From assembly GCA_036172245.1 (NCBI GenBank), contig JAYWIR010000007.1, positions 124,001-188,000 of the forward strand: 64,000 nucleotides of DNA. The letters are read 5' to 3'. A program made the translations under genes and the position numbers. Numbering within the stretch: position 1 is the stretch's first letter; the number at the start of each line of letters is the position of its first letter. The notes under the pieces were generated by a model. That model was given only the letters and a program-made list of their open reading frames with translations. It was not told the origin of the DNA and did not search any database. The DNA comes from Raillietiella orientalis. Lineage: Eukaryota. Of the stretch, positions 1 to 64,000 are shown one piece after another.

Positions 1-354
1 ATCTTTGAGTTCTACATTCCTGGCTATTGATCTGCGGTCCCGGGAATCCCCATGCTCTCCCCTGGACCGCCTTTGCTCGGTTGTTTTGTTGTCACTTTGA
101 CGAAACTTCACCGATCGGAGTGTCCTCCCATATCTGGAAGGATTTTCCTTGCTTGCCTTCATTTCAACTCTCCGTTGAGGGCGAGTGTTCTCTTGGTTAC
201 GACTCATCCATCTTCAGAGTCTTGTTCCTCTCCAGCGTCTACCCTCCTCCTCCTTTCTCCTCCCATTTTTCTTTAGTGCGAGCACAGGTTCAGCTCCTGG
301 GAAGAGCATAGCGCCGAAAGTCACTGGGACACTGCAGGAAACTAATGTCGCTGA

Positions 355-540
355 CATCCCACTCTGGAGAGGTACCAATCCACCAACTCCATGCTAGAAG
401 ATGGAGGGGGTCTTCTTTCCTTCCCGAGAAGGAGGGGACGGCTCAATTTGCACGACTGAAGGGGAACCGATTCCTTGATCCTGATTACTCGAAGGACCCG
501 GAGGGTCAACTTCCGATCCCTGACACTCACAGGGAGCATG
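355..540 (-). repeat. Rep-A copy (reverse)
   Basis: The reverse complement contains GGAAGTTGACCCTCCGGGTCCTTC..GTGCAAA..CATGGAG..ACCTCTCCAGAGT. Confidence 0.7.
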
Positions 541-1034
541 AGGTCTTTCAGCTTCCACAGTTCAGAATCCTTTCATCTTCCTTCTTCCGAGAGAAAGTGC
601 CCGGGTTTGTCGATTTCAGATGTGTGCGTGGGACACACCTGTGCTTTTTTGAGGAGGGAGCAACCACCGGATGCGCTGAATGGCAGGTATTTCTTTGCCG
701 ACGCACGCGCACTTCAAGCAGAGAGTCCCAATCTGCCACGTCTTCCGTTTACCCTCCCATCTGCTTCGGGTGCCGCGTCGTTTCCAGGTGAGAAGCAGCT
801 GCTTATGGGCCCCACCAACCCGAAGGTTGCACCATATGGACTCCTTCGCAGGAATTTACTGTCCCTAAAGTGAGGTAGAGTGCAGCAGGAGGGGGGAAAA
901 TGACGACGACAGAGTCCCCCCCCCCCCCCCGAGCTATATGCCGCCATCGGACAAGGGGGCTCGCCAGAGAGCACGCATCGTGGCCAGTGTCCACCGCCCG
1001 TCGCGGACTGACGTTCCCTTTGCGCGCGCCGTGG

Positions 1035-1420
1035 AAACGGCGCGTTCAGTTTCGATCCCAGGGTCCCAGGCAGTTCGTGATCGTTGGTGGTCAAAACGCA
1101 GATCCAAGAGGCTGGGAGGTGGGATGGAACTGCCAAGAAGGAACCCGGATAGGGAAGCGGGTCGACTGCTTCGACGGAAGCCGCGAGATGAAGGAACAGG
1201 ACGGATACTGAAAGATGACGCTGGTTGACCTATAAACTATTCGGATAAGCCACCAGTAGTGGTTCAAACCAGTGCCCCAAATGAGTGGGCGGAACAATGG
1301 GTAGTCGACCTACGGGTCATTCGAGGAATACAGGAGTGAGGGAGAGTTGCCCCTACGGTTGTGCAAAGGAGAACGAACGTCCAGTGTCCGATCTCCTTTG
1401 TGTAGAAGACATCTCCGGTT
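1035..1420 (+). repeat. Unclassified interspersed repeat 'Rep-A'
   Basis: Colinear with 11190-11590. Shared blocks AGATGACGCTGGTTG, GGTTCAAACC, GTCGACC-TACG-GGTC, CGGTTGTGCAAA. Confidence 0.85.
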
Positions 1421-1432
1421 CGTTCACATGAA

Positions 1433-1860
1433 GGAAACAATCAATGAGATAATGGTGAAATATTGTGAGGAAGGAATGCTACTGGAAAAAGAGAATGACC
1501 ACAGCAGCACGCCAAAGTCAGGAAAGCGAATGCTTGGAGGGAGGTACAAGTGAGACAGAGAAAAAGGTGGGCAAAGACGCCAATCCGAGGAAAAAATAGC
1601 CAACCCCCCGAGATAGAAAAAGAAACGTGTAAAATTCCCTTGAGAGTAATGCTTTCCTTCCTGTCGTCGGCCAGGAGTCTACAGGTTCATATCAACGTCA
1701 TGTAGAGCCAACATAAGAGAAGGATCACGAGGATAATCGCGCGTGACGACATCGTTTGCTTACAAGAAACTCATGAAAGGGGACAAAACATCAGCCTGGA
1801 ACTGGAATGGCAATCAAACGCCAGAATCTGTGATGAGGCCTCTGGAACAGAATGAATGGA
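1433..1860 (+). mobile_element. Family A LINE fragment (ORF1 end / APE start) at the duplication breakpoint
   Basis: Encodes RIIARDDIVCLQETHERGQNISLELEW at ~1729-1809; duplicate of 30023-30450. Confidence 0.75.
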
Positions 1861-2649
1861 CAATGCTCCTTCGAAGGCATCCCGCAGTATCCAGGAAAGG
1901 AAATCACCAAGTAGCAGCCAACAGGGATGATGGGTCATCACTCGGAAGATGCAAAATGCGAAGCCCCCAGGGGGCTTGAGCGAGTTGCCTGAGGAGCTCC
2001 CAAAGCGAGGTGCAGAACAACGGCCGCGCAGTCGTTTCTATCACCCTGGACAACGGAGGACGCAACCTGCAGCCGGGCTCGAGAACCCTGCGCTCCAAGA
2101 CCCCGCCTCAGAGACCGCAAGCACGCCCGCTCACTTCTCCGGAAACCGAACATCCAGCGTCCTTGACAGGCGACGCTCCTGAACGGGGGCGCCAACGACG
2201 AGACGCCCGCCCCCACGCCGCAGTACCGACAGCCGCGGCGCCGACGGCGACATTGCGGCTGCTGGGAAGATTTCCGGATTCCTGCGGAAGAGCAGAAGAT
2301 CCTGCGCGCTCACCCGAGATCTGTTCGCCGGATGAGTGCGGATGGGGGCTGCAGGCCACCCCTTCTTTCCGCCGGGAACTTTCCGCAACGCGAGTGTTCG
2401 TAGCGACCGACCGGTGGCGTGGCTGCCCGCCCGGCGCCGTTGCTAGGCAGGGAAGAACGAGGCGAACCGTGATCGCCCGCAACTTCCGGAGGAATGAGGG
2501 GAGACCTCCATTGAACGCAGTCAAATTTCAGGCGGATTTTCTCAGCGCAGCCATCGCGACACCAGAAGCGGTGCTGCCGAGAGCAATCCACCCTTCCCGG
2601 CGGTCACCTCAGAGAGGGTCAATGTCACCATCTGCACACCTCCGTCGGC

Positions 2650-4200
2650 TAAACTACTTCGGGTCAGTTTCATCCCATTTTGAAGCTCGAGGGGCAATAC
2701 TCCGGATGCTCATGTCACCACTTCGGTGGGAGGAAGAGGTTGCTGAAAGAGTCGGAGGCGAACTGACCAAAGAGGGAGCAGCAAGCACGAAGAGAGATTC
2801 GTTGCTGCTCCCGTCCTCCCACAGGGACGCCACAGCTCGCGATGCCCCACCGGGAGCAGAGACGGAAAGGTGGCTCTCCTTCCTTCCGCGCCCAGTACAG
2901 CAGGCCTCTTCCCCAACGGTTTCTCAGCTGTCTTCCCTCTGGAAAGACATCTCGAACTTCCGTGAGAGAAGAACCCATTCAGATGGGCTGCTTAGCAAGC
3001 GCACCTTACGGATCGCACGCTGCCCACGCTGGCGCCTTGACCCCAGAGCGAGGGGACCGCGGTGGGAGGTGAAACCAATGCCGCAGGCATTACAAAAAAA
3101 AAAGGAACGACCGTGTGATCCGGAAAACGAAAAGAAAGGCAACAGCGAGAGGAAGAACCACCATTGTCCGCGACCAGACCCTTCGACCGCATCTGTCCCG
3201 AAAAAGCAGATGGGAGAAGAGCGCTCGCCACTGTCGCTGCGCTTGCAAGCCACCCCACGCGTGGTCGACGCCGGAGGCGCTCTGCAATCGCTGCGAGACT
3301 CCAGCAAGCTAAGGCATTCCGCGGATGCCGCATCCTCCTGCATTAAACATGAGCTGCGAACCCTCCCTCGGCTTCCCACCGTGGTCCCCGCCATGACGAC
3401 GCAACGAAATAGCCTAGAATTCCAAAGGCGGGTGGCACACGGCCCTCAGGCTGCCCAAACAACGGCTTCGCCACATGCATGAGTAGCAGCTTCAATCCTC
3501 GCCGCCGGAAGCGGGAAGATGACGACCTCCGCCGCCTCGCCGCCTCATTTCCTTGTCCACGGGTCGGAGCCGTGGCGGAGTCGAATCGACTGGCCACGGC
3601 AGGATGGACCAGCGGGCCACGACACGTGCTAGCTTCTCCTGAGAGGACAGGTAACAAAGCTCTGCCCTACGACGATAGGTAAAAAAAGTCCCCCGGCAAG
3701 AGGACAAGTAAACAAGACACTCCGAGCTAGCTGCCCTCGCCTCGAAAATGAGTTCGCCCAAGAAGCTCAACCACGAAACAGTGGACATGGCCGCAAGCGT
3801 AGGGGGACTGCGGATGAGCTCACGCTGCTAAGCAGCGTGTATCGTCGGTCGGCAGGGATGTCTCCTGGCGAAGACTTCCGCTGCGCCACTACCCGAAGCC
3901 ACACGTCTTTGCCGGTGACTTTTCCAAGATCTCCGAGGGCCTTCCCTCGACGCCGCCTATAAGGTTGCAGGAAGAACTCAGATCGCTGGATGTGCAAAAG
4001 CCAGGCGTTCGCACACACTCTGAGCGAGACCGAACCAATAGCAGCGGAGGTTCGAAGCATCCAGCCCGCGGAGGTTAAGGAAAAGCAAACAAAGAAACGG
4101 TCCACGCACCTCAGATACCATTTTGAGGGCTGATTCCACCTCAGGGAAGCCTCAGAAGGTGCAGTTCTTTACGACCACCCAATACAGCTCACCGTGACGT
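2650..4200 (+). mobile_element. Highly decayed I/Jockey-like LINE (ORF1 knuckle region plus APE); duplicate at 31240-32790
   Basis: Degenerate motifs in the expected order across frames: YSRPLPQRFLSCLPSGKTSRT (knuckle-like), SFN..VGAVAESN, LSSVYRR, HVFAGDFS, LYDHPIQLTV. Confidence 0.45.
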
Positions 4201-5365
4201 CCGCTGAACGAAAGACACCCTGGCTTGGGACATGTACTCGAACGCCTCATCGCTTTGCCGAAAAGACACTGAGCATGCGACTCCCCTTAGTTTCCATGCC
4301 ATCGGAGGAACGGCCAGGAATCACTCGGAAGCACTCGGTCGCCTCAGCTTCTGGCCTCCATCAACAGTTAGCCACACGGCTCACGTCCATCCACGCTGTG
4401 AATCGCCAGACCTGGAGACTGCAGTAGGTTGAAGGCGCACGGAAGGCGCAGCATTCGCGGGACACCAAACACGTCCGAGGATAGCAACTCCCGTGCCACC
4501 TGCGAAGAGAAAGACAGCTCTTCTGCTTCGGTTCCATGTGGTTCCATGGCTACAGACATGTTGAAAAAACAAATCGATGAAAAGTACGTTGGAGCAGGTG
4601 ATGGAGAAGGAGGTACATTTGTCTGCATGGATGCACGAGGCGTTCCCAAGAACTCCAAGGAAACACTGACACCGTCGGCTGCGATTGATACGATAAATGC
4701 TGTACAGAAGAGTGGTTCTCTCCCTGACATTCAAGTGACAGCCACAAACAGCACTCCAAGGAGCCGTTACAGAGCTACAAGGATAGCTCACTCATACATT
4801 GCACATCGGACAGAAGTACAAAGAAGATGGTCGGCATGAAAATGAAAAATTCTGGACTGAAATTCCGAGCATGAGATGCCGTCAGTTGTCCTTGCAACGG
4901 CTGACGATGCTGCAGAAACGGAATCTTCAATGTCCGGTCAAAGTGTTGTCCTGGTTGATACGGAAGAGCTCGTGGTAGTCAGTGTGGTCACGTCTTTTAG
5001 ACAGGATCAAAAACGTACGCAAAGCAAATCGGGAAAAGCAGAACGTCAGCAAAGCCGAAGATCAATCAACAAGCAAGTAGACGCAGTCATCCAGAATAAG
5101 GCATACTTTCTCGGAGATTCCGGAAATGCTCAAAGTGGTGGAACAAGGGAAAGGCAATGAAACAAAAGTCCTCCAGGCGGGTTTACGAACAATCAGGAGG
5201 GACGAAGAGAGCGATTGGCACGCAATATAGAAGGCAAGAAATTCACAAAAGAAAAGGGAGGGGACTGACAGGATTACTTCTGTAAGGGGCGTGGCTCCTT
5301 CTCCTGAATCTTCTGCTGCCTCCTCGCGGATTACTGAAAGAAAGCGGGCATACCATGCTGCACTC
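3965..5365 (+). repeat. Internal ~1.4 kb module, copy A (also at 9759-11185, 32555-33955, 38364-39690)
   Basis: The same sequence (MATDMLKKQIDEKY.. and MPSVVLATADD.. ORFs) recurs four times; period ~5.8 kb within each large duplicate. Confidence 0.92.
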
Positions 5366-6150
5366 CTCCAAAGGACGACTGATGCGCGGAGAACATCTCG
5401 TCGCTAAAGCACTGAATATGGGGCGGCGGACACCTCGAAGATGGCGCGCTATGCAATTCGCCGTGGCGGCTGCCGCGCCATAGAGAAGCCCATGCGTGCA
5501 AAGTGGCGTAACGTGCCCTCCGGGAACCCCACAAACAGCAATGACGCCAACCTCGGTCGCGATCCACCGAGGGCACGGCGGCCCGTCAGTAGGCTTGCGA
5601 GCGACTCGATCGCCCTGCACCAGGAATGGATGCCCTTGCTTTGGAAAAGAGGTGCTGCAGTCGCCCTTCCATCGAAAACCACGGTGCATTAAGAGCTTCA
5701 TCTGATGAGGGTGCACCGAAGCGTCCACACAAAAGACAGAGACCGCCGAGCAGTTCTCGGTACCCGCGGTTCCTTCCCTCACCACGCGCATTCACCTTCC
5801 CGGAGCTGCTCCTGCTCCTGACCACCGCAATACTTTACGAAAGAAGATATCCGAAAAGGATGTCGAGTAGGAGGAATCGTCCTCATCGTGAAAGCTACGA
5901 AGGAAATCCATCTTCGCAGCCATCAACTCAAGGGATTTCCTATGGTGCTTCCATTCCATCAAGATCGGACGCGCCAGTGTCGATCAGCATATTCTTTCAC
6001 AACTGCAAGATGGCGGCTTCACCTGTTTAGATGCGCGTTGGAAGCACCACCCAGCAATTACGGCAAGGTTGCACGCGCGCATTCCTGAAAAGATGGGCCT
6101 CGTGTCCACCATTCGAAGCGACTATCATAGGTCTCGGGGCAGTTGCACAC
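5330..6150 (-). mobile_element. Highly decayed Ty3/Gypsy gag-PR-RT remnant; duplicate at 33920-34740
   Basis: Minus strand, in order: RFEWWTRGPSFQEC (CCHC spacing), MLIDTGAS (aspartic protease), VFCVD..ALNA, FPEGTLRHFARMGFSMA, CFSDEM (YxDD position). Confidence 0.5.
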
Positions 6151-7827
6151 GTCAACACAGCAGTCCTCGCTTTCAGCAACACTTTTGTCGTCCAACACGA
6201 ACCAACTAAATACTGCTGCCTCTTACTCTTCCGAAAAGGACACGGCGGTAGATCTGCACGGCGATGTAATGGCAGTCTTTGTGGTCACGGGAATGCTCGC
6301 CGGGAGCAGATGACCGTCATTTCCGTTTCCGCCGACTTCGCCCCTCTCCACCCTCCGAGCACTCCCCTTAACGCCGCTGCGGTTCTTCGCACGTCGTTTT
6401 GCGCCTCCCTTGCGCGTTGCCTATTCGATCTTGCAGCTGCCTCCTAGGATGGACTCCGAGACGCCACACAGCGTACGTGGTTAGAAGTGGAAAACTGACG
6501 ACAACGGAGAACTTCGCACTTCCGCATTCGTTCTTGGAAAATCGCCAAGCCGTTTGGCTGCTTCCTGGACAGCATCCGCGTGCCGACAGTTTTACAAGCA
6601 GGAGAGGAAAAACGAGCACCCTTCGCAGGCATTCTTTATTTAGACACCATTTCGTTTCGAAAAGGACGCAGGACCAGCATCCCCCAGCTGGAACAATATC
6701 TCTTTTCGTTCTCGCCGATACGGGGGGAATTCCCGGAAGCGCCGATAGACGGAACCTTCAGCGTTCGTCGTCCAGTCGCTTCTTTCCAAGTAGCAGTTCC
6801 GACTTGACCTCTTCCAGAAGACCTCGCACCTTCCGTTCGAGTTCCGAGTCGCGGAAAGGATCGAGTTGCAGCATCTCCAAGCAACGTTTCAGATCAGCAA
6901 CGTACGTCTTCAGCGTGGCTGGCTACAAGAGACCCAGTTAACAGCAGCCGCTCCTTCAAGACCGTTGGCAGTTGCCCAGCACACCGAGGCAGTGTTTTGG
7001 AATCGCAAACGCGGCTCAAGGCGTTGTCAGCGACTCGCAGGATCCGGATCGACATTGTGGCATGGAATACCACGTCAGAGTGACGTGCACCGCTTCAAGC
7101 GATCATCACGCAATGGCGAGTACACTCTGGAGATGGTGTCTTTGAGAAGAGTCCGTAGGAGGCACACGATGCCGCGAGGAACGCCTTTGGGCTGAGCGAA
7201 CCCGCAGCTCGCGCCTACGCATTTCTGGGGAGCATCGGACGCCATCAACTCGCTGCTGCCCCCGTGCATCACTTTCCAGGCGTGTGCGTCACGCTTCGGA
7301 CGACACAGCACTGAACTGTTGATGTCCCCCGTCCATTTCAACTTCGCAAGAGGAGGAGCCTTTGCTTGCAACGGAACAGCAACGAAAGCCATTAAAAGAA
7401 TGAGTGCAGAGGAAATGCAGGAAGGTTCCTTGCAGCCCTTCCCATTCATCATTGCATCGTCTGCTGCAGAGAATGACCCGCACGCGCATGCAAGGAGGAG
7501 CGGGAAAACAAAATGGAAGAATCTATACGAACCTTTGCCTTCGGATGGGTCCTGAACCGAAACTTCCGTGTCTTTTGGCTCCAGATTCTCCTTTCCAGGA
7601 AGATGACTTCGTATCGTAATTTGGGATAGAATTGCATGCATCCTACGAGAAAGAACTGTCAAGAAATCTCTGTGTCACCTGCGGAGTAACCGTTGAAGAG
7701 GGGTCATTGCGACAAGCAGTCGCCAAGATCCCCTTCCCGCCCAGCAATCACGTGGACGCTGGTCAGCTTTGGCACTCTCACGTATCGTCGCTAACCGCGT
7801 TCCACGCGGGCATTCACGCATGTTCGT

Positions 7828-9309
7828 CTACATCGGCCCCTTCGAGCCACATCCTTTGCCACACCACGGAGAGAGGAAACGTGGACACAGAATGCAGGGC
7901 CTCCAGCAAAGTGGCCAATGTGACCGAGCAGTTGTTCTCGTCAAGATACCTGATTTGACGATCTTCCATGCGTTGAGCAGCCTCGAGGTGTGTCGGTGGG
8001 CGGCTTCGAGCTCTTCCAAGCTGAGCGGCTGTGATCCGTCCAAACAAAAGTATGCATCCTTCAGTTTTTCATAGCACAGAAGAAGAACGTAAAAATTAGG
8101 GTGGACCACTGTTTGTACGTGGCCAACGAAGTCTTCCAGCTCCTTAATCTTCTTCATACACACGGCGTTGAACACGGAAGAATTGCGTGGAGGCTGTTTT
8201 TCCACGAACAGAGCTTTGAGCATCATCCAGGATATGCCAATGTCCTCATAGACTCTCATGACAAACTGAAAATGTACGCATCGCTTGCACACCTCGCACA
8301 TCCATTCATCGGTACTTCGCATGGGGTCCGAGGGGATCAGGAACCCTGAGCGACACTTTGGACACTTGACGGCGCCAACGTAGGAGCCGAGCTCCGTTGG
8401 ATCCAAGCAGCGCGCACACTGGCACGCAATGCCTATGCCATTCTGCATGAGTTCCTGCCGAAGCCCCGTGGGCATCAGCGGATGTGCGTAGCCCAACTTC
8501 AGATTACTGTTCTTCGGCACGTCGACGGAGCAGCGGAAGACGCCTTTGTAGTCTTCGTCCAGGTAAAGTACGCAGTTATCGCAGCAGTTTGGTTCGAAGC
8601 ACGACCCGGTCAAAAACAAGAGAGAGAGATCTTCATCGAAATTCGGGTGCACGTACTGTATCTGATGAGTGAAGAAGATTTTCCATAGATGAAGCACCGT
8701 CTTTGCGTCGAATTGTTCGCGACTTAAGAACGAGTACACCAAATGCAAGAGAAGCGGGAAATATTCCATCAGCGTCGGTACATCATGGGCTCGCAGCGAC
8801 AGCAGCTTCTCCCAAGTGTCTGGAGCTCGGCTCTTCACAGCGAGCATGCGAAACAGAGGTATCAGCAAGGGATACAAAACTTCCAAGAAATCGAGAACAG
8901 GAGTGTTGCACGAAACTCCAAGTAGCGATAACAGCTGGCACTCCGGCTGGTGATGCGGACTCCGCTGACACCCTTCGGAGCACAGGGGCCAGCTGCACTT
9001 TGGGCACGGATGCCAGCCGGAGGGCAGGCTCCGGAAGCATCCCAAGCAGTAGATGTGTGCAAGGGAATTGTTAGGATTCACGCACATCAATAGAGGTTCT
9101 TCGATGAAAAGCAGGGTTCCTGCTTTCAGGCTCCGAGTAGCCACCAGATGTGGCCCCAGGTCGTCGGTCACCTCCACTCGGTACTTCCGGCAAACCTTCC
9201 GTTGAACCTTCCAATCGGCTCGCTGATGTTCTTCGCCGCAGTACCATCTTTCCAGGCAGGAGCTGCAGCGCGACGAAGCGTTCTGTTTGCAGACCACGCA
9301 GCGATTCAT
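7828..9309 (-). CDS. MYND + SET domain protein (arthropod SmydA/msta-like), paralog 1
   Basis: 493-aa ORF. N-terminal MYND (CVVC..CSSC..YCGEEHQRADWKVQRKVC), SET-N LGPHLVATRSLKAG, internal MYND-like CLGC..CPKC..LCSEGC..HHQPEC, post-SET CQCARCLDPTELGS, CPKC..WMCEVC. Probable 5'-UTR intron 9332-9617. Confidence 0.9.
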   Translation of the reverse strand: MNRCVVCKQNASSRCSSCLERWYCGEEHQRADWKVQRKVCRKYRVEVTDDLGPHLVATRSLKAGTLLFIEEPLLMCVNPNNSLAHIYCLGCFRSLPSGWHPCPKCSWPLCSEGCQRSPHHQPECQLLSLLGVSCNTPVLDFLEVLYPLLIPLFRMLAVKSRAPDTWEKLLSLRAHDVPTLMEYFPLLLHLVYSFLSREQFDAKTVLHLWKIFFTHQIQYVHPNFDEDLSLLFLTGSCFEPNCCDNCVLYLDEDYKGVFRCSVDVPKNSNLKLGYAHPLMPTGLRQELMQNGIGIACQCARCLDPTELGSYVGAVKCPKCRSGFLIPSDPMRSTDEWMCEVCKRCVHFQFVMRVYEDIGISWMMLKALFVEKQPPRNSSVFNAVCMKKIKELEDFVGHVQTVVHPNFYVLLLCYEKLKDAYFCLDGSQPLSLEELEAAHRHTSRLLNAWKIVKSGILTRTTARSHWPLCWRPCILCPRFLSPWCGKGCGSKGPM

Positions 9310-9758
9310 CGGTTCGTTTCCAGCCTCACACCTGGAAGAAAACCGTCAAACGGAGAACTAGGAAGGATGCAGTGGGGTCGGAAGCTGCAAGGCGGATGAG
9401 CCGCCGTCCGATGTTTGCCGTTCCTTACGACGTCTCGAGGGTTGCGTGCGAAGGCTTCAGCGTTTGGCAACGGATGAGGATGGCAGCAAGAGGAGGACGA
9501 AGAAGGACGTCTTCGCACTCGAGACGCCAAACGCAGACAATTCACGAAAGAGAGAAAAAGAAAAAAAAACGCACAGCTTGCGCGACAAATGCGTTCGAGA
9601 CGAATCTGTGGACTTACATGTTTACCTCACAGGATGAGCATCGTCCTCCTTTCAGCGACCACTTGTTGACCGCTTTGAATTCGTCCTGCTGTACTTCTAG
9701 CGCACTACAGTCGGCGACGATGGACGAGAGGGCTTCTGAGCCACCGAACTGGGAAACA

Positions 9759-11185
9759 GCAGGAAGAACGCAAATCGCTGCACGTTGGGAAGAGAAGCGT
9801 TCTCACACACCGTTAGCGGAAACGAACGAACAGCCGACGAGGTTGGAGGCTTCCGGCGCCGAGGCGTTCAAGGAAAAGCAAACAAGCAAAGCGTCCATGC
9901 TCCCCTGCCCCATTTTCAGGGCTGAGGTGACCTCGGAGAAGCCTCAGCGGGTGCAGCTCTACAGCACCAGCGGATCCCGCTTCCCGTGACGTACTCTGGA
10001 CGAGGGATACACTCTATCCTCTATTCCATGGGCCATCTAGGCCATGGACATGTCCCTGAACGGCCCATCGCTCTGCCTCGCAGACACCGAGCATGCGTGA
10101 CTCCCTCGTTTCCATGCCATCCGAGGATCACCCAAGAATCACTCGAAGACCGTGGGTGACTTCGGTTTCCGGTCTCCATCCACAGGTCGGCACACGGCTC
10201 ACGTCCATCCACGCTGTGAATCGCCAGACCTGGAGACTGCAATAGGTTGGAGGCGTACTGAAGGCGCAACCCGCGTGCGACACCAAGACAGGGACCTCCA
10301 AAGACAGGGACGTGCGTGATATCTGCGAAGAGAAAGACAGCTCTTCTGCTTCGGTTCCATGTGGTGCCATGGCTACAGACGTGTTGAAAAAACAAATCGA
10401 TGAAAAGTACGTTGGAGCAGGTGGTGGAGAAGAAGGTACATTTGTCTGCATGGATGGACGAGGCGTTCCCAAGAACTCCAAGGAAACACTGACACCGTCG
10501 GCTGCGATTGATACGATAAATGCTGTACAGAAGAGTGGTTCTCTCCCTGACATTCAAGTGACAGCCACAAACAGCACTCCAAGGAGCCGTTACAGAGCTA
10601 CAAGGATAGCTCACTCATACATTGCACATCGGACAGAAGTACAAAGAAGATGGTCGGCATGAAAATGAAAAATTCTGGACTGAAACTCCGAGCATGAGAT
10701 GCCGTCAGTTGTCCTTGCAACGGCTGACGATGCTGCAGAAACGGAATCTTCAATGTCCGGTCAGAGTGTTGTCCTGGTTGATACGGAAGAGCTCGTGGTA
10801 GTCAGTGTGGTCACGTCTTTTAGACAGGATCAAAAACGGACGCAAAGCAAATCGGGAAAAGCAGAACGTCAGCAAAGCCGAAGATCAATCAACAAGCAAG
10901 TAGACGCAGTCATCCAGAATAAGGCATACTTTCTCGGAGATTCCGGAAATGCTCAAAGTGGTGGAACAAGGGAAAGGCAATGAAACAAAAGTCCTCCAGG
11001 CGGGTTTACGAACAATCAGGAGGGACGAAGAGAGCGATTGGCACGAAATCCAGGATCCAAGCAATACAAAGAAGATAGGCGGAGGGAACTGGTGTCACTT
11101 CTTTAAGGGCCATTGCTCCTTCTCCTGAGTCTTCTGCTGCCTTCTCGGGGATTCCAAAAGCAAGCGGGGACACCATGCTGCAGTC
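9759..11185 (+). repeat. Internal module, copy B
   Basis: Near-identical to copy A over ~10320-11045, clearly diverged at both ends. Confidence 0.9.
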
Positions 11186-11189
11186 CAGC

Positions 11190-11640
11190 GGGAACGGCGC
11201 GGTCAGTTCGGATTCCAGGGTCCCAGGCTGCTGCGTGGTCGTTGGAGGTGAAAACGAAGATTCACGAGGCTGGGAGAAGGTGGGATGGAACTGCCACGAA
11301 GGAACACGGCAGCGGATAGGGAAGCGGGTCGGCCGCTTGGACGGATGCCGCGAGATCGGGTACTAGGCGGGATCCCGCAAGATGACCCTGGTTGGCCTGC
11401 AAACATTGAGTGCGGCACCCTAGTGGCTCAAACCGGATGCCCCCGATGAGTTGTCGAGAAATGGAGAGTCGACCTTCGGGTCCTTCCAGGAATCCAGGAG
11501 TGAGGAAGAGTTCCCCTTCCGGTTGTGCAAAGGAGAGCGGACTTCCCAGTGTCCGCTGTCCTTTGTGTGGGAGATCCCTCCGGAGAGCATAAGGAAGGAG
11601 TTTCCCTCCGGGGTTCCTCTTTTCCGACTTTGCGAGAAGA
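11190..11640 (+). repeat. Rep-A copy
   Basis: Same conserved blocks as 1035-1420 and 15850-16510. Confidence 0.85.
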
Positions 11641-13084
11641 CTTGGCCTCGCGAATCCGGATCGTGCCGCAACGACTGCGCTTGCGCCGTTGCCTCTGGAA
11701 GCGTCGTTGCACATCGCACCTTCCGCTTGCGAACAGATTGAGAAAGGAAGTTTCCGGGAGTTTGCAGGGTTCGGAAAGCGTCGCGCGCGATTCCCGCCGC
11801 AGGACATTCGGGCGCCTCAGCCGGGGAACCTTCCAGCGATGCGGCGCGGCCGAGGGCGACCCCTCCCGCATCGGCCGCCGCCCCCCCCCTCTCGCGTTCC
11901 TTCCTCTGGAAGGGTCTTCTTCGCTTCCTGGAAGTGCCTGCCTGACCTCCCTGTCTTCGACGTGTGAAGAGTCGAGCAGCGTTGGCGGTAGTAGGTGCGT
12001 ATGCTGTCTCTTCAGAGGGCCTCGCGGCTCGTCCACTCCAGAATTCCCGGGGTGTTTTCTTCCCATTACCGCCGCGCCGGCGAAGGACCCTCACGTGTGA
12101 GGAAGCCAAGCATAGCATCAGGGAAACACGCGCGGTGCACCAGGAACGAGCTTGGTGACGTGTCGTTTAGTCGATACCGCAGGGTTCCGTGGCAGTGGCG
12201 GCTGCCACGCAGCTTCGCGTTTCTGCAGGAGTCGGTTGCTAAGGTCCTCAATCCCTCACCTTTTCCCGTGAATGACGTCTTCCTTTCACTTGCACAAACA
12301 AGGAAGCAATCCGGTGTCCGAGACGAGGTGAGTCCGAATTTGATTATCTTTTCAATATCGGGATGCACAGTCTAATTCAGCGTTAATCCTTGTCCCTCTC
12401 CGCCCTCCCTGTCAAGGACAAAGGAACGCATCCTGCGTTTAGCGCACCCTTCCTGAGAAAACGAGCGTTTCGTTCTCGCAAGGCGGGACGCCGCCTTCGC
12501 GAATTTGATGGAAATGGAGGTGCGGACGGGGAAAGCCTTTCGCTACGCTGTTAAAAGGGGGTGCTCAAGGGGACGATGGTAGGGACTGGCGGGGTCGGAT
12601 GAGCTGTCCGTTCGCAAGGGGAGGGTTTTCGTGACATTTTCCAGCCGATCGGGAACTGCGTCATCTCCAGCCAGCAAGCAGGGGAATGAGGCGCCAAGCA
12701 CTGCTGGTGGGTTACGCTGGCGATCAACGGGGGAAGCGGAGCGCCATTTCGAGTGTTGCCTCGTGGTGGCTCCTGCGTAGCCGAAACGTTTCCGCTCCGG
12801 CTTCTTTGATGCAGGTGACCGGTCAGCGCTCACCGTATCCTATCCATCAATCGCTGCTCCGTTTGGTAATGGATCCACTAAAAATCGCACGAGAGCGGAT
12901 GCAGAATTGCGATTTGTGGTTTCCGATTCGTGGACGTGCAGCTTGGTGCCGGAAAAGTGATCCGTTTCCAGCGTTTCATTTGAGAGCGGTAGACGGGAAA
13001 GAAGTTAGGGGGGATGGTCGCACGTTGCCACCTCTTTCCAGGTTTATTTGGACCTTCTCGCTTTCCCTGATTTTCTCCGAGTAG

Positions 13085-13500
13085 TGCCCCTCCCGGGGCA
13101 CCCGAAGGGAACCATTCGCTTATTCACCCCGAAGGGTACCCACCATGGGGGGGGCTGACCTATCATTTTTTCTCTGAAGGGAACCCGAAAATGATGCACT
13201 CCTTGTTGCTACTCCGAAGACGCTTCAAAGTTTCTCTGAAGGGAACTTCTGACACTCTGGAGAGGTGCCAGCCATCCAGCTCCATGGTACGCCACGGTAG
13301 GGCACCATTTTCACAACCAGAGGAAGGACCCGGAAAGGCTCCTTGACTCCTGGAAAAACTCCGGAGCATGGACTTCCACTCCCACACAGTCAGCGTGGGC
13401 GTCCGGTTTCCGGTTTCCTCCGGTGCCGCATCCGAATAGGCCAACCAGCGTCATCTCTCGGGCGAACCCGGAATCCAGGACGCGTCCCTTTTTTCTGGGT
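13085..13500 (-). repeat. Rep-A copy (reverse)
   Basis: The reverse complement contains GAGATGACGCTGGTTGGCC..TGCGGCACC..GGTTGTGAAAA..CCATGGAGC..ACCTCTCCAGAGT. Confidence 0.75.
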
Positions 13501-13895
13501 CGGTCCTTCCCCAGGCGGGATATTCGAACTCGCCACGCTTGGTACGAAGCTCGGAGGGCGCAGCCCCACGGTCACCAACGCGGGCGTCTTCTTACAAAGG
13601 GGCTTTTCCCCGGAATCGCGCTCTCCCGAGGAATGGTTTTTGCGGTTGTTCGTGGAGGGTGCACTGAAGAGTTCATTCGCGCTGTGGGTAACTTATAATA
13701 GCGACGTGATGGCCAACAGCTCCGTCATGCCGTCGGTCGACGCTCATGTGCTAAAGGCTCTTCCGTTGTTTCTATGCACCGTCTTGAGGCAACAGGATGT
13801 GACTCATGGGTGACTGATGAATGGGTCGGGAGTTTGTTCCTAAGGGAACACTGATGCTGGATGCGAAAGCCCTATCCCTTGATGACGACATAAGG

Positions 13896-15118
13896 AAAAA
13901 ACACATCGTCCTCTGCAACAAGTGGTATATCGTGTTGGTAAGCAAAGTCGATTAAGGTTTCCTCGAGCTCCACCTCTTTACTCATGCCATGACGCTGCAG
14001 TTCAACATATGAGTGACCACTGAATTCTGAAAGCGGTTTTTCAATTCTCTCTTTATCTTGCCCCAATAACAGTGGAGTCAACATTCCTTCGTGTCCACCG
14101 GTAAAAGCAATTAGACGTGAACTTGACCCTACAAGGGTAAAGTGACGTCATATACGACACATAAGGAACTAAAGCGTGCCATGACTCTTTGCCATGGTTC
14201 CGCGTTGCCGTTCCAGCTACCTCTTACTCAGCCTCCCGCATGCCTGCAGCCGCGATTGAGTGCACATCGCTTTCGTTCTGTGTCGAACACGACACCACGT
14301 TCCCTTTCACGTTGCATATGAAAATTCGCACCCGTGGCCTCTCACAATGAAATTTTCACACGAGATGAGCGGGAAGGGTTGACTGGACGCCGTGAAAAAG
14401 GGGGAACTAATTGGGAAGAGTTTTTGTCTGTCGAAGACAAAGATTTGGATGACGGAAATACGGAAGCAGGGAGCGAACAAGAGGAGGAATCTTCAGCTGG
14501 CGGAAGAGATGTGGATGGCCTTTGAGAGTGTTTTTTGTGGAATGTAAGACGGGGCTGGGACAAATTCGCGCGTGGGGCTCACCTTGCCAACAGCCTTGGA
14601 AATCCAAATTCTAAAGTTGTTCCCAGGAAAATGTTCCTTCGAAATTTAGGGTACCAGCTTGTAACACCTCATGCGGGACGACGGTTACGTTGCAGAAATT
14701 TGTCCCGTTCTTTGCGAAATTGGATTTTTTGTCTGCACTAAATAAAGAAGATCTGAGGTTCCGAGATGTTCCGCAAGAACCGCCCACAAGCGCTGCGAAG
14801 CGCGCCCACCTTCCGCCAGCCGGAGAGGAAGGGCAAAGCGTTTCTGCCGCCGAAAAGTCGTGTGCCCCCAACACCGAAGGCCTTCATGCTGTGAATATCC
14901 AAATAACTTATCGAATCATTCGTAAAGATAACTGAAATTCATCGACAAAATAAAATGTTTATGTAAAAGTATCAGGTTCTTGTACTTCCATTTGGAGTCC
15001 CATATGACAACACCACCTAACCATTTTCACACACTAAATTTTCACGTCACCCTTCGAGGGTTAAATTTAATAGCTCTTCAAAATCAACGTAAGGAATGCC
15101 ACTGTTACTTTTGCGCTT
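13896..15118 (-). pseudogene. dnaE: Bacterial DNA polymerase III alpha (PHP domain) fragment, Wolbachia/Rickettsiales-like, split by piggyBac (parts 15061-15118 and 13896-14126)
   Basis: Joined translation KRKSNSGIPYVDFEELLNLSSRLIAFTGGHEGMLTPLLLGQDKERIEKPLSEFSGHSYVELQRHGMSKEVELEETLIDFAYQHDIPLVAEDDVFF carries the DnaE motifs LIAxTGG, YVELQRHG and IPLVA(TN)DV. AT-richer than the flanks. Confidence 0.85.
14127..15060 (+). mobile_element. Internally deleted piggyBac-family DNA transposon (934 bp)
   Basis: Flanked by TTGA (14123-14126) and TTAA (15061-15064). Imperfect TIRs CCCTACAAGGGT / CCCTCGAAGGGT (rc). Acidic N-terminal remnant (14334-14525), C-terminal remnant RKMFLRNLGYQLVTPHAGRRL and Cys-rich VCPQHRRPSCCEY. 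Catalytic core absent. Confidence 0.8.
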
Positions 15119-15849
15119 TCCAGGGGACTCGCCCACCAAAGTGACCCAATTAGTGTGCCCTCGCCCGTGTTTTGCAGCACGGGTACGCTTTGTTCCGAGA
15201 GCCTAGCTGAAATGGGGCACCCCATCATTAGTTGCGTTCCAAATAAGTGAGACGTTGCGCTCGCTGCTGTACTAATCAGATATCCGGATGCTGCAACCGG
15301 AGCTTTTTCATACATTCTCGTGGAAACCAGAATGTAAGAAGAAAGAGCCAAAATTCTCCCCTTCCCCCCACCGTGAACATAAAGACGGAACGTGGTGAGC
15401 GTTCAAAAAGATAAAAAGAAAAAACAAAAAGAAAAGAAAACGCCAGAAATGCCATCCTGAGGGGAACTCGGGGGAATCTTCTCGTGCATCCTCGCGCGGT
15501 GGGCTCCCGGCGCCAGATTCTTGGAGCGCGCTGGGTTTGCGCGGAGCAGGACTACGGCCTCCCCGTGAACTCGAGGAGCCCCTTGGACGCAGGCCCAGGA
15601 TGGTCGTGCAGAGGGGGCCCTTCGCGGCGAAATGGGCGCTGAAAGAGCCAACTTCACTTTGCGCGCGCGGCGGCGGAAAATTCGCTTTGCCGTCTCTGCG
15701 CGGATGGCGGGGGAGGCAAAGAGAACTCGTGTCCTCGCCCGCGGGCATGCACTGCACCTGGGGCCGTCTGATAGGGCGTAGTACCTGTTGGTGCCCACCT
15801 ACTTCCCCTCGAAAGTCCACTGCATGTGGACCAGGCATTACTCGCGTCG

Positions 15850-16510
15850 GAGGCTGCGTGGCACCACCAGGCGTCGCGGGTTCGAATACTCGGGAAGAAC
15901 AGAATGGGGGTCGCGTCGTGGATTGGAGTTCGTCCCGCGAGATGACGCTGATTGGGCTCCATACGAGTGCGGCACTGGTGGCGGTTCAAACCGGATGCCC
16001 CCGATGAGCGGGCCGCGATTAGGAGTCGACCTTCCGGGGTCGTTCCAGGAAACAGAATCAAGGATTGGGAATTCCCCTCCGGTTGTGCAAAACAGTGGAC
16101 TCCCCATTCGGGGGGGACCCTCCGTCTGGTACCATGGAACCGGTGGATTTATGACACGCATCCAGAGTGTAGAGAAGCGTGCCGCTCCCTTCGGGGAGCG
16201 ACCTTTTGAGAAATTTCGGAAGCGTTCCTTCGGGGTTCTTTTCAGAGGAGTAAACAGGAAGAGGTTCCCTTGAGAGTTCCCTCCGGAGAAGAAATTCCTA
16301 TCAGCGGATCCTTTCTGGATGCTCTTCAGAGAGGAAGAAAATGCAGCGTACCCTTCCGGGGATCCCTCCGAAGAGAATAAGGAAGGAGATTCTCTCCGAG
16401 ATTCTCCTTCGGAGACAACCAGGGTGGAGGGTTCCCTTCGTGGACTCCTCCCCAGGCATGCGAGGAGCGGGACTCCCATATCCGGAGTCCTCCCTGGATT
16501 CCTAGGGAGG
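15850..16510 (+). repeat. Rep-A copy (longest)
   Basis: Conserved core 15935-16170; the 3' part 16210-16505 matches 59490-59740. Confidence 0.85.
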
Positions 16511-19500
16511 TCGGGGCACCCCCCCATCTTGTAGAACTGAAAACTTCCACGTGATCAGGCAGCAGCTCGAGTGACGAGCTGCGGCCAACGTGGATGGGAT
16601 CTCTCAAGGGAACTCAAGTGATGGGCGCCTGCCTGGTGATGGCGTCGCGTGACGCGGCTCCAAGAAAATCTGCACTGAGGTGCGTGAGCGCTCGCATGAA
16701 GCGCCCAGAGTGGGTCCGCAATGGCGCATGAGGGAGCGGTGCGAGGGACCTGCAGTGTCGGGCAGCACTCGCTGAAGGGAGCAGAGAGCACCCTTCTTTC
16801 AGTGCTGGTTTCGAGGCCGAGACGGTTCGAGTCGAACCCTGCAGGAGAAATGCACCAGCTCTCGGTCGCCGCGCTGCTCGTCTCGGTGCGAGCCCGTGGC
16901 ACTCAAGCAGCGTGGAGTTTGACCTGTGCCCCGAAGAGGCAAAGAAACTGAATGCTCTTGACCAAAAGACCGGAATCGGGGCTGCTCGCGACCGGCGCTG
17001 CTCCTGCTCGCACGCCAAGAACAGGGGTGACACAGAACTGAATCTGCTCTCCAGAGCTCTACAAAGATGGTTGCCAACGGAGGCACCTCTTGGGAGGACG
17101 AGCTGCTGGTTTCGGATTCTTGAGGTCCGCGCTGGAAGGAGAAGATTGGTGGAAGACTTCTGGGGACTCGCCCGATTCTTCCGTGGGACTTCCTCCTGCG
17201 CTCCGTAGCGCATGACATTGACATTTGGCCTCCTGAAGGACTTTGAATGTTCTTAAGAGCGGACATCGGAATCAAAATTCCGAAAGCCGGGATCCCAAAT
17301 CATCAAAATATAGGATGTCGGCGGTGACAGCACTGCGACGAGCCGCAGGAAAGGGCGTGGCACCTCCGCAAACTCCGTAACCGCCTGCTCTCGAATTCTG
17401 CCGTGATGACGTGACTGCCAGCTGCCGTCCCTCGCCGGACGGCCTCGCTCCTCTGTTATCGGGGCGACTCTTCCGTTCTCATTCGGGGTGCGACCCCCGT
17501 CAGAGCGGGCAACATCGCGGCGAGGCAGCTGCTTCCGTGCAACGGCTCCAGAAGAGGGAAAGTGCCTTGGCGCTGTCAACTTGCAAACATTCCAAGTTCT
17601 TCGCCCTCGTGCGTGGACGCTGCTTTCGTGCTTCCAAGTGGGCAGCACGGGTCGAGCGTGGCGTCGTGTTGGTTCGAGGGCGAGGTTTGGTCTCGACGGC
17701 GACTGTATGCCGGGAGGCGGATTCCTCAGGTCCCATCTTGTTCGACCGGTATCCTTCGAGCTGGAGATGACAAGGGAACAGAAGATGAAATAAAATTGAC
17801 AGGGCAATGCGTTAGGGTGCTCTGGACTACGAACGAATCTTCTGGCTGTCCGGGGCTAAGCGTTTTTGGAATGCTCGGTGGAGCCTCTTTGGAATGATCC
17901 AACGAAAGATGCAGGGAAGCGATGGCACTTCTGAATCCGCGATAACCTGGAATGGCGGGTGTTCCCATCCCAACGTGTTCCTCCGTGGACTCTTTCATCT
18001 CTGGAATCAAGTCGTACGGGGGAAGCAGCCGCACAATCGGCTACACCACGCGATTTTGATGCACCACAGGGGTCGAATTTCAGCATGGCGGTGCGAAGCG
18101 CTTGTCGAGCTGGGGAGCGGTTAATGAGGATTGGTCCTCGTGCCACGTGTGCTCTTTCGATGTATGTGGTCCGCCACCTCACCGCAAGGGAAGAGTCGGC
18201 ACCTCCCAGCACACCGATTCCTGCCTCTGTTCCTTGACACTGATTTACGCTTTTCACCAAGGTTTCCTCTGCGGACCTGGAAGAGGAATTCAGGAATCCA
18301 GGACCCCTTCAGCATCCTTCTTCCCGTCCGAGCAGCTGCTCCGGAAAGATGGTGAGGGAGTCCGAGTGCAGCAGCAGCAAACCGGAGAGCTGCGCATGCG
18401 GGCTGCCTGAAAAACCACCGTTGTTCATCGAGAAAGCAATGGAGAGTAGGTTTCTGGAAGATGAGGTGGCTGAGATTTTCGACAGCGCTGAGGAAGCGTC
18501 GGAAACTCACGTGCTGCGTTTGAACTGCAAGAGTAAGTGCAGCCTCCTATCGTAGAGATGAGCATCATGTGCTGTTTCCGCGTTGTCTTCTTGGAAAGTC
18601 GACCTGTGGTCTTTCGGGGCGAGGTGCGGTCGCGATCGCGGGTCGTGCCGAGCGCAGGCGCACGCAAGGAAGCCCAACGCATTCTCGAAGCTTCGACAGG
18701 GACGTGACCTCCCCCACCTCCCCAGAAGCAAAGAGCAAGAACGGAAGTGACCTGTGCATTGCCTTTCGTAGTCGCTTGCTCGACCGTTGCTGCGTTTAGG
18801 ATGATTGCTTTGTCTTTGTGGTGCAGCGCCACGCTCTCTCGCCTCCTCCCTGGCAACAGGTTGGTTCTGGGAGCTCTGCCGCGCAAACGCGAACGTCCAT
18901 TTGCCCGAGCCAATTGCCCACGAGCTGCCTGAGCACGCACTGATCGGCGAGCATCCTTTGAGAAACAGATGGCAGATGCATGGACGCCAGCCAGGCCGTC
19001 CCTCACTGGCCCACTTTCTTTCCCATCATTCCCTCCCTGTTGGGGGATCGGGAACAAAGCTCCTGCCGACGTTGTGCTGCTCTTCCGCTGACAGTCTGTT
19101 CGAGTTCTTCCTGGAAAAAGTTTACTGCTGCCCTTTGGGCTGCTCTTCCTTTCACCTCTGGAAAGAAACCAGCAGTCTGTTTTCTCGAAGGGACCCGACT
19201 GGACCGAGTCTCTTCTTTCGCTGCAACGTGGCTCCGGTATCAGTTCGCAGCTGTTCCGCTTTCGTCTTTCGCCTTCCAGATCGAAGGCGCTCCAACTCCG
19301 GGCTTTTCCGGATCAGCCTTTGGGGAGGGAACCCTTTCCCACTGATGCCTTCTTTCCTCCGCAACCTGTTCGCTCGTGGTTTTCCGCTAGGATTTCCTTG
19401 TCCCTTCCTCCGCTGCCTTCCAGGTAGAGGGATCCTTAACGCGATTCTGACTCGAGAACCTTGCAACCATCCTCTCGTGAATAGAGCGCACCGAGCGGAC

Positions 19501-20891
19501 CCTGATCCAGCCGGGAGCGATGGTAACTTGCAACACTTCCAGCAAAGCTGCCTGCTTGGAAGATTAGGGAATGCATGAGGGAGAAACAGCAGCGTGAGGA
19601 GGTGTTCACGTGCGCGGATTGACATTCCCTTGTTAAGGTGAGGGCTACGCATGGTGGGTTGAGTTCCGGGGTTCGGACCCGCAACCTTTCGCTCACCACG
19701 GGGGATTTCGCCAATGCACCAAGTTCAGGGCGCGAGTAGAAAGTCCTGCCGCTTCCCAGGCTGTGTGGGATGCTAGACGACGCCTTCATCTCACTGATGA
19801 AAGTTCGTATCAAATCTTCGCAATTCAGCATGGTTTTCAGACGCGGTGCTCCCTGATAGAGCATGGCAGAGACCAGGGAAAGGTCACGTCATGCGCCTTT
19901 GCATCGCACGGAAGCTGCGAACACCCCCCTCACTTAGGAGGGGTATCCCATCCTGCTCGATTAACGGTCTCCCGGTCGGAAGGAGGAAAAGATCGCAGCT
20001 GCAGAAGGTGGCGAGTGACCTGGGATGGGACGCGTTCTGGATCGCTGTTCGTGGCACTCTCTTCTGTCCGGCTTTTCGCCGGCTGAGGGCGGCGGCGCAA
20101 GGGAACCGGGCAGTGGTTTCCTACAGGCAGCTCATCCCCGGAGGGGATTCTTATCTTCATGCACGTGTGGGGCAAGAAGGGAAGAATGCTCGTCCTGGAC
20201 GCTCCCTGCCCTTCGACAGCTCTCCGAGCATTCAGAAAAAGTGCTCGACGAAGCGAGGCGACAGAATGCAAAGACATCACTGCCCTCTCGTCGACGAATG
20301 GTGCTCAGGTGACCACCGGAGGTGACCTTGCTGTTGGCTCTCTAGGGTCCTGGTGTACCCCCATGATGAAGAAGTAACGCGCGAACTCGACTTCACCTCG
20401 GCGAAATGAGGTGCCTCACGGTCGTCCCTAACGACCAATGTGGCCGCGATATAGACGGAACCCATGGGTTGGGGCATCCTCCCGACGGAAGACTCACCCG
20501 GAAAATCGAGTTCTATGAAGAACTGGTACCAACTGATGCGGATGCGGGCGGAGGCTCTTTACACGTGCGATTCGAACAAGGTGGACAAGGCATGGCGACG
20601 GAGATGGTCAAGAACCATCGTCCTTCATCTTATGCCGCTCGCTGAATGAACAGAGTCGCGTCTGTTTAAAGTTCCTGTTTTTGTATCGGTTCGGGCTGCC
20701 CAGCGGTCCACAGCTAGCCGAGGATGAGCACCCTTGACGGGTTCTTTCAGGGACTAGCCGCGAGCGATGCTGGAGAGCGCGGCGCATGCCGGCCACCCTG
20801 ACGACTGCGATGTCCATCGTTTCCGACTAGAACGATGGAGGTGCCTGAGCTGAAATCTCGGCTTCCTCTCACTAATTCTTCCTTCCCCCAG

Positions 20892-23800
20892 GGATTCCGA
20901 CTGCGGACATATGCGAGAGTTTCGCCCACCTCCGCGAGCTGGATCTCTGCTTCAACAACATCAGGAGGATCGAATGCCTCTCTCACCTGAGGGACCTGCA
21001 GATCCTGAAGATGTCGCACAACGACATACGGAAGATCGAAGGTCTGGAGAACCTGACCAGCTTGAGAGAGTTGAACCTCTCGTCGAACCGGATCCGGAAG
21101 ATCGAGTCTCTGGACCACCTTCGGCTTCTGAAGCTGCTCTCTCTGAGGAGCAACCAGATCAGGGATCTGAGCAACGTGAGTGTGGAGATGGGTCGAACGA
21201 CTCTGCCCACAACATCCTTGAACCCTCCCGAGCTCCGGTACCTCCCAGCAAACTCCCACACCTCCTCCAGATCAGAAAGAATGGGAGGAGGGATGGGGAA
21301 GTGGGGAGCGGATGCCAGCCACGTCCAGCCCCTTTCCAATCCCTTCGACCGGTTTCTTCCTGCAGGACTAACGGCTGCCCCCGCGCAGTCTCTGGAACGG
21401 AAGGGTGCGAAGTCACCCCTCCGCAAGTTCCCTCCTCCCTCCCTTTCTGACTTCCTGTGTCCCAGGAAAACCGTCTGTGTGCCTTCCCTGATCTGAAAGA
21501 GAACTTCTTCCTGGAAACCGATCCTCGGCGGCAGCTGTGCTAGCGCTCTCTGAATCCAAGTGCACCCTCCCCTCCTACCTTGCGGGTGCGCGCTGCCCGA
21601 GGCGCGAAGCGCTGCCGGACAGATAGGTGGTTGATCCTGTCCCCTTTCCCCCGGACAGGGCTACCACTTCCCTCTCTTCCTCCTGCCTGGATCCCTCTTG
21701 CAGGTGGTCTGCTTGAGCTGCCTGCCCTACTTGAAGTCCGTCAGCTTCGACGGAAACCCCGCAGCCTCCCGATGGCAGTACAGGAAGTTCGTCATCGCGC
21801 GGCTGCCAGGAGCGGAGTACCTGGACTACCAGCTGATCACCAGGAAGGAACGTGTCCTGGCCAGGATGCTTTACAGGTGATTCGGAAGAAGAGAAGCAGG
21901 AAGCCCGTTCACGCTCCCTCCCTCCACGCGAACGGTTCTTCCCGGAGAGCACGCGGCTGCCTTCCCGGAAGGAAAGGACGATGGGGAGGAAACTCCCTTT
22001 TTTTCCTGCTCCCATCTTCTACCCCATCCCTCGCTTCTGGTCGTCGTCTTCCTTGTTCGGCCTCGCGCAGTGCGCTTCAACCTGTGGCAAAGACGCGGGG
22101 GCGAAGTCACCGCCTCGATGGAACTTCGGCCGCCCTCTGTCGCTCCCTGGGTACCTCTATACTCCTCCCCCCTCAACTACTGTCACATGCCCTCCTCCTT
22201 TTCGCTATCCTCTCCCCTCCCTCCCTTCCTGCTCTACCGATCTCGAAAAAGCCGGGTTGTATGTCTTTCTCGAAGCGCTGGTCCGCCACCGCGATCTCCT
22301 CACGCTGGATCCGTGGCTGCTACCATCTCCATAGAGATTTTCCCATAGACACGCCGACTGCCTCTGGAGATAACAGCAGTGGTGGCGGCCACCACGTGTG
22401 GTCCGCTGTCGCCGGAAACGATCTGCGCTTGCGGGGACCGTGAAGGAGGAGGGAAGGGGAAGAGGGCAAAGCGAGGACGCGTCCGCTGAGCCGCCGCGTG
22501 GTACGGACGGGAGATCGCCGTCTCCAGGACCTTACGACCGTGCGGACGCTGGTCCCGCGTTCCCTAGGCAACGCCGCTCGTTTCTCGTCGTCGTCGTCCG
22601 CGGGTACCGCCTTGAAGTGCTCCCGACCTTGCAGCTCCATCCCCGGTCGTCGGGGTGTGGTTGCTGACGAAGAGAGAGACGGCGCCAGCCTCCATGCTTG
22701 AGCATTCCTTCACCATGGCAACCTGGTTTTCCTCATTCGCGCACTGCACAGGCGAATGAATTCGTTAAAAGCCACCTGGAAAACCTATAGTGAAACAGTG
22801 AGAGTCCTTGGATGAGGTTCCACCCCCTTTATTCGCTCTCCTCGGAAGGAAGTGCGCGCCGGGCACTCGCCTCCGAGGAAAGGCCATGTTCCCCGGAACC
22901 GGTGGGAAAGCAAGGCAGTGACCATGGCGACGAACAGCAGCGCAAACGGTTGTTTCTCACCTTCCGCTCCTGCGATGTGTGTCATCTGCCACCCGCGCTG
23001 GAGGTCGCAGCGCCACCGGGCATCCCAAAGACAGCAACAGCAGCCCTACCTTCTTTGCTGATCACCAGCTTCTCTGGAGACCCACAGGAACTGGTGCAGC
23101 CACCTCTTACCTGTGCCACGGAGCACCGCGCGGTATCTTGCACTTCCTTCCAGTCCGCAGGCGGTGGCGGCGCGCGCGCGCCGAGCTGCTGCTTCTGCAC
23201 TGACTGAGCGACTCGCTCTCAGCCCACAGCTCCTCAGAGGGACCCGCAGCTGGGCCTGGAAGGAAGTGACCGGCGAGCGAGCGGGACTTGCCGGATGGAA
23301 CTCGCTACTCAAGGACCCTTCCCTGCGCTCTTCCCCTATCGCCTCCCTGCTGCTGGCGGGCGTCGAGGAACTGGAAAAGATCCCGTGGCCGGAGGACGCC
23401 AGCTTCGTCGAGTATCCTTTTGGAGGGAGGAAAGAGGAAGGGGATGGAGATTAGGGAAGAGAAGGGAACGAAAGCTCAGGGACGCGTCGACCGAGAGATC
23501 TGACGTTCCCTTCCGGGAAGCCGCATTCCATGCCCTGAGAAGGTCTTCCGTCTTGTTCTAAGGGAGGGTGGGGGAGGATGCCCGGAAAGAGTTCTCCCAC
23601 ATGGCCTGAAGCGATGTTGGCCGCGGCCCGGGAAGACACCGCCCTGGAGGGGCGACGGGCAGATCCAGGGCGGATCCGTCCGCCCTTCTCCCTCGCTTCC
23701 GGGAAACACCAGCGGTCGCCGTGGTATCACCCGCTCCAGGGACCCTTTTCCTACCTAACCTTGCTTCCCCCTCCCCTTCTCCCGAGGCCCTTCCTTCCAG

Positions 23801-26800
23801 GGGAGGTTCCGGCGAGAGGCGCGTCACAGCAACAGGACTCCTTTGACCTTGAGAGTTCCCTCAGCTTCTCCCTCCAGGAGCTGGCGGGTCGCATCACGGG
23901 AGCCGCGAGGACGGCCGCGCGTCTGCACGCAGAGGACCTCGCCACGCTGGAAGGGCGCAGGCGCGCGGCGGTCCGCGATGACCTCCGATCCGTCACGGGC
24001 AGGTGCGTATTCCGGGACGGCCTTTCGCGGGTGGCGGGGTGACCGTCAGGCCGACCGCAGGCTCCGCAGCCTCCTGGGAGCTCAGGGAACTCCCACGGCC
24101 TCCCGCGACGCGCAGGTGGCGGAGGCCCGGACGGCTCTGTTTCGGGGAGAGCTCGCCCTTCTGGACCGGATCCAGGTAGGTGGGTCGCGCGCCAGGGAGC
24201 GATAGCGGTCACCTCGTTCACGCAACGGGAGGTGGAGTGGGGCGGGGAAGGGGAAGATGGAGCAACGGGGCGCTCCGTCCTAGGAGGAGCGCAGATTGGC
24301 AGAGAGTCGGCAAACAGCCACCGGAGGGACTCGGGAACGAACGCTTCCTCGCAAGCGCTCCCGACGCCCGAAAAAGCTCCGGGGAGGCCTGCTTTCAGGG
24401 AAAAAGCCGGAAGAGAAAAGAGGGAGGGCAGAGGCCGATGCGGGGATGTTCGAGAACGCTTTCCCGGCATTGGTTCTTCGAGGATCCCTTCGTCCGTCGT
24501 GTTCGACTGGATCCGGGATTCCTCCCTCCATCCGCTATCCTGCAAGTCTTGAGACCCTGGGAAAGAGAAGGCTGGAGGGATCCTACAAACGAAACGGGAC
24601 GAACAAAAAGTCCCACTGACCATCCTCAGGTCAACGACGACGACGGGATCCCTGGTCACGGTGTCGGGCCGCGACGATACAGCTGCCGGGGGAGGACACG
24701 GGCTACTTGCGGAGACAGGCAGGGAGCCGGCTGCTTCCGCGGAGATTCCCGAAACTGCCCCTCCTCTCCACCTTTGTGAGAAAGGTGGACGAGGGTGGGT
24801 GGAGGTGGGACGCTTCCGCACGGCTGTCTGGCGCGCCGCTCGGAGTCCCCCTGCAGGGCACCACTCCACACGTCCCTCCAGGGGCTCTGCACTGTGAGGG
24901 AGGGACGACTGGGGCACTGCAGAACCTTGAGCATGCGAGAGAGGCTTTGCAGTCCGACTGGATCCCGGTGAAGGGGTCCTCCCGTTCGAGACTTCGGGAA
25001 GACCGCGTTTCGGGCGCGAAGAGCGCCTTGAGCTACCTGGAGATGGATGAGGACGGGAGAATAGGTTGTCGTGCGGTCGCAGGATCGATTCCTTCTTTTC
25101 TTCCCTCCTACCAACCTCACTAACCTTTCCGGACTTCCTGCATCGTTCCAAGAGCACCCAGAAGGACGGGAAGAAGGTGGCTCCGTTTGCCGAGCCGGAG
25201 GCAGGTTGGTACCTCCATGCAGAGTCACAGGTAGCCCTCCTGCGAAACGGACTCTCTACATGGGGATCGTGCGTCGGTCCCATCGTCTGAGTGGCCGTCC
25301 CGCTTCCCGTGGAGGAAAGCGGTGCCATTCTTTCAACCCCATCTTCCGCCATCAGGGAGACGCCCGATCCACGCCGTGAACTTTGGTAGCCCAGTGGCCC
25401 GCAAGTCAAATCCGAGAGGAACGGCTCCTCAAAAGGAGGCTGCCAGAGATCCACTCCATGGGTCAACCTCTCCCCGCGATGTCCACGCTTTTAGCAAAGA
25501 TGTTGCCTGGGGACTCGGCCGACCTCCGCCTCTGACTCTTCGTTGTGGGCTCCTCGATCGGTTACTTAGACTCCGTGGAGCATCCCGCGGTCCTCCCTTC
25601 TCAAGCTTCTAGGGAGGGGATTGCGGGGAGAGCCGAAAGGAACGAGCCCTCATATTCCTTTCGCTTTTCTTCCCATACGTGCAAGGCGTCCATCCCACGG
25701 GACGCCGCCCGAGGTCGCACTCCGAGCTGTCCGCGGTTGCGCGGCGGAGTGACGGCGGGGTCGCAGCCGAAAAGCGGTCGGAAAAGTCTTTTCCGGGCAG
25801 AAAGAATCGATTCTAGCAGGGCGGGATGTAAAGCAACCCTTCCTCTCCGAGAAGATCGGGAAATGCGTCCAGTAGTGTCCGGCAGCTGCGCGGGCCTCGG
25901 CCACATCGATAGCGTGTGTGCTCTCAGGCGAGGTGCAGGGCATCAGCTGTGGGTGCCTCCAAGGTGGTCTCTATGCTCTCTCCTTGCGGGCCTCTTTGGT
26001 TTCTCCTGCTCTCTCAGCCGAACGCTTCTTTGTTTCCCTACCCCCCTACCCCATTCGCGTTTACGCGTATCACCCTCCCTTCCTACGAGTGGGCAAAGGT
26101 CATTCTGCCGTCCTCCAAGATAGAAAAGAGACGAGCGCTCTCGCAGCAGGGCGCGTCGCTGCTACCCTGAACGTCTCCTCGCCATGGTAACTCTTCTGCC
26201 ACAACGCCACCCCGAGGCTGCGCGGTGCGTCGCCTCCTGCAGCTACCACGATGCCATGAGATGTACTGCTGGAAGAAGGGAGGGGACCACGCTTCGCAGC
26301 CCGGGATGGACACTGAAAAAAGTGATCTCCTCCTCTTCCCATGGTCGGTCGAGCTCCGGACGAGGATCGCTACCTCGGGCTGGCCCTCGGATATGCAAGA
26401 AGCTTCCTTGGAATGGGACGGAATCGGGCAGGAGGAGCGGCCTGCGGGCTAGCAGCGCGGGGAATGCGTGGTGCGATGGGGGAAAGGAGGGTCTCGGGGA
26501 GGGAGCTTGCGCCTTTTAGAGACCTCCCTGGTCTGTGTGCAGACAGGAAAGAGCGGCGATCGCTTGTGTACGAGACAGGTTCCCGTGCATCGCGCGAAAA
26601 GGCACTTCCTCCGCTTTGCTCCTTCCCTCCGGTTCCGTTGCAGAGTCTGCATCGCTCATTCGCCCGGAATCTGAAGAGCACCCTGCGAAAGCTCCAGGAA
26701 ACCGTCGAAGCCGAAGTGGAGGCGGCTGGGGATGTCGCCCGGAAGAGCTACAAAAGCACCTGCGATCGGGTCGCAGCCGCTCCTTTCGATCAAGGCGGGA

Positions 26801-27164
26801 CGGGGTCGGCTACGGTCGGGCCAGCTCCGGGGGGTGGGCACCAAGTTCCTACCCATCCCCACGAGGCTCACGACGATGACGACGGAAAGTCTGGAAGGCA
26901 TCTGGCGGACGACATCGTTGCCTCCCTCGGAGCGTTCTGCGAGGATCTGAAGCGAAAGGTTGTCCGGTTCGAGGACGAGCAGCTACGCACCCTCGAATGG
27001 TGGGCTGTCCGCGTACGCACACTCAGCCACAGAGCGCTCCTCGTTGCACCCTCCTCTCTTTCCTCAGGGAGGAGTTCTGCAGAAGCCGGACAAAACTTAA
27101 GGCCGTCATCAAAGCTTTGGACGCCATGAAAACAAACGCCGGAGGAACAACTGTGGAGCAGTGA
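20892..27164 (+). CDS. DRC3: Dynein regulatory complex subunit 3-like (LRRC48), multi-exon, divergent; 5' end unresolved
   Basis: Exons: 20892-21175 (SDS22-type LRRs, LRELDLCFNNIRRIE..LENLTSLRELNLSSNRIRKIE); 21704-21876 (LRRcap GNP..YRKFVIARLPGAEYLDY); 23154-23411; ~23865-24002; 24050-24175 (LFRGELALLDRIQ); 26644-26999 (DIVASLGAFCEDLKRKVVRFEDEQLRTLEW); 27068-27164 (EEFCRSRTKLKAVIKALDAMK, TGA). Order and motifs parallel DRC3 as I recall it; boundaries are GT/AG. Confidence 0.75.
23412..23864 (+). other. Candidate U12-type (minor spliceosome) GT-AG intron
   Basis: 5' site GTATCCTTT at 23412-23420. Branch-like TCCTTTGAC/CCTTGAG at 23839-23853. Phase-compatible AG at 23864 (or 23855). Confidence 0.65.
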
Positions 27165-28399
27165 CGTCATCCCGCACCGCTTTCGCTCCTGGGAAGGCGT
27201 CCCGCGATCGCCGGACGACCCTGTCCACTCCTGCATCCTGTTACGGCGGGGACGAGAGCAGCCGGACCGCCGGAGGCGTCAGCACCGCAAGAACATCCAA
27301 GCGTTGTACTGCCCACCGTCCTTTACCGCCAGAAGGAGATACCTGGGTGTGCAGAAAAAAAGCCATCTCTTAGTCCGGACCCCCGTCTACTTTATCCCTA
27401 TTTCCTCCCCTCCGTCTTCCTTCTCCCCAGAGCCCCAGCAGCTTCTCGCTCCCTGACCACGAGCTCCGCGAGTCTGGCTACGGGCGGAGGGCACCTCCCA
27501 CTTCGCTTGTCCGAACAAGAAGTGCAGCCGTCTTCGCGGTTGCCGTTTCTGATTTCGGGGCTGCAGGGGTTTTCGACCCTCTGCACAGTGGGCTGAGCAG
27601 CTCCCGCTCAGCGCCCGAGGAGAGATGGGTGGCATATGGCTCAAAATCGTGAACGTCTAAATCCCCAACGATCAAAATCCCGAAGGATCATGGAAAACAA
27701 TACACGTGCTGATTGCATATGTCTATACATCGAATAATCAAAAAAATCATTTTAGCAAACACGCTTTTTACTATTCACCAACGTGTATAATGCATATCAT
27801 TAGTCATCACAATTGTCATTAATTATTACATATCATGAATTATGGATATCATTCATTTGCACACTATTTTCAATATTGTACATATTTTAGCATTGTATTG
27901 ATGAAGAATAAATACATATTCAATAAATCTGCATTCAGAACAGATATATTGTAGAATAAGCAAAGAGTAAAATGAAAGGCAAACTAAATATATATTATGT
28001 TTATATGTCAATATTTATGTATTCGTTTCATACGCATTGATTATATATATAAATACACATTGATGTGCATTTATTTTGTATTATCTTTCAGATTTTGATC
28101 GACACCGGATGGGTGGACTCTGAGCACGATGAGCAAAGCATGGGGGAAGAAGGGAGGAGATGGCAAATCTACGTAGGTGGCATCTGCTTTGGGGGTGCCC
28201 TCCGGCATAGTTGCGGTTGCCCTTCCCGTTGCTGTTGCGCAAAGATGGCATTCCGAGGTATCTTCAGGTGCCCTTCTTTGCCCATGTCGTGCGAAGAAGG
28301 CTGCGTCGCAGATGCTGCGTCGGGGCGGCCGTGTGGCCACGGTCTTCGCGCGTGGGGACCGTGGCCAAACCACCCGCCGAAGACATCCGCAACCTGGGG

Positions 28400-28760
28400 A
28401 GGAACATCTTCGAGAAAGCGGGGAGTGCGTCGTGGGTTTCGAGTTCCGTTCGCAAGGTGATGCTCATGGGTCCATTCGGGTGCGGCACTGATGGAAGCCG
28501 CTGGAAATCCAAGCATGTCCCCGTTGACTGGCCTGGAGTGGAAGTTGACTCTCCAGGGTCCTTCCAGAATATCAAGCAGCCCTTCAGAGTTCACCTTCGG
28601 TTGTGCAAGCGGAACCGTCCCTCTCCCTCATAGGTACGACCCTCCATTTCATGCCATGGAGCCGGTTGATACCTCTCCAGGGTATGAAGTGGTGCGCTGC
28701 TCCCGTCGGGGAGCGACCTTACAGAAGAATTTGGAAGTCGGAGGGTTGCTCTCCGATCGG
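28400..28760 (+). repeat. Rep-A copy
   Basis: GTGCGGCACTG, GGTCCTTCCAG, CGGTTGTGCAA, CCATGGA, CTCCC..GGGGAGCGACCTT shared with 15960-16210. Confidence 0.75.
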
Positions 28761-28833
28761 GAACTCTCACGTGCCTTCGAGGCGATCTTGCGCCGAACCA
28801 CCGCGCAAAATATATTGAGAAGCAGCACGTGCA

Positions 28834-30450
28834 GTGTTTTGCTTTCACTATTTACTGCGAATGAGCCGGCCACGTCAAAGTCCACTTACGCCCAAGAAAG
28901 CGGGCAAACCAGGTCCCTATAAGGAGGGAGCTATGGTGGGACCATCATCGGAGGCGCCGCAACCGCCGTCTTATGTGGTTGTGGCAGCTGCAGCCCCCAG
29001 TGCGGGGAAAACTGCGGAAGCTAAAACAGTGGTTTCTGAAATAGATAAGGAAAACGAACTGGTACGGAAGGCTGACCCCGAAGTGAAGCAGGTCACCTTC
29101 AAAACCGGGATGCTACATCTCGCCAATGTGCGATATGCTTATGCTGCCTTCCACAAACAAAATGTGGATTTTCAGAAAGTCAAGGCAATCGTCTCCTCAG
29201 AAACAGGGTGGTTCACGCTGTCCACCACGGACCAGGAGGAGCTGCAGGAGCTTTTGATCGAGCAAGCGATCATTTTAAATGGCACCAAATTGCGGGGTCT
29301 CCGGAAGCCGCCCACTACGGCGGTCCATCCCTCCGGGATACACTGCTTTACGGCCAAAAGAACTGTATGGGAGTTTCTCTCCCAATATGGATACGTCCAA
29401 GAGGCTGCTTTCCGCAACCATGTGGAGAAGATCTTCGTAGAAGAAGCAAGAGTGGGAATAAAGTTGTTCATTGACACATAAATTCCAGCCATCACAGCTA
29501 TCGACGAACGTTCGCAAGACATAAAGGTACGGAACCGATTACAACTTACCTTTTGTACAGGATTCAGGGAAATAGGCCTTCGCAATGCTACCATTGCAAA
29601 ATGGAGGGTCACCTTAAGAAGGACTGTGAGAGATACTTCGACAGGCGGGCTGCCAGAGGGCTGACTCGTTTACCGGAGGCGGAAGAGAAAAGGAAGGTTC
29701 CAGGACAGCAGAGGGAGGGTCCATACAGGGCAACCGAAGCGCTACCTACAAAAAAGAACATCCAAGAAAAGAAGCCACAACAAAAAAAGCAGCAGCGGTA
29801 GTCGAAATCTCTATTCGAACTGTAGAGAGGGAACAAGAGGTTCTTGCTACCCAAAACGAAAGGCAGAAGGCCGCAAAGTATTTGCAGGAAGTGGTAATAC
29901 TCGCGGAGAAGGTTCATCCTGACAACACGGGAGTGGAACGTGCGAACCGTGCCAACTCATGCTGGTCTGCAGCATGAAATTCTACACTTTTTAGTAAATG
30001 AGAATTAAAGAAATCAAATGGTGGGAACAATCAATAAGATCATGGCGAAATATTGGCAGGAAGCAATGCTACTGGAAAAAGAGAATGACCACAGCAGCAC
30101 ACCAAAGTCAGGAAAGCGAATGCTTGGAGGGACGTACAAGTGAGTCAGAGAAAAAGGTGAACAAGGACGCCAATCCGAGGAAAAAATAGCCAACCCCCCG
30201 AGATAGAAAAAGAAACGTGTAAAATTCCCTTGAGAGTAATGCTTTCCTTCCTGTCATCGGCCAGGAGTCTACAGGTTCATATCAACGTCATGTAGAGCCA
30301 ACATAAGAGAAGGATCACGAGGATAATCGCGCGTGACGACATCGTTTGCTTACAAGAAACTCATGAAAGGGGACAAAACATCAGCCTGGAACTGGAATGG
30401 CAATCAAACGCCAGAATCTGTGATGAGGCCTCTGGAACAGAATGAATGGA
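28834..30450 (+). mobile_element. Family A LINE remnant: ORF1 plus APE start
   Basis: NVDFQKVKAIVSSETG..ELLIEQ..VWEFLSQYG aligns to ORF1 at ~54640-54900; CYHCKMEGHLKKDC knuckle; DDIVCLQETHERGQNISLELE matches QDIICLQETHQMGQQITLELE. Confidence 0.8.
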
Positions 30451-33400
30451 CAATGCTCCTTCGAAGGCATCCCGCAGTATCCAGGAAAGGAAATCACCAA
30501 GTAGCAGCCAACAGGGATGATGGGTCATCACTCGGAAGATGCAAAATGCGAAGCCCCCAGGGGGCTTGAGCGAGTTGCTTGAGGAGCTCCCAAAGCGAGG
30601 TGCAGAACAACCGCCGCGCAGTCGTTTCTATCGCCCTGGACAACGGAGGACGCAACCTGCAGCCGGGCTCGAGAACCCTGCGCTCCAAGACTCCGCCTTA
30701 GAGACCGCAAGCACGCCCGCTCACTTATACGGAAACCGAACATCCAGCGTCCTTGACAGGCGACGCTCCTGAACGGGGGCGCCAACGACGAGACGCCTGC
30801 CCCCACGCCGCAGCACCGACAGCCGCGGCGCCGACGGCGACATTGCGGCTGCTGGGAAGATTTCCGGATTCCTGCGGAAGAGCAGAAGATCCTGCGCGCT
30901 CACCTGAGATCTGTTCGCCGGATGAGTGCGGATGGGGGCTGCAGGCCACCCCTTCTTTCCGCCGGGAACTTTCCGCAACGCGAGTGTTCGTAGCGACCGA
31001 CCGGTGGCGTGGCTGCCCGCCCGGCGCCGTTGCTAGGCAGGGAAGAACGAGGCGAACCGTGATCGCCCGCAACTTCCGGAGGAATGAAGGGAGACCTCCT
31101 TTGAACGCAGTCAAATTTCAGGCGGATTTTCTCAGCGCAGCCATCGCGACACCAGAAGCGGTGCTGCCGAGAGCAATCCACCCTTCCCGGCGGTCACCTC
31201 AGAGAGGGTCAATGTCACCATCTGCACACCTCCGTCGGCTAAACTACTTCGGGTCAGTTTCATCCCATTTTGAAGCTCGAGGTGCAATACTCCGGATGCT
31301 CATGTCACCACTTCGGTGGGAGGAAGAGGTTGCTGAAAGAGTCGGAGGCGAACTGACCAAAGAGGGAGCAGCAAGCACGAAGAGAGATTCGTTGCTGCTC
31401 CCGTCCTCCCACAGGGACGCCACAGCTCGCGATGCCCCACCGGGAGCAGAGACGGAAAGGTGGCTCTCCTTCCTTCCGCGCCCAGTACAGCAGGCCTCTT
31501 CCCCAACGGTTTCTCAGCTGTCTTCCCTCTGGAAAGACATCTCGAACTTTCGTGAGAGAAGAACCCATTCAGATGGGCTGCTTAGCAAGCGCACCTCACG
31601 GATCGCACGCTGCCCACGCTGGCGCCGTGACCCCAGAGCGAGGGAACCGCGGTGGGAGGTGAAACCAATGCCGCAGGCATTACAAAAAAAAAAGGAACGA
31701 CCGTGTGATCCGGAAAACGAAAAGAAAGGCAACAGCGAGAGGAAGAACCACCATTGTCCGCGACCAGACCCTTCGACCGCATCTGTCCCGAAAAAGCAGA
31801 TGGGAGAAGAGCGCTCGCCACTGTCGCTGCGCTTGCAAGCCACCCCACGCGTGGTCGACGCCGGAGGCGCTCTGCAATCTCTGCGAGACTCCAGCAAGCT
31901 AAGGCATTCCGCGGATGCCGCATCCTCCTGCATTAAACATGAGCTGCGAACCCTCCCTCGGCTTCCCACCGTGGTCCCCGCCATGACGACGCAACGAAAG
32001 AGCCTAGAATTCCAAAGGCGGGTGGCACACGGCCCTCAGGCTGCCCAAACAACGGCTTCGCCACATGCATGAGTAGCGGCTTCAATCCTCGCAGCCGGAA
32101 GCGGGAAGATGACGACCTCCGCCGCCTCGCCGCCTCATTTCCTTGTCCACGGGTCGGAGCCGTGGCGGAGTCGAATCGACTGGCCACGGCAGGATGGACC
32201 AGCGGGCCACGACACGTGCTAGCTTCTCCTGAGAGGACAGGTAACAAAGCTCTGCCCTACGACGATAGGTAAAAAAAGTCCCCCGGAAAGAGGACAAGTA
32301 AACAAGACACTCCGAGCTAGCTGCCCTCGCCTCGAAAATGAGTTCGCCCAAGAAGCTCAACCACGAAACAGTGGACATGGCCGCAAGCGTAGGGGGACTG
32401 CGGATGAGCTCACGCTGCTAAGCAGCGTGTATCGTCGGTCGGCAGGGATGTCTCCTGGCGAAGACTTCCGCTGCGCCACTACCCGAAGCCACACGTCTTT
32501 GCCGGTGACTTTTCCAAGATCTCCGAGGGCCTTCCCTCGACGCCGCCTATAAGGTTGCAGGAAGAACTCAGATCGCTGGATGTGCAAAAGCCAGGCGTTC
32601 GCACACACTCTGAGCGAGACCGAACCAATAGCAGCGGAGGTTCGAAGCATCCAGCCCGCGGAGGTTAAGGAAAAGCAAACAAAGAAACGGTCCACGCACC
32701 TCAGATACCATTTTGAGGGCTGATTCCACCTCAGGGAAGCCTCAGAAGGTGCAGTTCTTTACGACCACCCAATACAGCTCACCGTGACGTCCGCTGAACG
32801 AAAGACACCCTGGCTTGGGACATGTACTCGAACGCCTCATCGCTTTGCCGAAAAGACACTGAGCATGCGACTCCCCTTAGTTTCCATGCCATCGGAGGAA
32901 CAGCCAAGAATCACTCGGAAGCACTCGGTCGCCTCAGCTTCTGGCCTCCATCAACAGTTAGCCACACGGCTCACGTCCATCGTCGCTATGAATCGCTACA
33001 GGGGAGGACTGCAGTAGGTTGAAGGCGCACGGAAGGCGCAGCATTCGCGGGACACCAAAGACGTCCGAGGATAGCAACTCCCGTGCCACCTGCGAAGAGA
33101 AAGACAGCTCTTCTGCTTCGGTTCCATGTGGTTCCATGGCTACAGACATGTTGAAAAAACAAATCGATGAAAAGTACGTTGGAGCAGGTGATGGAGAAGG
33201 AGGTACATTTGTCTGCATGGATGCACGAGGCGTTCCCAAGAACTCCAAGGAAACACTGACACCGTCGGCTGCGATTGATACGATAAATGCTGTACAGAAG
33301 AGTGGTTCTCTCCCTGACATTCAAGTGACAGCCACAAACAGCACTCCAAGGAGCCGTTACAGAGCTACAAGGATAGCTCACTCATACATTGCACATCGGA

Positions 33401-36400
33401 CAGAAGTACAAAGAAGATGGTCGGCATGAAAATGAAAAATTCTGGACTGAAATTCCGAGCATGAGATGCCGTCAGTTGTCCTTGCAACGGCTGACGATGC
33501 TGCAGAAACGGAATCTTCAATGTCCGGTCAAAGTGTTGTCCTGGTTGATACGGAAGAGCTCGTGGTAGTCAGTGTGGTCACGTCTTTTAGACAGGATCAA
33601 AAACGGACGCAAAGCAAATCGGGAAAAGCAGAACGTCAGCAAAGCCGAAGATCAATCAACAAGCAAGTAGACGCAGTCATCCAGAATAAGGCATACTTTC
33701 TCGGAGATTCCGGAAATGCTCAAAGTGGTGGAACAAGGGAAAGGCAATGAAACAAAAGTCCTCCAGGCGGGTTTACGAACAATCAGGAGGGACGAAGAGA
33801 GCGATTGGCACGCAATATAGAAGGCAAGAAATTCACAAAAGAAAAGGGAGGGGACTGACAGGATTACTTCTGTAAGGGGCGTGGCTCCTTCTCCTGAATC
33901 TTCTGCTGCCTCCTCGCGGATTACTGAAAGAAAGCGGGCATACCATGCTGCACTCCTCCAAAGGACGACTGATGCGCGGAGAACATCTCGTCGCTAAAGC
34001 ACTGAATATGGGGCGGCGGACACCTCGAAGATGGCGCGCTATGCAATTCGCCGTGGCGGCTGCCGCGCCATAGAGAAGCCCATGCGTGCAAAGTGGCGTA
34101 ACGTGCCCTCCGGGAACCCCACAAACAGCAATGACGCCAACCTCGGTCGCGATCCACCGAGGGCACGGCGGCCCGTCAGTAGGCTTGCGAGCGACTCGAT
34201 CGCCCTGCACCAGGAATGGATGCCCTTGCTTTGGAAAAGAGGTGCTGCAGTCGCCCTTCCATCGAAAACCACGGTGCATTAAGAGCTTCATCTGATGAGG
34301 GTGCACCGAAGCGTCCACACAAAAGACAGAGACCGCCGAGCAGTTCTCGGTACCCGCGGTTCCTTCCCTCACCACGCGCATTCACCTTCCCGGAGCTGCT
34401 CCTGCTCCTGACCACCGCAATACTTTACGAAAGAAGATATCCGAAAAGGATGTCGAGTAGGAGGAATCGTCCTCATCGTGAAAGCTACGAAGGAAATCCA
34501 TCTTCGCAGCCATCAACTCAAGGGATTTCCTATGGTGCTTCCATTCCATCAAGATCGGACGCGCCAGTGTCGATCAGCATATTCTTTCACAACTGCAAGA
34601 TGGCGGCTTCACCTGTTTAGATGCGCGTTGGAAGCACCACCCAGCAATTACGGCAAGGTTGCACGCGCGCATTCCTGAAAAGATGGGCCTCGTGTCCACC
34701 ATTCGAAGCGACTATCATAGGTCTCGGGGCAGTTGCACACGTCAACACAGCAGTCCTCGCTTTCAGCAACACTTTTGTCGTCCAACACGAACCAACTAAA
34801 TACTGCTGCCTCTTACTCTTCCGAAAAGGACACGGCGGTAGATCTGCACGGCGATGTAATGGCAGTCTTTGTGGTCACGGGAATGCTCGCCGGGAGCAGA
34901 TGACCGTCATTTCCGTTTCCGCCGACTTCGCCCCTCTCCACCCTCCGAGCACTCCCCTTAACGCCGCTGCGGTTCTTCGCACGTCGTTTTGCGCCTCCCT
35001 TGCGCGTTGCCTATTCGATCTTGCAGCTGCCTCCTAGGATGGACTCCGAGACGCCACACAGCGTACGTGGTTAGAAGTGGAAAACTGACGACAACGGAGA
35101 ACTTCGCACTTCCGCATTCGTTCTTGGAAAATCGCCAAGCCGTTTGGCTGCTTCCTGGACAGCATCCGCGTGCCGACAGTTTTACAAGCAGGAGAGGAAA
35201 AACGAGCACCCTTCGCAGGCATTCTTTATTTAGACACCATTTCGTTTCGAAAAGGACGCAGGACCAGCATCCCCCAGCTGGAACAATATCTCTTTTCGTT
35301 CTCGCCGATACGGAGGGAATTCCCGGAAGCGGCGATAGACGGAACCTTCAGCGTTCGTCGTCCAGTCGCTTCTTTCCAAGTAGCAGTTCCGACTTGACCT
35401 CTTCCAGAAGACCTCGCACCTTCCGTTCGAGTTCCGAGTCGCGGAAAGGATCGAGTTGCAGCATCTCCAAGCAACGTTTCAGATCAGCAACGTACGTCTT
35501 CAGCGTGGCTGGCTACAAGAGACCCAGTTAACAGCAGCCGCTCCTTCAAGACCGTTGGCAGTTGCCCAGCACACCGAGGCAGTGTTTTGGAATCGCAAAC
35601 GCGGCTCAAGGCGTTGTCAGCGACTCGCAGGATCCGGATCGACATTGTGGCATGGAATACCACGTCAGAGTGAGGTGCACCGCTTCAAGCGATCATCACG
35701 CAATGGCGAGTACACTCTGGAGATGGTGTCTTTGAGAAGAGTCCGTAGGAGGCACACGATGCCGCGAGGAACGCCTTTGGGCTGAGCGAACCCGCAGCTC
35801 GCGCCTACGCATTTCTGGGGAGCATCGGACGCCATCAACTCGCTGCTGCCCCCGTGCATCACTTTCCAGGCGTGTGCGTCACGCTTCGGACGACACAGCA
35901 CTGAACTGTTGATGTCCCCCGTCCATTTCAAATTCGCAAGAGGAGGAGCCTTTGCTTGCAACGGGACAGCAACGAAAGCCATTAAAAGAATGAGTGCAGA
36001 GGAAATGCAGGAAGGTTCTTTGCAGCCCTTCCCATTCATCATTCCATCGTCTGCTGCAGAGAATGACGCGCACGCGCATGCAAGGAGGGGAGGGAAATCA
36101 AAATGGAAGAATCTATACGAACCTTTGCCTTCGGATGGGTCCTGAACCGAAACTTCCGTGTCTTTTGGCTCCAGATTCTCCTTTCCAGTAAGATGACTTC
36201 GTATCGTAATTTGGGATAGAATTGCATGCATCCTACGAAAAGGAACCGTCAAGAAATCGCTCAATGACCTTCCGATTTCCCGTTGAAGACGGGTCAGTGC
36301 GACAAGCAGTCGCCAACAACCCCTTCCCTGCCGAACAGTCACTTCGACGTTGGTCTACTTTGGCACTCGGACGTACCGTCGCTGACGACGTCCCATACGG

Positions 36401-39400
36401 TTGACACAAGCATTTACGCACGTTGGTCTACATCGGCCCCTTCGAGCCACATCCTTTGCCACACCACGGAGTGACAAAGGGAACGTGGACGCACAGAATG
36501 GAGTTAAGTTACCAGCAAATTCACCCTTGTGACCCAGCAGCCGTTCTCGTCAATGTACCTGGTTTGACGATCTTCTTCGCGTTCAGCAGCCTCGAGGTGT
36601 ATTGGTGAGCAGCTTGGAGGTTTTTAAAACTTAGCGGCCGCAATTTGTTCAAACACAAGTATGCATCTTTCAGTTTTTCGTAGCACAGAAGAAGAACGTA
36701 AAAATTAGGGTGGACCACTGCTTTTGTGGAGCGCACAAATACTTCCATTTTCCGAATCTCCTCCTTGATCCTCACGGCGGTGAACACGGAAGAATTGTAC
36801 GGAAGTTGTTCCAAGAACAGGACTTGAAGAATCAGCCAGAATTTACCAACGATTTCTTGAACTCCGGCGACAAACTCGAAATCTACGCATTGCTTGCAGA
36901 CCTCGCACACCCATTCATCGGTACTTCGCATGGGGTCCGAGGGGATCAGGAACCCTGAGCGACACTTTGGACACTTGACGGCGCCAACGTAGGAGCCGAG
37001 CTCCGTTGGATCCAAGCAGCGCGCACAGTGGCACGCAATGCCTATGCCATTCTGCATGAGTTCCTGCCGAAGCCCCGTGGGCATCAGCGGATGTGCGTAG
37101 CCCAACTTCAGATTACCGTTCTTCGGCACGTCGACGGAGCAGCGGAAGACGCCTTTGTAGTCTTCGTCCAGGTAAAGTACGCAGTTATCGCAGCAGTTTG
37201 GTTCGAAGCACGACCCGGTCAAAAACAAGAGAGAGAGATCTTCATCGAAATTTGGGTGCAGGTACTGTATCTGATGGGTGAAGAAGATTTTCCATAGATG
37301 AAGCACCGTCTTTGCGTCGAATTGTTCGCGACTTAAGAACGAGTACACCAAATGCAAGAGAAGCGGGGAATCTTCCATCAGCGTCGGTACATCATGGGCT
37401 CGCAGCGACAGCAGCTTCTCCCAAGTGTCTGCAGCTCGGCTCTTCACAGCGAGCATGCGAAAGAGAGGTATCAGCAAGGGATACAAAACTTCCAAGAAAT
37501 CGAGAACAGGAGTGTTGCACGAAACTCCAAGTAGCGATAACAGCTGGCACTCCGGCTGGTGATGCGGACTCCGCTGACACCCTTCGGAGCACAGGGGCCA
37601 GCTGCACTTTGGGCACGGATGCCAGCCGAAGGGCAGGCTCCGGAAGCATCCCAAGCAGTAGATGTGTGCAAGGGAATTGTTAGGATTCACGCACATCAAT
37701 AGAGGTTTCTCGATGAAAAGCAGGGTTCCTGCTTTCAGGCTCCGAGTAGCCACCAGATGTGGCCCCAGGTCGTCGGTCACCTCCACTCGGTACTTCCGGC
37801 AAACCTTCCGGTGAACCTTCCAATCGGCTCGCTGATGTTCTTCGCCGCAGTACCATCTTTCCAGGCAGGAGCTGCAGCGCGACGAAGCGTTCTGTTTGCA
37901 GACCACGCAGCGATTCATCGGTTGATTTCCAGCCTCAACCTGGAAGAAAACCGTCAAACGGAGCACTCGGAAGGATGCAATGGGATCGGAAGCTGCAAGG
38001 CGGATGAGCCGCCGTCCGATGTTTGCCGTTCCTTACGACGTCTCGAGGGTTGCATGCGAAGGCTTCATCGTATGGCAACGTATGAGGACGGCATCAAGAG
38101 GAAAGGGCGTCCTCGGACCTGAGATGGGAAACGCGGACGAATCTCCAGAGAGAGCGGAACAAAAAAATACATGCAGAGATTGCGCGTGAAATGCGTTTGA
38201 GATGAATCTGTGGACTTACGTTATAACCTCACAGGATGAGCACCGTCCTCCTTCTTCCAGCGACCACTTGTTGACCGCTTTGAATTCGTCCTGCTGTACT
38301 TCTAGCGCACTACAGTCGGCGACGATGGACGAGAGGGTTTCTGAGTCACCGAACTGGGAAACAGCAGGAAGAACGCAAATCGCTGCACGTTGGGAAGAGA
38401 AGCGTTCTCACACACCGTTAGCGGAAACGAACGAACAGCCGACGAGGTTGGAGGCTTCCGGCGCCGAGGCGTTCAAGGAAAAGCAAACAAGCAAAGCGTC
38501 CATGCTCCCCTGCCCCATTTTCAGGGCTGAGGTGACCTCGGAGAAGCCTCAGCGGGTGCAGCTCTACAGCACCAGCGGATCCCGCTTCCCGTGACGTACG
38601 CTGAACGAGGGATACCCTCTATCCTCTATTCCATGGGCCATCTAGGCCATGGACATGTCCCTAGACGGCCCATCGCTTTGCCTCGCAGACACCGAGCATG
38701 CGTGACTCCCTCGTTTCCATGCCATCCGAGGATCACCCAAGAATCACTCGGAGACCGTGGGTGACTTCGGTTTCCGGTCTCCATCCACAGGTCGGCACAC
38801 GGCTCACGTCCATCCACGCTGTGAATCGCCAGACCTGGAGACTGCAGTAGGTTGGAGGCGTACCGAAGGCGCAACCCGCGTGCGACACCAAGACAGGGAC
38901 TTCCAAAGACAGGGACGCGCGTGCTATCTGCGAAGAGAAAGACAGCTCTTCTGCTTCGGTTCCATGTGGTTCCATGGCTACAGAAATGTTGAAAAAACAA
39001 ATCGATGAAAAGTACGTTGGAGCAGGTGATGGAGAAGAAGGTACATTTCTCTGCATGGATGCACGAGGCATTCCCAAGAACTCCGAGGAAACGCTGACAC
39101 CGTCGGCTGCGATTGATACGATAAATGCTGTACAGAAGAGTGGTTCTCTCCCTGACATTCAAGTGACAGCCACAAACAGCACTCCAAGGAGCCGTTGCAG
39201 AGCTACAAGGAAAGCTCACTCATACATTGCACATCGGACAGACCTACAAAGAAGATGGTCGGCATGAAAATGAAAAATTCTGGACTGAAACTCCGAGCAT
39301 GAGATGCCGTCAGTTGTCCTTGCAACGGCTAACGATGCTACAGAAACGGAATCTTCAATGTCCGGTCAAAGTGTTGTCCTGGTTGATACGGAAGAGCTCG

Positions 39401-39654
39401 TGGTAGTCAGTGTGGTCACGTCTTTTAGACAGGATCAAAAACGGACGCAAAGCAAATCGGGAAAAGCAGAACGTCAGCAAAGCCAATGATCAATCAACAA
39501 CCAAGTAGACGCAGTCATCCATAATAAGGCATACTTTCTCGGAGATTCCGGAAATGCTCAAAGTGGTGGAACAAGGGAAAGGCAATGAAACAAAAGTCCT
39601 CCAGGCGGGTTTACGAACAATCAGGAGGGACAAGGAAAGGGATTGGCACGAAAT
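30023..39654. repeat. Segmental direct duplication, copy 2
   Basis: Direct sequence match to 1433-11048. Confidence 0.97.
36521..37918 (-). CDS. MYND + SET domain protein (SmydA/msta-like), paralog 2
   Basis: 465 aa from ATG 37918, same domain order as paralog 1, intact MYND (WKVHRKVC). Probable 5'-UTR intron 37940-38219 (GTAAGT..TTTTCTTCCAG). Confidence 0.9.
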   Translation of the reverse strand: MNRCVVCKQNASSRCSSCLERWYCGEEHQRADWKVHRKVCRKYRVEVTDDLGPHLVATRSLKAGTLLFIEKPLLMCVNPNNSLAHIYCLGCFRSLPFGWHPCPKCSWPLCSEGCQRSPHHQPECQLLSLLGVSCNTPVLDFLEVLYPLLIPLFRMLAVKSRAADTWEKLLSLRAHDVPTLMEDSPLLLHLVYSFLSREQFDAKTVLHLWKIFFTHQIQYLHPNFDEDLSLLFLTGSCFEPNCCDNCVLYLDEDYKGVFRCSVDVPKNGNLKLGYAHPLMPTGLRQELMQNGIGIACHCARCLDPTELGSYVGAVKCPKCRSGFLIPSDPMRSTDEWVCEVCKQCVDFEFVAGVQEIVGKFWLILQVLFLEQLPYNSSVFTAVRIKEEIRKMEVFVRSTKAVVHPNFYVLLLCYEKLKDAYLCLNKLRPLSFKNLQAAHQYTSRLLNAKKIVKPGTLTRTAAGSQG

Positions 39655-39699
39655 ATAGAAGACAAGAAATTCACAAAAGAAATGGGAGGAAAGAATCCC

Positions 39700-39957
39700 C
39701 ATGTACCTCCGCTTTGGGATGGATCTTGAACCGCATCTACCGTGTCTTTTGGTTCCAGATTCTTCTTTCCAGGAAGAGGACTTCGTATCGCCGTGTGGGA
39801 TACAAGTGCATGCTTCCTACGAAAAAGAACTGTCAGGAAATCTCCGTCACCTTCGGCGTAACCGTTGAAGACGGGTCACTGGAACAAGGATTCGCCAACA
39901 TCACTTCCCCGCTGAGCAGTCACGTGGACGGTAGTCAGCTTTGGCACTGGCACGTCC
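39700..39957 (-). pseudogene. Remnant of a further SMYD 3' region
   Basis: Diverged match to ~7530-7785 and ~36120-36375 (e.g. GACTTCGTATCG, CCGTTGAAGA, TTTGGCACT). Confidence 0.7.
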
Positions 39958-42949
39958 CTAAGAACGCTAAGCTCGCTCAGGTTCTCCCATCTCAGGGGCT
40001 TGCGAGGAAGCTCGCTTCGCTCAGGGTTCGCACCGCTGCGCGTCGGCGCCCCCTGAGGAACTCCATCTGCCCGCTTCCCAGTCCGATCCTTGGAACGAGG
40101 GATGGTTGGAGAAAGCATCGGAGCGCTGCGTCTTGTATGAGCTCCTCTTCCTTTCCTCCTGCCTCGTTCCCGTTTCGGCAAACATCCCCTTCGCGAATAT
40201 CGGTGGATGCAGCCTCCGCTCTTCCCTCGCTTGTTCACGAGCATGCTCCAGGGCAACCGTCAACAAAAGCTGTACGTGCTGCAGCTCGACGCGAATTCTC
40301 TCGGGGGGATGCGAAGGATACTTCCTGCTGCCCCCATCTCTCCGATTCTTTTGGCATCGACTTTTAGTGGTGGCGGGGAACGGCGGGCTTCCCGAGTTCC
40401 CAGCTCGGTCTGCTGAGCCCCATTCTGGCGTCCGCGGAGATGGGTCCGCGAGGTCCGGTTCTCCTCTGGCTGCCCGCAGGTCACCGCCAGAAACATCCGT
40501 GGGGCACGCGCGTCCTGAGCCCACCCGGAGCATTCTTCTGCTCGCTCCTGCACAGCTTCCATGGCCACACCGTTCCGCGTCGAGCCATGCGGCCGCATTC
40601 GCGTGAGCCGCCACGCTCGCCCACTTCGGAAAGCGAATGGAAGCGGTCTAGGGAGAGTCATCGCCCCGAGGACCTGCACGGGAAGCGCCACCGCGGATAC
40701 CGCTGCAGACGACGACGTCGTCGTCCGAGGCCCATCAGGAGCGCGTTCGCCGGGACGACCGAGCCCAGAAATAGCAGGGGTGCACACTTGGAGAGTCCCT
40801 TTCGCCCAGGCTGAGTTCTCACGCGCTTCCAGGACGACTCGTGACCACTTGGCGCTGACCTGCGCGCCGTTACCTTGCGCGTTTGCCTGACGCGCGTGCG
40901 ACCCCTCCTTCCCGGTCCCACGCTCTCGGCACACACGCCCGCAGTCCGGTTCGGAAGAAGAGCAAGAAGATACGCCCTGGCGCGCCCAATGGGAGAGGTG
41001 GAGAGGAAGAAGAGCAGGGGAGCCGACCCGGAGGAACGTGCGGCCGGCCAACGTCTCTTCCCACGACGACGCGCGGCGTGAGAACATCCGCGCCACCGTC
41101 TCGAGCGAAACGCCGAGTCAGCCGCCTTGTTGGGAGCGCGCGCTGCGTGGCACGTGGCAACGCGGCCGCAACTGTCGCGCTGAAGAGTGGTCGTCGTGGG
41201 TTTTCCGCCCTGGCCGCTTCCCATCGAATTCGGGAAATTCTTTTTCCCGCTATACATCCCTGCTTGGGTTCCCTTTTTGCATTCTGGACGAACCCTCCGG
41301 GTTCGTTTGTTGGTTGCTTCGCAAGGAGGTCAACGCCTTATCTTCCAACCTTTTCTTGTGCTTGCATAATAGAAAGCAAGCCGTGCTTGTCCATGATGCG
41401 ACCTTCTTGTTCAGGGCCTTGCTGTGTACACTATCTTGATGCCCTCTCCTGAAAGCACCGGTGGTGGTGCCTGCAGCTTCTTCCTATTCACTAGGAAGGA
41501 TCTCTCTTTTGACAGCTCTCTCTTCCGTGATGTTCTGGCTCGACCTCAACTTTTGGCCTTTCCACGCCATGCTGCTTGCGTTGCTTCTGTCCCTCCTTGT
41601 CCTGCTCCTTTCTTCGTTTCACAATCTGTTTTTCTTCCTTCTTTTTCTGCTTCTTCCGCTTAGCATTCATCTTTTGATCCCTGCTTGCACATTGGATGGC
41701 TTCTTCGTCTCTTTGAATTTTAGGCTCTCTTTCTCTGCCGCAGTGAGCTTTCTCTTAAACAGCCATGTGCTCTTGAGCGGCTGCGGGGGAGTTTCCGCAA
41801 AGGACAGCGTGTCCTCGCTTTCCCTGCTCCCCGTTTCCTCCGCACCATTCAACTTCCGCTCGCATATCTTCGAGTAAACCAATGCCATCTTTCCTACTTT
41901 GAAGTTCCATGCTGAAAGGCTCGCTGCCTGCCGGCGGCCACTCTTCTTCCGTTTGCTTCGGGTGTTTCTGAGAAGAAACGGTAACAGCAGACAGCTTTCC
42001 GAACAGTACGTGCGTTTCTTCTGTCCGATTCGAAGCTTTGTGCTTCGGGGAATGGGGTTCCGCTTGCCTCAACCGCAGGGTCATTATCCTGGACGACATG
42101 CCAATCCAAGCTGAGCACAATGCTTTTCAAATAGGACGTGCTCGACCTTAAGTCACGCAGAAGTCATGAGTCACCGTCTGCATCGCATGTAGTGCACAGT
42201 CTCAAGAACATTGCCTTCATCTTACCCATTCTCAGCTCTCCTTGTCGATCAGCTTTTCTGCTTTCTCACGGCAACCGAGTTCTCAAGTCGACAATAGGGA
42301 AATTCTTCCGGAATACCCCTGAGGCAAGATACACGAGATGTGTTTCATGGTAGCGAGCGATGACGATCGCTTTCCGTTCAGCTTGGGAAGCGAATCCGAG
42401 GTGGCCGATTCGCAGAGAAGCGAATTACTTCCGGATGATATTCGAGATTCCCGACTCACAAGCAACGCCCGAGTAGATAAGGAATGAATTCGGCAGCGGT
42501 ACGATGCTCCGATTTGCGATCTGTTTCACGGAATCCACGAGGTCGGGATCCGGGAACCGATTTCACAATCAGCACGCGTTTCAGGAAAAATCTCCTTTGC
42601 TATGCCAGCAGAATGGTTGCCGAACAGAGAGGTGCCCGTGCTGACGGCACGCAATCCACCGAGCACGCACTCATGCGACGGTTCCTTGCAGAAAGACGTC
42701 TTTTTGTGGCTCCCGTAGGCGGATTCTCCTTTGGCTGCCTCGAACGGACGTGTTTTCCCTTCGCTGCGCACAGGTGCGTTCAGGTGGAGTTTGTGTGCTG
42801 TTTGCGGTCATTTGAAGGCAGAAATACCGGATACGGCGGCTTCGTTGGCCCAGGAAGACGAGGAAATCTCGTCTCCACAACGTATGGAAGTGAGGGCAAG
42901 CGCCTCCTGGGACTCGTCCCCCGCCCCGGCGAGGGTTCGGGGTGCTTTG

Positions 42950-43400
42950 GTGGCGGCGTCTTCTCCAGCCGTGGCGACGGAACAGCGGGCGTATGAGGTC
43001 GAAGGGTACAACCCGTGCACTGCTCAACGTAGGCGGCCTATATTTCCCCGCGACAGTTGGTTTCATCTCCCCGAGGCTTGAAAAGCTTAACATCCCTGAG
43101 GACGAGGTAGTCGTCCTGTCTGTGGGTAGCGGGGTGCAGCTTGTGGAGTTGAGCTGCAAAATCGCCCGGGCTCACTCGACAGCTTTCAGTGGGCTCGCCG
43201 CAGGGCGTGCGACGGTCCGCAAGGATAGTAGGTCACCCCACAGACTATACATCGGTCAGGAATATGTCGATCTGTGGTGTATGGGGGAACTCAAATATTG
43301 CGGATACTGCGAGACCAAGGTCACTTCAAGAAGAAGTGTCGCCAACATCGTGTGCCATCGTGCTTGTGAGGAAACAAAGTGCACAACACGCGGGTGCGTT
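42950..43400 (+). mobile_element. Internally deleted LINE ORF1 fragment
   Basis: NVGGLY.. and HRLYIGQEYVDLWCMGELKYCGYC resemble the ORF1s at 45372 and 63344. Confidence 0.6.
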
Positions 43401-44854
43401 CTGCGCGAACGACGTCCACTCCTGATGGCCACAGGAGATTCGAGTCGCCACAGGAGCAGCACAAGAAAGCGGAAACCCCCCGTCAATCCACTTAATGGAT
43501 CGGCAAACAGACTCCCGCACTGGCGAAGCCGCCGGAGAGCGAAAGTATCACCGAGGACGGTTGGCAGTTGGTGACAAAGAAGGAAGGGAGAGGGAAAACC
43601 GGAAAGATCAACGCTGAAGCGGAAAAATTGGTTCGTAAACCAAAGACCCAAATCGTCCGCCATTGCAGCGTTCAAACGAACGCGTTCCTGTGAAGAGAAC
43701 ACCCGTCAATTCGATGGATACCGCGTTTTCGGCTCCCTTCGTGCCAGCGGAAACCTCAATCCGTGACGAGGCGGCGACGATGAAACCCCCCGGGAAGCCG
43801 CGGAAGATTTGGCAGCCATGTTGAGGCAGTCCTCCGAGGTCGAGAAAAAGGCCTTGAGGCGTCCGTCAACAGCGAAAGCACCGGAAACTTCCTTTTCCAA
43901 CGCGGACACCGAGAACTCTCCTTCAGTTGCTCTGCCGAAGAGGAAAGTCGGCCTTAGCCGGGTGTCCCTATTTTCGCCAGTCCGACTTGCGATGGGGAAG
44001 GAATGTGTTTTCTACTTTCATCCATACAGGGATGCTGCAGTCAATGTCACCAATTTTCACTCTTTTTCACTTTTGGGGTTGGTCTTCGGCCGTCCAGTCA
44101 CTGAGTTTGCGTGGGGGATTCACCCACTGGGACAATGTTGCCGAATTCTTCGCAGGATGTAACAGTACGTCCATTCCAGTTCTGTCCGTGTCAGCTAGCC
44201 AGCTTCCCCACTCGAAGATACATGCAGACCGTGACCTCCCTTCTATTTCAGTGTGCGGTCAACTTATCGAAAAGCGATAGTCCCAGCTGTGTAAGTGTGT
44301 TTCCCTCTTTCGTTCGCTCCCCGTTTCCGTGATTTCCGAAGTTCAGAGAACGTCCTTCGTCGCGATTGCGAATGTCAGCACTTAGCGAGTGACGCCACCA
44401 TCCACAGATCTGAGACTTTATCCGAATGTTCGTTTGCGCAATTGAGATCGCCAATTTAGGAATTAATTCCGATAATTCGCTGCTGTCATATTGGCGTAAT
44501 TCGGACAAAGTGCACGTCTTGCCTTCCGTCCTTTTAGGAAACCATTCAGAGTACTTGGAGTCAAAGTACCATGGCACTTTCACTCCCCAAGTAGCTGCTA
44601 CCATTTGCACTGAGCTCCATCGACAATCATTCAGTAGAAAGAAAACAAACAGTCGGTGCACTCTTCTTCCAAGTGTGCACCGACACGCTGACCTGAGAGC
44701 TTCAACAACACAGTTCACACACCGGAAACCTGCTTGGAACTGGAGCGTCAGGTTTGGTTCTGCATGAATTGGTCTCATAGCAGTTCCAGATGTTTTCCAT
44801 GGGGTGCCCGCACAATGTTTTACTGAGGGACACGTCCACGTCGCCGCAGAGGCG

Positions 44855-46100
44855 ATGGGGGTGGGGTCAACCGCTACCACAGAATCGTTCCTCGCGGCAG
44901 CGAAGGCATGGAGTTCCGTGGCTGCGGCGCCAACTCCTGCGGCCGCAGCTGAAATAAAGGCCTACCTGGAAGTGAGGTACAACCCACCTCTCGTATACAA
45001 GATAGGAAACCTCTACTCCCCTGAGAGTAGAGGTTTCTTATTTTAGCGTTGTACTCTCCTCGCGCTTTCTCGAAAGCGCTGCACTCCCGGAACGTCCCTC
45101 AAGAGGAGCTGTTCGCGATGACCATCAGGAGCGGCGGGCATGGAGGTGGAGGTGATTTGCAGGGAAGCAGGTCTCGCCCAGCGTCTGCTCCGCACCCATG
45201 TTCTCATGGGCAACCGCCGGTTCCTCCCCATTACGGAGGACAGGTGCATCGTGGTCCGCCTCCTGGGAATTACTGTCCGGATGGCCGAAGAATGGCTGTC
45301 CGGAGAGAACTCCAAAGTTGGTCACGGTCCACGCGTTGTGAGGAGAACCTTCTCCTTTCTCGGCGCACCAATTGCCCCCACGCAGTATCGCTGCCGCCCG
45401 CATAACGAACCGCGGGCTCTACGGGGTGCCCCACCGACTGCAGGTGGCGGGTAAAACGGTCGACCTGAGGTATGCGGGGAAACGCAACAACTGCAGGCAC
45501 TGCAGTACGGAGGGACACTTCCAGAAGAATTGCCCCAGCGCCCAGTGTCAGCTTTGCCAAACCACGGGGCATTCCCGTTGGATATTTCCAAAAGTATCGT
45601 CTGCGTCGCATCTGCAAGGAATAGGAAAAAGCGCGAAGCGAAAAAAAGGAAGAAATTAACTGCGCGATTCGCTGCTAAGCACGCGATCCCCGCCCCAAAG
45701 CCCAAGGCCGCATCCGACACCCTATTGCAAAATGCCTATAGGGTCGAGGAAAACGGGCAAGAGGCTGGATGACAGCTGGTCCAGTCCAAGATCGGAAACA
45801 CAACAGAAAAGAAAAAAAATCGCAAAAAGCAGCGAAAATTAGCCGTCTCGTGAGAAAACAAAGAGCTTTTCTCTTCTCGAACGCATTCCTGCGGTCAAAC
45901 AGTGAGGCAAAGCTGAACTCGCCGATCCCCATTTCCAACCCTCGGGCAATGTCAACACGGAGGCTAGCGACCCGGCGGCGGCATCCTTCTTCGAGCCCGC
46001 GCTCGACAAGGTCGCCTTTGAACGCGCGACCCAACAGCTCGCTCTCTCGCTGCAGCGACCTACCGAGATCGCGAAAAAAGCCTTGAGGCGTACGGCTTCC
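44855..46100 (+). mobile_element. Degenerate LINE ORF1
   Basis: MGNRRFLPITEDRCIVVRLLG and RLQVAGKTVDLRYAG..CRHCSTEGHFQKNC..CQLCQTTGH; homologous to the 63344 ORF. Confidence 0.8.
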
Positions 46101-47061
46101 AATAAATGGTAGGAGATTTCCGACTCCAACGCGGAGGCCCGAAACAGCTTCCGTCATCGCGGCCGTAAACCGGGACGCAGGTCCAAGGATCCCCGGAGGA
46201 TCATCTCCCCCTTGGAAGTGCAAAGGATGACCTCCGGACGGGAAGGTGCGATGAGCGTGGGAACGTCCCGCGACATGTCTCTTGAGAAACTACCGTGTTC
46301 CGAGGCTGCAGCGAATGCCATGCTGTCTAGCCTCACGCAGCTCCTACGAAGGAGGCCCTCAGAACTTCGGAATAGCCGCGGCCATGGGATATTCCAAGGA
46401 TTGCCTAGCAATGCGATCCGTTCGGCCAGAGCGGCCGGCTCCATTTGTCTCGTCCAATTTCAAGCGAACGCTGCAAAGTTGAAGGGCCATCGGCACCGGC
46501 CTGCGTCATCGGGAAGTGCAGAATCCCTGAGCCGCATAGCTCTCTCAAACAGATGCTTTGATCAGACCACGAGACGTCTTCGTCCGCAGCCCAGAAGAGA
46601 CGGACGCATCTTACAGAGTGGTATTGCACGGTGGCACACAACCCGTCTCGCCCATCGTCTCTGAGGGCAGCACTCGAGAAGCACAGCAGAACGAATACAA
46701 AGCGGTCAACTGGTGGCTGTTCAAAGGAGGAAGGCTGTGATCATCCTGTGAGGTGAAAACGTAAGTCCACAGATTCATCTCAAACGCATTTCACGCGCAA
46801 TCTCTGCATGTATTTTTTTGTTCCGCTCTCTCTGGAGATTCGTCCGCGTTTCCCATCTCAGGTCCGATGACGCCCTTTCCTCTTGATGCCGTCCTCATAC
46901 GTTGCCATACGATGAAGCCTTCGCGTGCAACCCTCGAGACGTCGTAAGGAACGGCAAACATCGGACGGCGGCTCATCCGCTTTGCAGCTTCCGATCCCAC
47001 TGCATCCTTCCGAGTGCTCCGTTTGACGGTTTTCTTCCAGGTTGAGGCTGGAAATCAACCG

Positions 47062-47319
47062 ATGAATCGCTGCGTGGTCTGCAAACAGAACGCTTCGTCG
47101 CGCTGCAGCTCCTGCCTGGAAAGATGGTACTGCGGCGAAGAACATCAGCGAGCCGATTGGAAGGTTCACCGGAAGGTTTGCAGGAAGTACCGAGTGGAGG
47201 TGACCGACGACCTGGGGCCACATCTGGTGGCTACTCGGAGCCTGAAAGTAGGAACCCTGCTTTTCATCGAGGAACCAGCGCTGTTGTTTAGCAATATGGT
47301 AACATTTTTGACGGTTTGA
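47062..47319 (+). pseudogene. Truncated inverted SMYD copy encoding an 85-aa MYND-only ORF
   Basis: 46741-47276 is a near-exact reverse complement of ~37704-38239. Homology stops at LLFIEEP, followed by 13 unrelated codons and TGA. Confidence 0.85.
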
Positions 47320-48619
47320 ATGCATCCTGAACGTGGATTTGTATTGTGAAACTTTCTTCTATTGGGAATTTTTGCTGTCATAGGTGGAAAAGTTCCTCTG
47401 TGCATCAATCATGATATGTCTGTCATCGATTCGTGGGAAGGTGGATTGCAGCATTCCTGGTTCGAAACAAAAAAGACCAGTCAGCGAATGCCGTCGAAAA
47501 TGAAGACTTCCCGCGGAATTTCAGCATTTCCTGAACGTTGTTCTTTACAAACTTCTCGAGATTTCCGTGACAGTGAGAACGTTTGAACTTCACAACCATT
47601 CTATGGAAACGCAGTTTTTGCGACACTATCGTTTCCTGATGCAAACCCGCCAGGGTTGTCTTCACGATTGATTTTCTTCGTTTTCGAAGCTGAATCGTTC
47701 TCAGCTAGCCCCTGCGGGGACACTGACCTTGCAGGATCTCACCACAGTGTTTTCAGTGCACTGGAAATTAAGTACCTTCCGAGCGTTCTGAAAAAAACAA
47801 ACAAAATTCTCAATAACATAAGCTCAATTAAAGAGCAATGAAAACTTAATTCTGCCTTGCATCCCTGGAAACAAACACGGGTTCAGTGTACATGAAATGG
47901 TAGTTGTAGGCAAATCATCCTTTTTCAAATTACCTTTCAACATACATACGATGAAACTTTATGGCAAAAGTGGCATAAAACTTTCACTCTCCAACCACCT
48001 GTGAATCGCATGTCCATTTGGCTGATTCGATCAGGGCTTTGCTGTTTGTGAATGTGAAATGGGGTGAAATATGTTCTGAAATTCCAAATAAACTGAATGG
48101 TTGAAATGATGGTTTTTATATGTGGTGATGGCCTTTATTCGTCCTCCTTATTAGAATGAGTTCAATAAATAGACTGGAATCTGTTTTGTTTTGTTTTTGA
48201 AATTGTTCCACCGAGCTTCTTGGAAGTTTACGGCCCTTTAGGAGAACGAAAACTAAACGAAGCAAGAAGTATCCACGAAGGAAAACACATGTTGAGTATT
48301 ATTTAATAGTCATATGGAGTCAATCGGTTGTTCTTCAGGACCTTAATCGGACCATTTTCAAGCTAGAATTTATCGCCAATTTTGTTTCAATCCTCCTTTT
48401 CGAAATTCGAATCCAATGTTCAATTTGAATTTGTAGTCTCACTCCGTGAAGTGGTATCTGTTTTTTCGGAGGATGCGGAATTCATTGGTGACGTAGGATG
48501 CTGCTCATCAGGTGACTGTAGGATTCATTTTTTGGTGCTGTGCTTAGTTGGTGACGTGTGCTCCTGTTTCGGCTGGAAAAGACATAGTTCCGGTTCCGGC
48601 CCGAAGAGGAAGATCCATA

Positions 48620-48965
48620 ATTCTGATCTTTTCCCACGTGACTCGTGCAACCATGCAGAGTGGTTCCCGGGGAGGCAGGAGATCCAGGCGTTCTCCCGAA
48701 CCACAACGGCCATGCGACGCAGATGAAAGCCGCAGTGTGCACGTCTGCGGTCGCGCGCCCAGAGGAACGACGAAAGTCCGCCATATCCTGAAACTCGTTG
48801 GGCCAGAAGGCTTGCTGGAACGCACCAGGGCGTGTCCCACAATTCTGCCGCAAGGGCGGGGGTCCTCAATATGAGTTGAGGTTCCATGCGCTCCAGCGCA
48901 AGTAGGTCAAGTCCACCGTCCCTACGTAGAGCGCACAAGTCTTTAAGACGCACACGGGACCTCCC
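48620..48965 (-). mobile_element. Family B LINE post-RT fragment
   Basis: GRSRVRLKDLCALRRDGGLDLLALERME..WCVPA aligns with the 50402-51610 ORF. Confidence 0.8.
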
Positions 48966-49195
48966 TGATGATACCACGATGTCGGACCCAGTGGTGAGTC
49001 CTATCTCGATGTCGCCGTCTAAATCTGGCAGCGAAGCACAATACCCGTCGTATACCGATTCTTCTTCAGGATCAATTTGATCAGCCATATTACACTAGTG
49101 ATTATTAATGTCACTATTAATAAGTCACCTATAAAAAGGAAAAGACATTGTGTTAAATTATCAATTGGTTCTTTTCCACCCATAATATGCCTACG

Positions 49196-49764
49196 TCGCG
49201 ACGCGGAGCGCACAAGTCCCTCATGCGGACTCGGAACCTTCCTCTGTCCTAAAGGGCAATTCTCAAGAGGTCCTTGGTCCGCGTGATTACACCTCTCGGT
49301 GGCGGAGAAACAAAAAGCAAGGGGCGAAACTGGGGGGCCACGAACCTGTTAAACACCACGGCCCGCTCCGGCAAGAAAAACTTTCCATCCAGGAGCGGGC
49401 CGATCGCGTTCTCGGCCATTTAGAGACACCTGGACCACACATCCCCTTGAGAATACTCCCCCAACGGCACACCGAGATACTTCAACTACCCCAATGTGGA
49501 GACCCCTAATCGGAACCAGTCCTGCTGCTCTGCCAACGCCGAACCAACTGCCCCCACGAACGACTTCCCTCTGTTCAACTCCAGCCCTGTCCCGCGGCTC
49601 AGCAGCTCGAAAAAGTTTTCGATCGCCGACGCCGGGGTGGACATGGGGAGCAGCAGCAGAAGATCGTCCGCATACAATGACACGGCCGGTGTGTCTGAGC
49701 ACACGCGCGGCAAGCGAGCTAGAGTATCGCTGTACGCCCTCAACACCAACTCGAAGTAGGTGCT
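49196..49764 (-). mobile_element. Family B LINE RT fragment
   Basis: STYFELVLRAY..SLYADDLLLLLPMSTPAS..KYLGVPLG..RTKDLLRIAL; a diverged paralog of 49950-50520. Confidence 0.85.
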
Positions 49765-51849
49765 AAGCATTCGATTGCGTCGACCAGAATCTCCTGCTGG
49801 AGCTTCTGGAACGCTTGGGCTTCCCGGCCTCATTAGTGGCCTATCTGCGCTCCAGCTGGCGCGCCGCGCTCATCAACGTTTCTTTCAGCGGGCAGACCGT
49901 GCACGGCGTGCCGGTGCGGCGTGGGATACAGCCTGGGCCCCTTGCTCTTCAGTACCTACTTTGAGTTGGTACTGAGAGCGTACAGGGAAACTCTGGCGCA
50001 CCTGCCGCACGACTGCGCCGGTACGCCTGCGGTTTCAGCGTACGCGGAGGACCTTCTGCTGCTGCTTCCTATGTCCACCCCGGCTTCGGCGGTCGAGGAG
50101 TTCTTCGACCTGCTGAATCGGGGAACCGGACTTACGGTGAACAGGGCGAAGTCGTCCATGATGCCAGTTGGTGAGACGTGGGCAGGGCAGCAGGACTGGG
50201 TCCGTTTGGGGATCCCCATGGTGAGGTTCTTCAAGTACCTTGGTGTGCCGTTGGGGGACTACTCCCCTGCGGAAGCGTGGTCCTGCTGCCTCCAAAAAGT
50301 AGAGACGGCGATCGGCCCGTTCCGAGGCGGCAGCTTTTTCCTGCCTGAACGGGCCGCGCTTTGGAACACGTTCGCGGCTCCTCTCCCCCGCCTCTTGCTT
50401 TTTGTTCGCCCCCCCCACAGAGAGGATCAAAAAGCGGACGAAGGACCTCCTTCGTATCGCACTTTGGGGCAACGGGAGGGCCCGAGTCTGCTTAAAGGAC
50501 TTGTGCGATCCGCGTCGGGACGGTGGTCTGGGCCTCCTGACGCTGGAGCGGCTGGAGCTTCAGCTCCAGTTCCGTTTAATGGCCATTGTGCCGGAGTTGT
50601 GGTGCACCTGCTGGTGCGTCCCTGCACGTCTTCTACTTCAGCAAGCCACCGGAAAGACGGGACTCACGTCATATCTTGCACTCCGACGCCGTGTCAACAG
50701 ATGCGGACTTCAGCTACGGAGGGTGGCTGCGCTGACACGGAGAAACCATGGATTGATCACCTGTCGCCCCGCGAACGGTAGTGCCTGGTTGCAGGAAGCC
50801 GTTCGCACGTGGGGACAGTGCGGCATGCAACGTTTCCGACAGGAACGACGGTTCCTGTTTGGGAGTTACAGAAGTTGCACGCTCCGTGAGATCCTGGAGG
50901 ATCCAAAGAAGAGAGCGTGGGCAGGAAGAACCCCTCTCGCTGCTGCGCTGCCCTCCCTGATGGAAGATCTGGACAGTGATGTTGCGGCGAAGTGGGAGGT
51001 TACAGTGACAATCTCCGGCAAGGAGAAGCTAGGAGAGTGGAAGACGGGTCAGCTGACTGACGCTGCCACCCCGAGTACGCGTCCCCATGGACTTCTGCGC
51101 TGGGGCACGCTGCTCGACGTTTCCATTGAACGTCTGAAGTGGCCCCCGGTACTTATGAACACCTCCACCCTCCCCTTAGAATGGCAGGAGTCGGCTCTCC
51201 TGTTGCAGCACTGGGGACTCCCCTGCAACGCCCGCCGACACCACTGGACCTGGGGAGCGGTGGACCCCAATTGGGTTAGGTGTGGGGAACGGGAGTCCCT
51301 CCCCCACCTGCTTGTGGATTGTGTTGCCTTTCGGTCCCTTTGGTTCCGCTTTGCCGCGGCCATCGGAATCCCCTGCGGCAACCCCAGGGACTCTGTGAAA
51401 GCCCTCTTCGTTGCCGACGCCCTCCGGCCAGCGGCCTCGTTAGCAGCCTTGTGCTGCCTTCGCGGGAGCGTCGCCGCCTGGAGCAAGGCTACGGGAGGAC
51501 CACGCGACCAAGGTGCCATCCAAGGCGCCTTCCAATTTTTAAGGAGGGAGTCGCGATGGCCCCACCTGGATCCAGGAATGCAGAAAGAGCTTGCCGGCAT
51601 CCTGCGATGAATGCAACGGCCCCACCAGCAACTGTGATCCCTTCCCGTACCCTTCCACTTTTTTCTTTTTTTTTTTTTTTTTTTTTTTTCCCCTTTCCCT
51701 CTGCTGCCGTGGTGGACCGCACCGGTCTGCGAACCGGTGACCCGGCAGGCTCTGTGTTTCTTCGTGCGTGGCTGTAGCATTGGTCCAGCCACTGCACGTC
51801 TTTGTAAATATTTATTTTTCAATAAACGCCCCGGCGAAATCCGGGTGAA
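49765..51849 (+). mobile_element. Family B LINE 3' half (RT C-terminal part, zinc-finger tail, 3' UTR), inverted
   Basis: Begins AFDCVDQNLLLELLERLGFP, then LGPLLF, YAED (degenerate YADD), KYLGVPLG, RCGERESLPHLLVDC, stop at 51610, T-rich UTR, AATAAA plus hairpin. Confidence 0.9.
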
Positions 51850-54297
51850 AATCGAATGCTTTATGCAAATCTACGGCGACTGCCAAGGCTCCCGGCCTTT
51901 CTCCCGTCCGTCCGCACTGGAGCTCGCAGTCGGCAGAAGGTCTTGCCGCTGTTCGCCTGTCCGAGCAACGCGCTCTTGAAGCTGCCACCAGGTGCGGGCG
52001 AAAAGGAGGTTCGCATCCATGGACCTACCCGGCAGAGAGTAAGACTGCTCCGGGCTTACCACGGACTCCGCGACTTTCCCTGAACGCGTGACCCACAGCT
52101 TCGAAAACAACTTGAAGTCCGTATTCACTAACGTGATCGGACGCCAGTTGTTGAGTTGGCGCAGATCTTCTCCTTTCGAAAGGAGACGCACCCTCGCTGA
52201 GCGGAAGGAGGAAGGGACAACGCCCGTCACCCTCATCAGAGTCGAGAGGCTGAGCACCAGGGGGGCGAGTTCCGCCGCGAAGCTCTGATAGAACTACGCG
52301 GGCAGTTCGTCCTCACCTGGCGTCACCTTCCGTCTCTGGAGTCCTGCGATGGCGGAAGAAACTTCCTCCAACGTGAAGGGCTCGTCGAGACGAGCGCGTT
52401 TCTCCTCGCCGATGCCGTGTGCACCCCGCGGCAGAAGCAGTTCCGAGAGGACTCTCTCCGTCGGGGACTTGGCGTAGAGCAAGGAGAAGTGACGTCTTAG
52501 TGCTGGCCGTGCGTCGGCAGGAGCCGTGCATTCCCGGCCTTGGTCGTCGAGCAGAATAGCCGCTCCAGACTGCCAGACCTGGAGCTCGGCCCTCGCCTTG
52601 TACTCTGCGAGGTGCCGGACTTCCGCACGTCTAGAGAAGGCGCGCGCCTGCAAAAATTCTCTGCTATTGGCCACGCCTTCCCCGAAGCCGCGCGGTAGCA
52701 GGTGCCATGGGAACCGGTTGCAAAACTCGCGAACCGCGAACTTTTAAGATGGTCCCAGTCTGCGAGCTGCCGGATGGCAAAGCTGCGAAGGAACTGGCGA
52801 AGATGCTCCGCCGCCTCCGTGTGACTGAGCTAATCCGCCGGCATCCTCCAAACATTGTTCGGAGGTCCCTTGCCCGGCGGGAGTAGCTCGAACTCCAGCC
52901 TATCATGGTCCCATAACGTGGACGGCGCCCTCCCTCTCCTTCCCACTCGTGAGAGTAGGTGTTCATCGAGGTAGACGTGAACCACGCACCTTTCCAGTCC
53001 AGTTTCGCCGGCTTCCAAGTTACGCGCGTGCACCGACGCGCATGCCTCTTCCACCCTTGAACGTTCCTGCAGGGACCTCGTCTCGTTGGAAATCAGGTGG
53101 ACGTTGAAGTCCCCTGCGACGAGATGTGCCACTCTGGCTCCGGAGTTCCTGAGCCATTGGCTCTCCAGCACGTCGTCTCGGCACGCCGATAATAGCCGCT
53201 CGGCGCGTAAACGTTCGTCACGAAGAGGTTGATTGAATCTGACCACTTGAGTACAAGTTGGCCCATTCGCCCTTCCTAGGCGAATCGAACGGTGCGCACC
53301 GCTCCCGCCATCCTACTATTTACGAGAAACCCGACTCCGCACGATTGTGCAGAACCTTCTCGCCAGTACAGGGTGCCACCCGCGCGCTGTTCGATTTCGG
53401 CAACCTCCGCATCATCTCCTGCAGGATCGCCAATTCGAAATGCTGCAGAGTGTCCGCCACTCCGCGCCTCTTCCCGTCCCTGTGCAGCCCGTAGACGTTC
53501 CAACAGGTTACGATGAATCGACGAAAAGACGACTTCCTGCATTAAGGCTGGGGAGGTGAGCATGGGTTTCTCGCCTTGTCCGGCGATAGGTCACGAGACA
53601 GAACGGCAGGTCTTGGACACTGGACATCTCCTTTCGAAGCCGCACCGCTTGTTGCCGGTAGCTCAGAGGTGAGGTCCATCCCCTCCTCTTTGCTCCCCGG
53701 CAACAGTTCCTCCTCGGCAACCACGCGCTTGCGGGTCTTCGGGAGGCGATTGCGCGGTTTCGAGTGGGTGTCGCACTGTGCGCTCATTCTGTCGGACTCT
53801 GGATCGAAATCCGACAGTCGAGCGATTGCCAGGCGCTTCTTCTGTTTCCCGGAATAGAAAAAATCTCTCGCAGCCTGTTTCTCAGCGTTTTCTGCTACTC
53901 CGGCTGAGATTTTCGTCCTTTTAGCCGCGGCAGCAGCTTCCCGCTCCATCCGCGAGAGGACGACTGCGCAGGAGGAAAGGATCGCAATCTTTTTTGGGAA
54001 GATTTCGCGGGTTTCTTTCGCCCACTCACGTTCACACGGAGCTGCGAGGACCTTGACGGTTTCTTTTTAATTATCTTTCTCACCTGCATCCAGCCGTCTT
54101 CCTTCGCGTCGCAGTTATCTTTGCCATCCTGAGATGGCGCTGCGCTCGCGGATGTAAGAGGCGTTGCCTTGGCTTCCTCTTGGAGTGCTGCCTCCGCGCA
54201 GGTGTAAGCGAGAGCGATAGCGAGAGGCGCTGCCTCTTCCTCATCGGAGGATTCGCGCGTTGCCTTTGCGACCGTTAGGGGCGCTGCTCTAGCGATT
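51850..54297 (-). mobile_element. L1/Tx1-like LINE (family B), 5' half: ORF1 tail, APE, RT N-terminal part
   Basis: AGDFNVH, DHDRL, LDEPFTLEEV..PGEDELP, WRPITLVNTDFKLFSK; ends at AVAVDLHKAFD. Confidence 0.88.
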
Positions 54298-57200
54298 GTG
54301 CTGTGGAATAGAAGCGCCATATCCTATATATGGAAAGGCGGGGGAGAAGCCCAACAGTTCGCCTCAAGGGTGCGAGGACAGGGTCAGGCGGTACAGCAGA
54401 AAGAAGGAGTGCCACCAGAATCGAATACGACAAGAGTAACGACATCCTATGCTGCGGTAACGGAGGACACCAGTATCCAACAAAACCGTGTCTTCGGTAA
54501 GCCAGATGCAGGAAAAATCGAAAATAGGGACGAGCCAGTTATAGAAACGAGTCCAGACGTGAAACCTATCGACGTTTAAAACGGGACTTATTCGTATAAA
54601 TAATACAAAAGAGGTCTACTTAGCCCTTTTTAAGGCTAACGTAGATTTTGATAGAGTGCAAGCGATCATCTCTAGCACGACAGGTTTCACTATCTATAAG
54701 GATAGCGAGACCCTAACAGAAGAGTTGATCGAACAAGGAATCAACATTCAAGGAAGATGGGTGCGAGGCATAGGAGAAATGCCATACACCACAGTGTACC
54801 TAGGAGGAGTGTGTTTAACCACCAACAAGCAAGCCATTTGGAACTTTTTATCCAAATATTGCGAAGTCATAGACGTGGAATTCAGGAACCAATCTGGAAA
54901 GGTGTTTTCAGGAGACATGAGGGCGGAAGTAAAGTTGTCAGAGGGGGCGCAGATTCCAGGTTTGGCGTACACTGATAGCGACTCCCTGGAAGTCTACGTC
55001 CGATATAGGCAGCAGCCTATTTTCTGCAAGGGGTGCAAGTACTTCGGCCATAGGGTCAGTACTTGTCCACGATCCAGATGTTTCCGATGTGGAAACATAG
55101 GGCATCAGGTTGGATCGTGCCAGATGCCGGCGGTGTGCGCCTTTTGCAAGCCTCCGGGCCACGCAAAGTGGAACCGCCCAGGGTTCGCAGATTAGCGAAC
55201 TATGAGGGAGTTTTCCCCCGTAAGGGAAAGGGTTGAAGAAAAAAAAAAGGCAGTTGCGGATAAGGCGAGGAAGAGGGGCGTAGTTTTGTAGAAGTAATGA
55301 GGAAAGGGAGAAAGAGAATACTCCCGAGGGAACAGGAAGTTCCTGGAGAGAAGGAGGAAGTAAAGGAAGTAGCAGAAGAAAGCGATATGGTGGATAAAGA
55401 AGATAATGAGAGCGTAGAAATAGAAAGTGTCACGATAACGGAGGAAACCCTACAGGTTACCGAAGATCTGGAAAAATCAGCGGAAGATGTTCAACAAGGA
55501 AAAATTGAAGAAAAGAAAGAGCAGGAACGATTACTCCGACGATTTTGCGAACTTCAAGACGACATTAACAGAGCGGCGGAGACAACCCACCGCGAGAAGC
55601 TGGAAAACAAGCTTCTCAAAGTAAAAGCAGAATACTGTGCCAAAGTGAGTCTGGAGAAACTTCCGGACAGTGGCAATGAGAAGTCGTAACGGAAAAGGGG
55701 ACAGAAACCACCGACCTCACAGGCACAGAAAGCGATGCGGGAAGTGGAAAGCCTGAGGCCGTCGGGAAAAAGAAGGTTTCGCCGCGGCAGAAAAAGACCA
55801 GAAAGATAAGAAGACAATAATAAAACTACAATATATGACCTCCTTCCTATCAAATTGCCGGAGAATTAACATCACTTCATGGAATATCGGCGGACTATCA
55901 GATCAAGGAAGAAGGAAGAGGATCATGCGGAAAATTGTCAAACAAGACATCATATGTCTGCAAGAAACCCACCAGATGGGACAGCAAATTACCCTTGAGC
56001 TAGAACGATCATCGAATGGGCAAATATCTGTTAGTGAAGGACAGGAGAAAACCATGGGAGTGGCGATTTTCATTAAGAACGAATTCGCCCACACCATTTT
56101 ATAAACCTTCTGCCCAATGCCAGGACGAATTATCGAAGTGCGGCTAGCCTGGTCCGCAGACGTTCATCTGTATTTGGTGAACGTATACGGACCACACGAA
56201 TTAAAACGTCACAGCGTGCGGACACCTTGCACGAAGCACTCCGCGAACGAGCCACAGCAAAAGACATAATCAGTATCACGGGAGATCTGAATATCCTGAA
56301 GGAAAACACTCACCCCCAAGAGGGTAGAGGAAGAAGAGCGTATCAGCGTCTGTCCGATGAGTTCGGACTTCGGTGGAGAACAGCTGGCCACAAGCCGATC
56401 GACCATACTTTGTATAGCACAGAGATGGAAAACCGTATACAAGGTTTTCGAGACATGCAAACTTTGCTGTCCGACCATCCACTGATACGATTCGCTCTAC
56501 GGACCGAAGATCCTCGGAGAGGCAAGGAAACCAGGCCGGCACCGATATGTATGCCGACCTGGCTCGGAACGCTTCCCTGTCACCAAGAGGTCATCGAGGC
56601 GATACTGCGAGATGCAGCTATCCGCAGAGTCGCCGACTGAGACAGCCTAAAACATAGGGTCCACCTATTTAGCAACATGCAATTCGGAGACAAAAGGTTG
56701 AGGCAAGAAGCGTACCGTGAGCTAAATATCCAAGACCTCCCACTCTGAAAATATTGCGAACAATACGAGAAAGGGAAGTGTTCCGAAACACAAGAGGAGA
56801 GATAGGTATTCAAGAAGAGCAAAATCTAGCGACAGACATTTTCAGTACACAATATGGATGCGCCCGAAATACAACGGAAGATATCGTGGATGCCTTTCAG
56901 AAGCATTACACGGAACACTTTCGACGACAGCACATAAGTGAAGCAAACAAAAGCATGTTCCTAAAATAAATCGGAAAAAAGACGGACGAAATCCATTGGA
57001 AGAGGCTGGAGGAGGACTTCACAGAACACGAAGTGAAAACTGCGTTCCAAGAACTACGCAAGGGTGTGGCAGCAGGCCCTGATAGTGTTCCCATCACGCA
57101 CTACCAGCGGTACCTGCACGCCTGCCAGCGCTTATTCCACCAGCTGACAGTACGCATTCGAGAAGAAGGACAATTACCAGAATCCTTCCACGAGAGCAGG

Positions 57201-59362
57201 GTGAGATTACTGCCAAAAGGAGGCGACCTAACGCAGGTCGCTCAATGGAGGCCAATCCCAATCCTAAACTCTGATGCGAAATGGTTGGCAAAAATGTGGG
57301 CCAACCGCTTAGGCAAAGTTATGCCAAAACTCATTTCCCCGGTCCAGAAGATGTGCGGCCCCGGACGCCGCATGTCGGACAGTGTTAAGTGTGCCCAGGC
57401 CATCGTGGGACCAAGTCGACATATCGGCGAGAACCTGATGTTAGTGTTCACCGACATGGAGAAAGCCTTTGATACTATCGACCATGAGATGCTGCTGAAA
57501 ATTCTGGAAAAACTGGGTCTTCCGGAATACTTCGGCAACTTCGTGAAGATGCTACTTCAGAAGCAATTTTTCCGGATCGAAATTAATGGAGGAAAAACGG
57601 CAGCCATACGGATGGAACGGAGAGTCCGCCAGGGCGACTCGCAAAGTCCAATGCTGTTCGTAATTAATATGGAGGCTCTATCGTCCTTCATCGAAAAAAG
57701 CGGATATCTCCGAGGAATCACCATCGATGGCCAGAAGCTCACCCATCTGGCGTACGCGGACGATCTCCTCTTCCTCATCAAGGAAGAACGAGACCAATAT
57801 GCGTTCCTGCATGTGGTGGAGATGTTGGAAAAGGGGTTGGCCTTGAAGATCAACGCCCAGAAAAGCCAACTTTTGCCGATAGGAATCGTTGATCTATCCA
57901 TCCTCACCGGAAGAGGATTGCGAATAGTCGATAATGCCACATATTTAAGAGTCCACATCGGCGACGAGTCGGCGTCGAAATTACTGTGGACACAAATTCT
58001 AGGAAAGACAGCAAATGAAGCAGTAAAATATAGCACAGTGGACTTTAACGTGAAGAAGACTTGCAAATCTTTGGAACGGAGTACTCCTTCCCGAGATACT
58101 CCTTGGAACCGCCTTTGCCAGAACAAACCAAGATACCATAAAGGAAGTTGAAAAACTGCAACGCGAGACACTATGGGGAATATATCGCCCAAGAGTGAGA
58201 TTAAAACCCTCGTGTCTCCCTAAAGAGGAGGGTGGTTCCGGGATGAAGTTGCTGCCACATTCCATAGAAGTTATGGACACGCGACACACCCTGGACATCG
58301 CTTCCCACTGGAATGACTGGCCCTCTGCAGCTCATAGGGCCTACTCAATGTTACTAAATAACTCGAAAGGCCTGATGACTGCCCTGTTAGGCCGAGTAGG
58401 AGAATGGATCAGCATAGATCCCACTTGGAAGAGGAAACAACGATTGGTGCAAAAGCACCAACTGAAGATCGTTCCTAGAAGGAAGGATCTCTGGCAAGCA
58501 GAATCCATCTTGGTGATTCCTTGGATGCTTCAGGTGCCCTCGGACACCAGAAGCTGGATATACCAGAGGCCCAGAGTCATTATACAGCGAATTCAAGAAT
58601 GGAGAAAAGGAGGATACCTACATCACACTCGTATACTTCGGTATATAGAGATGATGTTGGGAAGATTCACCCATAGGACACGTGAAATATGGAAAAACCA
58701 CAGGGATTCCGCCTGGTCCAGAATGAACAAGCAGAACCTCCGAAAAATGATTAAAGAGGAAGACCAAGATACCAGTTCCCTCCAAGAAGCGGCCCATCTC
58801 CAGGGGAGCGACAGGATCAACCCATTTGCAATCCGCACGACTCTGGAGTAGTGGCCTACCGCCGAACACACAGGACAATCTCCTGATGTTCTATCACGGA
58901 GGAATCCTGAGCGGGTCCAGAGTAAAGTACTATACGGGAAGACGTGAAGACGAAGATTGTATGGCATGTGGAGACATTGATACGAGACTACATGTCTTAA
59001 CCTGTCCCACATTAATCCGTGATTGGCTGATCCTAAAAAGGATCGTAGGACGCACAACCAGTTCAGTAATGGAAATACTTGCAGGGATGTTTTAGGGAGA
59101 AGGAAATGTCCCTAACTACAACCCTATGGTAAGGACGACCATTGCTCGTTTCATCACCGCCATACTGGGGCGGTGGTGGAAAATGAAAAACGCTAGGATA
59201 GCTCCTTCTCCGATGGAAATCCTGAAAGGGCTAATATTAAAGAAGATTGGCATCAGGAACTGTGGATGAGTACAGGCCTGGACGTACCGCTATATCCTGA
59301 AGAGGATTAAAGACGACGCCCAGGCAACGAACTCAACCAATGTTCCCTAAAAAGAAAAAAAA
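54298..59362 (+). mobile_element. Near-full-length degenerate L1/Tx1-like non-LTR retrotransposon (family A)
   Basis: ORF1 with CCHC knuckles (CKGCKYFGHRVSTC, CFRCGNIGHQVGSC). ORF2 APE (TSWNIGGL, DIICLQETH, VNVYGP, TGDLN, SDH), RT (WRPIPILNSDAK, DMEKAFD, RQGDSQSP, YADD) and terminal CMAC..H..C. A-rich end 59348-59362. Several stops and frameshifts. Confidence 0.93.
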
Positions 59363-59740
59363 GGGGATCTTCCAAAGAAGCGGACGTCCCCTGTTGGGGG
59401 GTCCCTCCAAGTCGTCGCCTCTTTACAGAGTGTGCACACAAGGAAGCAAGCAAAAAGCGATTCCCTGCGGGAAGCTGCAGGAGTTTGGAGTTTCGGAAGC
59501 GTCCCTTCGGGTTCTCTTCAGAGGAGTGAACAGGAACGGTTCCCTTGAGGGTTCCCTCCGGAGAAATGGAGAGGACCACTCCCCGCAAGGGGGATGACCC
59601 TCCGGAGAGGATGAGGGAGGAGATTCCCTTCGTGGTTCCCCTTCGGAGATAACTAGGGTGGAGGTGCGGTCCCCCCGTCCGGGGGGGATTGCTCCCCCGA
59701 GCGTGAGAGGAACGGACTCTGAGCACCTCCTGGATTCTTT
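59363..59740 (+). repeat. Rep-A 3' fragment
   Basis: TTTCGGAAGCGTCCCTTCGGGTTCTCTTCAGAGGAGTGAACAGGAA..GGTTCCCTTGAG matches 16214-16290. Confidence 0.8.
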
Positions 59741-59799
59741 GTAAATGAATGAGCCATTGTATCGTGACTGAAAAAAAAAAAGAAAGAATAAATAAACTC

Positions 59800-61262
59800 A
59801 CCCCACCCCTTGTGGGAGTAGGGGAAACTGTAGCGGTTGTGCTCGCCCTAGCAGTTTCCTCCGTGGCCGCGGTAGGCGCTGCGTCGGCGCGCGAGGACTG
59901 CGGGTTTGCCGGCTGTTTCGTCGCGGCACTCGGCGCCTGGGGCACCTTGGCCGCGGTTGACTCAGACGGCGCGGAGTTCTTTGCCCGCGGGCGCGTTTTT
60001 CCCGTATCGGGCGAGCGACCTCATTCCTCGCCGCTTGACGAGGCCTTCATACGAGGCTTCTGAGACGTGATGCCGACAGTAGGAGGCTTTTTCGCCTTCG
60101 GCACAATCTCTCCTGCTTTGGGAAACTCTCTGCGAGGTCTCGGGAAATTGTCGCATTCTTTGCGAGCTTCCATCGGCTCGGTAGCCTGAGGCCTCGCCAC
60201 GACGCGTTCTTTTATGTTTTCCTCCCCTTTTTTGTGGAGGGGAGAAATAGTTTTCTGGGCATTCGCGTTCGCGGTTTTCTCAACGCTCTTCGAAGTTTTG
60301 ATGTTTTTTTCCTTCGATTCGCGGCGTTTATTTCGCAATGGGATACATTCGCTTCGTTCCTGCGCTTTCGGTTTTTTAAAAGGAGCTCCGGGCACGTTTC
60401 CTTCGTGTGCCCGGGCTCGTGGCAGTAACGGCAAGCGGCCGAGGGACACTTCGTAATGCGATGGCCCTCCTGCCCGCATTCCGCGCACACACGCGTTTGC
60501 CCCACAAACCACAGGCGGATGCTCATTCCATCCACCTGCAGTCGCGTGGGCATTGCCCGGCGCTCCGCCATCGTCACTCGCACTTGCGAGAGCTCGCTGT
60601 GGTGGTCTTCGAAACCCTCCGAAGGGTTTGGCAACTTCCGAAGCGCGGGGACGGTGGCGAATTTTTCAAGGACCTCCACGACCTGGAGGTCCGAAAGGCC
60701 CTCTCTGACTCCACTCAGCCGGACAACGAACGACTGGTCCGCTGTGATGGGGAGTATTTTCTGCCCACGACTGAGCAGCGGCGTCTGCAGCAAACTCTGC
60801 GTAAGGAGAGCGTCCTTACTGGACACCTCCCAGTAGCCGCACCCACTCATGGGTATGATGGACTCCAGCTGGCCTTTTTTGAACTCCAATCCGTTGGAGT
60901 TCCTGGCCAAACTCGCGCCCAACCCGCTCAGGTATAAGGACACTTACCTTATACCTGAGTGCAGCCGTGTAGCCCTCTGCTACATACTCCTGCAGCTCAG
61001 GGCTGTCGGGCAAAGGTCCCATCGCAGCCGCGAGCGCAGCGACCTGGGCGAATGTCCTCGCCGTCGGCGAGGATAGTGGCTCCTTGCTGGCAGACGTCGC
61101 CGCCATCGCAGCAGCAGGTGCCGTTCCCTTCTTGCGGCTAATGCTCTTCTTTGCTCCCATTGGAGCACAGAAGCAAAGCAGAACAAAAACACACAAAAGT
61201 CAGTCTACCGCGGAGCGACGCAAAATCACGTCCGTACGCGGCCGGCGCTGATGCGGTTTGAA
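59800..61262 (-). mobile_element. LINE 5' UTR and ORF1 (gag-like), frameshifted
   Basis: MGAKKS.. start at 61161; VVRLSGV, RLQVDG..RLWFVGQTRVCAECGQEGHRITKC and CRYCHEPGHTKETC knuckles. Confidence 0.85.
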
Positions 61263-61480
61263 CCCGGTTGCGCCGGGACGTTTATTCGTGAAAACAAACC
61301 ACAATCTTGAAGGGAAATTCATTCCTTCAAGACACAAGAAACGCCCATACAAAAAGTTCAGCCTGGAAGGACCACCGGCACGCAGGTCGGCTTCAAAAAG
61401 CAGGGAACTGAGGGAGAGGAGTACAAAATAAACCAAAAAAAATCAGAACAAACAAAAAAAACAGGGGAGGGTGGGGTCAG
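61263..61480 (-). mobile_element. Family B LINE 3' UTR fragment
   Basis: The minus strand reads a T-rich tract, then GCCGACCTGCGTGCCGGT, then AATAAACGTCCCGGCGCAACCGGG, as at 51821 and 63288. Confidence 0.75.
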
Positions 61481-61519
61481 GGATCTTTAATATCTAACGT
61501 TCCTCATCTTTTTAGAAGC

Positions 61520-63311
61520 GGCCTGCCCGAGCCCCTGCCCGGAAATTCCGGCCGTGGACGCCTATGCTGACGACTTCTCCTGCTGCTGCCCATGTCCACC
61601 CCGGCGTCCGGGCTTGAAGATTTCTTCGAGCTCATTCGTCGGGGAGAGGGCCTGAGCATCAACAGGACGAAATCAACCGTTGTACCGGTTGGCTCTACCT
61701 GGGAGGGGCAGTCCGACTGAATCCGCCTGGGGATCCCCACGGGCAGGTGCTTGAAGTACCTCGGCGTTCCCTTGGGCGCCTTCTGTCCAGCAGAAGCGTG
61801 GTCGGACTGCCTTCACAAGGCCGAGACTGCTCTGGGCCCGTTCCATGGTGGCAGGTTTCTCCTGTCGGAACGGGCCTTAGTGTGGAACATTTTCGTCGCC
61901 TCCCTCCTCTGTACCCTCTTTTTTGTTTGTCCCCCTCCCTACTCGGCTCAGCGCCGGGCGCAACGTCTGTTGCGAAACGCCTTGTGGGGGTCGGCGAGGT
62001 CCAGGATCCGCCTCAAGGACTTGGCGGTTCCTCGGCGGGATGCCGGGATGGGCATCTGACTCTGGAGCGAATCGGACTGCTAGTGCAGTTCCGCATGCGC
62101 CCAGCTTTGGATCACTCCCTGGTGTGCTCCAGCGCGGCTGCTGCTGCGGCGCTGCACGGGTGGCGACGGACTGCGTTCGTTGCACCTGCGCACGCAGCGC
62201 GTCTTGAGAGGATTCGGCTTCCCTCTGAAGCAGCTCCTCTTGCTTCTGGGAACGCATTCGTGGATCTCCTGCCGGCCAACGAACCTCAACGCCTGGAGGC
62301 AGGAAGCCTTATCGTCCTGGGCAGCGCAACAGGATGTGTCCCGTTTGGAACTCCGTTGCGTGAACCCTTCCTCATACTGTCCAGTGGGAGAGGTGTTGGA
62401 AGACCAGGACCAGTGGACACGCCCAGCAGCTACGACTCTTGCCGCAGCACTGTCTGCCCTGATGGTGCGAGACGACAGTGTCCTACCGGCGAGGTGGGAG
62501 GTCGCTTGCGCTATCGCAGGCGAAACTTGACTTCTGGGCGGCCTGAGAACTTGCGAGCTGCCAGACGCTGCCACCCCTCGCCTTCGTGTCAATGGGCTTC
62601 TCCGGTGGAGTGAGCTCCTCGGGGGGCACCCCGAGGAACTTGTGGTCCCTTCTGCGTGCTTGGACGCGACTCTCTTCCCCCTTTGGTGGAAACAGGACGC
62701 TTTTCTGCTGGTGCATTGGGGTCTGTGCTGCAACCAGCGCGCGCACCTGGTTTCCGGGGGGGTTGCTTCCCCGAACTGTGCCCAATGCGGAGCGGTTGAA
62801 TCGCTTCCGCATTTGCTATTTGAATGCGGTGCCCTCCAGGAGCTGTGGCGGCGGCTGTCTTCAGCGCTCCTGCACCCCACAGTGGATTGGATGCGCCGCT
62901 TCTTCACGCGTGGCGGTCTTTCTCTTATAGCGGTCGTCGCAATCATTTGCTGCGTCCGCGCCACTGTCAGGGCCCGCCACGTATTGCAGATGCGAGCACT
63001 CCCAACATCGGTCCCCGACACCGCAGCCTGCAACCTGCAAATGGCTGCCGGGTGGCCACACCTTGAAGCAGAAGTGAGGACGGAGATTGCCGGCATTCAC
63101 CGCCGGTTCTGAGAATAGGAACGGTTGGACTGCATACACCTATCCCCACCCTCCCACCCTATTTATTTATTTATTGTCCCCTCCCACCCGTTCCGAACTC
63201 TCAGTGTGCCCGGCCTGCGTACCGGGAACCCTCTTCCCCATCTTCTGTTCCCCTTGCCTGGGAACACAGTTCCCAGATGATATTATTAATAAACGACCCG
63301 GCGCAACCGGG
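61520..63311 (+). mobile_element. Family B LINE, 5'-truncated (RT C-terminal part to 3' end)
   Basis: YADD, PMSTPAS, KYLGVPLG, CAQCGAVESLPHLLFEC, stop at 63112, AATAAA plus CCCGG hairpin 63288-63311. Confidence 0.9.
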
Positions 63312-63334
63312 AAACAAACGACGACGCTGCATTC

Positions 63335-64000
63335 ATAATCTCGCTACCCTCGCGAGTTTCCTTTCAAGTCGACGTTCTTTCTTCGACTTTTTTTTTGATG
63401 TTGTTGCCTGCCATCCAGGCTCCTGGCCGTTTCCCTCGACCTTGTCGGCGGTGTTTGCCGGGTCTCGGGTGCGGCCTGCGAATTGGGCGCGGGCGGTACA
63501 GCTTTCGCGGCAGCTTTCGCCGCCACCGTTTTTTGCAACAGCCAGACGCGTTTCCTGAGCTTCCTTGCGGACGCCACGCGCACGGCTGCTTTTGGGCACA
63601 CCTCTCGCGTGTGGCTCATTGTGCTGCATACTTGGCACGGCACGTTGGGGCACCTATTTTTGAGGTGGCCCGACGTATTGCAGAAGCCACAGTATTTCGG
63701 CTTCCCCACATAGCAGAGGTCGACGGTTTCGCCGCGGACCACCAGTTTGTAGGGAAGAGAACAGCCCTCCCGGACGGTGACGCGTGTAGCCGTGAGGCCG
63801 CATTGCAGTCCAGTATAGTCCACTAAAGCACTAGGCTTGGACCACATTGCATGAACCGTTCCATATTGCTCCAGCTTAGCACGTACGGCTTCCCGACGCA
63901 TCCGCGCTGTCACTGCTAATAGGTGGACAACCATACTACGGTCCACCGTAATGGTAAGGAGCCTGCGTGTCCCCATCACCACGAATGTTTTGAGCTGACG
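63335..64000 (-). mobile_element. LINE ORF1 fragment (continues beyond window)
   Basis: LEQYGTV, KLVVRGETVDLCYVG, CGFCNTSGHLKNRC, CQVCSTMSHTREVC. Confidence 0.85.

Follow-up and report, generated by a model that had tools for sequence, protein, structure and literature searches.

The locus examined here raises the question of whether a bacterial gene fragment on the minus strand resides in the chromosome of a host and, if so, whether it had arrived there before a transposon split it. The window, i.e., the whole stretch of DNA that was analysed, comprises 64,000 nucleotides, and the initial annotation described positions 13896..15118 as an endosymbiont dnaE fragment in the host chromosome, split at TTAA by a piggyBac transposon and rejoining in frame. 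Our analysis favours, with a probability of approximately 85%, a small and old transfer of Wolbachia DNA into the nucleus (nuwt) of a eukaryote, probably an arthropod, which was later split by a transposon. A longer extent of the dnaE homology, a frameshifting deletion of 7 nt, and a fused piece of an antiporter gene go beyond the previous description and are new here.

The minus strand encodes KRKSNSGIPYVDFEELLN at 15118-15065, with TTAA next to it, and ..SSRLIAFTGGHEGML..YVELQRHG..IPLVAEDDVFF at 14122-13896; this reading matches the peptides noted earlier. Their proposed identity as DnaE was confirmed by profile and protein searches. The 91-aa open reading frame (ORF) at 13872-14147 matched the NCBIfam profile of DNA polymerase III alpha (NF004226) with an E value of 1e-9 over positions 128-210 of 1146. 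When the same ORF was used in a search of 5.8 billion proteins, 36 of the 37 matches were Wolbachia-type DnaE proteins with 60–74% identity and E values down to 1.5e-28. The sources of these proteins, where given, were mostly named Wolbachia and included endosymbionts of Atemnus politus, Ctenocephalides felis, Cimex lectularius, Mansonella, and Brugia. The one remaining match, from Undibacter, showed 42% identity. In the Pfam search of this ORF the fragment went unrecognised (best E value of 0.19), and solved structures gave weak DnaE matches only, the best being 2hpi_A (E value of 0.019).

A tblastn search with full-length Wolbachia DnaE placed residues 57-78 at 15240-15175 in one frame, residues 81-117 at 15175-15065 in another frame (59–69% identity), and residues 115-195 at 14135-13893 (74% identity). 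According to the alignments, 7 nt are deleted near 15175-15180, which explains why codons 57-78 are in a frame of their own, and the fragment is 409 nt long compared with 416 nt in Wolbachia. The 5' part, which carries this deletion and corresponds approximately to codons 57-117, occupies 15061..15240 (minus strand); in addition to the tblastn matches in two frames and the alignments, it was delimited by blastn, with 75–77% identity to Wolbachia over 15061-15240 and 74–84% over 15061-15176. The 3' part, approximately codons 118-195 in the region of the PHP domain, occupies 13894..14122 (minus strand) and was delimited by tblastn and by blastn to 31 Wolbachia-genus loci at 72–82% identity. The dnaE homology has sharp ends at 13894 and 15240. 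The sequence beyond 13894 showed no similarity to the remainder of dnaE, and tblastn with seven full-length DnaE proteins revealed no other significant DnaE segments in the window. The whole span thus comprises codons ~57–195, that is, ~140 of the ~1110–1140 residues of a protein that in its full length has PHP, polymerase core, and C-terminal domains, and its frame is shifted once and interrupted. The interval described in the initial annotation therefore held the core of the dnaE fragment, but its outer limit did not stand, as the homology continues to 15240 and is followed by the antiporter piece to ~15360.

Two other assignments of sequence in this area were considered and rejected. The segment 15047-15202 (minus strand), with the peptide ...VTLVGESPGKRKSNSGIPYV..., gave weak matches to family-4 uracil-DNA glycosylases (E values of 0.005–0.12). 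These matches were due to chance, since residues 81-117 of Wolbachia DnaE align with this stretch at the 59–69% identity given above. The segment 15241-15400 was considered as a decayed N-terminus of dnaE; its local alignments did not score above those of shuffled sequences, the ungapped identity at colinear offsets was 22–35%, and an antiporter fragment was found there instead.

Removal of 14127-15060 together with one copy of the 4-bp site, performed by a script, yielded exactly 95 codons from KRKSNS to DDVFF, which reproduced the stop-free frame claimed earlier; these codons sit within a stretch of 130 codons free of stops. The contiguity of the rejoined peptide with DnaE, which had been set as a check, was also observed: DnaE residues 81-117 and 115-195 were recovered on the two sides of the insert, and the rejoined DNA aligned with the Wolbachia dnaE locus without a gap over the junction, where Wolbachia reads ...AATTTAAGT.... 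In the blastn comparison, 13894-14124 and 15061-15240 mapped to adjoining coordinates in 31 Wolbachia-genus loci, and the two pieces overlapped by 2–4 nt on the Wolbachia side, as predicted by a 4-bp target duplication. One copy of this duplication, TTAA, lies at 15061..15064; the other, at 14123..14126, reads TTGA on the plus strand (TCAA on the minus strand) and is one base off TTAA. The Wolbachia 4-mer at the insertion site is TTAA in 26 of 30 sequences, TCAA in three, and TTTA in one, in agreement with the split at TTAA that had been proposed.

The inserted block (14127..15060) is 934 bp long and has a GC content of 48%. It starts with CCCTACAAGGGT and ends, as the reverse complement, with CCCTCGAAGGGT, so that its termini are CCCT...AGGG; on the minus strand, the block opens with CCCTCGAAGGGTGACGT and closes with ...ACGTCACTTTACCCTTGTAGGG, after which TCAA follows. 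The 12-bp terminal inverted repeats (14127-14138 and 15049-15060) agree at 10 of their 12 positions, and just internal to both ends there is a GTGACGT motif. Each end motif occurred once in the window and never in 100 shuffles. According to the published description of piggyBac (PMC5861402), TTAA is the insertion site of the transposon, duplicates of TTAA flank it, and its left end begins with CCCTAGAAAG..., printed as CCCTAGAAAGATAG...; when compared with the first 10 bases of this left end, each end of the block matched at 8.

We read the 934-bp block as a putative non-autonomous piggyBac-like element on the basis of ~12 bp of its ends and the 4-bp site. Two traits of the piggyBac superfamily, the TTAA duplication and the inverted-repeat ends with 5'-CCC / GGG-3', were found. 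The DDD transposase (Pfam DDE_Tnp_1_7) was found neither in the 19 ORFs of the element nor in 49 scanned ORFs of the window, which contains 225 ORFs of at least 110 aa in total, and the element was therefore filed only as non-autonomous and piggyBac-like. The original piggyBac claim thus held for the CCC ends and the TTAA duplication; of a transposase, the 19 ORFs contained no trace. This lack of a transposase remnant, with none of the 19 ORFs of at least 40 aa giving a Pfam match at E ≤ 0.1, is also what makes one consider a different origin, namely a DNA transposon of another family or a bacterial insertion sequence acquired before the transfer, which came to lie at TTAA by chance. The block is, moreover, present in a single copy in the window, where a second copy was sought and nothing beyond a 35-nt match at chance level was found, and its inverted repeats are short and imperfect. 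Such an origin is nevertheless unlikely. The combination of a 4-bp TTAA duplication with 5'-CCCT...AGGG-3' ends is diagnostic of piggyBac-like elements (PMC5861402), and both ends share 8 of 10 bases with the piggyBac left end printed there. A bacterial source is opposed by the absence of a match to the block in one complete Wolbachia genome (best blastn E value of 0.96) and among the best matches listed for 60 Wolbachia genomes, for each of which five candidates were scored.

As a piggyBac-like element, the block resembles piggyBac (IFP2) of Trichoplusia ni in its duplicated TTAA target, its CCCT ends, and the 8 of 10 left-end bases, and the ACGT-containing motif inside each end loosely resembles the transposase-bound TGCGT(c/a)AA repeats (PMC5861402). 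Unlike IFP2, the element is 934 bp long, has no transposase, and would be mobile only with the help of an autonomous relative, none of which was seen in the window. A literature search combining Wolbachia and piggyBac gave only false positives (“piggybacking”).

The order of events proposed in the initial annotation, transfer first and transposon later, is sound. It follows from the fact that the gene is cut exactly at a Wolbachia TTAA, one kept in 26 of 30 Wolbachia sequences, by a piggyBac-type element with a 4-bp duplication. The 934-bp non-autonomous piggyBac-like element would thus have entered the TTAA inside dnaE after integration of the bacterial DNA, duplicating the site, and one of the duplicates would since have mutated to TCAA (minus strand).

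Comparison of the window with 60 Wolbachia-genus genomes demonstrated that 15239-15355 matches a second Wolbachia locus with 72–79% DNA identity, and the match was confirmed by tblastx against one complete Wolbachia genome. The Wolbachia gene at this locus encodes a 488-aa protein of the Proton_antipo_M family; its ORF scored 792.7 bits against NF009305 (NCBIfam equivalog “putative monovalent cation/H+ antiporter subunit D,” cutoff 700). From the DNA matches, the tblastx result, and the junction alignment, a fragment of the gene for cation/H+ antiporter subunit D of ~40 codons (~120 nt) was delimited at 15237..~15360 (minus strand). The dnaE and antiporter homologies meet at GGAA (15237-15240), a 4-nt microhomology common to both parents, and the antiporter piece runs in frame into dnaE within a 111-codon ORF at 15067-15402 (minus strand). 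In all 21 genomes listing both genes on contig C1, the distance between them ranged from 15 kb to several hundred kb, and their relative orientation differed among genomes. Since this distance was at least 15 kb in 21 of 21 genomes, the joint represents a rearrangement unseen in any sampled Wolbachia. No further Wolbachia similarity adjoining the locus was detected by tblastx, and DNA searches with the 60 genomes gave no Wolbachia similarity in 40001-64000.

The locus would thus combine ~120 nt of the antiporter gene and ~410 nt of dnaE, which are not adjacent in the Wolbachia chromosome and which are arranged head to tail here, both on the minus strand. The GGAA microhomology fits end-joining of separate fragments after breakage of the bacterial DNA, or the loss of internal sequence from an insert that was originally larger, and the joint may have arisen in either way.

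The donor was originally described as Wolbachia/Rickettsiales-like, which was borne out and can be narrowed: judging from sequence similarity, the donor genus is Wolbachia. The dnaE fragment matched all 60 Wolbachia-genus genomes with amino acid identities of 49–73%, compared with at most 56% for 38 other genomes of the family. At the DNA level, identity to Wolbachia loci was 72–82% over 229–231 nt, and six of the Wolbachia-genus loci translate identically to named Wolbachia proteins. A search for related loci returned one close relative and 78 distant alphaproteobacteria.

In maximum-likelihood trees based on dnaE and on the concatenated pieces (538 columns, 23 rows), the fragment formed a branch of 0.36–0.48 substitutions per site at an unsupported base and had a deviant composition. 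The AU tests rejected no grouping at the supergroup level, with p-AU values of 0.146–0.453 for four dnaE groupings and 0.24–0.37 for four clades in the concatenated analysis; a fifth dnaE clade grouping was already a branch of the best tree, with support of 26/0. The raw identity of both pieces was highest to the clade with the strains of Cimex lectularius and Mansonella ozzardi, which we take to be supergroup F.

Decay of the dnaE fragment is clear. Its best DNA identity to 30 Wolbachia dnaE sequences was 80%, and the median among those Wolbachia sequences was 88%. Lineage-specific changes were scored at 315 columns with at least 90% agreement among the 30 sequences, and the fragment differed at 53 of these conserved sites (41 AT>GC, 6 GC>AT, and 6 other changes). 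The 53 differences were distributed over codon positions 1, 2, and 3 as 14, 19, and 20, compared with 61, 41, and 107 for the variation within Wolbachia. In the antiporter piece, 27 of 105 conserved sites had changed, with AT>GC accounting for 18 of these. The GC content of the fragment was 46.2% versus 36.2% in Wolbachia, with 55% in the window and 57–61% in the immediate flanks. The dN/dS ratio of the fragment to its eight closest sequences was 0.32–0.37, and 423 Wolbachia pairs gave a median of 0.11 and a 90th percentile of 0.17. Among the 65 codons invariant in all 30 Wolbachia sequences, 17 were changed in the fragment, including T>E and N>D. The suspicion of decay that the TND->EDD change had raised was thereby vindicated, and to it are added the frameshift, the truncation at both ends, the AT>GC drift, the dN/dS ratio, and the 17 changed codons. 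Together with the fusion to a distant gene and the transposon, these features mark the fragment as not part of a living bacterial genome.

After integration, the Wolbachia DNA would have evolved as a non-functional host sequence, accumulating truncations, the frameshift, and replacements of invariant codons, and its GC content would have drifted from ~36% to ~46% in surroundings of 55% GC. The strong AT>GC drift suggests long residence in the chromosome. Because the fragment sits on a very long branch at the base of the tree without support, part of its divergence could stem from an unsampled donor lineage and not from decay in the host.

The open frame raises the possibility that the host has co-opted the Wolbachia-derived sequence and expresses it within one of its own genes or RNAs. 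Once rejoined, the frame runs for 130 codons without a stop, and the 111-codon ORF spans the antiporter piece into dnaE. Neutral evolution was simulated 5000 times with changes of the same number and spectrum, and 24% of the simulations were stop-free over the 114 codons tested, so the open 130-codon frame is no evidence of constraint. The frame is, in addition, broken by the 934-bp element, the dN/dS ratio is threefold that among Wolbachia, changes affect 17 of the 65 invariant codons, and only ~140 of ~1100 DnaE residues are present. Co-option is accordingly very improbable. Nothing at the locus suggests function, and it presumably has none.

The joins between the Wolbachia pieces and their surroundings are taken from the assembly, which leaves room for an assembly chimera or contamination, with reads of a living Wolbachia misjoined to host sequence. 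We regard this as extremely improbable. The fragment is at most 80% identical to any of the 30 Wolbachia dnaE sequences, shows the 41:6 bias towards AT>GC changes, carries a frameshift, is truncated at both ends, and is fused to a gene that lies at least 15 kb away in 21 of 21 genomes. It is also split by an element absent from Wolbachia, and a living bacterium is incompatible with its only dnaE being in such a state. Nuclear residence of the Wolbachia pieces is thus suggested by the assembly and by the pattern of decay.

The region 12500-16500 was also compared with the one public sequencing run listed (X1, Logan contigs, taken as DNA by guess, with a word share of 0.07); no RNA run was among the matches. 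One 151-nt contig of this run was identical to 14208-14358 within the element, and diverged repeat matches were found at ~13170-13570 and ~15850-16500; no contig of this run covered the Wolbachia pieces or spanned any junction.

The surroundings of the locus are eukaryotic and probably arthropod. Their assembly context consists of flanks with 57–61% GC, dispersed repeats, a LINE reverse transcriptase, and SmydA-like ORFs; no tRNA genes or Rfam matches were found in the window. The best clue to the kind of host is offered by two intronless MYND-finger ORFs of ~500 aa at 7831-9345 and 36524-38032 (both minus strand; E values of 4e-7 and 1.5e-9). Their nearest protein-atlas clusters were arthropod SmydA-8/msta SET-domain proteins with a score of 0.96, which is a lead and not proof.

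Other repeats were noted in the window. Remains of a LINE-type (non-LTR) retrotransposon at 56077-58148 (plus strand) comprise a weak endonuclease match followed by a reverse transcriptase at 56970-58148 (RVT_1, E value of 8e-29), and a second, weaker reverse-transcriptase fragment lies at 49837-50778 (plus strand). Proteins homologous to the LINE reverse transcriptase share only ~30% identity with it and come from scattered taxa, which makes it uninformative on the host. A dispersed repeat family with 67–75% identity is represented by 13348-13543 and 15866-16050, which are inverted relative to each other, and also by 28427-28720, 11373-11548, and 1213-1367. The two inverted copies lie ~350 and ~510 bp outside the Wolbachia pieces, and it was to these stretches that the diverged contigs of run X1 matched.

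The locus most probably belongs to the nuwt phenomenon, which is common and well described, and the finding itself is real and well supported. Nuwts that contain mobile elements of the host have been described in Drosophila ananassae (PMC4299567), where, as is probable in our case, Wolbachia DNA was integrated into the chromosome of an arthropod and was itself then a target for host elements. The D. ananassae nuwts are of large size and recent origin, are nearly identical in sequence to the resident strain, and have received retroelements. In contrast, ~530 nt with at most 80% identity are left here, and the inserted element is of a cut-and-paste, TTAA-specific type. Decayed Wolbachia “genomic fossils” (palaeosymbiosis) have been described in Dictyocaulus viviparus (PMC4046930), which likewise has fragmented, frameshifted Wolbachia genes in nuclear contigs as a record of past infection; that case extends over ~1 Mb, and the nematode and the inserts have similar GC contents. 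Here, on the other hand, the pieces are tiny and mosaic, the genome is GC-rich and probably that of an arthropod, and the composition has clearly drifted. The present locus would represent a clean and internally dated transfer from bacteria to an animal, in which integration of the bacterial piece preceded the arrival of the host transposon. Past infections with Wolbachia can be recognised from such fossils, which also help to tell true insertions from assembly contamination.

Other Wolbachia-like sequence was observed elsewhere in the window. Four decayed copies at 4596-5114, 10387-10937, 33186-33704, and 39045-39542 (plus strand) resemble a Wolbachia nitronate-monooxygenase/FabK-like gene, with DNA identities of 66–70% over 140–300 nt, a 55-nt patch of 80–87% identity, and a protein identity of ~27–29%. 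The DNA similarity is Wolbachia-specific, being present in 53 of 60 genomes of the genus versus one weak match, to another part, in 38 other genomes of the family. The FabK-like piece looks like an older Wolbachia-derived sequence that was copied together with host repeats. It is possible, though we put it forward tentatively and at somewhat less than even odds, that the window records a long or repeated association with Wolbachia in a GC-rich arthropod lineage. If this is true, the transposon insertion and the nested repeats described below would set transfer, decay, transposition, and duplication on a relative time scale, and the window would become a case of palaeosymbiosis if the host is now without Wolbachia or belongs to a group in which Wolbachia is unrecorded.

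Finally, the window contains a 9.7-kb segmental duplication (1424-11088 vs 30014-39692) with 96.5% identity between its copies. Inside each copy there is a 1.4-kb direct repeat (3967-5366 vs 9759-11186) with 85.6% identity, which carries the FabK-like fragment.
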